DNA of 64,000 nucleotides. It comes from an uncultured Gemmatimonadales bacterium. GTDB lineage: Bacteria > Gemmatimonadota > Gemmatimonadetes > Gemmatimonadales > GWC2-71-9. The translations under genes were made by a program, and so were the position numbers. Every line of letters begins with the position of its first letter. Positions within the stretch are counted from its first letter, which is position 1. Below the pieces are notes generated by a model. The model searched no databases. It was given only the letters and a program-made list of their open reading frames with translations, and was not told where the DNA came from. Location of the stretch: positions 178,644 through 242,643 of the forward strand of contig CAWHMT010000004.1 in NCBI GenBank assembly GCA_963830455.1, written 5' to 3'. Of the stretch, positions 1-64,000 are shown piece after piece.

Positions 1-1720
1 CTCTACCGTCTGGCGTCTGTTCGTCGATGACAAGATCGAACGGCATGATTTTGGCCAAAAGGTCAGCAAAAAGCTCCAGCGCTTTGCGATCTCCATACGG
101 GAGTTTCGCCGGCAGGGGCTGCTCGAGCTGGCGGTAGACCGACGCGGTACCCAAAGCGATGTCCTCAATGGCCTTCACAAGGACGCCGCGTTCCTCAGCC
201 CAGCGCTCGATTTCCTCTTCGCGGAACAGGTGGCGGGGGAGACCGTACACCTCGCCCAGATAGCCGTTCTTGTTCACCGCCTCGGCGTAGACGTTGTACG
301 CCGTGATGTGATCGGAGCCTGGCACGATCAGGCCGGCGAGCTGGCGCTCCTCGCGTGTCATGCGATGCAGGGACTCGATGTTGGAAGCGACCGCGACGAT
401 CGGCACGAGCCCCGGGTCAGCGTGGTAGAGCAGCTCACCCCAGGGGCGCTCTACCGGCATCGCCTCGACTTCACGGCCGTAAGTCGTTAAGCGGCCGTGC
501 TCTATGAGTCCACGCTCCGTGAGCAGCGCGACGCTGCTCTTGTACGCTCGCCGGTCGAGCGGCACGGGAAGGTCCAGCTCGGTCGCGTCCACCCCGATGG
601 CGGCGCAGGTGATAGCCACGCGTTCGGCGTCCCCCGCGAGCTGGAACTCAGGTGCCGTGGGGCGCAGGTCTTCGAAGGCCAGGTCGCGGTCGCTGAGGAT
701 ATAGACCTCGCCCTGCTGGACCCTCCCATGCACGCGCCCCGCCATCTGCAGGATCTCGTTCGCACCGAGGTACGCCCGTGTCAGGACGTTCTTGCCGCGC
801 TCCACCACGTTGGTGTAGCGGGCATCGTAGATCACCACTGTATCGAGGCCGCGGATATTGAGCGCCGATTGACCGGCTGCGGTCATCGCCAGCAGGAACG
901 GACGTTTGACCAAACCGTCAAGAAACGGCCGAATGACACGAATCGGCTCGCCCCCATGGTAGAAGGCCGTGGCCAGGTTGGGCCACCGATCGCCAAGCTC
1001 CTTGGCGATCTGCTCGACCTCCGCACGTGTGGGGACGAAGACTGCCACGCCGCGGCGCTCGCGCATGACCCGCTTGATGACGCGGTCATTGAGAAACTCG
1101 AGCGGTTGCTCGGCCAGGACATTCACCTGCGCCGCTTTGGCGGGATCGAAGGCCCGCGTTTCCAGCACTTCGGCTGACTTGAGGTACTCCGAATAGAAGC
1201 TCGGATCGACCGTCGCCGACAGCCAAATGAACCGGCAGCTGGCACGCTTGCCGAGCGCCAGGCACAGTTCCATCTCGGCAGAGGTCTGGTGGATTTCGTC
1301 CACCACCAGGGTGTCTTGCGACGTGATGAGCCCGTCCTGGAACCAGCGGCGGGCGATCCCGGTGGTGATGATGACGACGTTCCAGGTCGGCGTTTCGGGC
1401 GTGGCTTCGCGCTCGCGATTGACGACGCCGACCTTGAGCGGAGCCTTGAGAATTGTCTCCGCCATGCTGCGGATGGCGAGCGTCTTCCCAGTGCCCGTGC
1501 CCGCGACGATCCCGAACCCCTGACCCGACGTCGCCAGGCGCCGGATATCACTGCCGTGCTCGCGCTCGAGCAACGTTTCCAGCTTGAGACCCAGCGCTAG
1601 CTCGATCGTCTCACACGCCGCCCGCGTGGGGGCAATGACAATGACTCGGCCTGTCGGTGGCTCGGCAGCGAGGAACGCCTGAGGATCGGGGGGAAGAGAA
1701 TGATCGCGGGAGATGCGCAC
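1..1720 (-). CDS. DEAH-box (HrpA/HrpB-like) ATP-dependent helicase; N-terminal ~573 codons, 3' end runs off the window start
   Basis: Absent from the ORF track because it is open at the window edge. My minus-strand translation from GTG at 1720 gives GIVAGTGTGKT (Walker A), VVDEIHQ (DEIH motif II), LSAT (motif III) and QMAGRVHGR (motif VI). It stays open and coding-like to position 1. Confidence 0.8.
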   Translation of the reverse strand, partial: MRISRDHSLPPDPQAFLAAEPPTGRVIVIAPTRAACETIELALGLKLETLLEREHGSDIRRLATSGQGFGIVAGTGTGKTLAIRSMAETILKAPLKVGVVNREREATPETPTWNVVIITTGIARRWFQDGLITSQDTLVVDEIHQTSAEMELCLALGKRASCRFIWLSATVDPSFYSEYLKSAEVLETRAFDPAKAAQVNVLAEQPLEFLNDRVIKRVMRERRGVAVFVPTRAEVEQIAKELGDRWPNLATAFYHGGEPIRVIRPFLDGLVKRPFLLAMTAAGQSALNIRGLDTVVIYDARYTNVVERGKNVLTRAYLGANEILQMAGRVHGRVQQGEVYILSDRDLAFEDLRPTAPEFQLAGDAERVAITCAAIGVDATELDLPVPLDRRAYKSSVALLTERGLIEHGRLTTYGREVEAMPVERPWGELLYHADPGLVPIVAVASNIESLHRMTREERQLAGLIVPGSDHITAYNVYAEAVNKNGYLGEVYGLPRHLFREEEIERWAEERGVLVKAIEDIALGTASVYRQLEQPLPAKLPYGDRKALELFADLLAKIMPFDLVIDEQTPDGR

Positions 1721-1723
1721 TAC

Positions 1724-1763
1724 TGAATATAGAAGCCCCCCTCTCCGCAGCGCGGAGAGGGGG
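1724..1763 (-). terminator. Rho-independent terminator after the small secreted-protein gene
   Basis: Perfect 12-bp GC-rich stem (1737-1748 ccccctctccgc / 1752-1763 gcggagaggggg) with a 3-nt loop. On the minus strand it is followed by GCUUCUAUAUUC. It lies 15 nt after the stop at 1778. Confidence 0.6.
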
Positions 1764-1777
1764 ACCTGGGGTGGGGC

Positions 1778-2068
1778 CTAATGGCCGCGATGATACCGGC
1801 GGTATTTGCGATGCGGCGTTACGACGACGACGCGCGGTTCGGGAAAGTAGCGCGGGGCGACAACGACAACCGGCGCGCGGTGGTAGTACGGACGATACTG
1901 GTAGTAGTAAGGACGCGCGTATCGATGGTAGTACGGCTGCCCGATCACGACGTGGCCATTGAAGTAGGGATCGCCGAAGCTGACGGAGACCCCAACACGC
2001 GTTTGGGCCTGCGCAATACCACTCGCCAATCCCAGCAGCAATCCGACAATGACGAAGATCCGTTTCAT
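1778..2068 (-). CDS. Small secreted Tyr/Pro/Arg/His/Val-rich protein (96 aa precursor)
   Basis: The ORF track gives 1778..2107. I prefer the internal ATG at 2068 because AAGGAGG lies 5 nt upstream and the product then begins with a signal peptide, MKRIFVIVGLLLGLASGIAQA. The mature part is low-complexity (PYYHRYARPYYYQYRPYYHRAP, VVVV runs). Confidence 0.6.
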   Translation of the reverse strand: MKRIFVIVGLLLGLASGIAQAQTRVGVSVSFGDPYFNGHVVIGQPYYHRYARPYYYQYRPYYHRAPVVVVAPRYFPEPRVVVVTPHRKYRRYHRGH

Positions 2069-2200
2069 AGCTGCCTCCTTTTGCCGCCGCATTAACGGAA
2101 GGAGCATGCCACTACACTGGAATCCGTAAGTAGCTGCTGGGTAACGAGTTAGTTTGGAATGGCGAGGTCTGCTTGTCCTACAACAGCGACAACTGTCCGT

Positions 2201-3268
2201 TCAGTCTCCGAAGCTGGTTCCGAGATCGCGCGCGGTCGCAATCGTATCTGAGTCGAGCGGCACGCGCTTCGGCGTGGTGATGGCATCCGCCAGCAGGACG
2301 GAAGCGATGCGCGGCGGTTGCAGCGCAACCATCATCCCGAACTTGCCCTCGGCGACGAGACGCACGGCCGCAGCCCCGAACCGCAGTGCGAGCAGCCGGT
2401 CGAACGTTGTCGGACCGCCGCCGCGCTGGAGATGTCCGAGCACCAGCGAGCGCGATTCCTTCCCCGTCATCTGCTCGATCGAGTGCGCCAGCTTATCGGC
2501 AATGCCGCCGAGGCGCGCGTGCTCGGGATCGATGAGTGACACCGTGCCACCTTTAGGAACGGCGCCCTCGGCGGCAACGACGATGCTGAAGTGACGGCCT
2601 TCGGCTTCCCGACGCCGAATCTTGTCGCACACCTTGTCAATGTCGAACGGGATTTCGGGAATGAGGATGACGTCCGCCGAGCCGGCGACGCCGGCGTTCA
2701 GTGCGATGAAGCCGGCGTGGCGCCCCATGACCTCGACCACCATGACGCGCTCATGGCTCTCCGCCGTGGAGTGCAGCTTGTCGATCGCGTCGGTGGCCGT
2801 CGCGACCGCGGTATCGAAGCCGAAGGTTGCAGCCGTGCCTTCTACGTCATTGTCGATCGTCTTGGGAACGCCGACGACCGGCAATCCTCTCCTCCACAGC
2901 TCATACGCGATCCCGAGCGTTCCCTCGCCGCCGATGGCGATCAAGGCGTCGAACCGGTAAGCTCGGAATGACTCGAACAGCTCCGGCGTGCGGTCGCGCT
3001 CCTCCCAGGTGCCGTCCGGTCGCTGACGCCGCCACTTGAGGGGATTGCCGCGGTTCGACGCACCCAGGATGGTTCCGCCGAGATGGGTGATGCCGCGGAC
3101 CTCCTGCGGGCCGAGCGGCATCGGCGGCTCCTCGCCGAGCAGACTGCCGAATCCGCGTCTGATCCCGAAGCATTCCCAGCCGCGATGCACGGCAGCGAGG
3201 ACGGCGGCGCGGATGACGGCATTCAACCCGGGAGCGTCACCCCCGCCGGTGGAGATGGCGAGCCTCAC
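2201..3268 (-). CDS. pfkA: 6-phosphofructokinase (ATP/PPi specificity unresolved)
   Basis: 355-aa ORF containing GGGDAPGLNAVIRA, IGGEGTLG and PKTIDND, the PFK family motifs. It has a GTG start at 3268. Confidence 0.9.
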   Translation of the reverse strand: MRLAISTGGGDAPGLNAVIRAAVLAAVHRGWECFGIRRGFGSLLGEEPPMPLGPQEVRGITHLGGTILGASNRGNPLKWRRQRPDGTWEERDRTPELFESFRAYRFDALIAIGGEGTLGIAYELWRRGLPVVGVPKTIDNDVEGTAATFGFDTAVATATDAIDKLHSTAESHERVMVVEVMGRHAGFIALNAGVAGSADVILIPEIPFDIDKVCDKIRRREAEGRHFSIVVAAEGAVPKGGTVSLIDPEHARLGGIADKLAHSIEQMTGKESRSLVLGHLQRGGGPTTFDRLLALRFGAAAVRLVAEGKFGMMVALQPPRIASVLLADAITTPKRVPLDSDTIATARDLGTSFGD

Positions 3269-3504
3269 CGCTGCGGGGCGGTCCTTTCGCGAATCAGGCG
3301 CACCACTTCACCTGCTTCGGCGTGGCGTTTCAAGGATTTCTTGGAGAAGATGCGGCGCCCGTCGACCTCCACTTCAAAGACGCCACCGGACGATTGGATC
3401 AGACGCACTTCGGCGTGAGGGTAGGCGTCGCGGATCTCGGCCGCCAGACCGGTGGCCCGAGGTTCGTAGTTTCAAATGACGCAGTATTCAATCGTGACGG
3501 TCAT
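3265..3504 (-). CDS. selW: SelW-like / Rdx-family selenoprotein (79 aa) with in-frame TGA (Sec) at 3472..3474
   Basis: Not in the ORF track because it is split by the TGA. Translation: MTVTIEYCVI-U-NYEPRATGLAAEIRDAYPHAEVRLIQSSGGVFEVEVDGRRIFSKKSLKRHAEAGEVVRLIRERTAPQR. IEYCxxU plus GGxFEVxVDG matches the Rdx thioredoxin-like family, where this position is Cys or Sec. Coding character continues for 68 codons after the TGA. The true stop TGA (3265-3267) overlaps the pfk GTG start. Confidence 0.75.
3436..3461 (-). promoter_or_regulatory. Putative bacterial SECIS hairpin
   Basis: The mRNA reads CUCGG-G-CC-A-CC[GGUCU]GG-C-GG-CCGAG. It starts 11 nt after the UGA, and the apical loop carrying GGU is about 21 nt from the UGA. 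Pairing was done by eye, not with a folding program. Confidence 0.55.
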
Positions 3505-3567
3505 GGCGTGAACGATAGTCGCGCTTGACACACCGCGCCACGGCGCCGACCTTGCGCGAAACCTTCT

Positions 3568-5667
3568 ATGCGGCGAGCACTCCTGGTCCGTGCGGTGGTA
3601 TCGGTCGCCGCACTCGTCAGTTTTGGCGCGGGGCTAATCGCCCTCGCGCGGGGAACGTCCCCCGCGGGCGGCAATCTGCCGCTCGCCGGCGTCGTGCTCG
3701 TCCTCGTCGCCGCGCTCAGTCGTCGCTACGGCATCGCGCTTCCGGGCAACGGCTTCTCTTCCTACATCGTCGGCGTGTTGCTCTTCGCGATCCTCGATCG
3801 GGGCTGGGCTTTCGCCGCCGTCATCGCGCCGTTCTCCATGCTCGTCGGCGACGTGCTGATGCGCCGGCTCCCGGTCCGCGCCGCGCTCGGCAACGCGGCG
3901 CATCTCACGGCGGGTACGACGTTCGTCGGGCTCATGTACGCCCGTATCGGTGGCGCGACCGGCGCCGCCGCCGCGCTGTCGGTCGACAACGTCGGCCCGA
4001 TGGCAGTCACGATCGCGGTGTTACCCATGATCGTGAACGGGACGTTCTATCTGGAGCTCGCGTTGGGACAGACGATCGCGTGGGTGGACGCTCGGCTCAC
4101 GCTGCGCTGGGAGTCCATCGTCTACCTCGTGTCGGCGGCGCTGGCGCTCAGCTGGCTCGCGCTGGTGCATGCCGCCATCCCGACCGGTCCCCGGCTGCTG
4201 ATGCTCGCGGCACTCGGGCTCGCTACGCTCGGCAGTCTCCATGTGCTGCGCCTCGGCGTGCGTGCCGACGAGCTGCAGTTGATTCAGCGGCTCGCGCACG
4301 CGATCGCGGCGGAGCTGACGCTCAGCAAAAGCTTCACGCGCGTCCAGGAGCTCACGCGCCAGCTCGTCCCGTGGGAGCAGATGGGGTTCGCCCGCTACGA
4401 TGCGCGGACGCGCCAGATGGAGCTGGTGGCCGACACCGCGGCACAGCCGGGAGCGTCGTTTCGCTTCGACTCGGACGCGGGGCTCACCGCGGAAGCGTTG
4501 CGCCTGCGGCGTCCCGTGGTTGCGCATGGATTGGCCCCGGATCAAGTCGTCGTTCCGGGCGCGGAGAGGGCGGGTTCGGAGCTGCTCGTCCCCCTGTACC
4601 ACGCGGGGCAGCTCGTCGGACTCTGGAGCGTGCGACATTCCAATCCCGCGATGTACCGAGAGTCCGACGGCGAGCTGCTCGCGCTCCTCGCCCCGCAGCT
4701 CGCCCTCATGGTCGCGATCGACGGCTCGCTGCGCCCGGTGACCGGCGCGTCCGACCAGACAACGCAGTACGTCCAGACGCTGACGGCAACGACCGAAGAG
4801 ATTCACGCGTCCAGTGAGGAAGTATCCGCGTCGGCGCAGCGCGCGAGCCACGGCGCGGGACAAGCCGCCACGCTCGTGGCGACCGCTGCCGGCGAAGCGG
4901 GACAGCTCAAGGAGAGCGCCACGCAGCTCGCCGCGGCCGGCGACCGCACGCGCGAGGCGGGTTCGCAGATGGAGAAGACGGCGGACCGAGTCCGGACCGG
5001 AACGGAGAGCGCCGTGCGCCAATTGACCGACCTCGGCACCACGACATCGGAAAGCGCCGCGGAGGTCGGGCGGCTGCGGGACGTCGCGACGCAGGTCGAG
5101 AAGTTCTCCGAAACGATTGGCTTCGTCGCGAATCAGACCAACCTGCTCGCGTTGAACGCGACGATCGAAGCCGCGCGCGCGGGGGTTCACGGGCGCGGCT
5201 TCGCGGTCGTCGCCGACGAAGTTCACAAGCTGGCCGAGGCGAGCGGACGCGAGGCCCGCAACGTTGGCAAGGCGGTGCTGGACACCCGCCGGGCGCTGGA
5301 TCGCGCCGCCCAACTGATCGAGCGCATCCGCGGGGACTTGAGCCAGGTCGTGCAGAATTCCGCCGCCTGGGTGACCGATCTCGACCAGATCGGCGAAGCG
5401 GCGATCGAAACGGCGCGCGCCGGCAAACAGGTCGCGGAGCTCGGCCGCCACAGCGCGGAGCTGGCGAGCAAAATCACGGAATCGCTCAGTCAGGCGCGGG
5501 CGGCCGCGCAGAGCTCGAGCCAGGAAGCCGAGGCGGTCGCGGCAGCCGCCGCCGAGCAGCTCCGCGCTATCGAGGATCTCGCCCAGGGAGCCACCGAGCT
5601 GTCCGCCCTCGCCGAGAAGCTATCGCAGGCACTGCACTTCATCCGCGGGGGCAATGGTCATCCGTAG
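3568..5667 (+). CDS. Methyl-accepting chemotaxis protein with polytopic membrane N-domain and GAF domain
   Basis: 699-aa ORF. The N-terminal ~230 aa is hydrophobic with multiple helices. A central GAF-like block follows ([26 protein letters not shown]). The C-terminus carries the MCP signalling core [33 protein letters not shown]. Confidence 0.85.
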
Positions 5668-7126
5668 ATCGCTCGCCGCCGCCGCCGTATCCGTAGCGCT
5701 CGCGACAACCGTGGGAAGCTGTGGCAGCGACAGCTCGTCGCCCGCCGCGTCCGTCCGCATCGATTACATCGCCGGCGCCATTGAACCGGTGCTCACTCGG
5801 GGCGAGCGATTCGCGATCGAAGGGTACGGGTTCGGCGACGATCCTGGCGTGGTGCTGTTCACGCGCATCGGTGGCGGCACGATCGAGAGCCCGGTGGCAG
5901 ACTCCGCCTGGACGCCGTTCGTCATTGCGTTCACCGTGCCAGATTCGGCGGCCGCGGGACGCGTCGGGTTCGGCATCGAAACCGCGACCGGCATCAGCGT
6001 CACCGCGACAATCAACGTCCTGCCGCGGACGACCATCAATCCATTGACGCTCACGTGGGTTTCGCGCGGGACCTTCCCGGGTGCGACCTCGGGAATCGCG
6101 CTCGCGACCGCTCAGTTCCCAGGAACGGGGACGCTGCCGACTTCACTCTATGCAGCCGGCGGTGCCGAGCCGCCCGCGTCGACGCCAGACTCGATCAGCG
6201 GACGACGCGTCTACGTCGCGCGCGTGACCACAGGTGGCGCGGGTGCGATCGGCTCCTGGAATCCCTCGCGGCTGTTGCCCGCACCCCGCGCGTTCGCGAC
6301 CGCCGTGGTCGGGACGCCATTCAATTCCCGGTTTCGCGGCAATGCGCTCTACGTCATCGGCGGACTGGATTCGCTCGGTCGCGCGCAATCATCCGTATTC
6401 GCCGCCGACGTGACGTCGGACAGCGTGACCACGCCCTTCATCGCCCTCGAGCCGCTGCCGGCACCCCGCGCCGGTGCCCTCGCCGTGATCCGCCACGGCC
6501 GGATCTACGTGCTCGGTGGGACCGACAGCCTCGGCCGCCCGCAGACGACGGTCTACACGGGTCGCATCGGCGCCGATGGACACATCGACGGCTGGTTCGC
6601 GCAGCCTCCCTTGGCAGAGGGGCGGGCGTATGGCGCTGCCATCGCCCGCGCCGGCCGTGTGCTCACCGTCGGAGGCGTGGCCGACAGCGTGCCTCCCGGC
6701 GGCGGCCTGGATGCGGGTACCCAGCGGGTGGTGACGGGGGATACGGCGGCGGTGAGCACTCTCTCGGGATTCTTCACAGGCGGATGGGGGGCGGGACCGG
6801 CGCTGCTGCCAGCGGGCCGGTCGCAGTTCGCGCTGTTCGACCTCGATTCCATCGTGCTCGTCGTCGGCGGGATGTACGCGGGTGCCGCCGGCAACTCAGC
6901 CGAAGCGCTCGCGGCGACGGTGGTCAACGACTCGGTGGGCCCGTTTGCCGGCCCGGTCGGCACGAACCGGATCGCCGATTTGATGTGCCTGACAGAACCC
7001 GCGGGGACACTGGTCGGGCCGGCGGGAATCACATGGCAGGAACTGGATGGGACGCGTCGTGGCCTGCTGGTCGGGGGCCTCGACTTGGCCTCGCAAGGGC
7101 GCCGAAACTGCGCCTGGGGTTGGTGA
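5654..7126 (+). CDS. Lipoprotein with IPT/TIG-like domain and Kelch-type beta-propeller repeats
   Basis: Lipobox ATTVGSC, and repeated [11 protein letters not shown] / [12 protein letters not shown] / VLTVGGV / VLVVGGM motifs. Its start overlaps the MCP stop by 14 nt. Confidence 0.7.
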
Positions 7127-7175
7127 TTTAGAGGCCGATTATTAGAGTGGTGTGCCGCTAACCCCGGGGAAAGAC

Positions 7176-8621
7176 ATGCGCGCTCAGACCTCGCTGCTGG
7201 TGCTCTGTCTACTGCTTGCTCCCACCATTGGCGCCGCCCAACACTCACATCAGTTCGAGATGGGCGCGTTCGGGTCGTACACGCGCTACGACCAGGTATT
7301 CAACCTCGACAAACAGATCGGTGGCGGCGGACGACTGGGCTATTTCTTCAGTCCCGTTGTGGGCGTCGAGCTCGACATCGGAGTTCAGCAGCCGTCTCCT
7401 AAGGGCGGCGGAGCCTCCGTCGGTCTGACGCTGGGCGGCGGCAGTCTCGTGTTCAACTTCGGGAACCAAAAGAACCTCTTCTATATCCTGGGCGGGTACT
7501 CCAGGCTCAGCTTCACCGACAACCCTTCATACACGTTCGACGACAACGCAGTCCACGGCGGGATTGGCGACCGAATCTTCCTCGGCGAGCGCGTCGCGCT
7601 GCGGATCGAGGGTCGGGCGCTGTACTCGCCCAACACCAACTATCCCAGCGGCACGTGGGCAGGACACATCGTCGCCTCGGCCGGTCTTTCCATATTCACC
7701 GGGCCAAGCGCATTCAAGGACAGTGATCAGGACGGCATCGCGGACAAGGGTGATACGTGCCCCGCGACACCCAGCGGCGCGGTCGTGGACGCGCAAGGGT
7801 GCCCGAGCGATGCCGATCGTGACAAGGTCTTCAACGGTCTCGACGCCTGCCCCAACACCGTCGAGGGCGCCGAGGTGGACGCTCGGGGGTGCCCCAAGGA
7901 CGCTGATGCCGACGGCGTGTACGACGGCATCGACAAGTGCCCCGCGAGCGCGACCGGCTCGCGCGTCGACGCGACCGGATGTCCCACGGACTCCGACGGC
8001 GACAGCGTGTTCGACGGGCCCGACCAGTGCCCCGGCACGCCAACCGGCGCGACCGTGGATGCGAACGGCTGCCCGATCGACAGCGATCGCGACAGCGTGC
8101 CCGACGGCATCGACAAATGTCCGAATACTCCGGCCGGCACCGAAGTCGACACGGCCGGTTGCCAGCGCGCATCAGACTCCGACGGCGACGGTGTGGACGA
8201 CACAAAGGACAAATGCCCCGGTACGTCGTCCGGCACGCGTGTCGACGCGGCGGGCTGCCCGATCCTGTTCATAGAGGCGCGCCAGCCTGTGGTCTTGCGG
8301 GGCGTGACGTTTGAAACCGGGCGCTCGGCGCTGCGGCCCGATTCCTACACGATTCTCGACATGGTCGCGATTTCGCTGGTGAACAATCCGGATATCAACG
8401 TCGAGATCTCGGGTCATACCGATGCCACGGGATCAGCCGCGACGAACCTGCGCCTGTCACAGGCCCGGGCCGACGCCGTGCGCGCGTATCTGGCGAGCAA
8501 GGGCGTGGCACCGGAAAGAATGGTCGCGAAGGGCTACGGCCCGGAGCAGCCGGTCGGGCCGAATACGACGCCGGCGGGCCGCGCGCAGAACCGGCGCGTC
8601 GAACTGCGGAGGACCAATTGA
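7176..8621 (+). CDS. OmpA-family outer-membrane protein: beta-barrel + 6 thrombospondin type-3 (TSP3) repeats + OmpA C-domain
   Basis: The track ORF starts at 7152; the ATG at 7176 gives the signal peptide MRAQTSLLVLCLLLAPTIGAAQ. The protein has repeated DxDxDGxxDxxDxCPxTPxG units and a C-terminal OmpA motif (GHTDATGS...NRRVELRR). Confidence 0.85.
   Translation: MRAQTSLLVLCLLLAPTIGAAQHSHQFEMGAFGSYTRYDQVFNLDKQIGGGGRLGYFFSPVVGVELDIGVQQPSPKGGGASVGLTLGGGSLVFNFGNQKNLFYILGGYSRLSFTDNPSYTFDDNAVHGGIGDRIFLGERVALRIEGRALYSPNTNYPSGTWAGHIVASAGLSIFTGPSAFKDSDQDGIADKGDTCPATPSGAVVDAQGCPSDADRDKVFNGLDACPNTVEGAEVDARGCPKDADADGVYDGIDKCPASATGSRVDATGCPTDSDGDSVFDGPDQCPGTPTGATVDANGCPIDSDRDSVPDGIDKCPNTPAGTEVDTAGCQRASDSDGDGVDDTKDKCPGTSSGTRVDAAGCPILFIEARQPVVLRGVTFETGRSALRPDSYTILDMVAISLVNNPDINVEISGHTDATGSAATNLRLSQARADAVRAYLASKGVAPERMVAKGYGPEQPVGPNTTPAGRAQNRRVELRRTN
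7719..8262 (+). repeat. In-frame tandem TSP3 (calcium-binding) repeat array, 6 units of about 95-100 bp
   Basis: Six xCPxTxxG units: DTCPATPSG, DACPNTVEG, DKCPASATG, DQCPGTPTG, DKCPNTPAG, DKCPGTSSG. Confidence 0.8.
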
Positions 8622-10318
8622 GGACGACGGGGAGGAGAGTTCACATCGTGAGAGCGTTCGCTGCGGCTGTGGCAGCGCTCGTCCTGGGCTCGGCAAGCCT
8701 GTCGGCGCAGTATGCCCGCCGATACGAGGTGGGACTCTTCGGGGGCTTCACCAAATACGACGACGCATTCCAGCTCGCCAACAAGAGCGGCGGCGGCGTG
8801 CGGTTCGCGTATTCATTCACTCCCCTCATTGCCGTGGAAGTCGAAGGACTGTTCCAGTCGCCCCAGGACGTCAGCACGGTGCACGTGGAGCCGCTCATCG
8901 GCAGCGCGAGCCTGGTCTTCAACGCCCTCAACAAGAGCCGGATGAGCGCTTACCTGCTCGGCGGCTACACGCGACTCGATTTCGGAAATACGAGCCCGTA
9001 CGACTTCACCGACGGCGGTTTCCACGGAGCCGCGGGCGCGAAGTTCTACCTGAGCTCGCGGGTGGCGCTGCGCATCGAGGGACGCGGCATCTACACCGCA
9101 GAAACCAAAAGCGCGTTCGCCACTGGCTCGCAGAGCGCCACGCACATCGTGGGATCCGCCGGCCTGTCCTTCTTCCAGGCCGGCGGCACGCCCTCGGTTG
9201 ACACCGACCAGGACCGCGTCGAGGACAAGAGCGACGCCTGCCCCAACACGCCGCTTGGCGCCAGTGTGGACAAGCGCGGCTGCCCGGGCGACGAAGACAC
9301 CGACACCGTTCTCAACGGGATCGACAAGTGCCCCGGTACGCCGAGCGGCGCGGAGATCGATGCGACCGGCTGCCCGCATGACCAGGATGGCGACCGGGTT
9401 TGGGACGGCATCGACAAGTGCCCGGATACGCCGGCTGGAACGACCGTGGATGCGCGCGGTTGTCCTCCCACACCGGGGGACAGCGACGCTGATGGCGTGA
9501 ACGATCTACTCGACAAGTGCCCCGCGACACCCAGCGGCGCGACGGTGGATTTCAACGGCTGCCCGATCGATTCCGATCGCGACGCGGTGTGGGACGGCCT
9601 GGACAAGTGCCCCGACACGCCGATCGGCGCGTTGGTCGATCCGACGGGCTGTCCCAAGGACAGCGATGGTGACCGGGTGTTTGACGGCATCGATCGCTGC
9701 CCCGATACGGCCGCCGGCACCCCGGTCGATGCGTACGGCTGTCCCGCTGACAGCGACAAGGACGGCGTGGGCGACGGCTTCGATAAGTGCCCGAACACAC
9801 CGCCCGGTACGGTGGTCGACGCGAATGGCTGCCCGCCGGCGAAAGACACCGACGGCGACGGTGTCATCGATCCGCAGGATCGGTGCCCGAACACCCCGCT
9901 GAATACGGGGAGGGCCATCGATCAGTACGGGTGCCTGGTGCTGTTCGACAGCACGACGGTCGTGCGCGGCGCGCCACGCCCGACCATCATTCTCAAGGGC
10001 GTGCAGTTCGAGAGCGGTCGTTCGGTCCTCACAGTGGCATCCTACGCCGTGCTGGATCAGGTGGCGGCGTCGCTGATCGCGAATCCGGAGATCCGGATCG
10101 AGGTCGCGGGCTATACCGATTCCACGGGCGCGCGCATGATGAACCTGCAGCTTTCGATGGCACGCGCGGGCGCGGTGCGCGCATATCTCGCGCGTCGCGG
10201 AGTCAGTCCGATGCGGATGTCTGCGAGAGGATTTGGGGCATCGGGGTACATCGCGCCGAATGCGACGCCTGAGGGCAGATCGCAGAATAGACGGGTCGAG
10301 TTGCACAAGTTGAATTAG
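8618..10318 (+). CDS. OmpA-family outer-membrane protein paralog: beta-barrel + 8 TSP3 repeats + OmpA C-domain
   Basis: The TTG start overlaps the previous stop (TTGA). It has a signal-like AAAVAALVLGSASLSAQ, the same domain order as the upstream gene, and ends GYTDSTGA...NRRVELHK. Confidence 0.85.
   Translation: MRTTGRRVHIVRAFAAAVAALVLGSASLSAQYARRYEVGLFGGFTKYDDAFQLANKSGGGVRFAYSFTPLIAVEVEGLFQSPQDVSTVHVEPLIGSASLVFNALNKSRMSAYLLGGYTRLDFGNTSPYDFTDGGFHGAAGAKFYLSSRVALRIEGRGIYTAETKSAFATGSQSATHIVGSAGLSFFQAGGTPSVDTDQDRVEDKSDACPNTPLGASVDKRGCPGDEDTDTVLNGIDKCPGTPSGAEIDATGCPHDQDGDRVWDGIDKCPDTPAGTTVDARGCPPTPGDSDADGVNDLLDKCPATPSGATVDFNGCPIDSDRDAVWDGLDKCPDTPIGALVDPTGCPKDSDGDRVFDGIDRCPDTAAGTPVDAYGCPADSDKDGVGDGFDKCPNTPPGTVVDANGCPPAKDTDGDGVIDPQDRCPNTPLNTGRAIDQYGCLVLFDSTTVVRGAPRPTIILKGVQFESGRSVLTVASYAVLDQVAASLIANPEIRIEVAGYTDSTGARMMNLQLSMARAGAVRAYLARRGVSPMRMSARGFGASGYIAPNATPEGRSQNRRVELHKLN
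9198..9930 (+). repeat. In-frame tandem TSP3 repeat array, 8 units
   Basis: Eight units: DACPNTPLG, DKCPGTPSG, DKCPDTPAG, DKCPATPSG, DKCPDTPIG, DRCPDTAAG, DKCPNTPPG, DRCPNTPLN. It shares near-identical DNA stretches with the 7719-8262 array (for example aacggctgcccgatcga). Confidence 0.8.
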
Positions 10319-10340
10319 GACAAGCAAAAGCTAGGTGCGT

Positions 10341-10424
10341 AGACGCACCGCGGTTCGCAGGAGTGAGGGGTCGGGACAACACCGCTTGTCCCGACCCCTT
10401 TTGACTGTTTACCGCGGTGCGTCT
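10341..10424. repeat. 14-bp perfect inverted repeat bracketing the terminator
   Basis: agacgcaccgcggt (10341-10354) is the exact reverse complement of accgcggtgcgtct (10411-10424). CTAG lies at both flanks (10331-10334 and 10431-10434), and TTTTT follows at 10435-10439. Confidence 0.6.
10367..10402 (+). terminator. Rho-independent terminator of the OmpA pair
   Basis: 13-bp perfect stem ggggtcgggacaa (10367-10379) / ttgtcccgacccc (10386-10398), a 6-nt loop, then TTTT (10399-10402). Confidence 0.75.
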
Positions 10425-10485
10425 GTGCAGCTAGTTTTTGCAGGTCCTGCTTGTATTTTGGCTCGCCCCGTCACCCGAGTCTTCT

Positions 10486-12582
10486 ATGCGTTTGCGTCAT
10501 GCGTTGGTCGCAGGCTTTCTGATTCTGCCCGTCTGTCCGCCGGTCCCACTGTCCGCCCAGGCTCGCCCCTGGCAATCGACCGACTACTATCGGCTGACGG
10601 TCGTCGGCGATCCGGAGCTGGCGCCCGACGGCCGGCGCGTCGCATTCGTCGTGACCACGGTGGTCGAAGACAAAGACCGGCGGCACAACGAGATCTGGAT
10701 GGCGGCCACCGATGGCTCCGCCGCGCCGTTCCGCTATACCAGCCCGTCCACCGAGGCCAGCAATCCCACGTGGTCGCCGGATGGGTCGTTGCTCGGGTTC
10801 TCGAGCAAGCGCGAAGGCTCCGACGACGACGTCTGGTTTCTCAGGACGTCGGCGCCCGGGGGTGAAGCGTTTCAGATCAAAGGCGTGCACGCCATGCCCG
10901 CCTTTTCGCGCGATGGTCAGTGGCTGCTCTACGCCTGGCGCGGGGAAGAGCCCGACAGCCTCAAGAAGGAACCGTGGCGCAACCGCGTGTCGCCCACCGC
11001 GATCACGCGCGGTCCCGACCCCAAACGCTTTGACGGGCGGGTCTACACGTCGATCCCGGTCGTGGGCGATGAGCGCGGGTACCTGCCGCCAAGGGAGACG
11101 CGGCGCCCCAGCCATCTCTACCTGGTTCCTCTCGCCGGCGGCACGCCGCGCCAGCTCACCCGTGGCGAGCTGAGCCAGACGTCACCAGCCTGGTCGCCGG
11201 ACGGGCGCATGATCGCGTTCGAGCAGGACACGAGCGAGAACCGCGAAGTGCGCGACGACGGCTGGCCCGCGCTCTTTGTGTACACGCTCGCCGACAGCTC
11301 GACGCGCGCGCTGCCCACCGGGTATCCGCAGAGCAGCAATCCCGCGTGGTCACCCGACGGACGCGCGATCGCGTTCATCTGCTCGAAGGGCCGTGGGATG
11401 GAAAACGACGTCTGTGTCGTTCCGGTCAGCGGCGGAACGGCTCGAACGCTCACGGCCGATTGGGGCCTCGACCCGAACGGGGTCACGTGGTCCGCCGACG
11501 GCAAGACCATCTATTTCTTCGCCGAGACGAGCGGCAACGTGCATCTCTTTTCAGTGCCCGCGGCCGGCGGCGCGGTGCGCCCCGTGACGAGCGGGGAACG
11601 GCAGCTGCGCGGGTTCACCGTGAGCGCGGACACGCGGTCCCTGGCGTACACCTCGAGCGACATCACCCACGGTACCGAGCTGTACGTCACGGCGATCGGC
11701 CGTGGCCAGGAGCGGCGGCTCACGTCATTCAATGATTCGCTGTTCAAGCAGGTCACGCTGATCCCCGCCGACACGTTTTGGTTCGCCGGCGTCGGCGGAT
11801 TGAAGGTCCAGGGATGGCTCATGAAGCCCTCCGGCTATCAGCCGGGCAAGACGTACCCGCTGGTGCTCTCGATCCACGGCGGTCCGCACTCCAACTACGG
11901 CAACGTACTGTTCCCCGAATTCCAGATGCTCGCGGGCCAGGGCTACTGGATGCTGTTCACCAATCCGCGCGGCTCGAGCGGCTACGGGCACGCGTTCACG
12001 TTTTCGACGCGCGCGCGCTGGGGCATGGAGGACTACCAGGATCTGATGCAGGCGGTGGACGTCGCGATCGCCCGCGCCAAAGGCGGCGTCGACACGACGC
12101 GCATGGCGGTGCTCGGTGGATCGTACGGTGGATTCATGACCAACTGGATCGTCGGCCACACGAACCGCTTCCGCGTAGCGCAGACCGACCGTTCGATCTT
12201 CAACTGGTATTCCTGGTACGGATCGTCGGACGCACAGGGATTGACCGAGTACGAATTCAGCGGCACGCCCTGGGAAGCCGACTCGCTCTACCGCGCGCTC
12301 TCGCCGATGACGTACGCGAACAACATGCGGACACCGATGCTGATCGTGCACTCCGAGGATGACAAGCGCACGCCGATCACCGATGGGGAGCAGTTGTTCA
12401 TGTCGCTACGCAAGCGCGGCGTGCCGGCGGAGTTTGTGCGCTATCCGCGCTCGTTCCACGGCCTCTCGCGGACCGGACCACCGTGGCTGCTCGTCGACCG
12501 GCTGGAGCGGATTCGCACCTGGTTCGCGCATTGGCTCGGCACCGGTGACACCGCTCCGGCGGCGACGACGAGCCAGCATTGA
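10486..12582 (+). CDS. S9-family serine peptidase (prolyl oligopeptidase / acylaminoacyl-peptidase type) with TolB-like propeller
   Basis: The track ORF starts at 10438; the ATG at 10486 gives the signal peptide MRLRHALVAGFLILPVCPPVPLSAQ. It has repeated WSPDG motifs, the nucleophile elbow LGGSYGGFM, and a C-terminal SEDDKRTP...FHG. Confidence 0.85.
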   Translation: MRLRHALVAGFLILPVCPPVPLSAQARPWQSTDYYRLTVVGDPELAPDGRRVAFVVTTVVEDKDRRHNEIWMAATDGSAAPFRYTSPSTEASNPTWSPDGSLLGFSSKREGSDDDVWFLRTSAPGGEAFQIKGVHAMPAFSRDGQWLLYAWRGEEPDSLKKEPWRNRVSPTAITRGPDPKRFDGRVYTSIPVVGDERGYLPPRETRRPSHLYLVPLAGGTPRQLTRGELSQTSPAWSPDGRMIAFEQDTSENREVRDDGWPALFVYTLADSSTRALPTGYPQSSNPAWSPDGRAIAFICSKGRGMENDVCVVPVSGGTARTLTADWGLDPNGVTWSADGKTIYFFAETSGNVHLFSVPAAGGAVRPVTSGERQLRGFTVSADTRSLAYTSSDITHGTELYVTAIGRGQERRLTSFNDSLFKQVTLIPADTFWFAGVGGLKVQGWLMKPSGYQPGKTYPLVLSIHGGPHSNYGNVLFPEFQMLAGQGYWMLFTNPRGSSGYGHAFTFSTRARWGMEDYQDLMQAVDVAIARAKGGVDTTRMAVLGGSYGGFMTNWIVGHTNRFRVAQTDRSIFNWYSWYGSSDAQGLTEYEFSGTPWEADSLYRALSPMTYANNMRTPMLIVHSEDDKRTPITDGEQLFMSLRKRGVPAEFVRYPRSFHGLSRTGPPWLLVDRLERIRTWFAHWLGTGDTAPAATTSQH

Positions 12583-14942
12583 TGCTGCGGCGGGCGTTGT
12601 TTCTGGCGCTGGCAGGCACCCTGCTGGCTGGATCGATGCTCGCCCAGCAGCGTCGCCCGCGGCCTGCGCCGCCCCCGGCCGCCCCTCGCCGCCCTGCGCC
12701 GCCGGTTATCCCCACGCCACGCTCCATCCTCGGCTTCGAGCCCGGGGAGGATCGCAAACTCGTCGAGTGGCCGGTCCTGGTCCGCTACTTCGAAGCCCTG
12801 GCCAAGGCGAGCGACCGCGTCGACTACCGCGAGCTCGGCAAGACGACGCTGGGCGCGCCGTTCATCGCCGTGGCGATCTCGAGCCCGCAGAACCTCCGGC
12901 GTCTGGATTACTTCCGACAGGTGAACGCCGGGCTCGCGGATCCCCGCGTGTTCCGCACGGCCAAGGCGGCGCGGGACGCGCTGACCAACGGCAAGACGAT
13001 CGTGCTGATCACGTCGAGCATTCACTCGACGGAGGTCGGCGGCCATCTGTCGCCGGTCGTGCTCGCGTACCGGCTCGCGACCGACACCAGCGCCACGACG
13101 CGCGCGATCCTCGACAACGTGATCCTGTGGCTCGTGCCTTCTCTGAACCCCGACGGCGTGACCATCGTGGCGAAGTGGTACAACCGCACCCTGGGGACGC
13201 CCGCCGAGGGCACATCGCCGCCCGAGCTGTACCACCACTACACGGGTCACGACAACAATCGGGACTGGTACGCCTTCACCCAGGTCGAGACGCGGCTCAC
13301 GGTCGATTCGCTCTATAGCGTGTGGCATCCGCAGATCGTGCACGACATTCACCAGATGGGCTCGAACGGCGCGCGCCTGTTTCTCCCTCCCTATCTCGAT
13401 CCGGTCGAGCCCAACGTCGATCCGCTCCTGATCGACGGCGTGAACGCGCTCGGCACCGCGATGGCTTGGGAGCTGGCCGGGCAGGGGAAGACCGGCATTT
13501 CGATCAACTCCACGTACGATGCGTGGACGCCGGCGCGGGCGTACCAGCACTACCACGGCGGCGTGCGCATTCTCTCGGAGACGGCGAGCGCCGATCTCGC
13601 GACGCCAATCGACGTGCCGTTCGATCGCCTCGAAGCGCGCGAGCGCGGGTTCAATCCCCGGGAGCGCTCCTGGAATTTCACGAACCCGTGGCGCGGGGGC
13701 CGGTGGACGTTGCGCGACATCGTGTCGTACCAGAGCGAAGGCGCCTACGCGCTGCTCACGCAGGCGGCGCGCGCGCGCGAGCGCTGGCTCGCAAACTTCT
13801 TCACCATCGGGACGCGCGCGAGCCGGGGATGGCGCGAATGGCCGTACGCTTACGTCATCCCCGCGCGCCAGGACTCGGTCGCGCTCAGCGCCATGCTCGA
13901 GATTCTGCGCCGCGGCGGCGTCGAGATTCGGCGCGCCCTCCAGGCGTTCAGCCTGCAAGGCCAGCGCTACAACGCAGGCACGTACGTGATCGTGCTGAAC
14001 CAGCCGTATGCCGCGTTCGCGAAAACACTGCTCGAACCCCAGCGCTATCCTGACCGGCGGCAGTATCCCGGTGGCCCGCCGGAACGGCCGTACGACGTCA
14101 CGGCACACACACTGCCGCTGCTGATGGGCGTGAACGCGGTGGTCGCGAACGATTCGCTGCGCGTGTCGTTGTCGTCGCCGGTGACGCCACGCGTCATAGC
14201 GCCTGTTCCCCCGCTCCGAACGGACTCGCTGCCGCGGATCGGTCTCTACAAATCCTACGACGCGGCGATGGACGAAGGCTGGACGCGGTGGGTGTTCGAC
14301 AATTGGAAAGTCCCGTACGCCTCGCTCGTCGATTCCGTGGTGCGCGCGGGCAAGCTGCACGAGCAGTTCGACGTGATCATCCTGCCGGATCAGTCGCCCC
14401 GCGAGATCCTCGAAGGCTTGCCGCGCCGCTATCCCGCGCCGTACGCCGGCGGGTTGGGGCCCGACGGCAGTGACGCGCTGCGGGAATTCGTCGTCGCCGG
14501 CGGGACCCTCATCGCGATGAACGAGGCCAGCCGGTTTGCAATTCAGGCACTGCTGCTCCCGGTCCGCAACGTGCTCGAAGCGATGCCGGATGAAGACTTC
14601 TACGCGCCCGGTTCGATCTTTCGGCTCGAGCTCGACACCGCGAGCGCCGTCGCCCGCGGCATGCCGCGGGAAACGATCGGGTGGTTTGAGGGCAGCCCCG
14701 CGTTCGAGTCGCTCGACTCGACCGCCTCACGCGTGATCGGCAGGTGGCCCGCGGATCCTGCGAAGGTCCTGTTGTCGGGATGGGTACTGCATCCAGAGCG
14801 CGTCGCGGGAAAGGCGGCGATCCTCGAAGTGCAGCAGGGCACCGGCCGTGTGATCCTGTTCGGACTTCGGCCGCAGTATCGCGGCCAGAGCATCGTTACT
14901 TACCCATTGCTATTCAATAGCTTGCGGCCAGCCACCCGATAG
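12579..14942 (+). CDS. M14-family zinc carboxypeptidase-like protein (large, secreted)
   Basis: ATGA overlap with the S9 gene. It has the signal peptide MMLRRALFLALAGTLLAGSMLAQ and the motifs SSIHSTEVGG (HxxE) and VPSLNPDG. Confidence 0.8.
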   Translation: MMLRRALFLALAGTLLAGSMLAQQRRPRPAPPPAAPRRPAPPVIPTPRSILGFEPGEDRKLVEWPVLVRYFEALAKASDRVDYRELGKTTLGAPFIAVAISSPQNLRRLDYFRQVNAGLADPRVFRTAKAARDALTNGKTIVLITSSIHSTEVGGHLSPVVLAYRLATDTSATTRAILDNVILWLVPSLNPDGVTIVAKWYNRTLGTPAEGTSPPELYHHYTGHDNNRDWYAFTQVETRLTVDSLYSVWHPQIVHDIHQMGSNGARLFLPPYLDPVEPNVDPLLIDGVNALGTAMAWELAGQGKTGISINSTYDAWTPARAYQHYHGGVRILSETASADLATPIDVPFDRLEARERGFNPRERSWNFTNPWRGGRWTLRDIVSYQSEGAYALLTQAARARERWLANFFTIGTRASRGWREWPYAYVIPARQDSVALSAMLEILRRGGVEIRRALQAFSLQGQRYNAGTYVIVLNQPYAAFAKTLLEPQRYPDRRQYPGGPPERPYDVTAHTLPLLMGVNAVVANDSLRVSLSSPVTPRVIAPVPPLRTDSLPRIGLYKSYDAAMDEGWTRWVFDNWKVPYASLVDSVVRAGKLHEQFDVIILPDQSPREILEGLPRRYPAPYAGGLGPDGSDALREFVVAGGTLIAMNEASRFAIQALLLPVRNVLEAMPDEDFYAPGSIFRLELDTASAVARGMPRETIGWFEGSPAFESLDSTASRVIGRWPADPAKVLLSGWVLHPERVAGKAAILEVQQGTGRVILFGLRPQYRGQSIVTYPLLFNSLRPATR

Positions 14943-14997
14943 GTGTGGGGCTGATCCTTGCCCCGGCAGGGGTCGATTTCCTATGTTGGTGGCCCCT

Positions 14998-16179
14998 ATG
15001 AAGTTGGCTCGCCTTTCCAGCGCAGTGATGCTCTGGGCCGCGATCACGAGTCGCGGCCTTTTTGCCCAGCAACTGCCGGGCTCCGCCGACAGCATGCTGC
15101 TGCGCGGTGCCGAGCTGCGCTACATCCTCCCCGAGCCGCTGTTCGGAGACGCGTTCGAAGCTGAGCCCGTCAAAGCGCTGTATGTGAATGCGTGGGCCTT
15201 CGGCTCCTCGAAGCTCCAACAGCTCGTGACACTCGCCGATTCCACCGAGATCAACGCCTTCGTCGTCGACGTCAAGGACGATACGGGCTGCCTCCTGTAT
15301 CCGTCGGAAGTGACCGTGGCGCAACAGATCGGCGCGACGCGGTGCGTGCGCACGCGGGACGTGAAGTCCCGCCTCGACACGCTGCGCGCCCACGACATCT
15401 ACGCGATCGCGCGGATCGTTGTCGCCAAGGATCCGCTGCTCGCCGAGCATCGGCCGCAGTGGTCGGTGCAACATCGGGACGGCGGGTTGTGGCGCGACCG
15501 GATCGGCAGCGCCTGGGTGGATGCGTACAATGATTCGGTGTGGATCTACGCGGCGCAGCTGGCCGAGGAGGCGGTGCGGCTGGGCTTTTCCGAGGTCCAG
15601 TTCGACTACGTGCGCTTTCCGGACGAGCCGAAGGAGATGATGGCGCAGGCGGTTTTTTCGTCGCGCGGTCGGGGAGAGACGCAACGCTCCGGCGTGCAAG
15701 CGGGCATCGCGATTCTGGCGAATCGCATTCAACCATTGGGCGTCCCGATCACCTTCGATATTTTCGGTCTCACCGCGGCTGCCACCGGTGATCTGGGCAT
15801 CGGCCAGGTGTGGGAGGACTTCATCACGGTTGCCGACGTCGTGCTCCCGATGGTGTACCCGAGCCACTACTATCGCGGCAGTTACGGGCTCGCCGTGCCC
15901 AACGCGGAGCCATACCGAGTTGTACGAAATGCTCTAATGGAAGCGATCGAGCGCTCGCGGCCCGTCGCGAACGCGGCCACGATCCGGCCGTACCTGCAGG
16001 CGTTCACGCTCGGCCGCCGCAAGCCGCGCTACACGCCGCATGAGATTCGCGAGCAGATTCGCGCTGCCGAAGAGCTCGGCATCGAAACGTGGGTGCTGTG
16101 GAATCCGCGCAGCGTGTATCAGCGGGATTCGCTCAAGCCCTACCGGGAGGTCCCCCCAATTACGGGCGGCGCCCAGTAG
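14998..16179 (+). CDS. Putative glycoside-hydrolase-like TIM-barrel protein (DUF4015-type)
   Basis: The track ORF starts at 14983; the ATG at 14998 gives the signal MKLARLSSAVMLWAAITSRGLFAQ. VKALYVNAWAFGS...INAFVVDVKDDTG...FSEVQFDYVRFPDE resembles the DUF4015 family (recalled from memory, unverified). Confidence 0.65.
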   Translation: MKLARLSSAVMLWAAITSRGLFAQQLPGSADSMLLRGAELRYILPEPLFGDAFEAEPVKALYVNAWAFGSSKLQQLVTLADSTEINAFVVDVKDDTGCLLYPSEVTVAQQIGATRCVRTRDVKSRLDTLRAHDIYAIARIVVAKDPLLAEHRPQWSVQHRDGGLWRDRIGSAWVDAYNDSVWIYAAQLAEEAVRLGFSEVQFDYVRFPDEPKEMMAQAVFSSRGRGETQRSGVQAGIAILANRIQPLGVPITFDIFGLTAAATGDLGIGQVWEDFITVADVVLPMVYPSHYYRGSYGLAVPNAEPYRVVRNALMEAIERSRPVANAATIRPYLQAFTLGRRKPRYTPHEIREQIRAAEELGIETWVLWNPRSVYQRDSLKPYREVPPITGGAQ

Positions 16180-16197
16180 ACCCTATATTCTCGCGAC

Positions 16198-16914
16198 ATG
16201 AAAAAGCTCTTGATGCTGGCGCTCGCCGGGGCACTGGCCGCGTGCTCCGACGCCGGCGGGGTTGATCCCGACGCGATTGATGATGCCGAGATCCTCGCCG
16301 TTCGCACGGCACTCGATTCGGCCTTCCTGCACGATACGATCCTCGACCCGGCGTTTACGGGAGACTCGGGACTCTATGCGCTGATGTCGGCGCTGGTGTT
16401 TCCCTTCATCGATCGCGCCTCCCGCATCGTGCAGGGCGGCGATACCACGCGCACCGTCGGCATCGAGTTCGACATCAACGCCACGCTGGGGGACAGCCAG
16501 GTCACGAGCAATCTGTCCGCTGTGCTTGCATGGACGGGATTCGACGCCACGGCCGAGACGGTGGATTCGGTCTATTTCCTGTTGGGATCCGGGCGCGCAC
16601 CGGTCAGTGATTCACTGTGGGAGCGGTTCACGCTCGACACGGCAGCTACGGGAACGGGCTTCGTGATTCACCAGCTTCCGGATTTCACCGTCAGGAAGTG
16701 GTTATCGCGCGGCGGGCACCTGCGCACGACGGCGAGCCAGTACGGCTCGCCTCAAGGGAATTCGACGTTCTCGGTGTTTCGCGGCACACTCAGCGGCGAA
16801 TACACAATCACCGCGAAGGTGGTGCCGGATTCGAGTACGACGGTCACCTCAGCGCTTGATTTCGGGAGTGGCTCGCACGCGATCAAGGTGCAGATCCGCG
16901 GCAGCCTCCCCTAG
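16198..16914 (+). CDS. Hypothetical lipoprotein
   Basis: MKKLLMLALAGALAAC is a lipobox. I recognise no family for the rest. Its TAG stop shares the CTAG palindrome with the stop of the convergent gene. Confidence 0.6.
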   Translation: MKKLLMLALAGALAACSDAGGVDPDAIDDAEILAVRTALDSAFLHDTILDPAFTGDSGLYALMSALVFPFIDRASRIVQGGDTTRTVGIEFDINATLGDSQVTSNLSAVLAWTGFDATAETVDSVYFLLGSGRAPVSDSLWERFTLDTAATGTGFVIHQLPDFTVRKWLSRGGHLRTTASQYGSPQGNSTFSVFRGTLSGEYTITAKVVPDSSTTVTSALDFGSGSHAIKVQIRGSLP

Positions 16915-18929
16915 CGGCTGGATTCGAGAACCATCCCCGGCTCCCACGCGGTGATGTACCCGGTGATCGCGGAGGCAGCGACGGTATAGGGATTGGCGAG
17001 GTAGAGCTGGCCCGGGCCTGAGCGTCCGGGGAAATTGCGGTTGATGGCGCTGATCGTGACCTCCTCGCGCGTCTTGGAGACCCCGGGGCCCGCATTGATG
17101 CAGGCGCCGCAGGAGGGCTCGAGAAACGTCGCCCCCACCTGCCGGAACACGTCGAGGTAGCCCCGCTCTTCGCAGTAGCGTTTCACATCCTGCGAGCCAC
17201 ACTGAATAAAGAACCGGACCCACGGCGCCACGCGCGCGCCGCGCCCGGCGGCTTCCGCGAGGACACGGGCGTACATGTCCATGTCCTCCTTCTTGCCCGC
17301 CGTGCAGGAGCCTGCGTACGCGATGTCGACCTTGATCCGCCCGGCGACGTCGTCGATGTGCACGCCGTTCCCCGGGTCGCCGGGCAGCGCGATCATCGGG
17401 CGAATGGTCGCGGCGTCGATCTCGATGACTTCGCAATACTCGGCACCGGGATCGCTGAACAACCCGTCGCAGAGCCGCTGCGCGTCCTGGCGGGACATCC
17501 TGCGATAGTCCATCAGATACTCGATTGTCTTGTCGTCCGGTGCCACGTAGCCGGTGAAGCCACCCACCTCGGCCGTCATGTTGGTCATGGTGGCGCGCTC
17601 GTCGACCGACAGGGCCTCGACCGCGTCTCCACAGTATTCCACGAGCTTCCCGATCGCCTTGCCCGTCTTCACGTACGGATGGCGCAGGACCTCGAGCATG
17701 AAGTCCTTCGCCGTGACGTTGTCGGGCTTCTGTCCGCGGATCACCACCTTCACCGTCTCCGGCACCTGGAGCCGCACGTCTCTGGTGATCCAGGAATTGA
17801 AGATCGCCGTGGTCCCGACACCGAACGCGATGCAGCCGACGGCCCCCGCGTGCGGCGTATGCGAGTCGGATCCGATGATCACCTGCCCGGGCAGCGCGTG
17901 CGACTCGAGAATCTTGGAATGACAGATGGCCTCGGAGCCGTGGTGGCCCAGCCGCAGCTCGCCGTAGAGCTTGATGCCCTGCGCGGTCGCGAACTCGCGC
18001 TGTTTCTTCTCGAGCTGGAGCGCCACGTCGAGCAGTCCTTCCTTCACCCGCTCGGGCGTCATCGCTTCGGGCAGGAAGGTCAGGTGATCGCGGAACATGA
18101 GGATCGAGCCGGGATCGTTGACCTTCGCGTCCTTGCCCACGAGCTGCTCGAAAAAAATCGCAGCCATGGGCGTCACATACTCGTGACTGAAGCGGATATC
18201 CGTCAGCACGAACCCTTCGTCGCCAGGCCGTACCGACGGGACGCCGATCTTCCCCCCGGCGGGATCCACCACCCAGCGCCGCGCCAGTATTTTTTCGCCC
18301 AGCGTCATCGGTCGCCGCTGTCTAGCCGGCGGGTGCAGCACGACTTTGCCCTCGAGTCGCGCCGTATTGTAATTGAAGAGCCCGCCGTGCTCGATGATGC
18401 CGCGCGTGATCTCGCCCTCGCCCTGCGTGAACGCCGACAGCGGGATGTCTTCGCCGCGCCGGACCTTGTCGAGAATCGAGAAGTCGGTGGTGGCGAGCAT
18501 ACCGAGATTCTGGCAATTCTCGCGATAAATCCGCTCGATGCTTTCCGCGACGACGAGCTTGATTCCGGCGCACATCTCCGCGTAAGGTGACTGCTCGCGC
18601 GAGGAGCCTTTCCCCCGCCGCTTGCCGCTCACAGCAGCGACGAATCCGCCCCCCTTGACGCTCCCGCGCGTGATGGGGAACTCATCGCGGCATTTGAGGC
18701 CCAGGTAGGGGAATTCACCGAGTGTTTCGTCGTAGTAGTAGCAGATGTAGGCGGGCGTGATTTCGTCTGTCGAAATGTCGTCGCGCAGCTTGTGCGCGGG
18801 CGTCCATTTCAGGTCTTCGCCGGCCAACTGCGCGCGCACCAGGGCGGGGTCTTCCGTCAGGTACAGAATCCGACCGTGCAAACGCACGTTTGCATCACGC
18901 ATGGGCGAAGTATCTTCCTGGAGACTCAT
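16911..18929 (-). CDS. Aconitase/isopropylmalate-dehydratase family protein with N-terminal swivel (LeuD-like) domain
   Basis: 672 aa. The LeuD-type GKGSSRE motif near residue 105 precedes the catalytic GSDSHTPHAG, and CGACINAGPG lies near the C-terminus. Confidence 0.85.
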   Translation of the reverse strand: MSLQEDTSPMRDANVRLHGRILYLTEDPALVRAQLAGEDLKWTPAHKLRDDISTDEITPAYICYYYDETLGEFPYLGLKCRDEFPITRGSVKGGGFVAAVSGKRRGKGSSREQSPYAEMCAGIKLVVAESIERIYRENCQNLGMLATTDFSILDKVRRGEDIPLSAFTQGEGEITRGIIEHGGLFNYNTARLEGKVVLHPPARQRRPMTLGEKILARRWVVDPAGGKIGVPSVRPGDEGFVLTDIRFSHEYVTPMAAIFFEQLVGKDAKVNDPGSILMFRDHLTFLPEAMTPERVKEGLLDVALQLEKKQREFATAQGIKLYGELRLGHHGSEAICHSKILESHALPGQVIIGSDSHTPHAGAVGCIAFGVGTTAIFNSWITRDVRLQVPETVKVVIRGQKPDNVTAKDFMLEVLRHPYVKTGKAIGKLVEYCGDAVEALSVDERATMTNMTAEVGGFTGYVAPDDKTIEYLMDYRRMSRQDAQRLCDGLFSDPGAEYCEVIEIDAATIRPMIALPGDPGNGVHIDDVAGRIKVDIAYAGSCTAGKKEDMDMYARVLAEAAGRGARVAPWVRFFIQCGSQDVKRYCEERGYLDVFRQVGATFLEPSCGACINAGPGVSKTREEVTISAINRNFPGRSGPGQLYLANPYTVAASAITGYITAWEPGMVLESSR

Positions 18930-19812
18930 GTTCGCAACCGCGCTGCTCCTCCTGCAAGCAACGATTCAGAGTCCCCACCTCATTGAAAGCTCGGGTGTGG
19001 CCGTCAGCCGTACATACCCCAACGTACTCTGGTCACACAACGACTCGGGTGACGGGCCGTACCTCTATGCGACGGATCTGCAGGGCGCCGATCGCGGCCG
19101 GTTGCTCGTTGCCGGTGCGGGCGCGATCGACTGGGAAGACATGTCGCTCGGTCCTTGCCCGATTCAGTTCCTGCTTCAGACTCGGCCGTCGCGACAGTAC
19201 GCCACGTCCTGCGTGTATCTCGCCGATACCGGGGACAACCTCGAGATCCGACCGTTTGTGACGGTGTACGCGGTCCCGGAGCCGGAGCCGCCGGCCAATG
19301 CCGGGGACACACTCGGCACCACCAGAGCGGCCGCCGTCCTCCACCTCCGCTATCCGGACGGCGCGCACGATGTCGAGGGCATCTACGTCTCGCCCCGGGA
19401 TACCGCGCTCTACCTCGTCAGTAAGGGCTACCAACGCGGCACCGCGATCCGGTTATACCGCGTCGCTCGCGATGCCTGGAGTCCACAAGACACGACCAGC
19501 AAGGTTGCCGAGGCGACGCTCGTACAGGAGCTCGACATTCGGCCCAACCGGGAAGCAGGTCGCGTGATCACCGGAGCTGCTGTACGGCCAGATGGGCGCG
19601 TCGTGGCTCTGCGGACGTATGGCGAGATCTACTTGTTCTATCCCGGTGTGGGCGGCCGTCTGTCGCCGGCTCGGGACCGCTCCTGCGGCATCGCCGGGAT
19701 CGATACGGGCGGTGAAGCCATCGACTTCCTGAGTGATTCGACCTTCGTACTGACCAGTGAAGCCAGCCGTGGCCGGAAGGGCACAATCAACGCGGTGAAA
19801 TGCCGATCTTAG
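18928..19812 (+). CDS. Secreted hypothetical protein (possible beta-propeller)
   Basis: The track ORF starts at 18757, but that stretch is antisense to the aconitase gene. The ATG at 18928 gives the hydrophobic N-terminus MFATALLLLQATIQ. SGVAVS...LWSHNDSGD resembles SdiA-regulated/phytase-like propellers (weak, from memory). Confidence 0.55.
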   Translation: MFATALLLLQATIQSPHLIESSGVAVSRTYPNVLWSHNDSGDGPYLYATDLQGADRGRLLVAGAGAIDWEDMSLGPCPIQFLLQTRPSRQYATSCVYLADTGDNLEIRPFVTVYAVPEPEPPANAGDTLGTTRAAAVLHLRYPDGAHDVEGIYVSPRDTALYLVSKGYQRGTAIRLYRVARDAWSPQDTTSKVAEATLVQELDIRPNREAGRVITGAAVRPDGRVVALRTYGEIYLFYPGVGGRLSPARDRSCGIAGIDTGGEAIDFLSDSTFVLTSEASRGRKGTINAVKCRS

Positions 19813-19822
19813 AGGAGGCTGC

Positions 19823-21404
19823 TTGAATACTGTCGCAATGCTGGCACTGATGGCGAGCGCGGTGACGCAACAAGTCCCCGTCGACACCGTGGCGATGGAT
19901 GCGCACCTGCGGTTTCTCGCGAATGACCTGCTCGAGGGACGCGCGCCCGCCACGCGCGGAGGCCGGCTCGCCGCCGAGTACATCGCGGCGCAGTTCCAGG
20001 CGCTGGGTCTCCAGCCCGCCGGAGCGAACGGGACATACTTCCAGCCGGTCGCGCTGGTGGGGATGACACCGCGACCGGCATTCTCGTGGGGCAAGCAGGG
20101 TCAGCTCGACACTCTCTCGTTCCGCGATCAGTTCGTCGCCTGGGCCGAGCGGCCCGAGGCCGACATCGCGGCCGATGGTGAGGTCGTGTTCGTCGGCTAT
20201 GGGATCCGCGCACCTGAGTGGCAGTGGGACGACTACAAGGGCATGGATCTGCGCGGGAAGGTATTGCTCATGCTCGTCAACGATCCGGGGCTCGTCGACA
20301 CGACTGTATTCCTCGGCAAGATCCTCACCTACTACGGGCGGTGGACGTACAAGCTCGAGGAAGCGGCACGCCAGGGAGCTGCGGGGGCTCTGCTGATCCA
20401 TACGACCGAGAGCGCCACCTACCCATGGGAAGTGGTGCGGGGCTCGTGGTCGGTGGAGCAATTCAAGCTCGACCAGCCGCAACACCCAAGTCTCGCCTTC
20501 GCTGGATGGGTCACCGAAGCCGACGCGCGCGCAGCCTTGGCGAAGGCGGGACTGAATCTCGACTCCCTCACCCGTTCCGCCGCGCGGCGCGAATTCCGAC
20601 CGGTCGCGACCGGGGTGCAGGCGTCGGTCCACGTGCGCAGCGCCCTTCGGCGCGTCGAGTCCGAGAATGTGGTGGCGCGATTGCCCGGTCGCGATCCGAG
20701 ACGCGCGGCCGAGGCGGTTTTGATCACGTCTCACTGGGATCACAAAGGCATCGGCCCCGTGATCCGCGGCGATTCGATCTACAACGGCGCGGAGGACAAC
20801 GCGACCGGCATCGCGGCAACGCTCGCCGCCGCCAAGGCGCTGGTGCAGTTGCCTCGACCCGCGCGCTCGATCCTCTTCGTTGCGACGACTGCCGAGGAAA
20901 GCGGACTGTTGGGCAGTGAAGCCTACGTGCAGAAACCCCTGGTTCCGCTCGCGCAAACAGCGGCGGTGCTCAACCTCGACGTCACCAACGTGCGCGGCGC
21001 GACACGCGACATCGGCGCTCGTGGGCATGGATCGATCCACGCTGGGTCCGGTGATCGAAGCCGCGGCCCGCGCCGAGTCGTTGACCGTGGAATCAGAACC
21101 GGACGTGCGTGGCTCGTTCTTTCGCTCCGATCACTTTCCCTTCGCGCGCGCAGGCGTGCCCGCGCTGTCGATCTACGCCGGCGACGACTTCATCGGACGC
21201 CCGAAGGGTTGGGGCGAGGACCAGGAAAACATCTACAATCAGCAGCGCTACCATCAACCGAGCGACGAATACCAGTCCACGTTCCGCTATGCCGGGATGG
21301 CGCAGGAGGTGCGCGTGACGGTGCGCGTCGCGCGCGCGATTGCGAATGACCCGGCGCTGCCGCGCTGGCTGCCATCGTCTGAATTCCAGCGGCCCCAGCC
21401 CTGA
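19823..21404 (+). pseudogene. M28-family aminopeptidase interrupted by a +1 frame disruption near 21011-21020
   Basis: ORF 19823..21349 carries the M28 motifs (HWDHKG, NGAEDNATG, TTAEESGLLGS) up to ...NVRGATRDIG and then turns into Arg-rich nonsense. ORF 20880..21404, one frame over, continues with ALVGMDRSTLGPVIE...FFRSDHFPFARAGVPAL, the family's C-terminus. Confidence 0.75.
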
Positions 21405-21482
21405 TGCAGTGAATTGCACGCTGGAGGGACATTCGGAACAGCTTTGCTGACAACGGGTTAATGAGTGGCGATTGCCTATTGG

Positions 21483-21513
21483 GCGGGGGACGGATAGTTT
21501 GCCCCCGCTTTTT
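21483..21513 (+). terminator. Rho-independent terminator
   Basis: gcggggg (21483-21489) / cccccgc (21502-21508) with a 12-nt loop, then TTTTT (21509-21513). It lies 80 nt after the M28 stop. Confidence 0.6.
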
Positions 21514-21548
21514 GTGCCCGCACGATCCTCCCACGAACGGAGCGGCGG

Positions 21549-22655
21549 TTGGAGATTCCCTCCACACATACAGTGCCTCTGTCGTGGTTGTACGAGGCCG
21601 CCAGTCTCCCCCTCCAGTATCGGACGCTCACGGAAGTCGTGCCCGAACCGGCGCGCGACCTGGAACGTGTCACCGCCCTGCGCGAAGAGATACTGAATTA
21701 CAAGGAAGCGCTGGCGATCGTCCGCAAGCAAAAGGACACGGGGCTGTGGGGAGCCAATCTGCTCGCCCCGGATGCCTCGAAGGCGATGGGATGGAAAGAA
21801 ACCGGGACGATTTTCCAGTACCGCCGGCTTCTGGAGCTCGGTTGGCCCGCGGATGCCAGACCGTTCCGCTTCGCCGATCGGTTTCTGTTCCGGCTGTTGT
21901 CGCGGGATGACGATCCCACCCTGCTGGTAGAGTTTCAGCGCGCCGCGAAGGCTGATCCGGGGCTGGGCTTGTGGGCACGGAGTATGGGGGCACAGGGGGC
22001 GGCCGCTGCGCTGGCGCGCGGTGCGCACCAGGACGACCCGCGCCTGCGCGGCGCCGCGCACCGGATGGCGAGCGACATCTCGATGTATCTGCGGAGCGAG
22101 CTGGCGCAGAAACCGTTCAAGAAGGCGCAGGGCAAGACCGTGCTCGACCCCCTGACATATCCGCCCACGATCTTTTCGGTCGAGATGCTGGCATTCATGC
22201 CCGCCGTCCAGCGCGAGCGAGCGGGGTTCCTCGAGCGCCTGGCCGCCTATTTCTCGACCCCCACGCCTCGGCGCGAGTTCTACATCCTTGCTGGGAAGAA
22301 GCTCGTGCGCCCGCTGTTTGAGATCCTGGGCGATCCGATGCACGCCGACGCGCAGGGACGCGTGGACGACGTCCCGTTCGCACTGTACTGGCTCGAGCTC
22401 CTGGCACGGCTGGGCATCCTCCGGCAGGTGGCGCCCGCCACACGCGTGCTCGCGCGCCTGTTCAGCGAGACCGACGATCAAGGGATATGGACGCCCTCCG
22501 GTCTCCGGGCCATGCCAAAATCGGATAACCCGGTGGTGTCACACTACTTCCCGCTCGAAGGCCCGGGCAAGAGTCCCGCGCAGCGTCAAACCGACGCGAC
22601 GTTCCGGCTCGCGCTCATCGCGCGGCTGCTCGGGATCCCCCTGAACGTGGTTTGA
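21549..22655 (+). CDS. Hypothetical protein (368 aa), no family recognised
   Basis: Long ORF with balanced composition and predicted helical character. The TTG start is preceded by GGAGCGG. The 462-aa antisense ORF is Arg/Gly/Pro-biased. Confidence 0.6.
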   Translation: MEIPSTHTVPLSWLYEAASLPLQYRTLTEVVPEPARDLERVTALREEILNYKEALAIVRKQKDTGLWGANLLAPDASKAMGWKETGTIFQYRRLLELGWPADARPFRFADRFLFRLLSRDDDPTLLVEFQRAAKADPGLGLWARSMGAQGAAAALARGAHQDDPRLRGAAHRMASDISMYLRSELAQKPFKKAQGKTVLDPLTYPPTIFSVEMLAFMPAVQRERAGFLERLAAYFSTPTPRREFYILAGKKLVRPLFEILGDPMHADAQGRVDDVPFALYWLELLARLGILRQVAPATRVLARLFSETDDQGIWTPSGLRAMPKSDNPVVSHYFPLEGPGKSPAQRQTDATFRLALIARLLGIPLNVV

Positions 22656-22676
22656 GATAGCGAGCCGCAGTCTAAA

Positions 22677-22696
22677 GTAGTAGTATCTGCTACTAC
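22677..22696 (+). promoter_or_regulatory. Inverted repeat (putative operator) abutting the TrmB-family regulator start
   Basis: gtagtag-tatctg-ctactac: 7-bp perfect arms inside an unusually AT-rich patch, ending 1 nt before the ATG at 22698. Confidence 0.4.
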
Positions 22697-22697
22697 A

Positions 22698-23369
22698 ATG
22701 GCGCTCAATCTGACGCCGTTCGGGTTCACTCCCACAGAATCGCTGGTCTACGCGACGTTGCTGCGCTTGGGGCCCTCCACCGGGTACGCCGTCGCCCGCG
22801 GAGCACGGGTTGCCCGCGCAAACGCCTACGGGGCGCTCGAGGGACTCGTCACACGCGGGGCGGCGAGCCGGACTCCGCCGTCCGTGCGGCCCGCGCGCTA
22901 CCGCCCGATCGATCCGCAAGCACTGCTGGCGCAGCTCGCCGCGCTTCAGGGCGAAGCACTCGATCGGCTCGGCCGCGAGCTGAAAGGACTGGCGCGCCCT
23001 GGCGAGCCCGTCACCAGGGAGGTGGCCGGGAGCCGAGCGGTCGCCAACCTCGTGATGCAGCTGGTCGCCCGCGCGGAACGCCGGGTAGAAGGGATCGTGG
23101 CTCTCGAGCTATGGCGCCCGACCCTTCCCGCCTGGCGCCGCGCGGGCGAGCGCGCGGACATGAGCGTCCGCATGCGCGGCGCGTCACCGCCGGATGCTCC
23201 CTCCTGGCTGACGTCCGCAACGGATGAGGCACCGAGCGCAACGATTCTGGTGATCGATGAATCGCAGCTCATCGTGACTTCGGGTGAAGGGGAAGCAATC
23301 GCCGGCCTGTGGACTTCGCATCCGCTCATCGTGATGCTCGCCCGGCGCGCGCTTGAGACGATTTCATGA
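22698..23369 (+). CDS. TrmB-family HTH transcriptional regulator
   Basis: The N-terminus LTPFGFTPTESLVYATLLRLGPSTGYAVARGARVARANAYGALEGLVTRG matches the TrmB-type winged helix. Confidence 0.7.
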   Translation: MALNLTPFGFTPTESLVYATLLRLGPSTGYAVARGARVARANAYGALEGLVTRGAASRTPPSVRPARYRPIDPQALLAQLAALQGEALDRLGRELKGLARPGEPVTREVAGSRAVANLVMQLVARAERRVEGIVALELWRPTLPAWRRAGERADMSVRMRGASPPDAPSWLTSATDEAPSATILVIDESQLIVTSGEGEAIAGLWTSHPLIVMLARRALETIS

Positions 23370-24340
23370 ACCGGCCGTTGGCGCTCGCCGCCCTTACGCT
23401 GTTCGCGTGTGCGTGCCGGGCGCGACCGATTCCCGAAACCGAGCGCTACCCCGCGGGCACACCGTTGCGCGCGCAGTACCGCACCATCGACGGCACCCGT
23501 CTGCGGATGATCGATTCAGGGAACGGTACACCCGTGGTGTTCATTCACGGCATCGGCGGGTCGCTGTACAGCTGGCGCCACCAACTACCACCGGTCCTGA
23601 GCGCTGGGTACCGCGTCATCGCGTTCGACAATCGCGGTTTTGGGTTCTCGGAGCAGCCGGCGCACGGCTATCACAATGCCGATTACATGCGACTCGTCTT
23701 GGCGCTGCTCGATTCACTCGGGATCGCGAGCGCCGTTCTCGTCGGACATTCGATGGGTGGAGAGATCGCGGCCGAAGTGGCGCTGACCCACCCCGATCGC
23801 GTGCGAGGTTTGGTGCTGATCGGGCCCGCGGGCTATGGCATGCGCTGGCCGGGCGTGCTCAAGATCGCACGCTGGCCGTTCATCGGCGCGGTTGCCACCA
23901 CATTTCGGGGACGGTGGTTCACGAAGCGGATTCTGCGATCGACCTTCGCTGACCCCGACAAGGTCACGGAGGGGGACGTCGACCAGTACTATGCCCCGGT
24001 GCCGCAGCGGGGGTTCGGGCGCGCCTTGCGGGGTGTGCTCCGGGAGTTCAGGTTCGACAGTCTCGGCGGGCAGCTCGGTCGGGTGCAAACCCCTACGCTG
24101 ATTCTCTGGGGGGACGCCGATCGCTGGATCCCGCTGCGTGACGGCGCTCAGTTCGCGCGCGAGCTGCCGCGCAGCGAGTTCGTCGTCATCGAACGGTCGG
24201 GCCACAACGTGGCGGAGGAATCGCCCGAGCGCGTAAACCGGTTGTTGCTCGATTTCCTCAAGGAAGGTTTATCCCGCATTCCGGAGAATGTCGCATGGTC
24301 CTCGCCGTCGTCGCCGTACTCGCGCTTCAGCAGTCCGTAG
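23366..24340 (+). CDS. Alpha/beta-fold hydrolase (lipoprotein-type signal)
   Basis: ATGA overlap with the regulator gene. It has LTLFAC (lipobox), VVFIHGIGGS, the nucleophile elbow VGHSMGG, and a C-terminal SGHNV. Confidence 0.85.
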   Translation: MNRPLALAALTLFACACRARPIPETERYPAGTPLRAQYRTIDGTRLRMIDSGNGTPVVFIHGIGGSLYSWRHQLPPVLSAGYRVIAFDNRGFGFSEQPAHGYHNADYMRLVLALLDSLGIASAVLVGHSMGGEIAAEVALTHPDRVRGLVLIGPAGYGMRWPGVLKIARWPFIGAVATTFRGRWFTKRILRSTFADPDKVTEGDVDQYYAPVPQRGFGRALRGVLREFRFDSLGGQLGRVQTPTLILWGDADRWIPLRDGAQFARELPRSEFVVIERSGHNVAEESPERVNRLLLDFLKEGLSRIPENVAWSSPSSPYSRFSSP

Positions 24341-27054
24341 ATTCGGCTTACACCGCCAAGATTCGTGAGCTGACCACCGAGCCCCGGTTCAACACGGAGC
24401 TGACCGACCACTTGCCGGCTGACGCGCGGGTTCCGTCGCCGCTGAAGGTTCTCGGCTACGTTCCGGGAACCGTCGGGCGGCTCTCCTACGTCGCCGACGT
24501 CACGCGCTACTTCCGCGCGCTCGACGAGGCGTCGCCGCGGGTGAAGGTGTTCGACCTGGGCACGAGCGACGAGGGCCGCCCGATGATCGTGGCTGCGATC
24601 GCCGATTCTGCCACGATCGAGCGCCTCGAACAGTATCGCGCCATCACGGCGGCACTGGCTGATCCGCGCCGGCTTTCGGCAGACTCGGCCCAGCGGCTGA
24701 TTGCGGCAGGGAAGGCGATCTACTACGCGTCCGGATCGATCCACTCGCCGGAGACGGGGTCTCCCGAGATGCTGATGGAATTGGCCTATCGGCTGGCGGT
24801 CGAGGAGACGCCATTCATCAGGCAGATTCGCGACAGCATCGTTACACTGATCACGCCAGTGACCGAGGTAGACGGCCGGGATCGACAGGTCGACGTCTAC
24901 CGGTACCGGAAGGCGAACAAGAACATCGGCCCCAATCTGATCTACTGGGGCAAGTACACGGCCCACGACAACAACCGGGACGGGATCGTGATGTCGCAGG
25001 TGCTGACCCGGACCATGATGAAGGCGTTCTTCGACTGGCACCCCACCGTGCTGCACGATCTGCACGAGTCGGTGCCGTTCCTCTATACCTCGACCGGGAC
25101 CGGACCCTACAACCGCGAGCTCGATCCCATCGTCATCACCGAGTGGCACGAGCTCGCGTTCCAGGAGATCACCGAGCTGACCACGCGCGGGTTGCCGGGC
25201 GTGTGGACCCACGACTTCTACGACGGCTGGACGCCCAACTACATGTTCTGGGTGGCGAACGGCCACAACTCGATCGGCCGGTTTTACGAGACCTACACGT
25301 CACGGGGCGCGGACTGCCACACCGTGCAGCTCCCCACGTCGCGCACGTCGGTGGAGTGGTTCCGTCCCAATCCGCCGATCAACGGCGTGCGCTGGTGCAT
25401 TCGGAATAACATCAACTATCAGCAGTCGGCGCTGCTCGTCGCGCTGAACTACATGGCGCGCAACGGCCATCGCTACCTCGACCAGTTCTATCGCAAGGGC
25501 GTGCGGGCAGTCGAGCGCGGACGCGCTAAGGACGGCCCCAACGCATTCCACATTCCCGCGAATCAGGCTCGGCCGGTGGAGGCAGCGAATCTCGTGAATC
25601 TGCTCCGCTTCCACGGGCTGGAAGTGCGGCGCGCGGACCGCGCGTTCAAAGCGGGCGGGATCGACGTCGCCGCTGGGGACTACCTGGTGCTGCTCGATCA
25701 GCCGTACGGGCCGCTCGCCAAGAGTTATTTCAGCAAGCAGGACTACGGGCCAGACGATCCACGTCCCTACGACGACACGGGGTGGACACTGCAGTACGTG
25801 CGCAACGTCGCGCTCAATCCGATCAAGGACACGACGGTGCTGCGCGCGCAGGCGACGCTGATGACCGCCGACGCTCGCGTGCGCGGACAGGTCACGGGAT
25901 CGCGTGGCGGAGCGGCCGCGTACCTGATTGCGCCCACCACCGAGACCGGTCTCATCCAGTTCCGGCTCGCGCTGAGCGACGTTCGGATGTGGGCGAGCGA
26001 GGACACGTTCAACCTGGACGGGCGGCAGTGGGGACGGGGGACGACGATCATCCCGGCGGAAGGGGTGCGCGATCTCAGCGGCCTCACGCAGGCGGCTGAG
26101 TCGCTCGGTCTGAGCGTTGCCGGTGCGCGCGCCATGCCGCGCGTCGCACGCCACGAGCTCGACCTGCCGAAGATCGCGCTCGTGCACTCCTGGCTGAATA
26201 CGCAAAACGAGGGCTGGGTGCGGTACGCGTTCGACGTGCTGCGGATTCCGTACACGTACATCAGCGTGCAGCAGCTCAAGGATCGCGACCTGCTGAAACG
26301 CTTCAACGTGATCATGTTCCCCTTCGTCTCGAACAACGCGCAGTCGATCGTGAACGGCTTGCCGATGAACGGCCCACCGATTCCCTGGCGCCGCACGGCC
26401 GAAACGCCGAACCTCGGCGGCCTCGATTCCACGGATGACGTCCGCCCGGGGATCGGCCTCGACGGTATGACGGCGCTCAGTCAGTGGCTCGACGCTGGCG
26501 GCGTCCTCGTCACCGAGGGTGGCACGTCCGCGGTCTTCACCGATTTCGGCGTCACCCGCGGCGTAGACATCGCACCCGCCCGGCAGCTGCGGGCGTCGGG
26601 CGGGATCTATCGCGCGGTCACGAAGGATGCCCGCAGCCCGATTGCCTACGGATATCCCGATACGCTGGCGGTCTACTTCAATCAGACGCCGCTCTTCCAG
26701 ATCGATACCAGCACGGAAGTGCCAGAGGATCAGGATCCGGGGCTGACGGCCGCCCAGGCCCGCGCGCGCCCGCGCGTGGTGCTGAGCTTCCACCAGAAGC
26801 GCGACTCGCTCCGGCTGTCTGGCCTGCTGGTTAATGGAGAGGAGCTAGCGGGGCGGCCGGCGGTGCTCGATGCCCCCGTGGGCCAGGGGCACGTGGTCCT
26901 GTTCGCGATCCGGCCGTTCTGGCGCTGGGAGACGCAGGGCAGCTTCGCGCTGGTGTTCAACACGATCCTGAACTGGAATGACCTGAACGTCGCCTGGCCG
27001 GCGACACTGAAGCCGAGCACGCGGCCAGTGGCGGCGCCAGACGAGGGGCCTTAG
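24295..27054 (+). CDS. M14-family peptidase-like protein (919 aa), paralog-type of 12579..14942
   Basis: GSIHSPETGSPEML (HxxE) and VTEVDGRD, with overall collinearity to the other M14 gene. Its start overlaps the hydrolase gene by 46 nt, and there is no canonical start further upstream in frame. Confidence 0.8.
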   Translation: MVLAVVAVLALQQSVDSAYTAKIRELTTEPRFNTELTDHLPADARVPSPLKVLGYVPGTVGRLSYVADVTRYFRALDEASPRVKVFDLGTSDEGRPMIVAAIADSATIERLEQYRAITAALADPRRLSADSAQRLIAAGKAIYYASGSIHSPETGSPEMLMELAYRLAVEETPFIRQIRDSIVTLITPVTEVDGRDRQVDVYRYRKANKNIGPNLIYWGKYTAHDNNRDGIVMSQVLTRTMMKAFFDWHPTVLHDLHESVPFLYTSTGTGPYNRELDPIVITEWHELAFQEITELTTRGLPGVWTHDFYDGWTPNYMFWVANGHNSIGRFYETYTSRGADCHTVQLPTSRTSVEWFRPNPPINGVRWCIRNNINYQQSALLVALNYMARNGHRYLDQFYRKGVRAVERGRAKDGPNAFHIPANQARPVEAANLVNLLRFHGLEVRRADRAFKAGGIDVAAGDYLVLLDQPYGPLAKSYFSKQDYGPDDPRPYDDTGWTLQYVRNVALNPIKDTTVLRAQATLMTADARVRGQVTGSRGGAAAYLIAPTTETGLIQFRLALSDVRMWASEDTFNLDGRQWGRGTTIIPAEGVRDLSGLTQAAESLGLSVAGARAMPRVARHELDLPKIALVHSWLNTQNEGWVRYAFDVLRIPYTYISVQQLKDRDLLKRFNVIMFPFVSNNAQSIVNGLPMNGPPIPWRRTAETPNLGGLDSTDDVRPGIGLDGMTALSQWLDAGGVLVTEGGTSAVFTDFGVTRGVDIAPARQLRASGGIYRAVTKDARSPIAYGYPDTLAVYFNQTPLFQIDTSTEVPEDQDPGLTAAQARARPRVVLSFHQKRDSLRLSGLLVNGEELAGRPAVLDAPVGQGHVVLFAIRPFWRWETQGSFALVFNTILNWNDLNVAWPATLKPSTRPVAAPDEGP

Positions 27055-27056
27055 AT

Positions 27057-27078
27057 TCATCAACCAAATGGTTGACGA
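27057..27078. promoter_or_regulatory. Palindrome (putative TetR operator) just upstream of the TetR gene
   Basis: tcatCAACCAaaTGGTTGacga: 6-bp perfect core arms and 9/10 matches for extended arms. It lies 10 nt before the TTG start at 27088. Confidence 0.5.
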
Positions 27079-27087
27079 AAAGGCCCA

Positions 27088-27714
27088 TTGCCACCTAAGC
27101 TTAGTAACGACAGAGCATTAAGGATCATCGCGGTTGCCCGCGAAGAGTTCGCACGACGCGGCTTCGCGGGCGCGCGCGTGGAGCAGATCGTCCGTCGCGC
27201 CGGCGTCAACAAACAGCTGCTGTTCTACTACTACCACTCCAAGCGCGGGCTCTTTCAAGCCGTGCTCGAGCAATCGGCGAATGAGCTCGAAGGCGCGCTC
27301 GCGGGATTGGCGCTCCCGCCTGGCGGTCCGCTCGAGCGGCTGCGGCTCACACTCCAGGCACAATTCGAATTCCTCTCGCTCCATCCGCAGATCGTGGTGC
27401 TCCTCGGCCAGGGATCACGGGGGGGGAGCGGGAGCGGGGGCGGGGGCGGGGGGGGGGGCGGGACGGCGTTCGGCCCCGCGATCAAACGGCTGGTGGTGTT
27501 GCTCGCTGAAGGCCAAGGGCTGGGTCAGGTGCGGGACGATCTCGATCCGCACCTCACCGCAGCCCAGGCCCTGATGCTGATGGTCGGTTATCTCAACATG
27601 GAGTCCGTCGTGGCCGCCAGCGCGCGCCCGCTGGGCGCCGACGAACCGGCGCTGCGCCAGCGTTGGCGCGATGCGGCGGTCGACCTAGTGGTTGCCGGCG
27701 TGCGCGCTAGCTAG
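27088..27714 (+). CDS. TetR/AcrR-family transcriptional regulator with internal poly-Gly insert
   Basis: The N-terminal HTH is IIAVAREEFARRGFAGARVEQIVRRAGVNKQLLFYYYHSKRGLF. It has a TTG start. The GGSGSGGGGGGGGG segment is at residues 112-125. Confidence 0.85.
   Translation: MPPKLSNDRALRIIAVAREEFARRGFAGARVEQIVRRAGVNKQLLFYYYHSKRGLFQAVLEQSANELEGALAGLALPPGGPLERLRLTLQAQFEFLSLHPQIVVLLGQGSRGGSGSGGGGGGGGGTAFGPAIKRLVVLLAEGQGLGQVRDDLDPHLTAAQALMLMVGYLNMESVVAASARPLGADEPALRQRWRDAAVDLVVAGVRAS
27419..27462 (+). repeat. G-tract cluster (G8, G3, G5, G5, G11, G3) inside the TetR coding sequence
   Basis: Read directly: gggggggg a g c ggg a g c ggggg c ggggg c ggggggggggg c ggg. The G11 run is at 27448-27458. 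Confidence 0.9.
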
Positions 27715-30114
27715 CACCGGCGCTTCAGTTTCGAAGATCAGGTGACCCGCTTCAAACCGGGCACCGCGCAGCGCCAGACTCAACACGTCCCCCAGTTCCT
27801 CCACCAGGTGCACCTCCAGTGTCTTGCGGACTTCCTCCGGCAGGTCCTCGAGGTCTCGCTCGTTGTCTTTCGGCAAGATCACCGAGGTGATGCCGGCCCG
27901 AACAGCGCCGAGGACTTTTTCCTTGACGCCGCCGATCGGGAGCACCCTGCCGCGCAGCGTCACCTCGCCGGTCATGGCGATGTCGTGGCGCGCCGCGCGC
28001 CGCGAGAGGGCGGAGACCAGCGCGGTCGCCATCGTGACGCCGGCCGAGGGACCGTCTTTGGGAATGGCGCCCGCGGGGACGTGGACGTGAATGTCCGTGT
28101 CCAGAAACGCGCCTTCGGGAATGCCGAGCAGATCGGCATGTGACTTTGCGTAGGTCAACGCCGCGCGGGCCGATTCCTTCATGACGTCACCGAGCTGGCC
28201 GGTGAGCACCAGGTCGCCCTTGCCGCGCATCACGCTGGCCTCGACGAACATGATGTCGCCGCCGACGGGCGTGTAGTACATGCCCGTGGCCACGCCCACC
28301 TGATCTTCGCCCGCCATGCGCTCGGGGTGGACCTTGGGACGGCCGATGAGATCGGGCATGTCCTTGGCGCCGACGCTCACCCTTTCGGCTGCGCCGTCGG
28401 CGATCTTGCGAGCCACTTTGCGGCCCAGCTTGCCGATTTCCCGCTCGAGCTGGCGGACGCCCGCTTCGCGCGTGTAGCTCGCGATGATCTCGCTCAACGC
28501 GCCATCGTTGATCGACAACTGCTCGGCCAGGAGGCCGTTCTCGCGCAGCTGGCGAGGGACGAGATAGCGCTTGGCAATCTCGAGTTTCTCCCGCTCCGTG
28601 TAGCCGGCGAAGTTTACCGTTTCCAGCCGGTCGAGCAGCGGCCCGGGAATGTTCTGAATGAAGTTCGCGGTCGCGATGAACAGGACCTCGGACAGATCGA
28701 ACGGCACACCGAGATAATGATCGGTGAAGGAGTCGTTTTGCGCGGGGTCCAGCACCTCGAGCAGCGCCGCGGCCGGATCACCCTGGAATGACACGCCGAG
28801 CTTGTCGACTTCGTCGAGCAGGAAGATCGGATTCTTCGCGCCGGCTTGCTTCATTCCCTGAATGATGCGACCGGGCATGGCGCCCACGTAGGTGCGCCGG
28901 TGACCGCGGATATCTGCTTCATCCCGCGCGCCACCCAATGAGATACGGACGTAGGGCCGGCCCATCGCCCTCGCGATGGACTTGGCGATCGACGTCTTAC
29001 CCACACCCGGCGGCCCGACGAACAGCAGCGTCGGCGCGCGCGCCGCGCGGTCATCTTCGTTGCCGGGCGCCTCTTCCTTCGGCTGGCGCTGACGCAGCTG
29101 CCGCACGGCGAGGAACTCGAGGACCTGGTCCTTCACGTCCTGCAGGCCGTAATGGTCCTCTTCCAGAATCTGAGCGGCGCGCTTCAAGTCGAGCGACTCC
29201 TCCGCTCGCTTGCTCCACGGCAGCTCGGCGACCGTCTCGAGATAGGTGCGAATCACCTGCGCTTCCATCGACTCGCGACCCGCGCGCTCCAGCCGCGCCA
29301 GCTCGCGGTCGACTTCCTTGCGCGCCGCTTCCGGGAGCTCCAGGGCATCGAGGCGCTTCTTAAGATCATCGGCCTCGGCTGCCTCTTCCTCTTCACCCAG
29401 CTCCTTGCGGATGGCCTTCATCTGCTCGCGCAGCAGCATCTCGCGCTGGCGCTCGCCCAGCTCCTCCTGGACCTGTGATTTGATGTCCTCCTGAGCATCG
29501 AGCACGGCGATCTGGCGCTGCACGTGCACGAGCACACGCCGCAGCCGGTCCTCGACCGCAAGGGTCTCGAGCAGCTGCTGGCGCTCGACCGACTGAATGT
29601 CGAGATGACCCGCCACGAGGTCCGCGAGCGCGCCGGGGTCGCTCACGCCCTCCAAGACCTGCTGCACGACCTCGGCGGGAAGCCCCGACTTCTTTCCGAG
29701 CTCAGCCGCCCGCTCGCGTACTTCGCGATGCAACGCTACGAAGGCTGGATCCCTCTCATTGAGAGGGGGCAAATCGGCCGCTTCGCGGACGGTCGCTTCG
29801 AGGTAGCCGGCGGTTTCCGTATAGTGGACGGCGATCCCGCGGGCCTCGCCATGGACGATCAGCTGGACGCCGCCGAGGTTGCGCTGGACCTGACTGATCC
29901 GCGCGATCGTGCCGGTGGTGTAGAGAACACCAGGCGATACCTGGTCGACATTTTCCTTTTGAGCGACGGCGAAAACCTTGCGATCAGGATGCTTCAGAGC
30001 GGCTTCTATGGCGCGCAATGTCGCGGGACGGCCCGCACCGATCGGCGTCGCGACGCCCGGGAACAGCACGGCGTCACGCAGCGGCAGTACGGGCAGGGTC
30101 ATCCGGTCTGACAT
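27685..30114 (-). CDS. lon: ATP-dependent Lon protease (LonA)
   Basis: [15 protein letters not shown]-domain, Walker [10 protein letters not shown], and the catalytic PKDGPSAGV. The track ORF runs to 30243; the ATG at 30114 ([12 protein letters not shown]) has GGAG 5 nt upstream. Confidence 0.92.
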
Positions 30115-30135
30115 GGGGTCTCCATTCCTGGGATT

Positions 30136-30174
30136 CATGGACGGCATATCGCGGGCATTAGTGCACCGTCCATG
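30136..30174 (-). promoter_or_regulatory. 9-bp perfect inverted repeat in the lon leader/promoter region
   Basis: catggacgg (30136-30144) and ccgtccatg (30166-30174), separated by 21 nt and lying 22-60 nt upstream of the lon start. Confidence 0.3.
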
Positions 30175-30274
30175 CCAGAGAAAAACGTCGCTGGCGGCAG
30201 GTCCGTTCCACAAAACGCCGCCAAAGCGGCGCGCCGCTGCCAAGTAGACGCTTGAAGACTATCTTTTGGGGCGC

Positions 30275-32170
30275 ATGAGCGATCTGTTGGCACAGCGGCT
30301 TAGCCAGGCCCTTGGCTCCTCGTTTACGCTGGAAGGAGAGATCGGCCGCGGCGGCATGGGCGTGGTCTATCACGCCCGGGACGAGCGGCTCAAACGCAAG
30401 GTCGCGGTCAAAGTCCTTCCGCCCGAGCTCGCGTTTCGCGAAGAAATCCGCATCCGGTTTCTCCGCGAGGCGGAGACGGCGGCGCGGTTGTCACACCCGC
30501 ACATCGTACCAATTCATTCCGTCGGCGAGGGCCCGGATGGCCTCGTCTATTTTGTCATGGCCTACGTGGATGGTGAATCGCTCGGGGCGCGTCTGAAACG
30601 CCGCGAGCGCCTGCCACCTGAAGAAGCCCGCCGCATCATGATGGAGACCGCCGACGCGCTCGGCGCCGGACACGCCCTCGGTATCATCCATCGCGACGTC
30701 AAGCCCGACAACATCCTGCTGGAAGGGAGCCGCGGCCGCACGGTCCTTACGGACTTCGGCATCGCCAAGGCGCTCACGTCGACCACCGGACCCGGCACGT
30801 TGACAGCCACGGGCGTCGCGATCGGCACTCCGCATTACATGAGTCCGGAGCAAGCGGCGGGTGATCGGGAGATCGACGGCCGCTCCGACATTTACAGTCT
30901 GGGTGTGGTTGGCTATCAGATGCTCGCGGGGGAGCTCCCGTTTTCGGCGCCCACCGTCCCGGGCATCCTCCTCAAGCAAATCACCGAGCAGGCGCCGAAC
31001 CTGATCGACCGCTCGCCGAGCTGTCCCGAAGATCTCGCGTCGTGTGTGATGCGATCGCTCGAGAAGGAGCCAGAGGCGCGCTGGCCGACCGCCGATGCGC
31101 TGCGGCGCGCCCTCGAGTCGCGCAGCGCGCCGCCCTATCGCCCCGCGCGGCGGACCAGTGGCGGCGCAGGTTCGCGTGCCGAGTCCCGATTCGGCGGGCC
31201 ACCGGCCCGGATGTCCGGGGGTGGGCGCCCCCAGGATCGCGTGATGGAGCGTCGCCGCGCGGCCCGGGCGGCAAGGAAGGATCCCAAATCTGACCTCACC
31301 CCGAGCGGTGAGCCCAAGATGGTGGCGAAGTTCCGCGACTCGTTCGTGTCATGGGCGTCGGTCTGCGGCGGCCTCGCGGTTCTCGACCTGATCATGGGCG
31401 GCGGCATCAACTTCGCCCAATGGGTGGCGATTCCCTGGGCCGGCTTCGGGCTGCTGCCGCAGTACATGAAGCTGTGGCAAACCGGTTACTCCTGGCGCGA
31501 CGTCATGAACCGGCCCGCCGCGCCGGACGCGCAGCTGGCGCCTGCGCTCGCCGGCGCGCGACGCAACCTGCCCGCGCCGCAGCTCGATGAGTTCGGCCGG
31601 CATGTCGACACGATTCGGCTCGCGCGCAACGACCGTGAGGCGATTCTCAAGATCATGGAACGCGTTCCGCCGTCGGAGCGGAAACTGCTTCCGGACGTCA
31701 TCGTCACGGTGGACGCGCTGATGAAGCGCGCCGAAGACCTCGCGCGCATGCTGCACGGGATGAGCGCCGACGTCGATGACGGGGCGCTGGCCCGGATTGA
31801 AGCCCGCATCGAGGCGGTCAAGAATCACGAAGAGGGAACCGAGCGGGAGCGCCAGCTGAGCCTGCTCGAGCGGCAGCAGCAGGCGTTGAGCGATCTCCTC
31901 ACACGGCGCAAGCGCGTCGAGGAGCAGATCGAGTCATGCGTGTTGGCGATGCAGAATGTGCGGTTCGACTTGCTGCGGCTGCGCTCGGCGGGAGTGGCGG
32001 CCGTGCTCAGCGACTTGACCCAGGCGACGCAGCAGGCGCGCGCGCTGTCACGCGACGTCGATCACGCCATCGCCGCGGCCGGCGAAATCCGTGACGTGCT
32101 CAATGGGGGGGGGGCTCCCCCTTCTCCGGTGGTTCCGCAGTCCCGGCGCTCGAGGCCCCCGTCCCTCTAA
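30275..32170 (+). CDS. Ser/Thr protein kinase (Hanks type) with C-terminal membrane segment and coiled-coil region
   Basis: GRGGMGVVY, VAVKVL, HRDVKPDNIL, DFGIA and SPEQ motifs. Hydrophobic FVSWASVCGGLAVLDLIMGG...WAGFGLLP follows. The track start is TTG at 30266, with an ATG at 30275. Confidence 0.85.
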   Translation: MSDLLAQRLSQALGSSFTLEGEIGRGGMGVVYHARDERLKRKVAVKVLPPELAFREEIRIRFLREAETAARLSHPHIVPIHSVGEGPDGLVYFVMAYVDGESLGARLKRRERLPPEEARRIMMETADALGAGHALGIIHRDVKPDNILLEGSRGRTVLTDFGIAKALTSTTGPGTLTATGVAIGTPHYMSPEQAAGDREIDGRSDIYSLGVVGYQMLAGELPFSAPTVPGILLKQITEQAPNLIDRSPSCPEDLASCVMRSLEKEPEARWPTADALRRALESRSAPPYRPARRTSGGAGSRAESRFGGPPARMSGGGRPQDRVMERRRAARAARKDPKSDLTPSGEPKMVAKFRDSFVSWASVCGGLAVLDLIMGGGINFAQWVAIPWAGFGLLPQYMKLWQTGYSWRDVMNRPAAPDAQLAPALAGARRNLPAPQLDEFGRHVDTIRLARNDREAILKIMERVPPSERKLLPDVIVTVDALMKRAEDLARMLHGMSADVDDGALARIEARIEAVKNHEEGTERERQLSLLERQQQALSDLLTRRKRVEEQIESCVLAMQNVRFDLLRLRSAGVAAVLSDLTQATQQARALSRDVDHAIAAAGEIRDVLNGGGAPPSPVVPQSRRSRPPSL

Positions 32171-35100
32171 AGCCCTGACCGGCCCAGCAGTCCCGCACCA
32201 AGGCCGGGCCGTTCGCCCGCTGCATCGCGAAATCCAGCAGCTCCACAAACCCCGCCGCCGCGTCTTCGCAGCGGCCGGCCCGTAACGCCGCCACGGCCGC
32301 CAGCTCGCGGTAGCGCGCCGATCCGGGCCGGCGGCTCACGGCGTACCGCAGCACGCTGTCGGCGAGGGCGGGCGGGGCGTCGATGGCGATCTGCCCCAAC
32401 GCCTGGCTCAGAAACTCGCCGGGGAATGGGTGGCGGAACGTTCCGCGCGCGGCGCTCAACGCGCCTCGTGCCTCGCGCGCGGCTTCGTCCCAGCGCTGGC
32501 TCCGGGCGGCAATCAGGGCGAGGGCCGCGCGCAGTTGCGCCGTGTCTCCCCCCGCGGCCAGCGCTTCCCTGAGCCGCACCGTCGCGAGCGGCCTGCTGCG
32601 AACCGCAGCGAGCAGCGCCCGCATCACGAGGGCATCGGAACGCGGGTGGCGGCCCGGCGCGAGCACGGTCTCGAGCAGCGAATCGGCGCGGGCGGTGTCG
32701 CCCATCGCGAGGCGAATGCCGGCCATGCGCACGCTCCACTCCGCGACGTCGGGTTGGGCGCGGCGCGCGCCTTCCAGGTAGGGCAGCACGCCGGGATCGC
32801 CGCGCCGCAGCGCAAGGATGCGCAGCAGCGCGAAGGGCGACGTCCCGTCATCCCGCGTCCCGATCTGCATGAGCGAATCGAACACCGCGTGTGCGGCCGC
32901 TCCGGGATCGAGGAAGCGCCGCGCGGCGACGAACTCGAGCCGCGGACGGTTGTCGGTGTGATCGAACGTGGCCCGCGTGATCAGGCGCGCCACGCCCGAA
33001 TCGCCCAGCAGCATCCGACCGAAGTACTGATCGAGAGAATCGATGCTCAGCCATTCGCGCCCGAGCCCGTGCAGTTCACCGCCCGGTCCGAGCAGCTGGG
33101 CGACCCATTGCCGGTCGTAGGAGATCGGCCGGCCGGACGCGAGCACGACGAGATCGGAGGTGCCGCCAAACCACACATGGACGTGCGGAAAGACCTCGCG
33201 GAGGCTGCGCACGATGCCGGCGACGATCGGCAATGGCAGCTGGTAGAGCTGAATCCATTGACAGAAGATTCCATCGTCGGCGAGGCGCGAGCGGGCGATG
33301 CGAAAGAATTCCGGCGTGTACAGGGTCGCGATGCCCGCGACCCAGGGGTTCGAGGGCTCGGACACGATGACGTCGTAGCGCGTGCGATCGAGCTGCAGCG
33401 CGCTGCGCGCGTCGTCGACCACTGCCGAGACGTTCGGCCGCGCCAGCACGGTGTCGTTCACGGAATAAAACAGGCTGTCCATCTCGAGGACGGCGGGCTC
33501 GATCTCCACGACCTTCACCCGCTGCATTCCCGGCGCGCGCGCGAGGACCTGGGTGGTCACGCCGGTGCCCTGGCCGATGAGAAACGCGGACGTGGCACGG
33601 GGGTGCGCCACCAGCGGCGCGAGGCCGATCATGATCTGCGTGTCCATGTCGCCGCGGTCGGACGCGTCCACCTTGCCGTTCACGCGCAGCGAGCGGCCCG
33701 TCTCGCCTTCCCATACGCTCACGGTGGCATTGGGACCTTCGCGGAACGCCAGCTGGCGGGCGCCGCGGTGCTCGAGAAAGCGCTGCCGCTCCGCCTTGTC
33801 CATGCGCTGACGGGCATAGATCGTGGGACCCAGATCGATCAGCCGCGTGCTCCATCCCGGCGCCGAAATGGCGGCGACCAGGGCGAGCATGCCGAGGATG
33901 CCCCCCGCCAGCACGCGCACCCGCAGCCGCCGATCGTCCGCGCTGGCCTCGGCGATCCCGCGCGCGGCGAGCCCCGCCAGGGTCAGCGCCGCGAGCGCAT
34001 TAATCGCGAGTCCCACGCGCAGCGTCGCCTGGGTTCCCAGGATCACAACGAAGACGAAGCCGGTGAGCACGGCGCCCAGGATGCTGCCCGCGGTATTGAG
34101 CGCGTACGCCGCCCCGACGTCGGCGCCCCGGGCGCGGCGACTGCGCGCCGTGAGATCGGTGAGCAGCGGGAAGCTCATCCCCATGCCAATGGCGGGGATC
34201 AGGACGACCGCACCGACGGCGACGCCCATGAGGACAAGGCGCGCAGCGGCGCTCATGTCGGGGATCTGGAACACGGCGATGATGTAGGAGGGCAGGATTC
34301 CAAAGAACAGGAACAGCGCCGCGGCCCCCACGCCCGTGATCCCCTGGGCGAGCGCGGCACTCGCGGCGGTGTCGGCGCGCGGCATGCTGCGCCGCGCCAC
34401 CATCACGCTGCCCAGACCGATGCCGAGCAGGAACACGAGGAGCACGAGGGTGAAGGCGTAGGTCGATCCGCCCACGATCATTACGAGCACGCGGGTCCAG
34501 GCGATCTCGTTGAGGAGTGAAGCAAACGCCGTGAGTCCGAGCAGGATCAGGGCCACCGTGTGCAGCGGATCGCGCGTTGGTGGAGGCTCCGGCGACGGCT
34601 CGGGAATGGGATCGGCCACAACCTGCGCGCGCCCGAATCGAATGGCCGCGGCGCCGATCGCGAGATTGAGCGCGGCGGTCGTCCAGAGCGAGGCACGCAC
34701 CCCCACGAACTCGATGAGGAAGAATCCCGCGAGGGCGGTCCCCGTCATGGCGCCCAGGGTGTTCAACCCGTACAGCCGGCCGAGCGATGGTTTCAGCAGG
34801 CCGCGGTCCTCGCCCATCAATGCTCGGGTCAGGATGGGCAGCGTACCGCCCATCAGCGTGGTGGGAATCAGCAGCACCAGCGCGGCCAGGCCAAAGCGCA
34901 GGGCGACGCTCGCCACGCCGCCGAGCGCGAGGGCGCCGGCCGTGCCGATGTAGATCGCGTGCGCCAGGGCGAGCACCAGCGGCGAGATGATGCCAAAGAC
35001 GCCGATCGCGATTTCCAGCCAGCCGTACAGCTTCGCCGGATTGCGGGAGCGGTCCGCGACACGCCCGAACAGCCACGCCCCGAGGCCGAGGCCGCCCATG

Positions 35101-35246
35101 TAGGCCGCCACGACGGTCGTGACCGATTGAATCGTCGAGCCGAACGACTGGTAGAGGACGCGGACCCAGAGGAGCTCGTACACGAGCCCGGTGGCGCCCG
35201 ACAGAAAGAAGAGGAAGGTGTAGAGGAGCGCGGGCCTAGAACGCAT
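32100..35246 (-). CDS. Fused polytopic-membrane / spermidine-synthase-like / TPR-like protein
   Basis: The ATG at 35246 gives [31 protein letters not shown]. About 480 aa of transmembrane helices is followed by a methyltransferase-fold SpeE block ([28 protein letters not shown]) and then a helical-repeat tail. The start overlaps the E1 gene stop by 11 nt. Confidence 0.8.
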
Positions 35247-37386
35247 GCAGCTCACGCATGGCCTGCGCGAGATCCTCCACTTGAGGCAGGATGTAGTCCT
35301 CGAGGTCGGGCGCGTAACCGACGAACGTGTCGGTCGACGCGACACGCTTCACGGGCGCGTCGAGCCACGGAAAGCACTGATCCGCGATCCGCGCCGCGAT
35401 CTCCGCGCCGTAGCCCCACGAGAGCGCGTCCTCGTACGCGACGATCACGCGGTTGGTCTTGCGAATCGACGCCGCGATGGTCTCCCAGTCGACGGGCGAG
35501 AGGGACCGGAGATCGATGACCTCGACGCTGATCCCGTCCTTCTCCTCGACCTCCTTCGCCGCCACCAGCGCGCGCTGCACCACGGCCCCGTACGTCACCA
35601 CGGTCACGCCGTCGCCATCGCGGGCGACGCGCGCTTTGCCGAACGGGATCATGAAGTTGGGGCCGGGATTTGGAGCCTTGTTGTAGGTCTGGCGGTAGAG
35701 GTGCTTGTGCTCGAGGAAGATGACCGGGTCTTCGCAGCGAATGGCGGTGCGCAGCAGGCCATTCGCATCGAGCGCGGTGGCGGGACAAATGACCCGAATG
35801 CCGGGCACGGAGGTAAACACGACCGCGCCCGTTTGCGAGTGGTAGACGGCGCCACCCTTCAGGTAGCCGCCATACGTGACGCGCACCACGACCGGCGCGC
35901 TGAATTCATTGTTCGAACGCCAGCGAATCGTGGCGAGCTCGTTGCGCAGCTGGTGATACGCGGGCCAGATGTAGTCGAAGAACTGGATTTCGACGACCGG
36001 CTTCAGCCCGCGCGTGGCGAGCCCAATCGCGCGGCCCACGATGTTCGCTTCGGCCAGAGGCGAGTTGTACACGCGGTCGCTGCCGAACTGGCGCTGCAGC
36101 CCCCAGGTCACCTTGAAGACACCGCCCTTGCCCTTCACTTCTCTGAGGTACTGCTCGCGACTCACATCGGCGACGTCTTGCCCGAAGACGAGGATGCGCG
36201 GATCACGCGCCATCTCGTCTTTCATGGACGCGTTGAGCAGATCCACCATGGTGGTGGGCTCGCCGGTAAAGTGCGGATCGTCTTCGGTGTCGAACTGCTC
36301 CGATGTCGGATCCACATCGGGCGAAAACACGAACCGCAACGCCGATTCCGCCTTGGGCTGGGGCGATGTCAGGGCCATGTCGGCGGCGACCTGAACGTCC
36401 TCTTCCACCTGAGCCTGGATCGCCTGGAGCTCCGATTCGGTGGCGACACCCTCCTCGAGCAACCGCCGAGGGAACGTCGCGACGGGATCGCGCCTGGCTT
36501 CCTCTTCACGCTCGCGCGCAGGCTTGTAGAGGACTTCGTCGTCCGACAGTGAATGCGAGTACGGACGGGTCACGTGCGCATGGACCAGCGCCGGACCCTT
36601 GCGCTGGCGGCACCACTCGGCGGCGCGGGTCAGCACGTCGTAGGACGCGATCGGATCGCAGCCGTCCACTTCCTGCACCAGCAGGTTCGGAAAGTTGGAC
36701 ACCAGCTTCGACACCGAACCCCCGGCGGTCTGCACCTCGATCGGGACGGAGATGGCGTAATTGTTGTCTTCGATGAGAAACAGGACGGGCAGCTTGAGAT
36801 TGCTGGCCGTGTTCAAAGCTTCCCACCACTCCCCCTCGCTCGTCGTGCCGTCGCCCGCGGAGCAGTAGACGACTTCGTCTCCCTGGATCGGCTTGTCCTT
36901 CAGCTCGTCGATGCGGTGGTAGCGGAGCCACGCCTCAGCGCATCCGACGGCCTGGAGAAACTGGGTGCCGGTCGGGCTCGATTGCGTGACGATGTTGAGC
37001 TGCTTGTGGCCCCAGTGCGACGGCATTTGGCGCCCGCCGGAGTTCGGATCCTCGGCGGCGGCCACGCCCGAAAGGAACATCTCGGTCGGCGTCATCCCGA
37101 GCGTGAGGCAGAGGGCCCGATCGCGGTAGTAGGGATAGAACCAGTCGTAGCCGGGGCGGAGCGCCTTGCCGGCGGCCACGAGCACGCTTTCATGACCCGC
37201 GCCCGAGATCTGGAAAAAGATCTTGTTCTGGCGCTTGAGCTGGATCTCCTTGTCGTCGATCCGGCGCGACAGAAACATGAGCCGATAGATGTCGAGCAAG
37301 TCGGCCTTGGAGAGTGCCGACGTGCTTTTCGGAGTCCGGGATTGCGAGGGCGCGGCTTTGCTCGCGGTGCGGGGACGGGTCGCCAT
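35236..37386 (-). CDS. 2-oxoacid (branched-chain/pyruvate type) dehydrogenase E1 component, fused alpha+beta subunits
   Basis: 716 aa with the TPP motif [17 protein letters not shown]...IEDNNYAIS in the N-half and a transketolase-like beta half ([16 protein letters not shown]). Confidence 0.88.
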
Positions 37387-37446
37387 ACGATGAAAGTAGC
37401 CTACCAGCGCTCAGTCTTCACGTCCGCCAGGAGGTAACTTGAGGCC

Positions 37447-37926
37447 ATGGACGAAGCCGCCAAAAAAGCGATCCTCCGCCACTTCCCCTACGGGCTGTAC
37501 GTGATCACCGTCGCGCACAACGGCGAAGACCACGGCATGACCGCTAACTGGCTCACCCAGGCGGCCTTCGAGCCGCCCATGGCCGTCGTCGCGATCGAGA
37601 ACACCTCCAAGACCATCGGGATGATCCGCGACTCCCACCACTTCGCCATCAACCTGCTGCTGTCTCACCAGCGCGACCTCGCCGGGAAGCTGGGCAAATC
37701 GTCCGAGCAGGCGCCCCAGAAGCTCAAAGGCATCAAGACCAGACCGGCGCCCGTCTCCGGCACGCCCGTGCTCGTGGATGCGCTCGGGTGGGTCGAATGT
37801 CGCGTAGTCGCGACGCTGCCGGCCGGCGATCACACCCTGGTGCTCGGCGAAATCGTCGGCGCCGGCGTGGAGCACGAGGGCGAGCCGCTCACCCTGCAGG
37901 ACGCGGGGTTCAAGTACTCCGGCTGA
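37447..37926 (+). CDS. Flavin reductase-like FMN-binding protein
   Basis: FPYGLYVITVAHNGEDHGMTANWLTQAAFEPPMAVVAIE is typical of the flavin reductase domain family. Confidence 0.8.
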   Translation: MDEAAKKAILRHFPYGLYVITVAHNGEDHGMTANWLTQAAFEPPMAVVAIENTSKTIGMIRDSHHFAINLLLSHQRDLAGKLGKSSEQAPQKLKGIKTRPAPVSGTPVLVDALGWVECRVVATLPAGDHTLVLGEIVGAGVEHEGEPLTLQDAGFKYSG

Positions 37927-37927
37927 A

Positions 37928-39577
37928 TTACGGCTTCCGGTACACAACGCTTCCGTCCACAATCGTGTAGCGCGGCTTGATCGTCCCCAGTGACTCCGGT
38001 GGGACTGCGAACGGGTCGTGATCGAGCACGACCACATCGGCAAAGCGCCCCGCCGCGAGTGTGCCCCATTCCTGTTCCTTGAAGGTCGCCCACGCGTTGC
38101 CGTAGGTGTAGGCGCGCAGGGCTTCACCCACGCTGATCTTCTGGTCCGGCACCCAGCCGCCGGGGTTCTGGCCGTCGAGTGTGCGGCGGGTGACCGCCGC
38201 ATACACACCGAGCATGGGATCGAGCGGCGCCACCGTCCAATCCGAGCCGAACGCGAGCGGCGCGTCGCTGTCGAGCAACGAGCGGAACGCGTACGTCGTG
38301 AGGATCCGCTGCGGGCCGATGCGCACCACAAGCCAGCGTCCATCGTCGATCGCGTGATACGGCTGCATCGACGCCACGACGCGCTGCGCGCCGAACCGGG
38401 CGACGTCCCCGGTACGCAGGTGCTGCGCGTGCTCGATCCGGAAGCGGCGGTCGCGGGCGCCGTGCGCGCGCGCCACGCTGTCGTAGATCGCAAGCAGAAT
38501 GGCGTTGGCGCGGTCTCCGATCGCGTGCACCGCGATCTGGAGGCCGGCGGAATCGGCCCCGCCGATCCAGGCGCGCATGTCGGACTCGGGCTGGAGCATC
38601 AGTCCGCGGTAGCCTGCTGAATCCGAGAACGGCTCGAAGAAGAAGGCCGTGCGCGAGCCGGCCGACCCGTCCATGAACCCTTTGACGCCACCGATGCGCA
38701 CCCAGTCGTCACCAGCGCCGCCGCTGCTGATGCTTTCGGCAACAGCACGCCAGTCTTCGATGGGGAAATACAGCGCCGCGCGCATCGTGAGGCGATTGGC
38801 GCGGGCGAGCCGCCGATAGCTCGCGAGATCGGCCCATGAGGCGGATACATGCGCAGTGGCCGTGACACCCAACGAAGCGGCATGAGCCAACGCGCGGGCC
38901 AGGGCCGAGTCGCGTTGCTCGGGCGAAGGATCGGGGATGACGCGCCCGATCAAATCCATCGCCTGGTCCTTGAATATGCCGATCGGCTCGCCCGAGGCAG
39001 TGCGCGGGATTTCTCCACCGACCGGTGCCGGCGTGCCTCTGGTGACTCCGGCGGCCCGCATCGCGGCACTGTTCGCGAGCGCCATGTGGCCATCGAGTCG
39101 ATTGACGAACACCGGGTTGTTCGGCGTGACGGAATCGATCCAGCCGTGCCGGGGCAGCGGCGTGCCGCGCCACAGGGTGTGATCCCAGTCGCCACCGGTG
39201 ATCCATTCCCCCGGCTTGAGCCGCGCGGCGTACTCCTTGAGGCGGCGCACGAACTCCTGCGGCGTGGCCGCATCGCGCAGATCCACCGACGCGAGTTGGA
39301 AGCCGCCGCTGATGAAATGCGTGTGGCCATCCGCGAAGCCCGGCATGACCAGGCCGCCCTCCGCGTCCAGCACCTGCGTCTTCGATCCGACGTAGCGTGC
39401 GATGTCCGCCGAGTCGCCGACGGCGAGGATCTTCCCGTCGCCGATCGCCACGGCGCCGCGCTGGCCACGGCCGGCGGACAGTCCGGTCCATACCGGCCCG
39501 CCCTGGATGACAACGTCCGCTTTGGAGCCGCAAGCGCCGAGCACGGTGAGCGCGACGACGTACGACGCACGACGCAC
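37928..39577 (-). CDS. Amidohydrolase-3 family metal-dependent hydrolase (lipoprotein)
   Basis: The GTG at 39577 has AGGAGG 6 nt upstream and gives VRRASYVVALTVLGAC (lipobox). PGFADGHTHF is the HxH metal site. The track ORF extends to 39718 but would overlap the upstream small gene. Confidence 0.8.
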   Translation of the reverse strand: MRRASYVVALTVLGACGSKADVVIQGGPVWTGLSAGRGQRGAVAIGDGKILAVGDSADIARYVGSKTQVLDAEGGLVMPGFADGHTHFISGGFQLASVDLRDAATPQEFVRRLKEYAARLKPGEWITGGDWDHTLWRGTPLPRHGWIDSVTPNNPVFVNRLDGHMALANSAAMRAAGVTRGTPAPVGGEIPRTASGEPIGIFKDQAMDLIGRVIPDPSPEQRDSALARALAHAASLGVTATAHVSASWADLASYRRLARANRLTMRAALYFPIEDWRAVAESISSGGAGDDWVRIGGVKGFMDGSAGSRTAFFFEPFSDSAGYRGLMLQPESDMRAWIGGADSAGLQIAVHAIGDRANAILLAIYDSVARAHGARDRRFRIEHAQHLRTGDVARFGAQRVVASMQPYHAIDDGRWLVVRIGPQRILTTYAFRSLLDSDAPLAFGSDWTVAPLDPMLGVYAAVTRRTLDGQNPGGWVPDQKISVGEALRAYTYGNAWATFKEQEWGTLAAGRFADVVVLDHDPFAVPPESLGTIKPRYTIVDGSVVYRKP

Positions 39578-39587
39578 GAGGAGCCTC

Positions 39588-39842
39588 CTAACGAAGCTTG
39601 GTAATCCGGCGAAGGGTATCGAGCGCTGCGATGGGATCGGCACCGGTATCGGCCTTGGCCGCCGGCTTGCCGAGGCCGTCTCGAATGTCGAGCAACACTT
39701 CGAGCAGCAGCTGCTCACGCTGGTAGGCGGCGTCCAGATCGGCCATGCGACGCTCGTCGCCGGATTTCTTGGCGCGATCGTAGGCGTCGCGATAGACGCT
39801 GTCGAGATTGTCGAGAATCTGCTGGCGCGGCCGTGGACTCAT
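39588..39842 (-). CDS. Small hypothetical helical protein (84 aa)
   Basis: Balanced, charged composition (DNLDSVYRDAYDRAKKSGDERRMADLDAAYQREQLLLEVLLDIRD). Its stop lies within the SD region of the amidohydrolase gene. Confidence 0.5.
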   Translation of the reverse strand: MSPRPRQQILDNLDSVYRDAYDRAKKSGDERRMADLDAAYQREQLLLEVLLDIRDGLGKPAAKADTGADPIAALDTLRRITKLR

Positions 39843-39868
39843 GCGGCCGAAAGATATAGGTTCTCGCC

Positions 39869-40399
39869 ATGTCGCTCAAAGGCAAACGAATCCTGTTTTT
39901 CGCGGCCCCGCTGTATGAAGATCTCGAGCTTTGGTATCCGAAGATTCGGCTCGAGGAGGAGGGGGCCAGCACGACCGTCGCCGGCATGGGCGAGAAGACA
40001 TACCCAGGGAAACGCGGTTATCCAGTCACCGTCGATACGAACATCGACCAGGTCTCCGCATCCGATTTCGACGGTCTCGTCATTCCGGGCGGCTTTGCCC
40101 CCGACCAGCTGCGGCGGTCCGACAAGTGTCTCCAGTTGACGCGCGAGATCTACCAGGCGGGCAAGCCCGTGGCGTTCATCTGTCACGCGGGGTGGGTGCC
40201 GATTTCGGCCAAGATTCTGAAGGGCAAACGCGCGACGAGCGTCCGAGCGATCAAGGACGACATGGAGAACGCCGGCGTGATCTGGGAAGACAGCGCGGTG
40301 GTGGTCGACGGCAATCTGATTTCGTCGCGAACACCGGCCGATTTGCCGCAGTTTTGCAAAGCACTGATCGCGGCGTTACGACAGGGGCCGCAGGACTAG
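39869..40399 (+). CDS. DJ-1/PfpI-family protein (type-1 glutamine amidotransferase-like / intracellular protease)
   Basis: DGLVIPGGFAP and the nucleophile elbow AFICHAGW, with a length of 176 aa. Confidence 0.88.
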   Translation: MSLKGKRILFFAAPLYEDLELWYPKIRLEEEGASTTVAGMGEKTYPGKRGYPVTVDTNIDQVSASDFDGLVIPGGFAPDQLRRSDKCLQLTREIYQAGKPVAFICHAGWVPISAKILKGKRATSVRAIKDDMENAGVIWEDSAVVVDGNLISSRTPADLPQFCKALIAALRQGPQD

Positions 40400-41611
40400 G
40401 CCGCTCGGCACTTTGGGAATGAAGTACGTGGACTTGGGCGGCATCACATCGCCCGCGTCCGCGACCGCGAAGACCTGTTCCACCTTCGTCGGATTGAGCA
40501 GCACCGCCATCGCCGCCCCCCCATGCTGCACCATGTCCAGCGCCTGTTTCGCGTCCGCCACGTAGCGCACGATCGGAGTCGACGTCCCGGCGCCGAGAAT
40601 CTCCTTTACCACGAGCGACTCGATGCGCGCCACATCCAGTTCGCGCGCCGCTTCGCTGTGGGCGAGGCTTGGCAGGCGATCGGGGAGCGTCCCGGGCCGC
40701 ATGACCAGTGCGACCATGCGAGCGCGGTCCGTGACGATGCACGCGGTGCGCTCACGCCCGAGCGACGCGAGCGTGGCAACGGGGTCGACTCCCGCAGGCA
40801 CGGGCTGCACGTCGAACCAGTCGCGCCAGCGCGGGAGCATGTGATCCAGGTCTCGCCCTGCGCCGAAGATCACGCGATGCGTGGGCAGCACCGCCAAGCC
40901 GGAATCCTGCGCCGAGACGATGAGCGCCAGTACGCGATCGGCAGCGGGGTTCTCGAGCGCGTACGCGCTGGCCGTCTCGTAGCGATGGTGGCCGTCGGCG
41001 ATGTACAGGGGGGACGGGGGAAAGGGGAAGGGGGACGTGTCGCGAACAATCCAAAGACGGATCCCTACTCCGTTCAGCTCGGCACTGGCGTCGGGCTTCC
41101 CGCGAGCGACAGTGGCCACCGCATTCGCGAGAGAGCGATCGCGATCGGGCGCGAGCAGAAAGATCGATTCGATGTTTGTGGCGGTCGCGCGCATGAGCGC
41201 GAGGCGATCGGCCTTGGGACCGGCATGGGTGTGCTCGTGGGGACGGATGCGGCGCGGTTCGTACCCCTCCGCCGCGACGGCGGCGAAGACGCCCCGCCGC
41301 GTGCATTTCTCGCCCGTTGGTAATGTGAAGTCCTGCGCCATCACATAGAGCACCGGATCGGGATCGCGCCGCAGCACCCCGCTCGCGCGCCAGGCAGCGA
41401 GCCGCTCGGCCGCCGCCTGGTAGCGGTCATCATCGGGCTGCCCGGGCCGCGCTTCCGGCAGCATCACGTGCACGATATTGTCTGCGTCGAGCGCCGCGTA
41501 CCGCGCGCGCTCGGCAGGATCGATGACGTCATAGGGAGGCGCGATCAGGCGGCTCAGCTTCTCCGCGGCCGCGTAGCGCTCGCCCCGAAACGGCGCAACG
41601 AGGTCAGCCAT
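40376..41611 (-). CDS. DUF1015-family protein
   Basis: The N-terminus is APFRGERY...LIAPPYDVI, with an internal ADGHHRYETA. These are hallmarks of DUF1015 as I recall them. Confidence 0.75.
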   Translation of the reverse strand: MADLVAPFRGERYAAAEKLSRLIAPPYDVIDPAERARYAALDADNIVHVMLPEARPGQPDDDRYQAAAERLAAWRASGVLRRDPDPVLYVMAQDFTLPTGEKCTRRGVFAAVAAEGYEPRRIRPHEHTHAGPKADRLALMRATATNIESIFLLAPDRDRSLANAVATVARGKPDASAELNGVGIRLWIVRDTSPFPFPPSPLYIADGHHRYETASAYALENPAADRVLALIVSAQDSGLAVLPTHRVIFGAGRDLDHMLPRWRDWFDVQPVPAGVDPVATLASLGRERTACIVTDRARMVALVMRPGTLPDRLPSLAHSEAARELDVARIESLVVKEILGAGTSTPIVRYVADAKQALDMVQHGGAAMAVLLNPTKVEQVFAVADAGDVMPPKSTYFIPKVPSGLVLRPLS

Positions 41612-41930
41612 GAGCTTTCGTGATGCGCAGCAGAGGGTGGACCACTGGGTCGGTCAGTTTGAGGAAGGCTACTTCCCGCCGCTCGCTAATGTGGCGCGGC
41701 TCGCCGAGGAGGTGGGCGAGCTGGCCCGCGAAGTGAATCATCAGTTCGGGCCGAAAAAGAAGAAAGCCGCCGAGCAGACGGGATCGATCCCGATGGAGCT
41801 GGCCGACATTCTGTTCGTCGTGATCTGTCTCGCCAATTCCCAGCGGATCGATCTGGACGACGCCTTCGCGCAGATGATGGCCAAGGTTACCTCCCGCGAC
41901 GCCGGCCGCTGGACCAGGAAGGCTCGCTGA
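41610..41930 (+). CDS. MazG-like nucleotide pyrophosphohydrolase
   Basis: LAEEVGELAREV and ELADILFVVICLAN helices (EExxE / ExxD metal motifs), 106 aa. Confidence 0.8.
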   Translation: MSFRDAQQRVDHWVGQFEEGYFPPLANVARLAEEVGELAREVNHQFGPKKKKAAEQTGSIPMELADILFVVICLANSQRIDLDDAFAQMMAKVTSRDAGRWTRKAR

Positions 41931-42813
41931 CTTCCTCGTAGATCCGCGCGTACGACACCAGACGATCGGGATCGATCGCGCCGGGTGGTGCGCCCCGCAC
42001 CGCACACCCTGGCTCGGCGAGGTGGCGGCAGTTATCGAACCGGCATTGATCGAGATAGGGGCGGAATTCCGGAAAGCAGGCACCTAGCTCGTTGGGGTCG
42101 ATGCCCCACGCGCCGATTTCCCGGAGTCCGGGCGTGTCGACGACGTAACCGACGCCGGCAACGGGCACCAGCTCCGCGGCGGTAGTGGTATGCTTGCCGG
42201 TGCGCCATTTCTCGCTGATCGCGCCGACACGCAGCTTGAGCCCCGGCTCGAGCCAATTGAGCAGACTCGACTTGCCCGCGCCCGACGCGCCCGTAAAGAC
42301 CGAGTGCCGGCCGCGCAGCAGGTCGCGCAGCGCCGGCAGCCCCTCGCCCTCCTTCACCGACGTCGCGAGCAGCTGATAGCCCGCGGTCTTGAAGCGCAGC
42401 GCCAGCGCCTCCTCGGTCGCGCGGTCGAGCTCGATCTTGTTCAGGACGACGGCCGCCGGAAGCCCGTTCGCTTCCGCAATGACGAGAAACCGGTCGATCA
42501 TCCGGGGGCTCGGCTCCGGATCGCGGGCGGAGGTCACGACGATCACTTGATCCACGTTCGCCGCGACCGGCTGCGGGCGCCGTGGTCCCGCTCCGCTGCT
42601 GCCCTGCGACGCGCGGCGCGCGAGCACTGACCGGCGCGGACGGATCTCGGCGATCGTCGATCCCTCGAGCACGACGACGTCGCCCGGGACGACGCGATCC
42701 TCGTCCTTGTGCTTGAGCTTGCCGCGCAGCGTGGCGGTGATCTCTCCAGCATCGGTATGGACCCGGTAGCCGCCACCGACGCGCGCCAGCACGACGCCGT
42801 TCACGAGCGTCAT
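41887..42813 (-). CDS. rsgA: Ribosome small-subunit-dependent GTPase A
   Basis: Circularly permuted GTPase with NKIELD (G4) before the P-loop GASGAGKSSLLN, followed by the zinc knuckle CRFDNCRHLAEPGC. Confidence 0.9.
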   Translation of the reverse strand: MTLVNGVVLARVGGGYRVHTDAGEITATLRGKLKHKDEDRVVPGDVVVLEGSTIAEIRPRRSVLARRASQGSSGAGPRRPQPVAANVDQVIVVTSARDPEPSPRMIDRFLVIAEANGLPAAVVLNKIELDRATEEALALRFKTAGYQLLATSVKEGEGLPALRDLLRGRHSVFTGASGAGKSSLLNWLEPGLKLRVGAISEKWRTGKHTTTAAELVPVAGVGYVVDTPGLREIGAWGIDPNELGACFPEFRPYLDQCRFDNCRHLAEPGCAVRGAPPGAIDPDRLVSYARIYEEVSEPSWSSGRRRGR

Positions 42814-43118
42814 GCGCGCTGCCTCGCCACGCAGTCGTCGAGATGCGCCTTCACCTGCTCCAACGTCAGCGCGAGCACGGGCGCGAGTGCTTCGTCCGCT
42901 GTCGATCCGAACGCGAGATAGTCCGTTTCGAGATGCCCGACGGGGCGCTCTCCCCCCTCCGCGCCCCAGCGCACGAACAGCAGCGCCGCGCCGAAGCGGC
43001 CTTGCTCGGCGGCGTCATCGGTGAATGTGCCGACCGAGTACGCCTGGCCGTCCGGCGCGCCGAACGCCGGCGGGCGTCCGTGCACCTGTTGATAGCCGCC
43101 CAGCGTCATGTCGTCCAT
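42810..43118 (-). CDS. Hypothetical protein (102 aa)
   Basis: The ORF is start-stop coupled on both sides (TGATG with the proline dehydrogenase gene, ATGA with rsgA). I recognise no family. Confidence 0.5.
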   Translation of the reverse strand: MDDMTLGGYQQVHGRPPAFGAPDGQAYSVGTFTDDAAEQGRFGAALLFVRWGAEGGERPVGHLETDYLAFGSTADEALAPVLALTLEQVKAHLDDCVARQRA

Positions 43119-44053
43119 CAGCGGCGACGGTGCACCGATTCTTTGAGGATGTTGGTCGTGATGAAGGCGATGTTCGCGGGGCGCTCCGCGAGCCGCCGCA
43201 TCAGGTAGGGATACCAGTGGGTGCCGAACGGCACGTACACCCGCAGGTTGTAGCCTTCGTGGCGCAGCCGATACTGCAGATCGCGGCGCACACCATAGAG
43301 CATCTGAAACTCGAATCGATCGGCGGCAATCCCCCTCTGCTTCGTGAACGCCGTGGCGTGATGGATGATCTTCACGTCGTGCGTCGCGATTCCGGGATAG
43401 TGGCCGCGCTCCAGCAGCCGCTCCATGCAGGCGATGTAGCTCGCGTCCACGTCCTTCTTCTCCGGAAACGCGACGTCTTCCGGTTCCTGGTAGGCGCCTT
43501 TACACAGCCGGACACGCGCGCCGAGCGCAATCATCGCGTCGACGTCGGCGGCGGTGCGGCGCAAGTACGACTGCAACACGACACCCACGGCGTTGCCGAA
43601 CTCCGGATACAACACCGTGGCAAAGAGCTGGAGCGTGCGCTCGGTATACGTCGACTGCTCCATGTCGATGCGTACGAACGAGTCGTACTGCTTCGCCTTG
43701 CCGATGATGGCGCGCATGTTTTTGATGCACAGCTGCTCGTCGATGTCGAGCCCCATCTGCGTGAGCTTGACCGAGACGTTGGCGTTTGCTGTGGCACTGT
43801 GAATCCGGTCGAGCACCTCGCTATAGGTTTGACACGCCCGCTGGGCTTCTTCGGCATGCAGGACCGATTCGCCCAGCAAATCGATAGAGGCGGACAGGTC
43901 GCTCGCATTGAGGTCGCGCAGGGCCGCGATGGCTTCGTCGATTGTTTCACCCGCGACGAATCGCGACGCGAGCTTCCGGGCAAGGCGGTTCTTCCGGACG
44001 AAACGAAAGATGCTGGGCTGCTCGCTCAACCACAGAAACGCGGCTTTCAGCAT
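43118..44053 (-). CDS. Proline dehydrogenase (monofunctional PutA-like)
   Basis: 311 aa. LARKLASRFVAGETIDEAIAALRDLN...SIDLLGE and the TIM-barrel C-terminus YVPFG..WYPYLMRRLAERPAN are typical of the family. Confidence 0.85.
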   Translation of the reverse strand: MLKAAFLWLSEQPSIFRFVRKNRLARKLASRFVAGETIDEAIAALRDLNASDLSASIDLLGESVLHAEEAQRACQTYSEVLDRIHSATANANVSVKLTQMGLDIDEQLCIKNMRAIIGKAKQYDSFVRIDMEQSTYTERTLQLFATVLYPEFGNAVGVVLQSYLRRTAADVDAMIALGARVRLCKGAYQEPEDVAFPEKKDVDASYIACMERLLERGHYPGIATHDVKIIHHATAFTKQRGIAADRFEFQMLYGVRRDLQYRLRHEGYNLRVYVPFGTHWYPYLMRRLAERPANIAFITTNILKESVHRRR

Positions 44054-46212
44054 CAGCCGTAGAGCTTTGTCCCGCGGCCGGCATGCTCGCGCAGCACCTC
44101 ACAGGGCGCGAACCGCGCGCCGTACCGCTCCGCCAGCCGCTCGAGATCGTTCACCACGCGCTCGGCGCCAAGGTCGTCGGCATAGCGCAGCGGCCCGCCG
44201 CGGAAGGGCGGGAAGCCGAATCCGAAGATCGCGCCGATGTCGCCGTCACGCGGATTCCGCACGACTCCTTCGCCCAGCGCGCGCGCGGCTTCATTGACCA
44301 TGCCGAGCACGAGGCGCTGCAGGATCTCCGCGGGCCGGGGGCCGCCGTTCGGACGCGCACCGAGCAGCTCGTACACGCTCTCGTCGACGCCGCGCTTCTT
44401 CCCGCCCTTATAGATGTAGAAGCCGCGACCCGATTTCCGGCCGAGGCGGCCCGCTTTGACGAGGGCGGCGATGCCCGGCCCCGGCGCGGGGATGATGTGA
44501 TCGCCGTAGGCCTCCTGCATGACGCCCGCCACTTTCAGCGCGACGTCGAGCCCGACCTCATCGAGCAGCGTCACGGGACCCACCGGGAACCCGAAGCGGA
44601 CGGCCATGCTGTCGATGTCCTCGATGGATGCGCCGTCGGCCAGCACATGGCCGATTTCATTGGCGTACGGCGCCAGGATCCGGTTTACCCAGAAGCCCGG
44701 ACTGTCGCGCACGACGATGACGGTCTTGCCCATGCGGCGGCCGAACGTCACGGCGGTGCTGATGGTCTGCGGCGTCGTGCGCGCGCCCGGGATGACTTCC
44801 AGCAACGGCATTTTCGCGACCGGCGAGAAGAAATGCATGCCGATGACGCGCTCGGGATCGCGCGCCGCTTCGGCGATCCGCGTGATGGGAATGGTCGAGG
44901 TATTCGAGGCGAACACGCCCGAGGACGGCAACACGCCTTCCGCCTCTCGCAGGACCTGCTGCTTGACCCCGAGATCCTCGAATACGGCTTCGATCGTCAA
45001 TTCCGCCCGGCCGAACCCCGCGTACGTGTCGCCGCCGGACAGCAGCGCGACGAGCCTCGCGTACTCGTACTTCGAAATGCGGCGCCGCTTCAGCCGGTCA
45101 TCGAGAATCGCGCGCGCGGCCAGGATGCCCTGCGCCACGCGCCCGAGGTCGGCGTCCTTCATGCGGACGTCGACTTCGCCCTGCGCCACCGCGGTTCCGG
45201 CGATCCCCGATCCCATGAAGCCTGAGCCGATGATTCCGAGCCGGTTCACGCGCGCGGCGGCAGGGGCATCCGCAACGCCCGGATCCTTCTTGAGCTGATT
45301 GGTGGCAAAGAAGATCTGCACGAGCTTGCGGGAGACATCGGTTACGGCGAGCTGCCCGAACAATTGCGCTTCGCGCTTCAGTCCTTCCGCGATGCCGTGT
45401 TTCAACCCGTACTCGACGGCCTCGAGCGCCGCGAGCGGCGCAGGATAATGCCCGGCCGTCCGCTCGAGCACCTGCTTGCGCGCCGCGCGGAACACGATGC
45501 GCCGCCCCAGCGGATTGCCGTCGAGCAGAAACCCGACGAATCCACCGGGCCGTTTGCGCTTGGGCCGCCACCCGCCGGCCATTTTGTGAGCGGCACGGAA
45601 TGTGATCTCATGCAGAATCGCTGGCGGTACCAGCTCGTCGACGATACCGAGCCGGAACGCCTTGGCGGCACGCTCCAGTCTCCCGGCGAGAATCATGTCC
45701 AGTGCCGCGCGCGCCCCGATGAGGCGCGGCAGGCGCTGGCAACCGCCCGCCGCCGGCAGGATGCCGAGCTGAACCTCGGGCAGACCGATCTGGGTCTTGG
45801 GGTGATCGGTTGCGACGCGATAATGGCACGCGAGCGCGAACTCGAGGCCACCACCCAGACAGCCGCCGTGAATGCCCGCGACGACGGGTTTCGGGAAGCG
45901 TGCGACCCGCTCGAGCAGCTCCTGCCCGTCAGCGGCCAGGCGTTCCGCTTCGGCGGCCGACCCCAGTCTCACGAATTCCTCGATGTCGGCGCCGGCAATG
46001 AAGTTCTCGGGCTTGCCGGACAGGAACGCCACGCCGCGCACGTGAGGATCGTCGGCCAGGGCCGCGAAGCACGCGAGAAACTCGTCTTTCACGCCGCGCG
46101 AAATGACGTTGACCGGATGGCCTTTGAGATCCAGCACCACGACGGCGATGCCGTCGGTGATGTCCCACGTGACGGCCGGCGCGCTGCGCGCCGGCGGCGC
46201 AATCGTCGCCAT
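44053..46212 (-). CDS. fadJ: Fatty-acid oxidation multifunctional protein: enoyl-CoA hydratase + 3-hydroxyacyl-CoA dehydrogenase
   Basis: The ATG at 46212 (MATIAPP) overlaps the thiolase stop (TAATG). It has an N-terminal crotonase fold and the Rossmann motif IIGSGFMGSGIA. The thiolase-first gene order resembles fadIJ. Confidence 0.88.
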   Translation of the reverse strand: MATIAPPARSAPAVTWDITDGIAVVVLDLKGHPVNVISRGVKDEFLACFAALADDPHVRGVAFLSGKPENFIAGADIEEFVRLGSAAEAERLAADGQELLERVARFPKPVVAGIHGGCLGGGLEFALACHYRVATDHPKTQIGLPEVQLGILPAAGGCQRLPRLIGARAALDMILAGRLERAAKAFRLGIVDELVPPAILHEITFRAAHKMAGGWRPKRKRPGGFVGFLLDGNPLGRRIVFRAARKQVLERTAGHYPAPLAALEAVEYGLKHGIAEGLKREAQLFGQLAVTDVSRKLVQIFFATNQLKKDPGVADAPAAARVNRLGIIGSGFMGSGIAGTAVAQGEVDVRMKDADLGRVAQGILAARAILDDRLKRRRISKYEYARLVALLSGGDTYAGFGRAELTIEAVFEDLGVKQQVLREAEGVLPSSGVFASNTSTIPITRIAEAARDPERVIGMHFFSPVAKMPLLEVIPGARTTPQTISTAVTFGRRMGKTVIVVRDSPGFWVNRILAPYANEIGHVLADGASIEDIDSMAVRFGFPVGPVTLLDEVGLDVALKVAGVMQEAYGDHIIPAPGPGIAALVKAGRLGRKSGRGFYIYKGGKKRGVDESVYELLGARPNGGPRPAEILQRLVLGMVNEAARALGEGVVRNPRDGDIGAIFGFGFPPFRGGPLRYADDLGAERVVNDLERLAERYGARFAPCEVLREHAGRGTKLYG

Positions 46213-47471
46213 TATCGACGTTCCAGAACCATGGCGAAGCCCATCCCGCCCTGGGCGCACACGGAGATGAGACCGAATTGCACGTCGCGGCGGACCATCT
46301 CATTGGACAGCGTCGTGACCAAACGCCCGCCCGTGGCGCCGAACGGATGACCGATCGCGATCGAGCCGCCCATCACGTTGATGATGTCCTCATTGATGTC
46401 CCAACCCTTGGCCGCAAAACCCTGGAGATTCGAGAGGACTTGCGCGGCGAACGCCTCGTGCAGCTCGATCAGTCCCAGGTCCTTCCATTGAATCCCGGCG
46501 CGTTCGAGGGCCTTGGGGACCGCCCACACCGGCGCCTGCAGGAGCTGCCAGCCCGGATCGACCGCCGCAACCGCATACGACCGGATGTAGGTGAGCGGCG
46601 CGTAGCCGAGCGCCTGCGCGGCCTCGGCGCTCATCAGCAAGACGGCCGACGCTCCATCGGTGAGTGGCGAGGCATTGGCGGCGGTCACACTGCCGTAGCG
46701 GCGGTCGAACACCGGCCTGAGCTTCGCCATCTGCTCGAGCGACGTATCGGCTCTGATGCCGTTGTCCTGCTGGACGATCGGCTCACCGGGCCGTGTCGAG
46801 AGCCAGGGCGCGATCTCGGCCGTGAGCCGGCCGTCCGTGGTGCCTTGGGCCGCGAGCGTGTGGCTGCGCAGCGCCCAGCGATCCTGCTCTTCGCGCGAGA
46901 TGTGATTCTCCTTGGCCATCTTCTCCGCCGACTGGCCCATCGACTCACCGGTCGACGGCTCCGCGATCGCGGGCGCGACCGGAATCAGGTCTTTCGGGCG
47001 AATCTTGGCGAAGGTCTTGACGCGGGCGCCCAGCGACTTGGCCTTGCTCGCCTCGACCAGAATGTCGGCGAGCCGGCGCGATGCGAGAATCGGAATGTCC
47101 GACAGCGCTTCGGCGCCCCCCGCCACGATCACGGCCGCGTTGCCCAACGCGATTTGATCGTGTGCGGCGGTGACGGCTTGATTCGAGGAGGCGCAGGCTC
47201 GATTCAGGGAGTAGGCGGGGATCTCTTTGGGGAATTGCGGCAGGAGGCTGACTTCACGGCCGATGTTCGGCACCAGGGGCGACGGGACCACCTGTCCGAA
47301 GATGACTTCGTCGACTTCCTGCCCGTCCAGATTGGTGCGTTCGAGCAGCTCGCGGGCGGCGTAGCGGGCGAGATCGACGGCGCGCACATCCTTCAACGAG
47401 GTGCCCGCTTTGCTGAACGGCGTTCGGACGCCGGCGACGACTGCCACGCGCCGTCCGTTGAGACCCGGCAT
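46212..47471 (-). CDS. fadI: Acetyl-CoA acyltransferase (3-ketoacyl-CoA thiolase)
   Basis: LNRACASS (active-site Cys), NVMGGSIAIGHPFGATG and CAQGGMG. Confidence 0.9.
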   Translation of the reverse strand: MPGLNGRRVAVVAGVRTPFSKAGTSLKDVRAVDLARYAARELLERTNLDGQEVDEVIFGQVVPSPLVPNIGREVSLLPQFPKEIPAYSLNRACASSNQAVTAAHDQIALGNAAVIVAGGAEALSDIPILASRRLADILVEASKAKSLGARVKTFAKIRPKDLIPVAPAIAEPSTGESMGQSAEKMAKENHISREEQDRWALRSHTLAAQGTTDGRLTAEIAPWLSTRPGEPIVQQDNGIRADTSLEQMAKLRPVFDRRYGSVTAANASPLTDGASAVLLMSAEAAQALGYAPLTYIRSYAVAAVDPGWQLLQAPVWAVPKALERAGIQWKDLGLIELHEAFAAQVLSNLQGFAAKGWDINEDIINVMGGSIAIGHPFGATGGRLVTTLSNEMVRRDVQFGLISVCAQGGMGFAMVLERR

Positions 47472-47490
47472 TAGATTCCCCTCCGATTTT

Positions 47491-47516
47491 CCTCGCCCCC
47501 GAGCCTGGGGGTGAGG
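47491..47516. promoter_or_regulatory. GC-rich hairpin in the divergent fadI / glpD intergenic region
   Basis: cctcgccccc (47491-47500) pairs with gggggtgagg (47507-47516): 10 bp with one G-U, and a 6-nt loop. Confidence 0.3.
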
Positions 47517-47550
47517 TCGAAACCTACCACCAGCCCCGAGTGGAGGGGAG

Positions 47551-49182
47551 TTGGAGCAGACGCGAGCCGCCGCCCTTCAGTCTCTGATCGATACGCCCGT
47601 GGACGTGCTCATCATCGGCGCAGGGATCACGGGCGCGGGGATCGCGCGGGATGCGGCCATGCGCGGCTTCCGCACCGCCCTGATCGACAAGGCGGACTTC
47701 GGCGCCGGCACGTCGTCCCATTCATCGCGGCTGATTCATGGCGGCGTCCGCTATCTGGAGCAGTACGCGTTTCGGCTGGTGTTCGAGTCCAGTCACGAGC
47801 GCCGCATCCTGCTGAAGATCGCGCCCCACCTCGTGCGGCCGCTCGCTTTCCTCTTTCCTGTGTATCGCGGCGGCCGCGTGCCTGGCTGGAAGCTGCGCGC
47901 CGGGATGTGGCTGTACGACTTGCTCGCCGCGTTCCGGAACGTGGGACGGCACCGTTGGCTGGGTGCCAAAGAGGTCCGGCGCGTCGAGCCGGGCTTGCGC
48001 GATCGCGGGCTCAAGGGCGCCGCGATGTACTACGACGCGCAGGTCGACGACGCCCGGCTCGTCATCGCCAACGTGCGCGCGGCCGCGCGCGCGGGGGCGC
48101 TCGTGGCCAATTACGTCGAGGCGACGGCGCTGCTCAAACCGGACGGCCGGATCCGTGGGGTCACGATCCGCGACGTGCTCAGCGGCGAGACGACAACCAT
48201 TCGCGCCAACGTCGTGGTGAATGCCACGGGCCCCTGGTCCGACGCGCTGCGCCGTCTCGACAATCCTGCCGCCAAACCGCTGCTTCGCCCCACCAAGGGC
48301 GCCCATGTCTTCGTGCCGCGGCGCCGGATGTCGAACGAACATGCGGTCACGCTGTTCTCGCAGCTCGACGGCCGGGTGATGTTTGTGCTGCCTTGGGGAG
48401 ACCTGTCGTACATCGGAACCACCGATACGGACGCCGACACCTCGCCCGACGCGTTGCGTGTGACATCCGCCGATGTCACGTACCTGCTCCGATCGGCCAA
48501 CGCGGCGTTTCCGGACGCGCATCTCACCACGAACGACGTCATCTCGGGATGGGCGGGGCTGCGGCCGTTGCTGCACCAGGATAACGCGACCCCGTCGCAG
48601 GTGTCCCGTGAGCACGCGATCGAAGAAAGCGCGCAGGGGCTCGTCTCAATCGTGGGCGGGAAGCTCACCACGTATCGGGTGATGGCGCGCGACGTCGTCG
48701 ATCGCGTCGCGAAGCGACTGCACGCGCTCGATGGTCGCCCCATCGCGCCGCACCCGCCGACGGATCGCGAGCCTTTGCCGGGAGGCGAGTCCGCCGACCT
48801 CGAGGTGCTGGTCGAAGCGGCGCGCGCGCGGGGGACGCCTGAAGCGACCGCGCGCCATCTGGTCGCGAGCTATGGCAGCGAGGCCGCGGCCGTGCTGAAC
48901 CTGATCGATCGCGAGCGCCCGCTCGGCCAGCCGATCCTCCCCGGGCGGCCTGAGATCTGGGCGGAAGTGACATATGCGGTCGAGCGCGAACTGGCGCTGC
49001 GGGTGCAGGACGTGTTGATCCGTCGCCTGCAGTTGTTTTACGAAACGCGGGACCAGGGGCTGTCCATCGCCGGCGCGGTCGCGAGCCGGATGAAAAAGCT
49101 CCTCGGCTGGGACGAGACCCGTGAAGCCGAGGAGCTCCGTGACTACGCGCACGCCGTCGAACGCGCCCGGATCAAGGTTTGA
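47551..49182 (+). CDS. glpD: FAD-dependent glycerol-3-phosphate dehydrogenase/oxidase
   Basis: The TTG start is preceded by GGAGGGGA. DVLIIGAGITGAGIARDAAMRG and SSRLIHGGVRYLE are GlpD signatures. Confidence 0.88.
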   Translation: MEQTRAAALQSLIDTPVDVLIIGAGITGAGIARDAAMRGFRTALIDKADFGAGTSSHSSRLIHGGVRYLEQYAFRLVFESSHERRILLKIAPHLVRPLAFLFPVYRGGRVPGWKLRAGMWLYDLLAAFRNVGRHRWLGAKEVRRVEPGLRDRGLKGAAMYYDAQVDDARLVIANVRAAARAGALVANYVEATALLKPDGRIRGVTIRDVLSGETTTIRANVVVNATGPWSDALRRLDNPAAKPLLRPTKGAHVFVPRRRMSNEHAVTLFSQLDGRVMFVLPWGDLSYIGTTDTDADTSPDALRVTSADVTYLLRSANAAFPDAHLTTNDVISGWAGLRPLLHQDNATPSQVSREHAIEESAQGLVSIVGGKLTTYRVMARDVVDRVAKRLHALDGRPIAPHPPTDREPLPGGESADLEVLVEAARARGTPEATARHLVASYGSEAAAVLNLIDRERPLGQPILPGRPEIWAEVTYAVERELALRVQDVLIRRLQLFYETRDQGLSIAGAVASRMKKLLGWDETREAEELRDYAHAVERARIKV

Positions 49183-50446
49183 CGCGCACGCGCGGTCGGA
49201 TACGAATGTTCGAGTCGTCGTCGTCGTCTTCGATCTGGCGCAGCGCCCACGTCGCGGCGCGCCGAACCGATCCCGCTTCATCGCTCTGAGCAGCCACGAG
49301 CCCGTCGCGGGCGAGCGGGCTTTCGATCTCGCCCAGGGCCCACGCGGCGGTCGCGCGGACCTCGATGTCACTGTCCTTGAGCGCCGCGACCAGCGGATCG
49401 ACCGCGCTTTCGCTTTCGATTTCTCCCAACGCCCAGGCGGCGAGCACGCGCACCTCGGGGTCGGCGTCGCGCAGGCCGACGGCCACGAGGCGGACCCCGC
49501 TCGCTTCTTCGATTTCGCCCAGTGCCCAGAGCGCCGTCTTGCGCACGCTCACGACCGGATCGCGCACGAGCGGCTCGAGCGCCGCGACGCCTTGACCGCT
49601 TTCGATTTCACCCAGCGCCCAGGCCGCGGCCTGGCGCACGCGCGGCTCGCGGTCCTTCGTGGCGGTGGTGAGCAGCGGCACCGCGCTGGCGTCCTCGATT
49701 TCGCCGAGGGACCACACCGCGGCGATGCGGACCTCGAGGACCGGATCGTTCACGGCCGCCGTGAGCGGGCGAACCCCGCGCGCGTCTTCGATCTCGCCGA
49801 TCGCCCACGCGGCGGTGCGACGGACTTCGGGTGCGCGGTCATTGAGGGCGCGCGCGAGCGCGTCGATGGCGACCTTGTCTTCGATCTCCCCGAGCGCCCA
49901 GGCCGCGGTCATGCGAACCGCGGGGGTATCGTCATCGCTCAGCGCCTTGCTGAGCGGACTGATGGCGCGCGAGTCCTCCATTTCGCCGAGGCCCAACGCA
50001 CCGGTCTCGCGCAGGTCGGCCCGTGCGTCGCGCAGCAGGCTGATGAAGAGATCGTACTCACCCGATCCGCCGTGATTCCCGAGCACGCGCACGGCGATCT
50101 TGCGCACGCAAGGGTTCTCGTCGCGCACGAAGGAGCGGAACGCGCGCAGCGCCCCCGGGTCGATGTCCGAGCTGCGCTCGTGCATCTCGACGTGAACGCC
50201 GCCACCGCCGCCTCCGGGCATCGGCATTGGAGTCGGCATCGGGCGCGGCATCGGCATCGCCGGGTCTGAGTAGTTCCAACCGCCCCAGCCCCACCAGCCG
50301 CCATAGTTGGTCATGGCCTGGCCAGCGAGCCGGCAGACGGTGGAATCGCTCGTCTTGAGCTGCGAGAGCACCCGCGTGACCGTAGCGGAGTCGAGGGTGG
50401 GGTGGTTCTGCACGGCGACCAGCAAAGCCAGGAACGTTGCAAGCAT
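49172..50446 (-). CDS. HEAT (PBS-lyase type) repeat protein with signal-anchor, Trp/Gly-rich and (Met-Pro)n segments
   Basis: The ATG at 50446 gives MLATFLALLVAV, followed by NYGGWWGWGGWNY, PAMPMPRPMPTPMPMPGGGGGG and then ten 31-aa units ending in AAWALGEIE-like motifs. Confidence 0.8.
   Translation of the reverse strand: MLATFLALLVAVQNHPTLDSATVTRVLSQLKTSDSTVCRLAGQAMTNYGGWWGWGGWNYSDPAMPMPRPMPTPMPMPGGGGGGVHVEMHERSSDIDPGALRAFRSFVRDENPCVRKIAVRVLGNHGGSGEYDLFISLLRDARADLRETGALGLGEMEDSRAISPLSKALSDDDTPAVRMTAAWALGEIEDKVAIDALARALNDRAPEVRRTAAWAIGEIEDARGVRPLTAAVNDPVLEVRIAAVWSLGEIEDASAVPLLTTATKDREPRVRQAAAWALGEIESGQGVAALEPLVRDPVVSVRKTALWALGEIEEASGVRLVAVGLRDADPEVRVLAAWALGEIESESAVDPLVAALKDSDIEVRATAAWALGEIESPLARDGLVAAQSDEAGSVRRAATWALRQIEDDDDDSNIRIRPRVRVKP
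49215..50146 (-). repeat. In-frame tandem array of ~93-bp HEAT-like units (10 copies)
   Basis: The units end VRVLGNHGG, GALGLGEME, AAWALGEIED, AAWAIGEIED, AVWSLGEIED, AAWALGEIES, ALWALGEIEE, AAWALGEIES, AAWALGEIES, ATWALRQIED. Confidence 0.8.
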
Positions 50447-50488
50447 GACCAATCCCGGGTGGAGGATACGTCCGTTTGGATATGAGGA

Positions 50489-51370
50489 ATGTCCCAAAGG
50501 TTGCCGCGTCGGGAAATGGCGGTATTTTCCCGCCCCGTGCGTCACCGTACCTGGCCCGTTTTCCTCTGTGTTGTCGGTCTCCCCGCCTGCTCCCGGCCTG
50601 AAGCGCCCCGGCAAGCGATTGCCGCGGCGAGTACGGCGGACTCGATCATCCCTGATGGCCCCTTTGGCGACGCCGTGCGCCGCGGCCGGGCGATTCTGCT
50701 GGCAACCCGCGACAGCCTACCGAGCCACGTGGGAAACCAGCTGCGTTGTACCAGCTGTCATCTCGACGCCGGGCGCCGGGAGATGGGCTCCTGGGTCGGC
50801 GTGTTCGGGCGCTATCCGCAATACCGTCCCCGCAGTGGCATCGTCGAAACGATCGAATACCGCGTCAATGACTGCTTCCGCCGCAGCATGAACGGCACCG
50901 CGCTGGACCCGGCGGGTACCGACATGCGCGACATCGTGGCCTACCTGGCGTTTCTGTCTCGGGGAACCCCGGTGGGCCCGCCCACCGTGGCACCCGGAAC
51001 GCGACTCCAGAAGTGGGCTTCGTTTTCGGCGGACACCGCGGCGGGCGCGCGCGTGTTCGGCGCGTCGTGCGCGAAGTGCCACGGCGCGGCCGGGGAGGGA
51101 AGCGCTGTCGCGCCCCCGGTGTGGGGTCCGCAGTCGTACAACGTGGGAGCGGGGATGACGCGCGTCCGCGCCGCGGCCGAGTTCATCCGGCACAACATGC
51201 CGTTCGACGCACCCGGAACGCTCACCGACCAGCAGGCCTTTGACGTCGCCGCATACGTGAATGCGCAGCCGCGACCCGATTACAAAGGCAAGGAAAACGA
51301 CTGGCCGAACGGCGATCCGCCACCCGATGTTGCGTATCCAACGCGGTCCGCCACACGCCGCGTCCCGTAG
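50489..51370 (+). CDS. Dihaem c-type cytochrome, TsdA-like (thiosulfate dehydrogenase family)
   Basis: It has two CxxCH sites (CTSCH, CAKCH). LPSHVGNQLRCTSCHLDAG and RVNDCFRRSMNG resemble TsdA as I recall it. An alternative start at 50516 gives a lipobox (GLPAC). Confidence 0.7.
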   Translation: MSQRLPRREMAVFSRPVRHRTWPVFLCVVGLPACSRPEAPRQAIAAASTADSIIPDGPFGDAVRRGRAILLATRDSLPSHVGNQLRCTSCHLDAGRREMGSWVGVFGRYPQYRPRSGIVETIEYRVNDCFRRSMNGTALDPAGTDMRDIVAYLAFLSRGTPVGPPTVAPGTRLQKWASFSADTAAGARVFGASCAKCHGAAGEGSAVAPPVWGPQSYNVGAGMTRVRAAAEFIRHNMPFDAPGTLTDQQAFDVAAYVNAQPRPDYKGKENDWPNGDPPPDVAYPTRSATRRVP

Positions 51371-51393
51371 TTCACCACCTGAGGAGGTTTCCG

Positions 51394-52065
51394 ATGTTCG
51401 AGTTCAACGACGTCACTACTCCCCGCCGCGGCTTTTTGGGTACTCTTGCCGCCACCGCGGCCGCAGGTCTCGCCAGCCTGACCCCGCTGCGGCTCGAGGC
51501 GCAGCCGCGCCGCGGATCGAGCGGCGTGGATGCGGCGTTCGAGACGTGGCTCAACCGGATCACGGGGAAGCACAAGATGGTGTTCGACGCGCCCGAGGTG
51601 AACGGCGGCATGCCGGTGATCTGGCCGCGCGTCTGGCTCAACGGCAACAACGAGAATTACGGCACCAAGGACGCCGACAACTCCGGCGTGGTCGTGCTCC
51701 GTCACTCGGCCATTCCGATTGCCATGAAGGATGAGGTGTGGGCGAAGTACAAACTGGGCGAGGCGTTCAACATCAAAGACGGCGATGCACCGGCCGTCAA
51801 GAACGGTTTCGCGAAGGTAATGCCCTTGCCGCTGCCGGGCACCGGGCTCGAAGCGCTGCTCGCGAGTGGCGTGCTGGTCGGTGTGTGCAACGTCGCACTC
51901 ACCGTCTACAGCGCCATGGTGGCGCAGAAGATGGGGCAGGATCCCGCCGCCGTGAAGGCGGACTGGGTTGCCGGCCTGCTGCCCGGCTGCCAGGTCGTGC
52001 CCTCAGGCGTGCTCGCGGTGGCGAGAACGCAGGAGAAGGGCTGCGGGTACTGTTTCGCGGGCTAA
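51394..52065 (+). CDS. Tat-exported hypothetical protein
   Basis: GAGGAGG lies 7 nt upstream. It has the twin-arginine signal TPRRGFLGTLAATAAAGLASL and no haem motif. A DsrE-like fold is a weak guess only. Confidence 0.65.
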   Translation: MFEFNDVTTPRRGFLGTLAATAAAGLASLTPLRLEAQPRRGSSGVDAAFETWLNRITGKHKMVFDAPEVNGGMPVIWPRVWLNGNNENYGTKDADNSGVVVLRHSAIPIAMKDEVWAKYKLGEAFNIKDGDAPAVKNGFAKVMPLPLPGTGLEALLASGVLVGVCNVALTVYSAMVAQKMGQDPAAVKADWVAGLLPGCQVVPSGVLAVARTQEKGCGYCFAG

Positions 52066-52096
52066 CCCCGCGTCGCGGTAAGAGGCGGTGAAAGGC

Positions 52097-52122
52097 GGCG
52101 AGGGGACGGTAAGACCCTCGCC
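52097..52122. terminator. Hairpin between convergent genes (possible bidirectional terminator)
   Basis: ggcgaggg (52097-52104) / ccctcgcc (52115-52122) with a 10-nt loop. The U-tracts are only weak. Confidence 0.35.
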
Positions 52123-52126
52123 GTCT

Positions 52127-52588
52127 TCATTCGAGCGTTGAACGCTCGGGCGCGGCCTGACGGGCGTACGTTAGACCGCGCATCGTGCTGTAGGCGAAGA
52201 TGAGCATGCCGGTAACGCGAATCAGCTGGCCCACGAGTTGGTCGTGATCGAGCAATCCCACCTCGCCGAGCAGGTAGGTCCAGTCATGCTCGCCCCCTCC
52301 GACCAGTGGGAGCTCCTGGGCCTGCGCGTCCTGCGCATACCTCGCGACGTTCCAGAGATTCTGCGCGACCCACCATGCGGCGACGGTCGCCGCGTGACGA
52401 TCCGGTCGTCGCCAGAAGTACCAGACGAAGGCAAGCGGGAAGAGCAACTGCAGGAGCGTGCCGCCAAGCACACCGACAAACTCGCCGAACGGTCCGAAGA
52501 CCAGATGACCGGTTTCATGGATGGCGAGATCGACGTTGTCGAGCAGGCCGTAGTGGTCCGGAACGACGAGATAGTACAGGCCATACAC
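52127..52588 (-). CDS. Small integral-membrane protein with HExxH motif
   Basis: 153 aa. AIHETGH sits next to hydrophobic helices (LGGTLLQLLFPLAFVWYFW, VTGMLIFAY). It has a GTG start, and the hydrophobic reading frame is also open upstream. Confidence 0.6.
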   Translation of the reverse strand: MYGLYYLVVPDHYGLLDNVDLAIHETGHLVFGPFGEFVGVLGGTLLQLLFPLAFVWYFWRRPDRHAATVAAWWVAQNLWNVARYAQDAQAQELPLVGGGEHDWTYLLGEVGLLDHDQLVGQLIRVTGMLIFAYSTMRGLTYARQAAPERSTLE

Positions 52589-52632
52589 GCCGAGCGCCGC
52601 GGTGAGCAGCTGCCGGCCGCGCGCCTGGCGCT

Positions 52633-53625
52633 CTATTTCCAGCCCCGCAGGCTGCGCACGAAATCATGCAGCACCAGGAATTTCTCGTACAGGCGCACGC
52701 CTTTGCGCTTGCGGCCGAACTCGGCGAACAACTCGCGGAGACGGCCGCGGCGCGTCACGTAGAACCGGAACGTCTCGGCGAAATCCTCCTGCGGATGCGT
52801 CGCGGCGTACGCGCTCACGTAATCGGTGAGCGTCGTGGCGATCCGGCGCCGCTCGAAGTCCACCCAATGCTCGTCCGCGACGCGATACGCCTTGCGCACT
52901 TCGCCGAAGGCGCGGCGGAACCGGCCAGAACGCGTCCAGGACCAGTGATGGTAGAGGAAGGAGTGACCGAGCTCATGCAGGAGCAGGCCCGTGAGCATGT
53001 TCCACGAGATCTCGTCGCGACGCCGCTTCCCCGTGACGTAACGGCGATCGAGCTCGATCACCTTGGGCGCGCGCGGCGCGACGCCTGACACGCCGGGACG
53101 GAGCGCGACGCGGTACTGCCAATCGCGAATCCGGGAGACGATGAGCAGACGGCGCGCCCGTCGCAGCGCGCGCGGGATGAGGTCCCGCCCGGTCGCGTCC
53201 TCCCCGCACCAGGGGCAGGTGGCCATCCAGTCGTCCACACCGCGATCGCAGCGCGGGCACGAGTTCTGGAAGTGATCGTAGCGCCACGACTGCGCGCGCC
53301 CGCACCAGGGACAAAAGCGCATCGGGTACATCACGCCGCCGCCGCAGCCCCAGTCGCAGCGCGCGTGGAATTTGAAACCCTTGGGCGCCTTGAGCGGCTC
53401 GTCGCTGGAGTCCTTGTCCTTGATATCGCGGCCGCACCACGGACAGAACGACGAGGCGTCCGACACCATCCAGCCGCAGTAGGCGCATTCCGCCCCGGTC
53501 TCGCGCTGGGTGTCTTCCCATTCGAGCCGGCGGCTGCAGCTCGGGCAGTAGCTCCAGAACCGCTCCAGCTCGGTATGGCAGTGGGGACAGCGCAGCTCGG
53601 GGGTCGGCACCTCGCGACGGCTCAT
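52633..53625 (-). CDS. Four-zinc-ribbon N-domain fused to a putative zinc metallopeptidase (HExxH ... EDFAE)
   Basis: Cys pairs are CPHC..CPSC, CAYC..CPWC, CDWGC..CPWC and CPRC..CPWC, followed by LLHELGHSF and HPQEDFAETF. ATGA overlap with the ATP-grasp gene. Confidence 0.75.
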   Translation of the reverse strand: MSRREVPTPELRCPHCHTELERFWSYCPSCSRRLEWEDTQRETGAECAYCGWMVSDASSFCPWCGRDIKDKDSSDEPLKAPKGFKFHARCDWGCGGGVMYPMRFCPWCGRAQSWRYDHFQNSCPRCDRGVDDWMATCPWCGEDATGRDLIPRALRRARRLLIVSRIRDWQYRVALRPGVSGVAPRAPKVIELDRRYVTGKRRRDEISWNMLTGLLLHELGHSFLYHHWSWTRSGRFRRAFGEVRKAYRVADEHWVDFERRRIATTLTDYVSAYAATHPQEDFAETFRFYVTRRGRLRELFAEFGRKRKGVRLYEKFLVLHDFVRSLRGWK

Positions 53626-54620
53626 CGCGCCAGCGCCTCATCCACGATGCGTTGGATGAACGCGTTGTATTTGAGCCCCGACTTCTTGGCGGCCTCCGCC
53701 AGCTCGTGCTCGTCGGCAATGAACGGATTGGGATTCACCTCGAGGACGTACACCTCGTCGTCGTGCGCGAGGCGCACGTCCACCCGCCCGTAGTCCTGCA
53801 GCCACAGGGCGTGAAAGGCGGTGCTGCAGATCTCCCCGATGCGGGTCGTGAGCTGCTCGGAGACGCCTTTGGCGAAGACGTTCTTGATCTGCTTTTTCTT
53901 GCGGTACTCCTCGTCCCACTTGGCCTTGTATGTCGCGATGCGGTGCTCGCCGATTTCGGGCTCGCCGAACGTCATCTCCGTGAGCGGCAGCACCTCGAGC
54001 TCGTCGTTGCCGATCAGGCCGACGTACACCTCGCGGCCTTCGACCAGCTCCTCGACGATCGCGGCCTGATGGTACTTGGTGTGGATGAACTCGATCCGCT
54101 GTTTCAGGCTCGCGTCGTCCTCGACGACCGATGCCTGCGCGATGCCGATCGACGCGTCCTCGAGCAGCGGCTTGACGATGAGCGGGAACCGCAGCTCGGA
54201 CGGGCGCACCAGCTCGTCGCCTTCGTGGAACTCGGCGAACGCCGGCACCCGGATGCCGTGGAAGGCGAGCACTTTCTTGGTGAGCGACTTGTTGCGCGCG
54301 ACGAGCAGCGCGGTGGGAGAGGAGCCCGTGTAGCGATAGCCGTACATGTCCAGCAGCGCCGCGATCGCATATTCGTGGCGTGCGTTCTTGCGAAAGCCCT
54401 CGCAGCCGTTGAACACGAGCTTGGGCTGGAACGCCGCCAGCTTCGTGAGCAGCGGCACGACGTCATCGCCGATGCCGATCATCAGGACGTCGTGCCCGCC
54501 GGCCATCAGCGCGCGCGCGACATCGTACTCAGCCTCCTCGACCTTTTGATCGATCTCGTGCTTGAACGCCGCGTCATCCCACTCGGGGTGCAGCGAATCG
54601 AAGATGACGGCGATTCTCAT
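53622..54620 (-). CDS. ATP-grasp ligase of the D-Ala-D-Ala-ligase-like family (not a canonical Ddl)
   Basis: 332 aa. FPLIVKPLLEDASIGI, EELVEGREVYVGLIG and YVLEVNPNP fit the ATP-grasp fold. The N-terminus lacks the Ddl GGxSxEHEVS motif. Confidence 0.85.
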   Translation of the reverse strand: MRIAVIFDSLHPEWDDAAFKHEIDQKVEEAEYDVARALMAGGHDVLMIGIGDDVVPLLTKLAAFQPKLVFNGCEGFRKNARHEYAIAALLDMYGYRYTGSSPTALLVARNKSLTKKVLAFHGIRVPAFAEFHEGDELVRPSELRFPLIVKPLLEDASIGIAQASVVEDDASLKQRIEFIHTKYHQAAIVEELVEGREVYVGLIGNDELEVLPLTEMTFGEPEIGEHRIATYKAKWDEEYRKKKQIKNVFAKGVSEQLTTRIGEICSTAFHALWLQDYGRVDVRLAHDDEVYVLEVNPNPFIADEHELAEAAKKSGLKYNAFIQRIVDEALAR

Positions 54621-54629
54621 ATCATCTCC

Positions 54630-56039
54630 TCAACGTCCACCGGAGACGTGGAGGTCGAGTGCACTCACCCGCCGCATGTCTCGCCGTACGCTCGTGAGTC
54701 CGATGAGGATGATCACGCCGCCCAGGAACCCGACGGCCGGTAGGAGCAGCATCGCGCCCCGCAGGCTGCCGGTACGGTCCGAGAGATAGCCGATGAGGGG
54801 AGGCGCCAGCGCGTCGCCCGCGAGGTGCGAAAACAAGACAAACGCCCCCAGCACCGATGCCTGGACCGCCGGGGGGACGACATCGAGAATCACCGCGATC
54901 AGTGGACCGTTGTACCAGGTATAGAAGAAATACGTCGCGAGAACAAGCGGCGTGAACCAGCGGAGATCGTCAACGAGGAGCAACAACGCGCAGACCGGGG
55001 CACCGAGCACAAATCCCGCGCCGGACGCGAGCACGCGACCGCCAGGCCACCGCTGCTGCAGTCGATCGGCGAACCGCCCGCCTACCAGCGCGCCACCGAC
55101 ACCGCCGACAAGGGCCCAGAAGCCGAATTCAGAGCCCACGCGCGCGACTGAAAGGCCGTGCACCCGCTGCATGAACGCCGCCGCCCAGGCGATCAGTCCG
55201 TTCACGGCGAATGTCACCATGGCGCCGCCGAGAAAGACCCAGATGAGCGTCGGCGTGCGCAGCACCAGCACCGCGGCGTCCTGAAAGTCGTCGAACGCCC
55301 CCGCGGCGACTGCGCCAGCCGCGGTCGTGCGTCCCACGGCCAGCGGCACCAGCCGCCAAACCGTCCACGCGATGCCGGCGCTCACGCCCACACCAAACAC
55401 GGCCGTGCCAATGAGAGGGGGGATGCCCTCAAAGAGCGCCAGCAACGCCGCGATGGCGGCCCCGACTCCCGCGCAGATGGCGAGCGGCGCGACATACTGC
55501 GTGACGCCATGCATGCCGTGTCGCCACCACCCGCGAAGAGTCTCGACGATGGGGGGGGGCGGCCGGCGATCCAGCTCGCGCAGCCGCGATGCGAGCAAGG
55601 CGAGGACGAGTCCCGGAAATCCCATCCAGATGAATGCCCAGCGCCACCCGTAGCGCTCCGCAATGATGCCGCCGAGCCAGATCCCAAGGACGCCACCGAG
55701 CGCCATGCCCACCGAGTAGATGCCGATCGCGAACGCGCGCCGGCGGCCCTTGTAGTACTGCGCGATGATCGCCTGCGACGCCGGGCCGTAGCCCGCTTCG
55801 CCGAATCCCACGAGCGCGCGGCAGGTGAAGAGCTGCCAGAAGTGCCGAACGAATCCACCGGCCGTGGTCGCCGCGCTCCACACGGTGACGCCCCACGTGA
55901 TGACGGCGCGCCGGGAACGGAGATCGCCGATCACGCCGAGCGGCAGCGCGGCGAGCGACAACACGATGATGTACGCGGAGCCGAGCCATCCGAGCTGCGC
56001 GTCGGTGAGGTTCAGCTCGCGCTTGACCGGCTCGAACAC
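54630..56039 (-). CDS. MFS transporter (Spinster-like); true N-terminus probably extends to about 56165
   Basis: The track ORF starts at GTG 56039, but the same frame upstream encodes AYAAYVLGLLTLVNLLNYLDRNVVYA (TM1 plus the MFS N-terminal motif) with no ATG/GTG/TTG. A CTG at 56165..56163 has GAGG 6 nt upstream. Confidence 0.8.
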   Translation of the reverse strand: MFEPVKRELNLTDAQLGWLGSAYIIVLSLAALPLGVIGDLRSRRAVITWGVTVWSAATTAGGFVRHFWQLFTCRALVGFGEAGYGPASQAIIAQYYKGRRRAFAIGIYSVGMALGGVLGIWLGGIIAERYGWRWAFIWMGFPGLVLALLASRLRELDRRPPPPIVETLRGWWRHGMHGVTQYVAPLAICAGVGAAIAALLALFEGIPPLIGTAVFGVGVSAGIAWTVWRLVPLAVGRTTAAGAVAAGAFDDFQDAAVLVLRTPTLIWVFLGGAMVTFAVNGLIAWAAAFMQRVHGLSVARVGSEFGFWALVGGVGGALVGGRFADRLQQRWPGGRVLASGAGFVLGAPVCALLLLVDDLRWFTPLVLATYFFYTWYNGPLIAVILDVVPPAVQASVLGAFVLFSHLAGDALAPPLIGYLSDRTGSLRGAMLLLPAVGFLGGVIILIGLTSVRRDMRRVSALDLHVSGGR

Positions 56040-56145
56040 CGCGTAGACGACGTTGCGGTCGAGGTAATTGAGCAGGTTGACCAGCGTCAGCAGGCCCAGG
56101 ACGTACGCGGCGTACGCCCTGGTGGGGGTGCCGGACTTCGCGGTG

Positions 56146-57282
56146 TCAGGTCGCGCGGCCGCCAGTTGCCGCCTCGGCGCGCGCGTCGCGATCCTCTTTG
56201 GCCTCGAGATAGGAATCGGTGAGCTCGCGCATCATGTCCGCGCGCCTGTGGTACAGGCGCTTCAGCGTCCGGGGCTTGCGCCGGGCCAGCGCGTACGCGG
56301 CCAGTATGGGAAACGCGACGGTGTTGTCGAGATACGCCACAACGGTGCCGGGCAGCTTGTCCGGATCCACCTTGCCCCAGCTCACCGCCTCCGCCGGCGT
56401 CGCTCCCGAGAGGCCGCCCGTGTCGGGACGGGCATCGGTCAGCTGGAGGTAGTAGTCGTGGCCCTTCTCGCTGATGCCGAGCACTTCCTGAATCTGCGGC
56501 TCGGTTTGCAGCACGAAGTTCTTGGGACTGCCGCCGCCGATGATCAGCACGCCGCTCTTGCCGCCGCGCACCTTGGCCGAGAACACGATCGACGAGGTCT
56601 CGTTCACGTCGGCGCTCACGTCGAAGCGCAGCTTGCTTCCCGAGAGGGCCTGCTCGGCGACGTTCATCCCGATCGACGAATCTCCGGGCGAGGACGTGTA
56701 GATCGGCACCGCCGCGGCATGCGCCGCGCCGAGCACCGATTTCCGCGTCAGCCCGAGCGCCTGCTCACGCTCCAGCACGTAGCCGCCCAGCAGGTAGTGG
56801 TATTCGGCGGTGCTCATGGGCCGCTGAAATTCGGGCCGGGCCGAGACATCGCGGACGAAGCGGTCCGTCGACAGCAGGACGTCGTAATCGAAGAAGACGT
56901 CGTAGATCCGCACGACGCCCTCTTCACGCAACACCACGTCGTCGGCGAACGGCGTGCCGCGATGCATCGCCATGCCCAGGCCGAAGTGCGCATCGTGATA
57001 CAGATTCGCGCCGGTGGACACCATCCAGTCGATGAATCCCGCTTCGATCAGCGGGATCATCGTCGACATGCCGAGTCCCGCCGGGGTCATCGCACCGGTC
57101 AGGCTCATCCCGACGGTCACATCGTCTTCGAGCATGCGCTCGGCAAACAGCCGGCAGCCTTCGCTCAACCGGCCCGCGTTGTACGCCAGAAACGCGTTGT
57201 CGACGAGCTCGGCGACGGTCTCTTTGCCGGTGACCGGCTTCGGATTGATGCGCTGGCCGCGCAGGTATTCGTTTTGGGTCAT
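56146..57282 (-). CDS. Deoxyhypusine-synthase-like protein (DHS/homospermidine-synthase-like, NAD-dependent aminobutyl transferase family)
   Basis: The ATG at 57282 (MTQNEYL) forms an ATGA overlap with the LOG gene. [23 protein letters not shown] and GGGSPKNF are DHS-family blocks. Confidence 0.85.
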
Positions 57283-58049
57283 CGTGTGCTCTGGCTTTTC
57301 GATTGCATGGCGCGGAACGCGCGCGTGCGCCGTTCCCGAGCTTCCACGATCCACCCGAGAGCTTCCTTGGGGTCGTCGGTCACGAGGAAGAGATTCAGGT
57401 CTTCCGGTGCGATTTTGCCCTCTCCCGCCACCCGCTGTTTGAGCCAGTCAGCCAGGCCACCCCAGTACGCGCGGCCGAACAGCACGACCGGGAATTGTTT
57501 CACCTTGCCCGTCTGGACCAGGGTCAGCGCTTCGAACAGCTCGTCCATGGTGCCGTAGCCGCCGGGAAAGGTGATGAATGCGGTCGAATACTTCACGAAC
57601 ATCGTCTTCCGGACAAAGAAGTAACGGAAATTGATCGAGCGCTCGACCCACCGGTTGGTGCCCTGCTCGAAGGGCAGCTCGATGTTGCAGCCGATCGACA
57701 GCCCGCCGCCTTCCTTGGCGCCGCGATTGGCGGCTTCCATGATGCCGGGGCCGCCGCCGGTGATGATCGCAAAACCCTCTTTGGCCAGCATCCGGGAGGT
57801 CTCGCGTGCCGCCTCGTAGTAGGGATCGCTTTCGGCCGTGCGCGCCGAGCCGAACACCGTCACCGCGTTGCGCACATCGGACAGCGTATCGAACCCCTCG
57901 ACGAACTCGCCCATGATGCGCAGCACGCGCCACGGATCGGTGCTCGTGAAGGAAGCCCGCCGCTCGACCGGAACGGTCTGCGGCGCTGTGAGGAGTTGTT
58001 CGTCTTCAGTGAGCGGGCTGCGCGGCGAGGCGCTCGGTTGCTCTGACAT
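57279..58049 (-). CDS. LOG-family (TIGR00730) Rossmann-fold protein
   Basis: [19 protein letters not shown] and [12 protein letters not shown] motifs. The start is ATG 58049 (AGGA 5 nt upstream) or 58055. Either overlaps the upstream gene by more than 40 nt. Confidence 0.85.
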
Positions 58050-59175
58050 GGTCATCCTGCACGTTATAGAAGAAAGGCGAGAACCGGACGTGACCAGGCC
58101 GCGTGTCGGCGATGATGCCGCCCGCGGCCAGGTGCCGGACACTGGCTCCGGGATCGGGCATGGGAACCATGACGATGGCGGAGCGGTCCCGAGCGTCAGC
58201 GGCGACTTTCGGCTTGAAGCCCGCCGCCCGCAAGGTCGCGATGAGATCCTCGGTCAGCGCCGCGGTCACATCCCGGATGGCGGGAACGCCGATCTCCTCG
58301 ATGTACTCGAGACCACCGAGCTGCGCGTAGACCGCGGCGAGCGCCGGCGTGCCGAGCTCGAAGCGCCGCGCGCCATCGTGCAGCGTCAACGCGCGCGGAT
58401 CGAAGGCGAACTGCTCGCGCTGACCGAACCAGCCGGAGATCCTGGGCTCGAGGCGCCGGGCCACGGCCTCGCGCACATAGAGGAAGACGATGCCGGGCCC
58501 TCCGAGCAGCCACTTGAGACCGCCCGCCACGAGCGCATCGACGCCGGCCTGCTGCACGTCGACCGGGACCTGACCGACCGATTGGTAGGCATCGATCAAA
58601 CACAACGCGCCGTTCGCATGCGCCACGTCCGCCACCCGCTTGATGTCCTGAATCGCCCCGGTCGTGAAGTACACATGGGAGGTCACGACGAGCGCGGTCC
58701 GATCATCGACCGCGCGCGCGATCGCTTCGACCGGAACGCTGATCTTGTCCGGACTCTCGACGATCACGAGCTCCACGCCGTGCTTCGCCTTCGCGAGCCA
58801 CTGGTAGGCGACCGTGGGGAAATCGAGCGCGGTGACGACAACTCGGGGCCGGCGGCTGTAGTCGATGGACTCGGCCACCGCACTCAGCGCCACCGAAATG
58901 CTCGGGGCAAGGGCGATATCGTTGGCGGTGGCGTTCACGATGCGCCCGTAGCGAGCGCGCAGATCGGTCAGCGCTTCCCACCACACGTCATACCATGCCG
59001 CCGCGCCGCGCCGCTGCCAGATGTCGAGGAATTCGGCTACCTTGCGTCGAGACCGCTCACCCAGTGCGCCCAGCGAGCAGGTGTTGAGGTAGACGGTGTC
59101 CTTGAAGATTGGAAACTCGCCCCGGTACGAGGCGAGTCCGAGCGCGCGCGGTGTCACGCTGCTTGCGAGCGTCAT
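58006..59175 (-). CDS. Class-V aminotransferase-fold PLP-dependent enzyme (cysteine desulfurase / kynureninase-like)
   Basis: 389 aa. FPIFKDTVYLNTCSLG, LVVTSHVYFTTG, LIDAYQSVG and GGLKWLLGGPG (PLP lysine region). Confidence 0.8.
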   Translation of the reverse strand: MTLASSVTPRALGLASYRGEFPIFKDTVYLNTCSLGALGERSRRKVAEFLDIWQRRGAAAWYDVWWEALTDLRARYGRIVNATANDIALAPSISVALSAVAESIDYSRRPRVVVTALDFPTVAYQWLAKAKHGVELVIVESPDKISVPVEAIARAVDDRTALVVTSHVYFTTGAIQDIKRVADVAHANGALCLIDAYQSVGQVPVDVQQAGVDALVAGGLKWLLGGPGIVFLYVREAVARRLEPRISGWFGQREQFAFDPRALTLHDGARRFELGTPALAAVYAQLGGLEYIEEIGVPAIRDVTAALTEDLIATLRAAGFKPKVAADARDRSAIVMVPMPDPGASVRHLAAGGIIADTRPGHVRFSPFFYNVQDDHVRATERLAAQPAH

Positions 59176-59197
59176 AGCCCGGGAATATACAGAAGGA

Positions 59198-59464
59198 ATG
59201 CAGCGTATCGCGAGTTGGTCGGCATTCTATTTGCGCTTGGCGCTGCGGGCGGTCGTGCGGCCCCGACTGGCCGTCGATTTGCTGCGGCTCGCGTGGAGTT
59301 TTCGCGCCCGCGATTGGTATCGCCGGCTGCCGTTCCTGCCACTGCCGCCGCGCGACTACATGCAATGGCGGATGTTCACCGCGTACGGCGACGAAGACGC
59401 GATTCCCCCGGTCGAGGATGTCGTGAATTTCGCCCGGTGGCGCCGCGAGACGATGGGATTATGA
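59198..59464 (+). CDS. Small hypothetical protein (88 aa)
   Basis: The ATG at 59198 is preceded by GAAGGA. The upstream part of the track ORF (from 59096) is antisense to the PLP-enzyme gene. ATGA coupling to queG. Confidence 0.5.
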   Translation: MQRIASWSAFYLRLALRAVVRPRLAVDLLRLAWSFRARDWYRRLPFLPLPPRDYMQWRMFTAYGDEDAIPPVEDVVNFARWRRETMGL

Positions 59465-60388
59465 ACGACGTCGAGCAGAGCGTCGAGATAAAGCGTCGAG
59501 CGGAGGCGTTGGGCTTCGCTGCGACGGGTGTGACGCGCCTCGACCGCAATCCACACGCCGCCGAGCTCGACCGCTGGCTGGCGAACGGTCACGCGGGCAC
59601 GATGACGTATCTCAACCGTCAGGCGGAGAAGCGGAAGGACCCGCGCGTCGATCATGCCCGGTGCAAGGTCCGCGGTCGTGACGCTGACGAATTATTTCCA
59701 CGGAGCCCCGGGGCATGGCCCCGGGGCTCGCCACCCTCGCGTGGCTCAGTACGCATGGTCCTCCGACTACCACGACGTCCTCGGGCAGCGTCTCGAGCAA
59801 CTCGCTGAGGCGATCCGACTCCTGGCTCCAGGCTCCAAGACCCGGTGCTACGTCGATGCGGGACCCGTGCCCGAGCGGGAGCTGGCGCAGCTCGCCGGGC
59901 TCGGCTGGATCGGCAAGAACATGATGCTGATCAATCCGGACATCGGCTCGTTCACATTCATCGGCGTGGTGCTGACGGATGCGGATCTCGAGCCCGATCC
60001 GCCATTCGAGGCTGACCGCTGCGGCACCTGTACGCGCTGCCTCGACGCGTGTCCGACTCAGGCGTTCGCCGGCCCCCGCGATCTCGACGCGCGCGCGTGC
60101 ATTTCGTATCTGACCATCGAGCATCGCGGCAGTTTCACGGAGACGCAGCGCGCCCAGGTCGGGGACTGGGTGTTCGGCTGCGATGTCTGCCAGGACGTCT
60201 GCCCCTGGAATGTGAGCTTCGCGCTCGAGACGCACGATGCGGGCTTCGCGTCTCGCGCGGACGTCGCGTTCCCAGATGTGGAGGCCTTCGCGACCATGGA
60301 TGGGGCCGAGTTCACCCGCCGGTACGGCGACACGCCGTTCACGCGGCCGGGCCTCGAAGGAATGCGGCGCAATGCCGGCGTCGCCTGA
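59461..60388 (+). pseudogene. queG: Epoxyqueuosine reductase with a +1 frame disruption near 59645-59653
   Basis: The N-terminal 63 codons (MNDVEQSVEIKRRAEALGFAATGV...TMTYLNRQAEKRKDPRV) are in the frame of 59461. The rest (MPGARSAVVTLTNYF...CGTCTRCLDACP...CDVCQDVCPWN) is in the frame of 59654, offset by +1. Confidence 0.8.
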
Positions 60389-60644
60389 CGCGATCACCGA
60401 TCTGCAGCGTCGCCTGGCGGAGGGTCTCTCCAGGATCGATCCGCATCACCGGCTGCTCGGCCGGCCGGTGAGTTATCGCGTGATCGACGGGAGGGCGCTC
60501 GAGATCACCTATCGCGACGTTGCGGGCATCGCGGATGCCGAGGTGTTGGGCGTCAAGCGAATCATCGGGCTCGATTGTTCGTGCAGCGTGAGCCCGCAGA
60601 CCGCGGAGCAGCTCACGGTCCGCTTCGTGATTCCACTCAAGTAG
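60372..60644 (+). CDS. Small hypothetical protein (90 aa)
   Basis: The ATG at 60372 gives MPASPDAITDLQRRLAEGL... with normal composition. The upstream part of the track ORF is an alternative frame of queG. Confidence 0.45.
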   Translation: MPASPDAITDLQRRLAEGLSRIDPHHRLLGRPVSYRVIDGRALEITYRDVAGIADAEVLGVKRIIGLDCSCSVSPQTAEQLTVRFVIPLK

Positions 60645-60646
60645 GG

Positions 60647-62137
60647 TCACCGCGCCGCAACGCGCGACACCACCTCGTAATAGAACCGCACGCCCGTGCG
60701 CAGCGCGTCGATGCTGACGCGCTCGTCGTTGCCGTGCACGCCCCGCGAATCGGCTTGCGTGAGCGGGAACGGGCCCAGCCCATAGCTCGCGATCCCCATC
60801 CGCCGGAAGTAATGACTGTCGGTGAAGCCGGCGAGCATCAAGGTCGTCACGAGCGCCTCGGGGTGACGTTGCCGCGCCACGTCGGCGATGGCGCGGAACA
60901 TCGCCGTTTCCGTCGAGCTCTCCGTCGCGGGCCAGTTCGGGCCCTGCGGCTTCACCGTCACGGCGGTATCGCCGATGACGCGCACGAACTCGGCGAGAAA
61001 CGCGGCCGGGTCCTGTCCGGGAAGGAGGCGCACGTCGACGGCCGCCGTCGCGACCGGAGGGATCACGTTGGTCTTGTTGCTGCCCTTCAAGCCCGTAATG
61101 GAGATGGTGTTCCGCAGCAGCGCGTTGTAGGTGAGGTCGCTCGTCAGGACGCGCACCGCCGTGGAATCGCGCAGCGCCGCGCGGATGTCCGACAGCCAGC
61201 GCCGTACCGTGGTGTCGCGCTCGATCGTCGCGAGATCGCGGAACGAGCGCTCCACGGCCGGGGTCACGATCAGCGGCGTCTTCCACTCGGCAACCCGGTT
61301 CAACGCCCGAATCAACCGGTGCACGGGATTGTCGGGCGTCGGCCGGGAACCATGGCCGGCGGTACCGCGGGCCGTGATGTCGAGCCAGAACGGCGACTTC
61401 TCGGTCGTGCCGATGCCGTAGAACTCGACCGCCCCTTGACCGCCGGCCTTGGCGCGGGTGAGCCCGCCTTCGTTGAGCAGGAATTCGGCCCCGCGCACCA
61501 AGTCGGGTTTTTGCTCGGCGATCCAGACTGCACCGACGCCCGCGCCGATCTCCTCATCTGAAGTCGCCAGGAAGATGATGTCGCGCTTGAGCGGCACTTT
61601 GGCCCGCTTCAGGATCAGCATCGTCATGAGCTGCGCGATGCCCTCGCCCTTCATATCGAGCGCGCCGCGACCCCAGACGGAGCCGTCCTTGATCACGCCG
61701 CCGAACGGATCCACCGTCCAGAATTCGGGTGATGCGAGCACGACGTCCATGTGATTGAGCAGCACGATCGGCCGCGCGGTGCCATCGCCCGCGAGCCGGG
61801 CGTAGAGATTGGCCTTTCCCGGGGCTGGTTCAAAGACCTGCGACTCGATGCCCTCGCGCCGCAGCACCTCGGCCAGCCAGCGCGCGGCCACGATCTCGTT
61901 GCCGGGCGGATTCGTCGTGTTGATGCGCAGGTACTGCGACAGGAGGGCGGTCGCTTCGTCGCCCAACGCCTTCCAGTCGCCCTCCACCGGCGCCGCCATC
62001 AACGCGGCGCGGGCGGGCGTCACCAAGACCGGCGCCGACGAGGGCCCGGCCAGCGGTGGCACCGGCCGCCGTGCGCACGCGCCAATCAGCAGCGCAGCCG
62101 CCAAAGCCCTCGACCAAGCTCCACCAACCTTCACCAT
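60647..62137 (-). CDS. M20/M25/M40-family metallopeptidase (lipoprotein)
   Basis: ALLIGAC lipobox, LLNHMDVV, GRGALDMKG and ATSDEEIG motifs. Confidence 0.85.
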   Translation of the reverse strand: MVKVGGAWSRALAAALLIGACARRPVPPLAGPSSAPVLVTPARAALMAAPVEGDWKALGDEATALLSQYLRINTTNPPGNEIVAARWLAEVLRREGIESQVFEPAPGKANLYARLAGDGTARPIVLLNHMDVVLASPEFWTVDPFGGVIKDGSVWGRGALDMKGEGIAQLMTMLILKRAKVPLKRDIIFLATSDEEIGAGVGAVWIAEQKPDLVRGAEFLLNEGGLTRAKAGGQGAVEFYGIGTTEKSPFWLDITARGTAGHGSRPTPDNPVHRLIRALNRVAEWKTPLIVTPAVERSFRDLATIERDTTVRRWLSDIRAALRDSTAVRVLTSDLTYNALLRNTISITGLKGSNKTNVIPPVATAAVDVRLLPGQDPAAFLAEFVRVIGDTAVTVKPQGPNWPATESSTETAMFRAIADVARQRHPEALVTTLMLAGFTDSHYFRRMGIASYGLGPFPLTQADSRGVHGNDERVSIDALRTGVRFYYEVVSRVAAR

Positions 62138-62152
62138 CCTCCACCACCCTTC

Positions 62153-63154
62153 TTACAGGTTGAGGGTCTCACCGTGCGCGAGTTGCCGGTAGCCATCGCT
62201 CGGCAGTCCCGCCGCGAGCCATGCGGCGCGCGCGCGCCGGGGCGGTTCGTCCATGGCCTCATCGGTGAGCTTGAATGTACCCCAATGGATCGGCACCATG
62301 AGGCGGGCGTTGACCGCCCGAAACGCGTCGACCGCCTCTTCCGGATTCATGTGGAGATAGCGCATGAACCAGCGCGGTTCGTAGGCGCCGATCGGCAGCA
62401 GCGCGACGTCAAACGGCCCGTAGCGCTCACCGATCGCGCCGAACTCCGGGTGAAAACCGGTGTCTCCCGCGAAATACACACGGCGGCCCCCACCCGGTTG
62501 GCTCAGCGCGAATCCGCACCACAACGTGTCGCCGCGATCGCCGATGCCGCGGCTGCTGAAGTGCATCGCGGGAGTCGCCCCAACCCGCAGCGATCCCAGG
62601 TCACGCTCCTCCCACCAGTCCAGCTCCACGACCTCGGCGCGCACCCCGCGTTTGCGGACGAACGCACCGAGGCCCAGTGGCAGCACCCAAGTCGCATTCG
62701 AGTGCGTGCGCGCCAGCCGGCGCACGGTGGTGTCGTCGAGATGGTCGTAGTGATTGTGGGATTGCAACACGAGATCGAGCGGCGGCAACTCATCGAACGC
62801 GACCCCGGGCGCGACCCAGCGGCGCGGGCCGGCAACCTGCACGGGCGAAGCGCGCTCGCTCCACATCGGATCCACGAGCACGTTCATTCCGCCCAGCTGG
62901 ATCAGCAGACTCGCATGACCGATCCAGGTAATCGTGAGCGCTGTGGCTGCCGCGCGCGGCGCGCCGAATGACGGTTGCACGCGCTGGAAGACCGACGGAT
63001 CGGGATCTGTGGGCCGGGGCCGCGTCGTGCGATGCACGAGCATCCATTTGAGGAGACTGCCATACCCCGGCACGGCCTGCGAAACCCAGGGATTACAAAA
63101 GCCTCCCCCCGGCCGGTGGTGCGCTGACTGTGGAGCAGGCGTCACGGCGCGCAA
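62153..63154 (-). CDS. MBL-fold metallo-hydrolase (NAPE-PLD-like subgroup)
   Basis: ITWIGHASLLIQ, LVLQSHNHYDHLD (HxHxDH) and the C-terminal IHWGTF. Confidence 0.85.
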   Translation of the reverse strand: MRAVTPAPQSAHHRPGGGFCNPWVSQAVPGYGSLLKWMLVHRTTRPRPTDPDPSVFQRVQPSFGAPRAAATALTITWIGHASLLIQLGGMNVLVDPMWSERASPVQVAGPRRWVAPGVAFDELPPLDLVLQSHNHYDHLDDTTVRRLARTHSNATWVLPLGLGAFVRKRGVRAEVVELDWWEERDLGSLRVGATPAMHFSSRGIGDRGDTLWCGFALSQPGGGRRVYFAGDTGFHPEFGAIGERYGPFDVALLPIGAYEPRWFMRYLHMNPEEAVDAFRAVNARLMVPIHWGTFKLTDEAMDEPPRRARAAWLAAGLPSDGYRQLAHGETLNL

Positions 63155-63184
63155 TATAGCCGCGCCGTGACACCGTGTTTCTGA

Positions 63185-64000
63185 TTAGCGGGGTGCGGAA
63201 GGACCGGACGACGTGTCGACCGCGACGTGGATCACGAGTGTATCGACCAATGAGCCACTCGTCGCGACGATGCGACCCGTTCCAACGATCTTGGATGTGA
63301 CGCGCGCGATTCGCGTGCTGTCCGGGTAGGTGGCAAGCCCCAGGACCGCCGTGTCGAGATTCTGCCACGCAACGACGGCGTTGGGCTCCTGCTGATGCTG
63401 CGCGTTCACAACGAACGCCTCGAGCCGATTGGTGCGGTTCTGCAGCATCGAGCTGGCACCCTGAATCAGCAGCGAGCCGGTGAACGCCGATAGCGTCACG
63501 CTGTGCGTCGTCTCGAATCCCTTGTTCACCGCCACGTTCGAATCCAGCGCCGCGCCGAGATTGCTGCCAGACGGTGGATCGACCCCGACGATGTAAGTCC
63601 CCGGCAGCAGATAGGCGAGCCGATAGTGTCCGGCCGCGTCCGTCACGCCGGTCGAGTAGATGTACCAGTTTCCTGGTCCGCCGCCCCACGTACTGACGGT
63701 TGCGTTCTTCACAGGTCCCGCGCTGCCGCCGCCGCTGGTATCGCGCGACACGGTGCCGGCGATGCTCCCGGTCTCGGCGCGATTCACCGCACGAATCCAG
63801 GGCACGAAGTTGAACGCGCCGTCGCCCAGATCGTTGTAATGGAAGCTGCGGCCGACGTCGAAGTCGATCACGATGTCAGTGCCCTGCGCCCCGACGTCCA
63901 CGGCGGCTTCGACAAAGGCGTGAATCGCCTGGCGGCCCGAGCCGCCCCAGTGGACCTGCGCCAACGATCCGTCTTTGTATCGAATGTTGGACGAGTCGCC
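63185..64000 (-). CDS. Secreted protein with carboxypeptidase-regulatory-like (and possibly DUF4382) domains; 5' end beyond the window
   Basis: GSIAGTV...TDAAGHYRLAYLLPGTYIV is a CarboxypepD_reg-type beta-sandwich motif. The reading frame stays open from 63964 to the window end. Confidence 0.6.
   Translation of the reverse strand, partial: GDSSNIRYKDGSLAQVHWGGSGRQAIHAFVEAAVDVGAQGTDIVIDFDVGRSFHYNDLGDGAFNFVPWIRAVNRAETGSIAGTVSRDTSGGGSAGPVKNATVSTWGGGPGNWYIYSTGVTDAAGHYRLAYLLPGTYIVGVDPPSGSNLGAALDSNVAVNKGFETTHSVTLSAFTGSLLIQGASSMLQNRTNRLEAFVVNAQHQQEPNAVVAWQNLDTAVLGLATYPDSTRIARVTSKIVGTGRIVATSGSLVDTLVIHVAVDTSSGPSAPR

Follow-up and report, generated by a model that had tools for sequence, protein, structure and literature searches.

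The minus strand of the window at positions 3265-3504 carries what its sequence, read alongside that of its relatives, identifies as a real selenoprotein gene and a fresh addition to a well-known family (the window is the whole stretch of 64,000 nucleotides that was analysed). It is very probable that this locus is a functional SelW-like selenoprotein gene, in which UGA codon 11 specifies selenocysteine (Sec) by means of a SECIS hairpin residing within the coding sequence (CDS), and which is paired with pfk as the upstream cistron. The family itself is already known, and the only modestly new detail is the conserved four-base overlap with the pfk gene in Gemmatimonadales. The features of the locus are as follows.

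2201-3268, minus strand: 6-phosphofructokinase gene (pfk), 355 aa, GTG start overlapping the selW stop (Pfam PFK, NF002872)
3265-3504, minus strand: SelW-like (Rdx family) selenoprotein CDS, 79 aa including Sec11 (translation, Pfam Rdx, NCBIfam, 80/80 homologous loci)
3472-3474, minus strand: predicted UGA codon for Sec, the second redox residue in C8-x-x-U11 (TGA in 80/80 loci, Cys-form homologs, PDB alignment)
3436-3461, minus strand: putative SECIS hairpin within the CDS, CUCGGGCCACC[GGUCU]GGCGGCCGAG (minimum-free-energy fold, bSECIS criteria, covariation, loop codon bias)
3505-3567, minus strand: 63-bp divergent intergenic region with the near-invariant TGTCAAGCGCGACTATCGTT (3511-3530), candidate promoter
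3568-5667, plus strand: divergent gene for a GAF/MCP-signalling membrane protein, conserved neighbour (Pfam MCPsignal and GAF_2)

A SelW-like reading frame interrupted by UGA

The selW-like frame begins with an ATG at 3504-3502, encounters an in-frame TGA as codon 11 at 3474-3472, and continues through 68 sense codons to a TGA stop at 3267-3265. An earlier note on this DNA had proposed a 79-amino-acid read-through product with a single in-frame TGA in a CxxU motif and 68 well-behaved codons beyond it; the coordinates and translation are exactly as claimed, and the codon count was reproduced on the minus strand. The same note regarded this strand as empty up to 3504. The full-length frame is indeed missed by the ORF finder, but a 47-amino-acid ORF with a GTG start is listed at 3265-3408. 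Likewise, the gene can be called hidden only with respect to naive ORF callers, as bacterial SelW-like selenoproteins with this combination of CxxU and SECIS were already described in 2005 (Zhang & Gladyshev, PMC1088965). Public annotations apply the name 'selenoprotein W-related' to truncated fragments of 44-65 amino acids whose start sites vary among records.

Profile searches were run on the window translation with U replaced by C. Pfam Rdx (PF10262) matches with 74.1 bits (gathering cut-off 22.6, E=1e-20), and residues 2-73 align to positions 1-74 of the 74-position profile. Two NCBIfam models also score above their curated cut-offs, namely NF041051 (SelT/SelW/SelH family (seleno)protein, equivalog; 103 bits versus 88) and TIGR02174 (CXXU_selWTH; 63.2 bits versus 34.2). 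The assignment to the Rdx (SelW/SelT/SelH) family made in the earlier note is thereby borne out over the full profile. The residue at the TGA also aligns as the note had anticipated, in that Cys occupies this position both in genuine Cys-form homologs and in solved Rdx structures; for example, C8-V-I-U11 aligns with C-t-q-C of PDB entries 3DEX and 2FA8 in PDB sequence matches.

The fold was modelled on P0003, the closest genuine Cys-form homolog, which is 74% identical to the window protein. The AlphaFold model (pLDDT 90, pTM 0.80) exhibits the order beta-alpha-beta-beta-beta-alpha and places the redox motif at the end of strand E2-8, ahead of helix H14-27, which corresponds to the beta-1/alpha-1 junction. 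All top PDB matches to this model are SelW-related, with TM scores of 0.80-0.86 for 2FA8, 2OBK, 2OKA and 3DEX, and of 0.67 for mouse SelW (2NPB). By way of this close homolog, the modelling shows a predicted thioredoxin-like Rdx fold for the window protein. With UGA codon 11 decoded as selenocysteine, strand beta-1 would end in a C8-x-x-U11 redox centre, and we assume that the SelW-like protein functions as a thiol/selenol oxidoreductase.

Conservation of the UGA codon among related loci

The locus was compared with 80 related six-kb genome loci and nine shorter ones, for a total of 89. A TGA resides at exactly codon 11 in 80 of 80 related genome loci, all with the same architecture, and protein identity among them extends down to 46%. 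Most of the 80 derive from metagenome-assembled genomes (MAGs) of Gemmatimonadales, and the remainder come from Acidobacteriota, Actinomycetota, Chloroflexota, Fibrobacteraceae and one Firmicute, such that at least six phyla are represented. The ten codons preceding the TGA (M-x-V-x-I-E-Y-C-x-x) are conserved across loci and therefore are translated, and purifying selection is evident on both sides of the TGA. Genuine Cys forms, wherein TGT or TGC was confirmed in the DNA, occur among close relatives (L081, L082 and L086-L089). The absolute conservation of the UGA together with the SECIS hairpin implies, at the level of sequence, that soil Gemmatimonadales decode selenocysteine, and Sec is probably inserted at UGA-11.

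A SECIS hairpin within the coding sequence

A hairpin spanning 3461-3436 begins at the 11th nucleotide past the UGA and is present within the minimum-free-energy (MFE) fold, which has a predicted stability of -12.6 kcal/mol. It consists of nine base pairs, one bulge and one A.C mismatch, with a conserved upper stem (3440-3456) that is capped by the apical loop GGUCU (3446-3450). The mismatch, located at pair 22-32 of the window stem, is common to 20 of 70 distinct sequences. The bSECIS model (PMC13188914) calls for an apical loop of 3-9 nucleotides, an upper stem of 4 bp or more, a G among the first two loop nucleotides, a distance of 16-37 nucleotides from the UGA, and an MFE of -7.5 kcal/mol or lower. 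The window hairpin agrees with the model on every count, having a five-nucleotide loop with G at positions 1 and 2 followed by U, and a gap of 21 nucleotides between the UGA and the loop. The SECIS-like geometry given in the earlier note, with distances of about 11 and 21 nucleotides past the UGA, was therefore reproduced, and it is further supported by covariation. The folding calculation that the note had called for gave a mixed result. Although the hairpin does appear in the MFE structure, its stability is no better than expected by chance in a sequence of 65% GC, as the z-scores relative to shuffled sequence (+0.62 for the 61-nucleotide context and -1.35 for the 26-nucleotide hairpin) are not significant. 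Our case for the hairpin accordingly draws on covariation and codon bias.

Among the aligned sequences, 88.6% of cells in a 7-pair stem are paired, compared with 17-60% in slid controls. Changes on both sides of a pair were observed in 21 cells (4 pairs) versus 5.5 in shuffles, with the caveat that these counts are drawn from related sequences and thus do not represent independent events. Neither the observed covariation score nor the paired percentage was reached by any of 500 shuffles. Compensatory changes include CG to UA at pair 23-31 (seven sequences) and CG to GC at pair 21-33 (three sequences), and five pair types are found at pair 18-36. Some stem changes alter the encoded peptide (RAAGLAAE to RAVGLTE) while pairing is kept. 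In the loop, G26 is invariant and the next nucleotide, U27, is more than 90% conserved. The Gly codon in the loop is GGT in 65 of the 70 loci that encode Gly there and GGC in none of them, whereas the genes of the window use GGC for 55% of their Gly codons and GGT for only 12%. This loop conservation is specific to TGA forms, and GGC or GCG replaces the loop GGT in three of five distinct Cys forms. Together, these sequence patterns show selection on the hairpin and its loop at the RNA level. A gathering-threshold scan of the whole window with Rfam produced no matches, including none to any bacterial SECIS model.

We propose that the hairpin at 3436-3461 directs the decoding of UGA-11 from within the CDS. 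By analogy with characterised bacterial systems, its GGUCU loop would be the binding site for SelB loaded with GTP and Sec-tRNA(Sec).

Searches for Sec machinery and other split genes

The earlier note had inferred that the host possesses selenocysteine machinery and that additional genes split by TGA might exist. ARAGORN finds no tRNA whatever in the 64-kb window, tRNA-Sec included, and Pfam profiles run against 40 ORFs of the window detect no SelA, SelB or SelD. Similarly, selA, selB, selD and tRNA-Sec are absent from the 80 six-kb loci and the nine shorter ones; ARAGORN reports a single tRNA-Arg for these 89 loci, and tblastn with an E. coli SelD query gives no match.

A heuristic scan of the window for TGA-split genes yielded one uncovered candidate, at 27118-27552 on the minus strand, which was rejected as it lies antisense to a TetR-family gene (27088-27714, plus strand). 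A same-frame TGA junction at 54630 is the boundary between an MFS transporter gene and an ATP-grasp gene.

Alternative readings of codon 11

If the TGA were a true stop, the locus would encode a 10-residue peptide and, separately initiated, a truncated Rdx-like protein such as the product of the 47-amino-acid ORF. Fragments of just this kind are produced by ORF finders and public annotations, and the lack of Sec machinery within the 64-kb window is in keeping with this reading. However, the truncated product would be devoid of strand beta-1 and of the entire CxxU/CxxC redox motif, and the starts annotated for such fragments are inconsistent among records. The conservation of both the ten upstream codons and the TGA itself throughout the 80 loci, which span several phyla, also argues against termination, as do the close relatives with TGT or TGC in place of TGA, which are read straight through. 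We consider a true stop to be very unlikely.

Identical TGA codons in 80 independent assemblies leave almost no room for a pseudogene, or for a Cys-form gene (TGT/TGC) corrupted by a sequencing or assembly error, even though single-base neighbours of TGA exist in databases and one 883-bp contig (L085) has AGA at the Sec codon position. Given also the purifying selection on either side and the loop conservation specific to TGA forms, we deem this reading refuted for practical purposes. Reassignment of UGA to Trp or Gly (genetic codes 4 and 25), such that the residue is not selenocysteine, would account for JGI record P0005, which shows W at the Sec position. However, the DNA for P0005 has TGA and translating its locus does not give the deposited product, and the W is therefore attributable to the annotator's choice of genetic code. 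In addition, 22 of 43 gene-like frames in the window, including pfk and selW, end in TGA, and homologs and solved structures align Cys at this position rather than Trp or Gly. The probability of reassignment is accordingly negligible, and we likewise regard it as refuted. Selenocysteine is the reading of codon 11 that we carry forward below.

The upstream region and divergent neighbour

The near-invariant element TGTCAAGCGCGACTATCGTT is unique in the window, where zero matches are expected by chance, and its TATCGT portion ends 7 nucleotides ahead of the invariant selW ATG. It is found in 55 of 89 loci, which comprise essentially the whole Gemmatimonadales clade, and its spacing to the ATG is mostly 5-8 nucleotides (10-31 nucleotides in seven loci). 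There is no Shine-Dalgarno sequence ahead of the selW ATG, and a consensus scan of positions 2000-3800 for sigma-70 promoters and terminators returned nothing. The element is a candidate promoter for what may be a leaderless selW(-pfk) mRNA. The divergently oriented GAF/MCP gene on its other side is matched by tblastn in 59 of the 89 loci.

Overlap between selW and pfk

The pfk product matches Pfam PFK (E=2.4e-99) and NF002872 (ATP-dependent 6-PFK; 362 bits versus a cut-off of 253). Its residue 2 falls on position 1 of the PFK profile and the GTG at 3268 is the first possible start in the ORF. The former alignment fixes the pfk start and hence the overlap with selW, in which the four bases GTGA (3265-3268) are common to the stop of one gene and the start of the other. 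This overlap, remarked on in the earlier note, was verified and is seen more widely in the form NTGA, which 32 of 35 relatives with pfk possess (20 GTGA and 12 TTGA). Related loci have no conserved Shine-Dalgarno motif ahead of the pfk start. With selW as the first cistron of the pair, the GTGA overlap makes it probable that ribosomes ending selW reinitiate at the pfk GTG, and the arrangement suggests translational coupling from selW to pfk.

Chances are about even that the selenoprotein is real and its link to pfk is incidental, with the overlap reflecting compact packing and pfk being translated independently, without any functional or regulatory relation. Gene overlaps of four bases occur commonly in genomes that are compact and GC-rich. 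Moreover, roughly 17 Gemmatimonadales loci (about a third) have no pfk in the interval from selW to the helicase gene, the same holds for all Cys-form loci with enough sequence, and no selW locus with pfk was found outside Gemmatimonadota among the related loci compared. An incidental link is harder to reconcile with an NTGA overlap that survives a switch of the start codon from GTG to TTG, with a pfk start that has no conserved Shine-Dalgarno motif, and with the adjacency of the two genes in distant Gemmatimonadota (L049, L050, L053 and L054), where it persists even though both flanking genes differ. The loci without pfk indicate that coupling to pfk is not essential for selW function, and on their account the gene is less closely tied in function to glycolysis than the earlier note implied.

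More speculative, and improbable in our estimation, is that Gemmatimonadales PFK synthesis is gated by Sec decoding or, alternatively, that the SelW-like protein is a dedicated redox partner of PFK. The gating proposal derives from the apparently leaderless selW-pfk message and from a pfk gene that starts inside the selW stop and has no conserved Shine-Dalgarno motif of its own. Under such an arrangement, only ribosomes that read UGA-11 as Sec would arrive at the pfk start and reinitiate, and glycolytic flux would then vary with the supply of selenium or the activity of SelB. The conserved selW-pfk overlap offers a concrete, testable context for the function of the bacterial SelW-like family.

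Relationship to known selenoproteins and SECIS elements

No structural difference separates the window gene from the bacterial SelW-like selenoproteins described previously (PMC1088965), which share an N-terminal CxxU, a length of about 80 amino acids, a thioredoxin-like fold, Cys-form homologs, and an in-frame UGA directly ahead of a small hairpin whose apical loop contains G. What distinguishes it is its origin in soil-type Gemmatimonadales and its four-nucleotide overlap with pfk. Searches of the accessible literature for Gemmatimonadetes or Gemmatimonadota together with selenocysteine found nothing relevant, and the phylum is undiscussed in the selenoproteome papers that these searches covered; a search for an operon of selenoprotein W and phosphofructokinase was similarly without result. 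Known principles are unchanged by the finding. Its value for annotation is more immediate, as this gene and dozens of orthologs from Gemmatimonadales MAGs are deposited as 44-65 amino acid fragments without the catalytic CxxU, and others as 'W'-containing products of the wrong genetic code.

Mammalian selenoprotein W (2NPB) and MIEN1 (2LJK) also belong to the Rdx family, with CxxU/CxxC motifs and the same fold (TM 0.67-0.71 relative to the P0003 model). However, mammalian selenoprotein W relies on a eukaryotic-type SECIS in the 3' UTR, whereas the window gene carries its SECIS in the CDS immediately after the UGA, in the bacterial manner (PMC1088965). Cys-type bacterial Rdx proteins of solved structure (Atu0228 2FA8, SAV_2001 3DEX, 2OBK, 2OKA, 2OJL and 2P0G) adopt the same fold and position the redox motif identically, as IEYC-x-x-C, but have CxxC rather than CxxU, are about 30-36% identical to the window protein, and are about 100-108 residues long as deposited.

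The SECIS of E. coli fdhF is a hairpin that starts about 11 nucleotides past the UGA and presents a GGUC-type loop, of which a G and a U are contacted by SelB. The window hairpin has a comparable onset, at about 11 nucleotides, and a GGUCU loop in which U comes after an invariant G. In contrast to the fdhF element, its loop is one codon farther from the UGA, no bulged U is evident, and its stem is of unrelated sequence that is constrained by the encoded RA(A/T)GLAAE peptide.

A probable selenoprotein W-like gene with an in-frame TGA

The minus-strand interval at 3265-3504 is very probably a genuine selenoprotein gene (selW), decoded with the aid of a SECIS hairpin. As the earlier note had claimed, a frame broken by one TGA runs from an ATG at 3504 through MTVTIEYCVI to the TGA at 3474-3472, and then through 68 sense codons to a TGA stop at 3267-3265. 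The same note held that this interval is empty to ORF finding, which is inexact, since the ORF finder lists a 47-aa ORF with a GTG start at 3265-3408 (minus strand); fragments of this kind are what public pipelines annotate. The features of the locus are as follows.

3265-3504, minus strand: selW, 79 aa including selenocysteine (Sec) at position 11
3461-3436, minus strand: predicted SECIS hairpin
2201-3268, minus strand: pfk, 6-phosphofructokinase, 355 aa
3511-3530, minus strand: 20-nt element TGTCAAGCGCGACTATCGTT, nearly invariant in 55 of 89 homologous loci, throughout the Gemmatimonadales clade
3568-5667, plus strand: divergent GAF/MCP-signalling gene

When translated with C in place of U, the product covers the entire Pfam Rdx profile (E=1e-20) and exceeds the curated cut-offs of the NCBIfam models NF041051 ('SelT/SelW/SelH family (seleno)protein') and TIGR02174 ('CXXU_selWTH'), confirming the proposed Rdx membership. 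Sequence matches among solved structures are the bacterial Rdx proteins 3DEX, 2FA8, 2OKA, 2OBK, 2OJL and 2P0G and human MIEN1, and residues C8 and U11 align on the CxxC of the solved Rdx structures. The fold was modelled on P0003, a genuine Cys form 74% identical to the window protein. This model (pLDDT 90) has the order beta-alpha-beta-beta-beta-alpha, and the PDB entries that match it best are SelW-related without exception (TM 0.80-0.86); MIEN1 and mouse SelW come next.

Conservation of the TGA and alternation with cysteine

A genome scan using one genome per species returned 80 selW loci, mostly from Gemmatimonadales/Gemmatimonadota MAGs, with the remainder from Acidobacteriota, Actinomycetota, Chloroflexota, Krumholzibacteriota, Fibrobacteraceae, Marinithermofilum and a betaproteobacterium. 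Protein identity ranges from 93% down to 46%, and TGA occupies the CxxU position in all 80 loci (74 found by a strict pattern, the other six checked apart). The ten codons upstream of the TGA are likewise conserved (M-x-V-x-I-E/Q/T-Y/F-C-x-x). A reassigned genetic code, under which TGA would simply be a sense codon, is excluded because about half of the gene-like frames in the window stop at TGA.

Protein database matches form two classes, full-length proteins of ~78 aa and truncated calls of 44-65 aa; the latter come from TGA-containing genes, and many are named 'selenoprotein W-related'. Many ortholog records at NCBI and JGI are such N-terminally truncated fragments, without the CxxU motif. 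DNA at the Sec position was checked for seven full-length proteins, five of which carry a genuine TGT or TGC (P0003, P0009, P0002, P0004 and P0012). The other two are database artefacts: the 'W' of P0005 (JGI; L083, 177-419) is a TGA translated with a TGA=Trp code, and the 'R' of P0001 (L085, 341-580) is an AGA on a single 883-bp ENA contig. Cysteine thus aligns with the TGA, as anticipated, both in the genuine Cys forms and in the CxxC of the structures. Since TGA loci coexist with DNA-verified TGT/TGC forms, closely related loci can carry either the Sec or the Cys form, which is usual for selenoprotein families (PMC1088965).

Comparative evidence for the SECIS hairpin

The bacterial SECIS geometry claimed for the hairpin agrees with the published bSECIS model on each of the four points that PMC13188914 summarises. 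The apical loop is 5 nt long, its first two bases are G and the next is U, it lies 21 nt from the UGA, and the minimum free energy is -12.6 kcal/mol. Folding recovers the hairpin in the minimum-free-energy structure, but with no excess stability for this GC content (z-scores +0.62 and -1.35).

The comparative evidence for a SECIS is stronger than folding stability. In a gap-free alignment of 70 distinct 48-nt segments beginning at the UGA, 88.6% of cells in columns 18-24 with 30-36 are paired, versus 17-60% with the 3' arm slid. Changes on both sides of a pair occur in 21 cells versus 5.5 in shuffles, and none of 500 shuffles reached the observed covariation score. Pair 23-31 changes from CG to UA in 7 sequences and pair 21-33 from CG to GC in 3; five different pair types occur at 18-36, and an A.C mismatch is present at pair 22-32 in the window and its nearest relatives. 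The lower part of the claimed stem (columns 14-18 with 35-39) is less conserved. Because stem substitutions alter the peptide (RAAGLAAE to RAVGLTE) while pairing is kept, they point to selection on the RNA of the hairpin.

Loop position G26 is invariant and U27 is >90% conserved across the 70 segments. U27 ends a Gly codon, for which 65 loci use GGT, 5 use GGG and none uses GGC; like the covariation, these counts do not represent independent events, because the sequences are related by descent. Overall, the window's genes encode Gly by GGC in 55% of cases and by GGT in only 12%. The same codon in five distinct Cys forms, a small natural control, is GGC in one and GCG in two, which suggests that the GGT/loop-U constraint goes with the UGA.

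Sec machinery and other TGA-split genes

No tRNA genes at all, hence no tRNA-Sec, occur in the window, no SelA, SelB or SelD is present among the 40 window ORFs surveyed, and no Sec machinery lies in the fetched homologous loci. This says little because the window is 64 kb of a several-megabase genome. No other TGA-split genes were found within the 64-kb window. A selenoprotein candidate antisense to a TetR-family gene (27088-27714, plus strand) proved false, as frames on the strand opposite this gene look like coding sequence that carries an internal TGA; the TetR-family regulator itself has an unusual internal poly-Gly/Ser insertion, GSRGGSGSGGGGGGGGGT. A class-V aminotransferase gene (Aminotran_5; 58006-59226, minus strand) is of the family to which cysteine desulfurases and selenocysteine lyases also belong, and nothing here ties it to selenium metabolism.

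Overlap with pfk and the upstream element

The ORF at 2201-3268 encodes a phosphofructokinase (Pfam PFK, E=2.4e-99; NF002872, 362 bits, cut-off 253). Position 1 of the PFK profile aligns with residue 2 and GTG 3268 is the earliest possible start codon, which fixes the start and hence the claimed overlap, a GTGA common to the selW stop and the pfk start.

In Gemmatimonadales the gene order is the divergent GAF/MCP-signalling gene, selW, pfk (present or absent) and a DEAD-box-type helicase gene. In 39 of the 80 loci, every one Gemmatimonadota, pfk lies immediately downstream of selW, and its start overlaps the selW stop in 32 of 35 loci examined in detail (GTGA in 20, TTGA in 12), so that the start codon alternates between GTG and TTG with the overlap retained. 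These 35 loci have no conserved Shine-Dalgarno motif upstream of the pfk start. The more distant loci L049, L050, L053 and L054 retain the selW-pfk pair with different genes on either side. Among Gemmatimonadales loci, about two thirds have pfk with an NTGA overlap; in about 17 it is absent and the helicase gene is directly next, and likewise in each Cys-form locus that is long enough to tell (L081, L082, L086, L088 and L089). Translational coupling of selW and pfk is thus plausible from the conserved overlap, but would be lineage-specific given these absences. Across L001-L055, pfk between selW and the conserved helicase gene is a presence/absence polymorphism. In L028 (3031-4165) the selW frame continues into pfk with no stop until 4165, and tblastn picks up PFK similarity only from residue 57 onward, which points to a frameshift or a misassembly, or else to a genuine fusion or disruption.

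The element TGTCAAGCGCGACTATCGTT ends 5-8 nt before the selW start in most of its 55 loci, where the start is always ATG and no Shine-Dalgarno sequence precedes it; selW in other phyla has GGAGG-type Shine-Dalgarno sequences and sometimes a GTG start. The element, which lies in the 63-bp intergenic region (3505-3567), may contain a -10-like box (TATCGT) from which a leaderless mRNA is transcribed, or may alternatively be an operator common to selW and the divergent GAF/MCP gene. A sigma-70 consensus scan of 2000-3800 returned nothing.

Relation to known selenoproteins

Bacterial SelW-like proteins that carry CxxU, with a SECIS directly following the UGA, were reported in 2005, when they were the most abundant selenoprotein family in Sargasso Sea data (PMC1088965), and NCBI keeps '(seleno)protein' models specifically for them. 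Because the window gene shows every defining feature of this family that was tested, it extends a known family by one member and does not represent a new kind of element. Searches of the available literature found nothing on Sec use by soil-type Gemmatimonadales, on the conserved NTGA overlap of selW with pfk, or on a conserved, possibly leaderless, selW promoter element; these three points merit a note, no more.

Other genes in the window

Two tandem paralogous outer-membrane proteins are encoded at 7152-8621 and about 8700-10318 (plus strand), both combining an OMP beta-barrel, thrombospondin type 3 repeats and an OmpA domain. A bacterial homolog of the deoxyhypusine synthase family (56146-57447, minus strand; Pfam DS, E=4e-66) adjoins genes for an MFS transporter, an ATP-grasp ligase and a zinc-ribbon/metallopeptidase protein.

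What the first reader, a model, noticed from the sequence alone, without database searches (positions are those of the whole stretch)
52127..56165. MFS transporter - Ddl-like ATP-grasp - four-zinc-ribbon HExxH peptidase - membrane HExxH protein: a tightly coupled, uncharacterised ligase/peptidase module
Four co-directional minus-strand genes are packed with a 9-nt gap (MFS to ATP-grasp), an ATGA overlap (ATP-grasp to peptidase) and a 44-nt gap (peptidase to the membrane protein).

- The ATP-grasp has the Ddl-type C-terminal fold but lacks the canonical Ddl N-terminal GGxSxEHEVS motif. It is therefore unlikely to be the housekeeping D-Ala-D-Ala ligase and is more likely an amide-bond ligase with another substrate.
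- Its coupled partner is unusual. Four consecutive Cys4 zinc ribbons (CPHC/CPSC, CAYC/CPWC, CDWGC/CPWC, CPRC/CPWC) are fused to a small HExxH...EDFAE metallopeptidase-like domain.
- A second HExxH protein (AIHETGH) embedded in the membrane follows.
- ATP-grasp ligase plus MFS exporter is the logic of dipeptide-antibiotic clusters such as bacilysin (BacD/BacE). A ligase plus a dedicated peptidase also fits a make-and-trim or self-resistance cycle, or a reversible peptide-tagging system.

I know of no characterised system with this exact composition, so I rate it the best candidate in the window for a new system.
Basis: partly seen in the sequence, partly recalled or inferred. Interest (0 to 1): 0.8.

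Follow-up and report, generated by a model that had tools for sequence, protein, structure and literature searches.

The report
Conserved ligase–zinc peptidase gene pair
Two of the four genes, a relative of the cell-wall enzyme D-Ala-D-Ala ligase and a zinc peptidase, form an uncharacterised gene pair found side by side in several bacterial phyla, while the transporter is a local addition and the small membrane protein a sporadic one.

Summary
The four minus-strand genes and their junctions are as described (9-nt gap, ATGA overlap, 44-nt gap). The organism is a Gemmatimonadales bacterium.

- **Ligase.** The ATP-grasp belongs to a large sister family of D-Ala-D-Ala ligase. It scores 444 bits to that family's profile and about 120 bits, below cut-off, to Ddl models. 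ATP and catalytic residues are invariant, but the D-Ala-binding residues are replaced. The Ser-Leu pair that holds the D-Ala2 carboxylate is Asp/Glu.
- **Pairing.** In distant members (37-43% identical; Verrucomicrobia, Deltaproteobacteria, soil metagenomes) a PF15887 "Peptidase_Mx" gene lies immediately upstream on the same strand in 38 of 42 loci with room. Nothing else recurs.
- **Local variant.** Gemmatimonadales have the reverse gene order and an N-terminus of four Cys4 zinc ribbons.
- **Other genes.** The MFS transporter, with a homospermidine-synthase-like gene upstream, is linked only within this order. The membrane HExxH protein occurs in 1 of 80 relatives.

Most likely this is an amide make-and-break enzyme pair, possibly with a cationic amine acceptor. 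The substrate is unknown. I found no characterised homologue and no paper on the pair.

The parts
53622..54620 (-). Ddl-sister ATP-grasp ligase, 332 aa; core component 1
   Evidence: Dala_Dala_lig_C 1e-28. Below all NCBIfam Ddl cut-offs. Scores 444 bits to the family profile A2. 996 clusters at 50% identity score E<=1e-30. Catalytic residues kept and D-Ala site residues replaced.
52633..53625 (-). Four-zinc-ribbon Peptidase_Mx protein (ZnMx), 330 aa; core component 2
   Evidence: PF15887 at 49 bits, cut-off 27, plus DZR/zinc-ribbon hits. 404 species-level genomes encode a relative. ATGA overlap with the ligase.
53206..53589 (-). Four Cys4 zinc ribbons (residues 13-30, 47-64, 90-108, 123-140); Gemmatimonadales-specific N-terminal addition
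   Evidence: All 16 Cys are invariant or nearly invariant. The ribbons are absent from Mx partners in other phyla.
52636..53190 (-). Mx (gluzincin-like) catalytic domain, residues 146-330
   Evidence: AF2 model with pLDDT 81 and pTM 0.85. Only weak Foldseek matches, to anthrax lethal factor, minigluzincins and 4l7a. Aligns with Mx partners of other phyla.
52963..52977 (-). HELGH zinc-binding/catalytic motif (H217, E218, H221)
   Evidence: Invariant. Present, together with the HPxEDF[AS]E motif, in 46 of 48 distant partners.
52774..52797 (-). HPQEDFAE motif (H277-E284); probable third zinc ligand region
   Evidence: Invariant. Present in 47 of 48 distant partners.
54630..56165 (-). MFS transporter; lineage-specific neighbour, with an inferred non-canonical (CTG) start
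   Evidence: MFS_1 2e-46. Found in 72 of 80 Gemmatimonadales loci. None is adjacent to the pair in 85 distant loci; there is one far, opposite-strand hit. Start-codon problem.
56146..57282 (-). Deoxyhypusine-synthase-like homospermidine biosynthesis gene; operon context in Gemmatimonadales only
   Evidence: NF001980 at 541 bits, cut-off 450. Conserved directly upstream of the MFS in 70 of 80 loci.
52127..52588 (-). Small membrane protein with HETGH; a real gene but a sporadic insertion, not part of the conserved unit
   Evidence: Present in only 1 of 80 relatives (L078). No Pfam, NCBIfam or PADLOC hit. Other genomes carry a different gene or nothing in this slot.

Best explanation
**What it is.** The functional unit is a two-gene cassette. 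One gene is a Ddl-sister ATP-grasp ligase. The other is a cytoplasmic Peptidase_Mx (HExxH...E gluzincin-like) hydrolase. They are co-transcribed and translationally coupled.

**Ligase (inferred).** It uses ATP to form an acyl-phosphate on a carboxylate substrate and joins it to an amine. The Ddl residues that hold the carboxylate of the incoming D-Ala are replaced by two acidic residues. I therefore infer that the acceptor is a cationic amine, such as a polyamine, a basic amino acid or a Lys side chain, and not D-alanine.

**Peptidase (inferred).** It hydrolyses the same or a closely related amide bond. That gives a make-and-break (write/erase or synthesis/turnover) pair, comparable in logic to glutathionylspermidine synthetase/amidase or cphA/cphB.

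**The Gemmatimonadales variant (shown).** The peptidase has gained four N-terminal zinc ribbons, which I infer provide an extra binding module. The gene order is inverted. The pair sits at the end of an operon that encodes a homospermidine-synthase-like enzyme and an MFS transporter, which weakly suggests a polyamine-related substrate in this lineage.

**Shown versus inferred.** Shown: family membership, conserved pairing, conserved catalytic motifs, and loss of Ddl specificity residues. Inferred: the chemistry, the acceptor type, and the relation between the two activities.
For: **Pairing across phyla**
- A PF15887-type gene lies immediately upstream of the ATP-grasp, on the same strand, in 38 of 42 distant loci with at least 1.1 kb of room on both sides.
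- In 48 called pairs the gaps are mostly -4 to +18 nt, and 46 of 48 keep both HExxH and HPxEDF[AS]E.
- Pfam-annotated examples come from Prosthecobacter, a deltaproteobacterial MAG and others.
- Only these two families recur among neighbours.

**In Gemmatimonadales**
- The ligase is adjacent to ZnMx in 70 of 80 loci.
- The two genes share an ATGA overlap.

**Ligase competence and specificity** (79 sequences; E. coli DdlB recalled from memory, its numbering agreeing with the literature at every position checked)
- K97, K144, S151, E180, E187, K215, R255, D257, E270 and N272 are invariant or nearly so.
- E15 is absent.
- S150 is Ala in 58 sequences and Y216 is Trp in 71.
- S281 is Glu/Asp in 75 and L282 is Asp/Glu in 77.

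**Family separation from Ddl**
- 444 bits to the family profile against 118-128 bits to Ddl models whose cut-offs are about 245.
- Best PDB hit 73 bits.

**Peptidase**
- PF15887 scores above its cut-off.
- The metal and catalytic motifs are invariant.
- The domain model is confident. Its only matches, all weak, are zincins.

**Polyamine context**
- NF001980 scores 541 bits.
- The DHS-MFS-ligase-ZnMx order is conserved.
Against: - No substrate or activity has been tested, and no characterised homologue exists to anchor the chemistry.
- The cationic-acceptor inference rests on alignment to a DdlB sequence recalled from memory. The loop alignment could be off by 1-2 residues. In the window protein the aligned pair is His-Glu within 'DEHE', not Glu-Asp.
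- The polyamine link is seen in one order only, where unrelated flanking genes (QueG, GlpD) are equally syntenic. No DHS, LOG or adjacent MFS is found next to the pair in 85 distant loci.
- Nine Gemmatimonadales genomes keep an intact ZnMx next to the MFS with no ATP-grasp at the locus. The peptidase is therefore not strictly dependent on an adjacent ligase. Whether a ligase lies elsewhere in those genomes is unknown.
- Four distant loci with room on both sides (L084, L085, L094, L160) have the ligase without Mx.
- Relatives of the peptidase fold act on peptides and proteins, which fits a peptide substrate at least as well as a small-molecule amide.
- Structural similarity to known zincins is weak (Foldseek E>=0.23).
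Confidence: 0.4

Rival explanations
1. Protein or peptide tagging and de-tagging. The ATP-grasp adds one or more amino acids to a protein or peptide carboxylate (C-terminus or side chain), or to a Lys side chain, as RimK and tubulin ligases do. The Mx peptidase trims the tag. The zinc ribbons recruit the macromolecular target.
For: - The nearest, though weak, structural matches of the Mx domain are endo- and aminopeptidase-type zincins (anthrax lethal factor, PPEP, minigluzincins).
- Four zinc ribbons are typical macromolecule-binding modules.
- No biosynthetic genes accompany the pair anywhere, as expected if the substrate is a common cellular protein.
- Tandem double-ATP-grasp variants exist.
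Against: - The ligase is far closer to Ddl (small-molecule ligases) than to RimK: RimK Pfam 21.6 bits against Dala_Dala_lig_C 100.6 bits.
- No candidate target gene is conserved next to the pair.
- The zinc ribbons are absent from the pair in other phyla.
Confidence: 0.2
2. Synthesis and breakdown of a non-ribosomal oligo- or poly-amino-acid, or of a storage or osmoprotectant peptide. This would be analogous to the cyanophycinase-cyanophycin synthetase (cphB-cphA) two-gene operon.
For: - The architecture is the same: hydrolase gene directly upstream of an ATP-grasp ligase gene, with no other conserved partner.
- Double-domain ligases in the family could add two residue types.
- A weak profile hit to the cyanophycin synthase ATP-grasp domain.
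Against: - There is no Mur-ligase-like second domain as in CphA.
- Similarity to CphA is marginal: 30 bits against 149 bits for Ddl.
- No polymer is known from these phyla that lacks an assigned synthetase (my own knowledge, not tested here).
Confidence: 0.1
3. Cell-wall precursor remodelling in the manner of VanA/VanX. The ligase makes an alternative D-Ala-D-X terminus or another stem-peptide bond. The zinc hydrolase destroys the normal dipeptide.
For: All nearest solved relatives are Ddl/Van ligases. A Ddl-type ligase paired with a zinc hydrolase is the VanA/VanX logic (my own knowledge).
Against: - The D-Ala1 and D-Ala2 binding residues are not conserved: E15 absent, S150 to Ala, Y216 to Trp, S281/L282 to acidic residues.
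- Mx is not an M15 VanX-type enzyme.
- No VanH/VanR/VanS or mur/dcw genes lie nearby.
Confidence: 0.08
4. A four-gene system makes a dipeptide-like antibiotic or metabolite (ligase), exports it (MFS), and trims it or confers self-resistance (two HExxH proteins).
For: The four genes are tightly packed on one strand in this genome. The MFS is adjacent in 72 of 80 Gemmatimonadales loci.
Against: - The membrane HExxH gene is present in 1 of 80 relatives.
- No MFS lies next to the pair in 85 distant loci.
- The MFS is coupled to the upstream homospermidine-synthase-like gene and persists without the ligase.
- No precursor-biosynthesis genes are present.
- The locus is vertically conserved, like a housekeeping region, rather than patchy like an antibiotic cluster.
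Confidence: 0.05
5. The ATP-grasp is simply the organism's D-alanine-D-alanine ligase, and the neighbours are incidental.
For: Automatic annotations call family members 'D-alanine-D-alanine ligase'.
Against: - It scores below every curated Ddl cut-off.
- It lacks the N-terminal domain motif.
- The specificity residues are replaced.
- It has a conserved Mx partner.
- Not checked: whether a canonical ddl exists elsewhere in this genome. None is in the window.
Confidence: 0.02

Closest known systems
D-alanine-D-alanine ligase and Van ligases (Ddl, VanA/B/G; ATP-grasp, PF07478)
   Same: Same C-terminal ATP-grasp fold. The ATP, Mg and acyl-phosphate residues are all conserved: K97, K144, E180, K215, R255, D257, E270 and N272 in DdlB numbering. 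This is the nearest family with solved structures.
   Different: - 25% identity to DdlB.
- Below the curated family cut-offs.
- No Ddl N-terminal motif.
- Substrate-site residues replaced, with S281/L282 becoming acidic.
- Not in a cell-wall gene cluster.
- Has a dedicated peptidase partner.
Peptidase_Mx / Mx1 'putative zinc-binding metallopeptidases' (PF15887, PF15890; PDB 4l7a, 9urd)
   Same: HExxH plus a downstream Glu-containing helix. PF15887 scores above its gathering threshold. Weak sequence and fold matches to 9urd and 4l7a.
   Different: The solved members are Bacteroidota import-associated lipoproteins of unknown activity. This protein is cytoplasmic, is fused to four zinc ribbons, and is paired with a ligase. 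No family member has a demonstrated substrate as far as I could find.
Anthrax lethal factor / MtfA-type gluzincins (MEROPS M34, M90)
   Same: These are the best structural matches of the Mx domain model, though weak. From my memory of the lethal-factor sequence, its Y-x6-E-F-F-A-E-x-F motif matches Y273-x6-E280-D-F-A-E284-T-F here.
   Different: Foldseek E>=0.23 and TM-scores of about 0.4 on the query, so membership is not established. The domain is much smaller. There is no toxin context.
Glutathionylspermidine synthetase/amidase (GspSA)
   Same: Works alike in principle: an ATP-grasp-fold ligase joins a carboxylate to a polyamine amine, coupled to a hydrolase that reverses the bond. A polyamine gene lies in the same operon here.
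   Different: A different ATP-grasp family, with no Gsp-synthetase hit. The GspSA hydrolase is a CHAP cysteine amidase, not a zinc enzyme. GspSA is a fusion, not two genes. The polyamine link here is only contextual and lineage-specific.
Cyanophycinase-cyanophycin synthetase operon (cphB-cphA)
   Same: A two-gene hydrolase-then-ATP-grasp-ligase cassette with no other obligate partner. This is the same gene order as the pair in non-Gemmatimonadales phyla.
   Different: CphA carries an extra Mur-ligase-type domain, and CphB is a serine peptidase. Sequence similarity is marginal.
LysX / LysW / LysK amino-group carrier system
   Same: It combines an ATP-grasp ligase, a Cys4 zinc-ribbon protein and a metal-dependent hydrolase that releases the product (my own knowledge).
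   Different: LysX is RimK-type. LysW is a separate small carrier with an acidic C-terminus. LysK is an M20 enzyme. Here the ribbons are fused to the hydrolase, the C-terminus (LRGWK) is not acidic, and no lysine or arginine pathway genes are present.

Membership tests
D-alanine-D-alanine ligase (EC 6.3.2.4) | Score at or above the curated family cut-off (NCBIfam NF002378 243 bits; TIGR01205 245.65 bits) | tested here: not met
   128.4 and 118.4 bits.
D-alanine-D-alanine ligase (EC 6.3.2.4) | N-terminal domain with the GGxSxE(H/R)EVS motif (Glu15) that binds D-Ala1 | tested here: not met
   No PF01820 hit. Glu15 aligns to a gap in the window protein and in 70 of 79 family members.
D-alanine-D-alanine ligase (EC 6.3.2.4) | D-Ala site residues Ser150, Tyr216, Ser281 and Leu282 | tested here: not met
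   Ala, Trp, His(Glu/Asp), Glu(Asp/Glu) respectively, with family majorities 58, 71, 75 and 77 of 79. The DdlB sequence was recalled from memory and its numbering was checked for consistency.
D-alanine-D-alanine ligase (EC 6.3.2.4) | ATP-grasp catalytic core (Lys97, Lys144, Lys215, Arg255, Asp257, Glu270, Asn272) | tested here: met
   All are invariant in 79 of 79 family sequences. This feature is shared with the superfamily and is not specific to Ddl.
D-alanine-D-alanine ligase (EC 6.3.2.4) | Sole or essential ddl of the genome | not tested
   No second Ddl-like ORF lies in the 64-kb window. The rest of the genome (ENA ERZ25039492 contig_7337) could not be read.
Peptidase_Mx (Pfam PF15887) | Pfam score at or above the gathering threshold (27 bits) | tested here: met
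   49.4 bits, E=5e-13, residues 207-291.
Peptidase_Mx (Pfam PF15887) | HExxH and a downstream Glu motif conserved among homologues | tested here: met
   H217, E218, H221 and H277-P-x-E-D-F-A-E284 are invariant in 20 and in 59 sequences. Both motifs are present in 46 of 48 distant partners.
Peptidase_Mx (Pfam PF15887) | Zinc-dependent hydrolase activity | not testable with these tools
   No family member with a demonstrated activity was found.
Conserved Mx + Ddl-sister ATP-grasp cassette (uncharacterised, defined here) | Ligase of the Ddl-sister family adjacent to and co-directional with a PF15887-type gene | tested here: met
   ATGA overlap in the window. The ligase scores 444 bits to family profile A2. 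The pairing holds in 38 of 42 distant loci and in 70 of 80 Gemmatimonadales loci.
Conserved Mx + Ddl-sister ATP-grasp cassette (uncharacterised, defined here) | Usual layout: Mx gene first, about 340 aa, with a C-terminal extension and no zinc ribbons | tested here: not met
   In Gemmatimonadales the ligase comes first. The Mx protein has four N-terminal ribbons and no C-terminal extension.
Anthrax-lethal-factor-like gluzincins (MEROPS M34/M90) | Significant fold or sequence similarity to a member | tested here: inconclusive
   These are the best Foldseek hits but with E 0.23-1 and TMq of about 0.4. The motif resemblance is recalled from memory only.
L-amino-acid-ligase antibiotic cluster with exporter (bacilysin BacD/BacE type) | BacD/LAL-type ligase | tested here: not met
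   Only a 25-bit partial match to an LAL structure, 3vot. Ddl is far closer.
L-amino-acid-ligase antibiotic cluster with exporter (bacilysin BacD/BacE type) | Exporter and precursor-biosynthesis genes conserved alongside the ligase | tested here: not met
   No MFS lies next to the pair outside Gemmatimonadales. No other recurrent neighbours were found.
Known anti-phage defence systems | Match to a PADLOC model | tested here: not met
   No hit for any of the four proteins.

The most novel reading that the evidence does not exclude
The Mx/Ddl-sister pair could be a widespread and so far unrecognised enzyme system. It would reversibly couple an amino acid (or another carboxylate) to a cationic amine, either a polyamine such as homospermidine or a protein lysine. 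That would be a new class of aminoacyl-polyamine metabolite or a new post-translational mark in soil bacteria. In Gemmatimonadales the system is hard-wired to homospermidine synthesis and an MFS transporter, and it carries a four-zinc-ribbon targeting module.
Probability: 0.15. Interest if true: 0.75.

Novelty: new variant of a known kind. Interest (0 to 1): 0.55.

Why it matters
The ligase family is large: 996 clusters at 50% identity score E<=1e-30. Public databases routinely annotate its members as D-alanine-D-alanine ligase, and the evidence here says that annotation is wrong.

The constant pairing with a zinc hydrolase defines a compact cassette that can be tested experimentally. It is present in Gemmatimonadota, in Verrucomicrobia and Deltaproteobacteria (as the records name them) and in many soil metagenome contigs.

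Identifying the substrate would correct thousands of annotations. It could also reveal a new amide-linked metabolite or protein modification, possibly tied to polyamine metabolism. The acidic substitution at the acceptor site gives a concrete starting hypothesis for substrate screening.

Tried and rejected
1. **Full-length structure of ZnMx.** The model was poor (pLDDT 56) and its Foldseek hits were not significant. The domain-only model was good (pLDDT 81) but still had no PDB match at E<=0.001.
2. **Mx-ligase fusion proteins.** The family members of 650-720 aa are tandem double ATP-grasps, not fusions.
3. **Defence system.** No PADLOC hit.
4. **Plasmid-borne annotated copies.** None found.
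5. **Literature.** No paper combines the relevant terms ('zinc-binding metallopeptidase' + ATP-grasp, PF15887, Peptidase_Mx, Ddl-like, ATP-grasp + zincin or MtfA). The 2009 amidoligase survey by Iyer et al. (PMC3268129) is not held. I cannot exclude that the pairing is mentioned there.
6. **RiPP/graspetide reading.** Rejected. There is no room for a precursor gene (9-nt gap, overlap), and the ligase is Ddl-type.
7. **Membrane HExxH protein.** No Pfam, NCBIfam or PADLOC family, even at E<=10 for Pfam.
8. **Promoter/terminator scan.** It gave nothing that divides the block.
9. **Canonical ddl elsewhere in the genome.** Not possible with the look-up tools.

Full report
**Observation**

The region holds four minus-strand ORFs:
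- an MFS transporter (54630-56039 as the longest canonical ORF);
- a 332-aa ATP-grasp (53622-54620);
- a 330-aa zinc-ribbon/HExxH protein (52633-53625);
- a 153-aa hydrophobic HETGH protein (52127-52588).

MFS TGA is followed by 9 nt (GGAGATGAT) and the ATG. A cgATGAgc overlap joins the next two genes. TAG, then 44 nt, then GTG precedes the last gene.

Pfam and NCBIfam confirm the domain calls:
- MFS_1, 2e-46;
- Dala_Dala_lig_C, 1e-28, with no Ddl N-terminal domain;
- PF15887 Peptidase_Mx, 49 bits against a cut-off of 27, plus DZR and zinc-ribbon models;
- nothing for the small membrane protein.

Homologues are named Gemmatimonadales or Gemmatimonadetes. The window matches a 1.92-Mb ENA contig.

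One correction concerns the MFS start. The first MFS transmembrane helix (RAYAAYVLGLLTLVNLLNYLDR) is encoded upstream of the GTG at 56039. No ATG, GTG or TTG precedes it.

**The block is longer than four genes**

Upstream on the same strand lie three more genes:
- a deoxyhypusine-synthase-like 'homospermidine biosynthesis protein' (NF001980, 541 bits, cut-off 450);
- a LOG/TIGR00730 protein;
- a class-V aminotransferase.

**Synteny within the order**

A scan of one genome per species found 404 genomes with a relative of the zinc-ribbon peptidase. The best 80 loci were kept. Their record titles name Gemmatimonadales, Gemmatimonadota or Gemmatimonadaceae in all but two cases: one contig binned as Krumholzibacteriia and one 'uncultured bacterium'. 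I ran tblastn with the window's proteins against these loci.

| Gene | Loci with a match (of 80) |
|---|---|
| Zinc-ribbon peptidase (ZnMx) | 80 |
| MFS | 72 |
| ATP-grasp | 70 |
| DHS-like | 70 |
| LOG | 69 |
| Small membrane protein | 1 (L078) |

- Unrelated flanking genes (QueG, GlpD) are also syntenic. Conservation inside this order is therefore weak evidence of function.
- The small membrane protein stays at 1 of 80 even at E<1. In L078 it is 73% identical and keeps HETGH.
- Other genomes have a different gene in that slot, for example a signal-peptide protein on the opposite strand in L005, or nothing.
- In nine loci (L035-L038, L040-L043, L069) the ATP-grasp is missing and the MFS abuts an intact ZnMx with all motifs.
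- In L080 the MFS is missing.

**What the ligase is**

- Against curated Ddl models it scores 128 and 118 bits, where the cut-offs are 243 and 246.
- The best solved structures are Ddl enzymes at no more than 73 bits.
- An exhaustive HMMER search of 1.84 billion cluster representatives found 996 clusters at E<=1e-30. Many are full-length proteins of about 340 aa at 35-48% identity and 190-320 bits.
- Named members come from Verrucomicrobia/Prosthecobacter, Deltaproteobacteria, Chlamydiota and Binatia. They are annotated only as 'D-alanine-D-alanine ligase' or 'ATP-grasp domain-containing protein'.
- The window protein scores 444 bits to a profile of these distant members.
- That profile reaches only 149 bits or less on any PDB chain, and all the top chains are Ddl/Van ligases.

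So this is a distinct sister family of Ddl with no solved or curated member.

I aligned 79 family sequences to E. coli DdlB. The DdlB sequence was recalled from memory. Its residues fall on the literature numbering at every position checked, and its alignment range agrees with the PDB hit 1iov/2dln.

| DdlB residue(s) | Role | In the family |
|---|---|---|
| K97, K144, S151, K215, R255, D257, E270, N272 | ATP, Mg, catalysis | invariant (79 of 79) |
| E180, E187 | ATP, Mg, catalysis | Glu in 78 of 79 |
| E15 | D-Ala1 site | falls in a gap |
| S150 | D-Ala1 site | Ala in 58 of 79 |
| Y216 | D-Ala1 site | Trp in 71 of 79 |
| S281 | D-Ala2 carboxylate | Glu/Asp in 75 of 79 |
| L282 | D-Ala2 carboxylate | Asp/Glu in 77 of 79 |

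In Ddl, S281 and L282 bind the carboxylate of the incoming D-Ala (established knowledge of DdlB). An acidic pair at that place argues against a carboxylate-bearing acceptor. It suggests a positively charged amine. This is an inference, and the alignment may be off by 1-2 residues in that loop.

**The conserved partner**

Gene contexts of distant family members carry a gene of about 340 aa immediately upstream of the ligase:
- in Prosthecobacter, L081 4985-6001, ending where the ligase starts;
- in a 1-Mb metagenome contig, L083;
- in a deltaproteobacterial MAG, L167;
- in L169.

Pfam assigns these to PF15887 at 24-30 bits. They align with the window protein across HExGH and YA..HPxEDFAETF. They lack the zinc ribbons and carry a C-terminal extension instead.

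I then fetched 80 metagenome loci around distant ligases and searched all ORFs with an Mx-core HMM.
- 62 of 85 loci have an Mx gene.
- Among loci with at least 1.1 kb of room on both sides of the ligase, 38 of 42 have it. It is always upstream and on the same strand.
- In 48 called pairs the spacing is mostly -4 to +18 nt, and 46 keep both motifs.
- The window ligase is 37-43% identical to these ligases, against 25% to DdlB.
- Clustering all neighbouring genes showed that only the ligase (78 loci) and Mx (57 loci) recur. The next family, a putative acetyltransferase, is in 12.
- No DHS or LOG homologue is present, and only one distant opposite-strand MFS.

The conserved unit is therefore a two-gene Mx + ligase cassette. 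The Gemmatimonadales version is a variant with inverted order and a ribbon-bearing peptidase.

**The peptidase**

- All 16 cysteines of the four ribbons are invariant or nearly so. The ribbons are CxxC-x10-CxxC; the third is Cx3C-x10-CxxC.
- H217, E218, H221, H226, Y273, H277, E280 and E284 are likewise invariant.
- The full-length model was poor.
- The Mx domain alone modelled well, with pLDDT 81 and pTM 0.85.
- Foldseek against PDB gave no hit at E<=0.001. The top of the list was consistently zincins: anthrax lethal factor, minigluzincins and the Bacteroides PF15890 protein 4l7a.
- Profile search of PDB sequences gave only 9urd (E=0.002) and 4l7a.
- From memory, the lethal-factor motif Y-x6-E-F-F-A-E-x-F parallels Y273-x6-E280-D-F-A-E284-T-F. 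That would make E280 the third zinc ligand. This is a lead, not a test.
- There is no signal peptide or membrane segment, so the protein is cytoplasmic (read directly from the sequence).

**Interpretation**

Both enzymes look catalytically competent, and they are coupled across phyla. The simplest mechanism is an ATP-driven amide-forming step paired with a hydrolytic step on the same or a related bond.

- The acidic acceptor site points to a cationic amine.
- The Gemmatimonadales operon, with homospermidine synthase and an MFS, offers a candidate polyamine. That link is confined to one order and is therefore weak.

Alternatives that remain open:
- tagging and trimming of a protein or peptide, favoured by the peptidase fold class and the ribbons;
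- a small polymer synthesis/degradation pair like cphBA;
- a Van-like cell-wall role, disfavoured by the substituted D-Ala sites.

Housekeeping Ddl is effectively excluded, although I could not check the rest of the genome for a canonical ddl. No defence-system model matches.

**Novelty**

Each protein belongs to a known superfamily. Ligase/hydrolase pairs are a known design (GspSA, cphBA, VanA/VanX, LysX/LysK). I therefore rate this a new variant of a known kind, not categorically new.

The specific pairing, its breadth, the systematic mis-annotation as Ddl and the ribbon-fused variant appear undescribed in what I could search. The most relevant survey (Iyer et al. 2009) could not be read.

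**Scores**

Interest is 0.55: a solid, widely distributed, experimentally tractable unknown, but with no demonstrated chemistry.

Noticed in passing
window 56039-56165 (minus strand); L001-L078: The MFS gene has no ATG, GTG or TTG upstream of its first transmembrane helix. The same holds in 20 of 35 related genomes. A CTG about 17 codons before the helix, inside the 3' end of the homospermidine-synthase-like gene, is CTG in 31 of 31 loci where the motif is found. This may be a conserved CTG start or termination-reinitiation coupling. The public gene call truncates the protein to 469 aa.
   Followed up: partly
L035-L038, L040-L043, L069 (for example L036 6496-8990): A Gemmatimonadales sub-lineage lacks the ATP-grasp at this locus. 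Its MFS stop sits 2-5 nt from the start of an intact zinc-ribbon peptidase, with HELGH, HPQEDFAE and all 8 CxxC motifs kept. Whether a ligase lies elsewhere in those genomes is unknown.
   Followed up: partly
proteins P0259, P0263, P0291, P0297, P0332, P0341, P0354, P0385: Some members of the Ddl-sister family are 650-720 aa proteins with two tandem Dala_Dala_lig_C ATP-grasp modules. This suggests enzymes that make two successive ligations.
   Followed up: partly
window 52127-52632; L005 9046-9486: The slot downstream of the peptidase is variable. It holds a 153-aa HETGH membrane protein here and in L078, and a 146-aa signal-peptide protein on the opposite strand in L005. Several other genomes have nothing there.
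   Followed up: partly
L084 7007-7357; L085: A deltaproteobacterial branch of the ligase family has no Mx gene. Instead it has a 116-aa CxxCxxCC (putative zinc/iron-chelating, PF03692-like) gene overlapping the ligase stop in L084. No gene is called at that position in L085.
   Followed up: no
window 57279-57282: The LOG-family gene stop and the likely ATG of the homospermidine-synthase-like gene (Met25 of the long ORF) form another ATGA overlap. The tightly coupled block therefore runs at least LOG-DHS-MFS-ligase-peptidase. This was read from ORF coordinates and not verified further.
   Followed up: no
window 49172-50614 (minus strand): A HEAT-repeat protein carries an unusual Pro/Met-rich stretch (PMPMPRPMPTPMPMPGGGGGG) before the repeats. 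It is conserved at variable identity (37-83%) in 45 of 80 related loci.
   Followed up: no
window 50489-52065 (plus strand): A SoxA/TsdA-type dihaem cytochrome c is followed by a 223-aa Tat-signal protein with no Pfam family (weak thiosulfate-dehydrogenase hint, E=0.007). The pair is conserved in about 44 of 80 related loci.
   Followed up: no

Follow-up and report, generated by a model that had tools for sequence, protein, structure and literature searches.

A conserved LOG-speY gene pair with variable neighbours in a seven-gene array of Gemmatimonadales

A seven-gene array on the minus strand of a Gemmatimonadales contig is reasonably likely to be an operon built by accretion around an old pair of genes, LOG and speY, and not a dedicated seven-enzyme pathway. 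The speY gene is already known as a homospermidine-pathway gene; here it forms a conserved pair with LOG, and variable add-ons stand around the pair. The route to homospermidine via SpeY was elucidated only recently, and the speY clusters described in that work carry an arginine decarboxylase (ADC) together with a dedicated ureohydrolase or iminohydrolase (PMC13625781). In the Gemmatimonadales, an abundant soil order, speY has a different but stable setting, behind LOG and often before a Spinster-type MFS transporter, with the partners not nearby. The Gemmatimonadales locus offers a concrete place for asking whether the homospermidine pathway is wired differently; if it is not, the locus is a useful reminder that gene overlap in a compact high-GC genome does not by itself imply a common pathway.

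Layout of the array

The window, as we call the whole 64-kb stretch of DNA analysed, carries seven tightly packed genes on its minus strand between 59175 and 52127. They are listed here in 5' to 3' order, with the likely MFS start site and the divergent neighbour:

58006..59175, minus strand: class-V-fold PLP enzyme, kynureninase-like, 389 aa (Pfam Aminotran_5, 4.8e-36)
57279..58049, minus strand: type-II LOG (nucleoside 5'-monophosphate phosphoribohydrolase family), 256 aa (TIGR00730, PDB matches)
56146..57282, minus strand: speY, DHS-like homospermidine-pathway enzyme (diagmatine synthase family), 378 aa (NF001980, PF01916)
56163..56176, minus strand: likely RBS and non-canonical start of the MFS gene (GAGG, 6 nt, CTG), inside the 3' end of speY
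54630..56165, minus strand: Spinster-type MFS transporter, about 511 aa if CTG 56165 is the start (Pfam MFS_1, 2.1e-46)
53622..54620, minus strand: Ddl-like ATP-grasp amide ligase, 332 aa (Pfam Dala_Dala_lig_C, 1.1e-28)
52633..53625, minus strand: Mx, a cytoplasmic protein with several zinc ribbons and a C-terminal HExxH (Peptidase_Mx-like) domain, 330 aa (Pfam)
52127..52588, minus strand: small membrane protein with an HETGH motif, lineage-specific, 153 aa (gene call on L001 and L002)
59462..60388, plus strand: queG (epoxyqueuosine reductase), divergent neighbour outside the unit (QueG_DUF1730 and Fer4_16 on the intact L001/L002 copy)

The PLP gene stops at 58006 and the LOG gene opens with an ATG at 58049, an overlap of 44 nt, and the ATGA at 57282-57279 is common to the LOG stop and the speY start. 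The speY stop occupies 56148-56146, with the MFS frame already open 5' of it. A 9-nt spacer that contains GGAG separates the MFS and ATP-grasp genes, a further ATGA overlap joins ATP-grasp to Mx, and a gap of 44 nt precedes the 153-aa gene. No terminator-like sites were found in the minus-strand intergenic gaps. With one strand, short or overlapped junctions and no intrinsic terminator between genes, 59175-52127 reads as one operon, whose genes are probably co-transcribed. Much of what had been predicted from the sequence holds: the overlaps among the PLP, LOG and DHS-like genes (more than 40 nt, then ATGA), the DHS-like stop in or next to the MFS start region, the fused membrane/spermidine-synthase-like gene 20 kb away and the family calls themselves (class-V PLP fold, LOG phosphoribohydrolase family, homospermidine-linked DHS-like enzyme) all stand, and the co-directional, tightly coupled genes agree with the single minus-strand unit proposed.

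The tight packing of the array is not special, however, because it is normal in this genome. According to gene calls on the neighbouring DNA, same-strand neighbour pairs outside the array lie 23 nt or less apart in 13 of 13 cases and overlap in 9 of the 13, and among them are genes that plainly have nothing to do with one another (thiolase, FadB, proline dehydrogenase, a hypothetical gene and RsgA). An upstream riboswitch or other RNA element was also considered and rejected: the Rfam search gave no match at E <= 1, and the repeats look like chance matches.

The gene products

The LOG protein scores 154 bits against the TIGR00730 cut-off of 96 and matches PF03641 with E = 1.3e-33; its best PDB matches are the type-II LOG 5zi9 (2.6e-80) and 5wq3, LOG chains of 260 and 264 residues, with 1wek also among them. 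An N-terminal extension and the motifs GGGPG (in GGGPGIME) and PGGYGTMDE make it a type-II LOG, while the equivalog for cytokinin riboside 5'-monophosphate phosphoribohydrolase, NF058542, is missed by a wide margin (57 bits against 300). The same extension and LOG core, with GGGPG and PGGxGTxxE, are found in the type-II LOGs Cg1261 of C. glutamicum (5wq3; PMC5379747) and TT1465 of T. thermophilus (1wek), which match at 1e-67 to 1e-80. Whereas the usual LOG neighbour in Actinomycetota is dapE (5 of 80 sampled loci), LOG here leads speY in a two-gene operon. As an ordinary type-II LOG it would free the base from nucleoside 5'-monophosphates and be co-expressed with speY; nothing shows that the two enzymes have a common substrate.

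The speY product passes the SpeY equivalog NF001980 with 541.4 bits against a cut-off of 450, over positions 1-349 of 350, and has the DHS fold (Pfam PF01916, E = 3.2e-66). In alignment with the archaeal DHS 8put, its SWGKV falls on SWNKI, and the lysine of the WGK motif, which we take to be the catalytic one, is kept. Family membership predicts that the enzyme would use bound NAD and couple two agmatines to N1,N9-bis(guanidino)homospermidine, to be converted to homospermidine by a ureohydrolase or iminohydrolase whose gene would lie elsewhere in the genome. Both steps have been described for SpeY, which uses neither putrescine nor spermidine as aminobutyl donor (PMC13625781). The link of the DHS-like gene to homospermidine in the original prediction is upheld, but the aminobutyl transfer from spermidine or putrescine that it proposed is not, as SpeY couples two agmatines (PMC13625781). 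The passed model and the retained WGK lysine are what the gene has in common with the published SpeY clusters (PMC13625781; T. thermophilus enzyme, PMC10981699). Unlike those clusters, which combine an ADC, speY and a diagmatine ureohydrolase or iminohydrolase, the locus here has LOG upstream and a Spinster-type MFS gene downstream, and no arginine decarboxylase, agmatinase or agmatine iminohydrolase was detected in the 64-kb window (Pfam, tblastn) or within 10 kb of speY in 80 GTDB loci of related genomes (tblastn with pyruvoyl ArgDC, AR-fold decarboxylase and arginase-fold queries). That the usual pathway partners exist here is therefore an assumption. LOG, aminotransferases and Gemmatimonadota are not mentioned in the SpeY paper (PMC13625781), and a search at title and abstract level found nothing on polyamines of Gemmatimonadota.

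For the PLP enzyme, the best PDB match is the P. fluorescens kynureninase KynU (1qz9, 1.8e-32), with which it has the fold and the aligned position of the PLP lysine in common at about 30% identity. It nevertheless fails the kynureninase model (TIGR01814, 96 against 246), is shorter than KynU (389 against 416 aa) and has no tryptophan-pathway genes nearby. Its scores lie under the cut-offs of all specific NCBIfam models, SufS included (104 against 475), and these matches support membership of the class-V PLP superfamily only. Homologues in other phyla lie beside RidA and FAD oxidoreductases or in secondary-metabolite clusters.

In the PDB the transporter matches HnSpns best (6e8j, 1.1e-32), with human SPNS1 and SPNS2 next (range 1.1e-32 to 1e-21), and its first transmembrane helix (TM1) contains NYLDR, a motif that we take to be typical of the Spinster family. 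We know of no substrate for bacterial Spinster transporters. What distinguishes this one from other Spinster transporters is its translational coupling to speY, apparently via a CTG start. The conserved TM1 precedes the first canonical start, GTG 56039, and no in-frame ATG, GTG or TTG occurs upstream of the helix. Of 75 related loci, 53 offer no candidate start other than a CTG at the equivalent position; most CTG-type loci have GGAGG or CGAGG about 6 nt upstream of it, and in most the speY-frame codon that provides the CT of CTG is ACT or TCT. A further 16 of the 75 have a canonical start (GTG, ATG or TTG) that overlaps the speY stop or lies just past it. On this comparison the MFS gene probably starts at the conserved CTG 56165 inside the end of speY, and the CTG with its RBS would correct a truncated MFS model in the gene calls of two near-identical contigs.

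As for the ATP-grasp protein, every Ddl model in NCBIfam scores far under its cut-off (the best with 128 bits against 243), so that it does not qualify as a D-alanine--D-alanine ligase; Ddl structures in the PDB match at about 1e-19, and the Pfam matches listed are to Ddl-, RimK- and generic ATP-grasp families only. These matches place it on the Ddl-like branch of ATP-grasp ligases and allow no narrower assignment. The nearest homologues of the ATP-grasp and PLP genes in other phyla, taken from a plasmid collection (30-38% identity), stand in unrelated gene contexts; a search of that collection with the DHS protein gave matches of at most 33% identity. Mx matches DZR, Zn-ribbon families and Peptidase_Mx (5.3e-13) in Pfam, and no homologues of it were found in the PDB or the plasmid collection. 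Pfam and NCBIfam searches with the 153-aa protein gave no match.

Phyletic pattern of the pair and its neighbours

We compared 80 species-level Gemmatimonadales genomes, with the assessable genomes for each gene as denominators. In 78 of 78 the gene immediately upstream of speY is LOG, and only this pair is invariant; the other array genes form a mosaic of combinations. LOG and speY overlap by 4 nt in 39 of 86 loci, and with two exceptions their junctions measure no more than 27 nt. The PLP gene occurs in 65 of 73 genomes, the MFS gene in 73 of 76, the ATP-grasp gene in 56 of 72 and Mx in 61 of 68; the 153-aa gene, found in just 2 of 60, makes the full seven-gene form rare. The six-gene form is complete in 37 of the 80 loci, and other loci are cut by contig ends. 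Among genomes that keep LOG-speY, 16 of 72 have no ATP-grasp gene, often with MFS and Mx retained, and 8 of 73 have no PLP gene, the two losses being uncorrelated.

In the Gemmatimonadaceae, LOG and speY, joined by an ATGA overlap, form a lone two-gene operon flanked by oppositely oriented genes, within a wider synteny that is kept (queG on one side; DAO, thiolase, FadB and ProDH on the other). The family of Gemmatimonadales to which the window belongs would have gained the kynureninase-like PLP enzyme upstream and, downstream, the Spinster-type MFS gene translationally coupled to speY, followed by the Ddl-like ATP-grasp, the zinc-ribbon/HExxH hydrolase and the small membrane protein. Because they are gained and lost independently, we regard these add-ons as accessory, and a pathway shared by all the genes seems improbable to us. 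Against this, MFS (73/76) and Mx (61/68) persist in roughly 90% or more of the assessable genomes, and Mx matches speY in conservation (71-96% identity among the 80 GTDB loci), which hints at selection on the add-ons here.

A scan of genome contigs for speY returned Gemmatimonadales only (77-96% identity), so we took wider contexts from eight cluster-representative loci of more distant lineages. LOG, PLP, MFS and ligase genes are absent from all eight, and four of the eight have an arginine decarboxylase and/or agmatinase adjacent. In P0124 and P0131, which both pass the NF001980 cut-off, speY adjoins an AR-fold decarboxylase and a pyruvoyl ArgDC plus an arginase-fold gene, respectively, and agmatinase-DS and AdoMetDC-DS fusions also occur. 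Type-II LOGs 46-61% identical to the one here are found in Actinomycetota, Burkholderiales, Bacteroidota and Chlamydiota, and no DHS-like gene lies within 4-5 kb on either side of eight such LOGs from other phyla. Among 80 broadly sampled type-II LOG loci, a DHS neighbour appears in Gemmatimonadales-like ones only.

As a synteny control we used queG, which adjoins the operon in 67 of 67 genomes and is as conserved as LOG. Since the comparative data all come from one order, descent and function are inseparable in them, and co-occurrence of the PLP-LOG-speY trio with the ligase module beyond shared descent was not found in these genomes.

Alternative readings of the locus

That LOG and SpeY cooperate in an undescribed way, with LOG carrying out an agmatine or diagmatine step in place of the missing partners or supplying the SpeY substrate, strikes us as unlikely. 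The pair is invariant across Gemmatimonadales families even where all flanks differ, standing alone as an often ATGA-joined two-gene operon, but the pairing is limited to one order, in which the unrelated queG is equally conserved. ADC and agmatinase genes are absent nearby and adjacent in half of the distant speY loci, yet none of those eight loci has a LOG gene, and the LOG protein itself keeps its motifs and shares about 50-60% identity with type-II LOGs from phyla where no DHS-like gene is near. Known LOG chemistry, to our knowledge, never acts on guanidino or amino groups. Adjacency that survives full replacement of the immediate flanks nonetheless leaves some probability of a real functional link between LOG and speY. 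We are similarly doubtful of a wider version, in which LOG-speY is a true Gemmatimonadales-specific functional pair, extended in some families by the MFS, ATP-grasp and HExxH hydrolase genes: LOG would then contribute to a variant of the agmatine/diagmatine route, or else the operon would make and export a modified guanidino-polyamine that replaces the canonical scheme of ADC, SpeY and ureohydrolase.

The original prediction was the synthesis and export of a polyamine amide conjugate: SpeY would make the polyamine, the ATP-grasp enzyme would attach an acid or amino acid to it, the HExxH proteins would trim or recycle the product and the MFS protein would export it, in the manner of glutathionylspermidine. 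The comparative data make this improbable, and there is no good evidence for a new polyamine-conjugate pathway. Seven co-directional genes with overlapped or very short junctions would suit such a pathway, but packing is tight genome-wide. The six-gene form occurs in most genomes of the window's family, but the independent losses of the ATP-grasp and PLP genes described above mean that the trio does occur without the ligase module, and the add-ons are missing altogether from Gemmatimonadaceae and from the eight distant speY loci. The apparent translational coupling of speY and the MFS gene also fits, yet no polyamine transporter is among the matches of this Spinster-type protein, and the PDB relative with a named substrate, SPNS2, carries sphingosine-1-phosphate. 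ATP-grasp homologues do occur in small-molecule clusters elsewhere, as in Thioflavicoccus (with DABA transaminase, SbnA, SbnB and KamA), but the ligase here is Ddl-like in its listed Pfam matches, and no evidence points to a polyamine substrate for it. Only the general logic of glutathionylspermidine synthetase/amidase is alike, an ATP-dependent amide ligase and a hydrolase near polyamine chemistry; here the ligase is Ddl-like and dispensable in 16 of 72 genomes, and an HExxH protein takes the place of a CHAP amidase as the hydrolase.

Very improbable is a class-V PLP enzyme recruited as an arginine decarboxylase that supplies SpeY with agmatine, like the neofunctionalised decarboxylases of other speY clusters: it heads the operon, the ADC position in other lineages, no ADC was found nearby (window; 10 kb around 80 loci) and ADC has repeatedly been recruited from unrelated folds (PMC13625781), but it is most closely related to enzymes of the kynureninase and C-S lyase types and not to decarboxylases, its homologues elsewhere keep the company noted above, and 8 of 73 genomes and the Gemmatimonadaceae lack the gene while retaining speY.

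With accretion around LOG-speY as our preferred reading, one further neighbour deserves mention. A link between LOG and queuosine salvage is rejected as a general pattern: queG-LOG occurs in Neochlamydia and tgt-LOG in Collinsella, but queG, tgt, queC and queD are absent near the 80 sampled type-II LOGs, except at two Gemmatimonadales loci with add-on genes, and no literature on such a link was found. In this window queG itself is frameshifted, by a 1-nt insertion at 59648 relative to L002.

A tightly packed array and a candidate CTG start

The original prediction described seven co-directional minus-strand genes running without a break from 59175 to 52127, and both this packing and the individual junctions are borne out by the sequence, with no terminator-like site between array genes and no Rfam element present.

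58006-59175, minus: class-V-fold PLP enzyme
57279-58049, minus: LOG-family protein
56146-57282, minus: DHS-like protein (speY), NF001980
54630 to ~56165, minus: MFS transporter
53622-54620, minus: Ddl-like ATP-grasp ligase
52633-53625, minus: Mx, with several zinc ribbons and a C-terminal HExxH Peptidase_Mx-like domain
52127-52588, minus: 153-aa membrane protein with an HETGH motif

The PLP and LOG genes overlap by 44 nt, the LOG end and the DHS-like start share an ATGA, and the MFS frame is open across the DHS-like stop; a 9-nt spacer with GGAG then leads to the ATP-grasp gene, which overlaps Mx through a second ATGA, and a 44-nt gap precedes the 153-aa gene. The window (66% G+C) is matched at 99.1-99.6% identity by two ENA metagenome contigs, L001 and L002, and its proteins have close relatives annotated as Gemmatimonadetes or Gemmatimonadales. 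Gene calls in the adjacent DNA give 13 same-strand neighbour pairs beyond the array, all of them no more than 23 nt apart and nine overlapping, and one tightly packed run joins thiolase, FadB, proline dehydrogenase, a hypothetical gene and the RsgA GTPase. As tight packing is ordinary outside the array, gene overlap here argues only weakly for a shared pathway. A further close pair, without an evident common function, consists of the gene for a 1048-aa Spermine_synth-domain protein (32100-35345, minus) and a fused 2-oxoacid dehydrogenase E1 gene (E1_dh and transketolase domains; 35236-37386, minus), whose end it overlaps by 11 nt. The window is also rich in peptidases, with S9, two M14, M28 and M20 genes at 10438-14942, 19823-21349, 24295-27054 and 60647-62137; the M20 protein has a hydrophobic, signal-peptide-like N-terminus (…LLIGAC…).

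The transporter is of the Spinster type: HnSpns heads its PDB matches (1.1e-32), with human SPNS1 and SPNS2 next. The first canonical start codon comes only after the conserved first helix (…AYAAYVLGLLTLVNLLNYLDRN…), and ahead of that helix the frame contains no ATG, GTG or TTG. Of 75 related loci, from the set L003-L082, 53 offer a single candidate start, an in-frame CTG within the 3' part of speY, 13-25 nt ahead of where the speY stop codon ends (19 nt in most); in the window this CTG lies at 56165-56163 (minus), and together with its likely ribosome-binding site it spans 56163-56176. Most of these 53 loci carry GGAGG or CGAGG about 6 nt upstream, and in most the CTG is made from a speY-frame ACT or TCT codon plus the next G, while 16 loci offer instead a canonical GTG, ATG or TTG that overlaps the speY stop or closely follows it. 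These features argue for probable CTG initiation and translational coupling of speY and MFS. With a CTG start, the gene model on L001 and L002 (469 aa from GTG) would be truncated, starting 42 codons late.

SpeY chemistry and its usual partners

The DHS-like protein scores 541 bits against a cut-off of 450 on the NCBIfam model NF001980, "homospermidine biosynthesis protein," and retains the WGK lysine. In diverse phyla, the bacterial DHS homologues known as SpeY join two agmatines into N1,N9-bis(guanidino)homospermidine, which a ureohydrolase resembling SpeB or a homologue of agmatine iminohydrolase then turns into homospermidine; speY clusters usually also include an arginine decarboxylase and such a hydrolase (2026 JBC, PMC13625781). 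The aminobutyl transfer from spermidine or putrescine proposed earlier is thereby corrected to the coupling of two agmatines, and judging from its sequence the window's SpeY most likely catalyses the same reaction as the rest of its family. Genes for agmatine supply and product hydrolysis were found neither in the 64-kb window nor within 10 kb of speY in relatives; these functions must be encoded elsewhere in the genome or replaced by something unrecognised.

An exhaustive HMMER search returned 349 representative SpeY clusters at E <= 1e-30, from which eight representatives, 37-68% identical, were taken for a neighbourhood check. LOG, class-V PLP, MFS and ATP-grasp genes adjoin speY in none of the eight; four have an adjoining pyruvoyl or AR-fold decarboxylase and/or arginase-fold gene. 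Two of those with canonical partners score above the NF001980 cut-off, like the window's SpeY. Fusions of agmatinase (P0269, 698 aa) and of an AdoMetDC-like domain (P0264, 581 aa) to SpeY give Rosetta-stone support to an agmatine-based pathway. A duplicated speY cluster occurs on one metagenomic contig (L087, 2413-5575), where an arginase-fold gene lies between two DHS-like genes and a gene for a pyruvoyl arginine decarboxylase immediately precedes them. Two homologues, P0121 (645 aa; L106, 193-2130) and P0137 (725 aa), are interrupted by inteins (Intein_splicing/Hint), P0137 with an additional HNH endonuclease; both align to the window's SpeY over residues 1-294, and the inteins therefore lie beyond that point.

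Probable accretion around a LOG-speY pair

All 80 species-level genomes that came out of a genome scan are Gemmatimonadales, and their SpeY identities are 77-96%. Among loci long enough for a judgement, LOG is present in 78/78, MFS in 73/76, PLP in 65/73, Mx in 61/68, ATP-grasp in 56/72 and the 153-aa gene in 2/60. The genes occur in a patchwork of combinations: MFS-Mx lacking the ligase, LOG-speY-Mx, LOG-speY-ATP-grasp-Mx (L176), LOG-speY-MFS only and LOG-speY alone. Where PLP is missing, LOG is abutted directly by queG, or an opposite-strand NDH-2 gene occupies the PLP position. The divergent, functionally unrelated queG is kept in 67/67 loci, so conservation at this depth also mirrors plain descent.

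With diverse type-II LOGs as seeds, a broad scan yielded 80 loci (46-81% identity to the window's LOG), only five with a DHS neighbour. Two of these (L164, L176) carry other array genes; the remaining three belong to a second lineage, its proteins labelled Gemmatimonadaceae, Gemmatimonadales or Gemmatimonadota, with SpeY 65-68% identical. On a long contig of this lineage, LOG-speY, with its ATGA overlap, stands alone between opposite-strand genes (a phosphodiesterase upstream, a DUF4198 gene downstream), and wider synteny with the window is kept: queG lies to one side, and DAO, thiolase, FadB and ProDH lie to the other. Because the pair stands alone there within retained synteny, the core is a predicted two-gene LOG-speY operon, to which the window's family has added PLP, MFS, ligase and Mx. 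Of 86 loci, 39 join LOG to speY by a 4-nt overlap, and in all except two the junction is no more than 27 nt.

An operon grown by accretion around LOG-speY is thus the best-supported model, and the locus shows a familiar kind of gene, speY, in a new arrangement within an unstudied order, together with a conserved LOG-speY pair and accessory genes. The persistence of LOG-speY through flank replacement, together with the absence of the expected partner genes from the 64-kb window and from within 10 kb of speY in relatives, would suit a novel functional link involving the pair, which we nevertheless consider improbable. About as doubtful is a conjugate-and-export pathway: the original prediction was right about a tight co-directional unit, but the trio occurs in other genomes without the ligase module, an outcome which that prediction had itself named as refuting it and which speaks against a single trio-and-ligase pathway. 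Less probable than either is that the PLP enzyme, which falls below the cut-off of every specific NCBIfam model and has kynureninase as its best structural relative by sequence (~30% identity), represents a new arginine decarboxylase.

LOG neighbourhoods in other phyla

The window's LOG scores above the TIGR00730 cut-off, and its matches to type-II LOG structures reach 2.6e-80. Type-II LOGs 46-61% identical to it occur in several phyla, and no DHS-like gene lies within 4-5 kb in any of eight such loci examined. For ATP-grasp and PLP, the closest homologues from other phyla sit in unrelated contexts. A dapE gene adjoins LOG in two actinomycete loci examined and in 5 of the 80 sampled LOG loci (L107-L186); the Actinomycetota order is dapE, type-II LOG and a second LOG-like gene (L097, Tsukamurella, 2824-5250; L102, Nonomuraea). 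A queuosine gene (queG or tgt) adjoins type-II LOG in Neochlamydia pS13 (L099, 2699-4669), Collinsella (L098, 2525-4636) and Gemmatimonadales, three lineages that are unrelated, and this had suggested a role in 7-deazaguanine base salvage. The association is not general, as only two Gemmatimonadales-type loci among the 80 diverse LOG loci have such a neighbour. The window's own queG (59462-60388, plus) is frameshifted by a 1-nt insertion at 59648 relative to L002, reflecting either an assembly error or a pseudogene.
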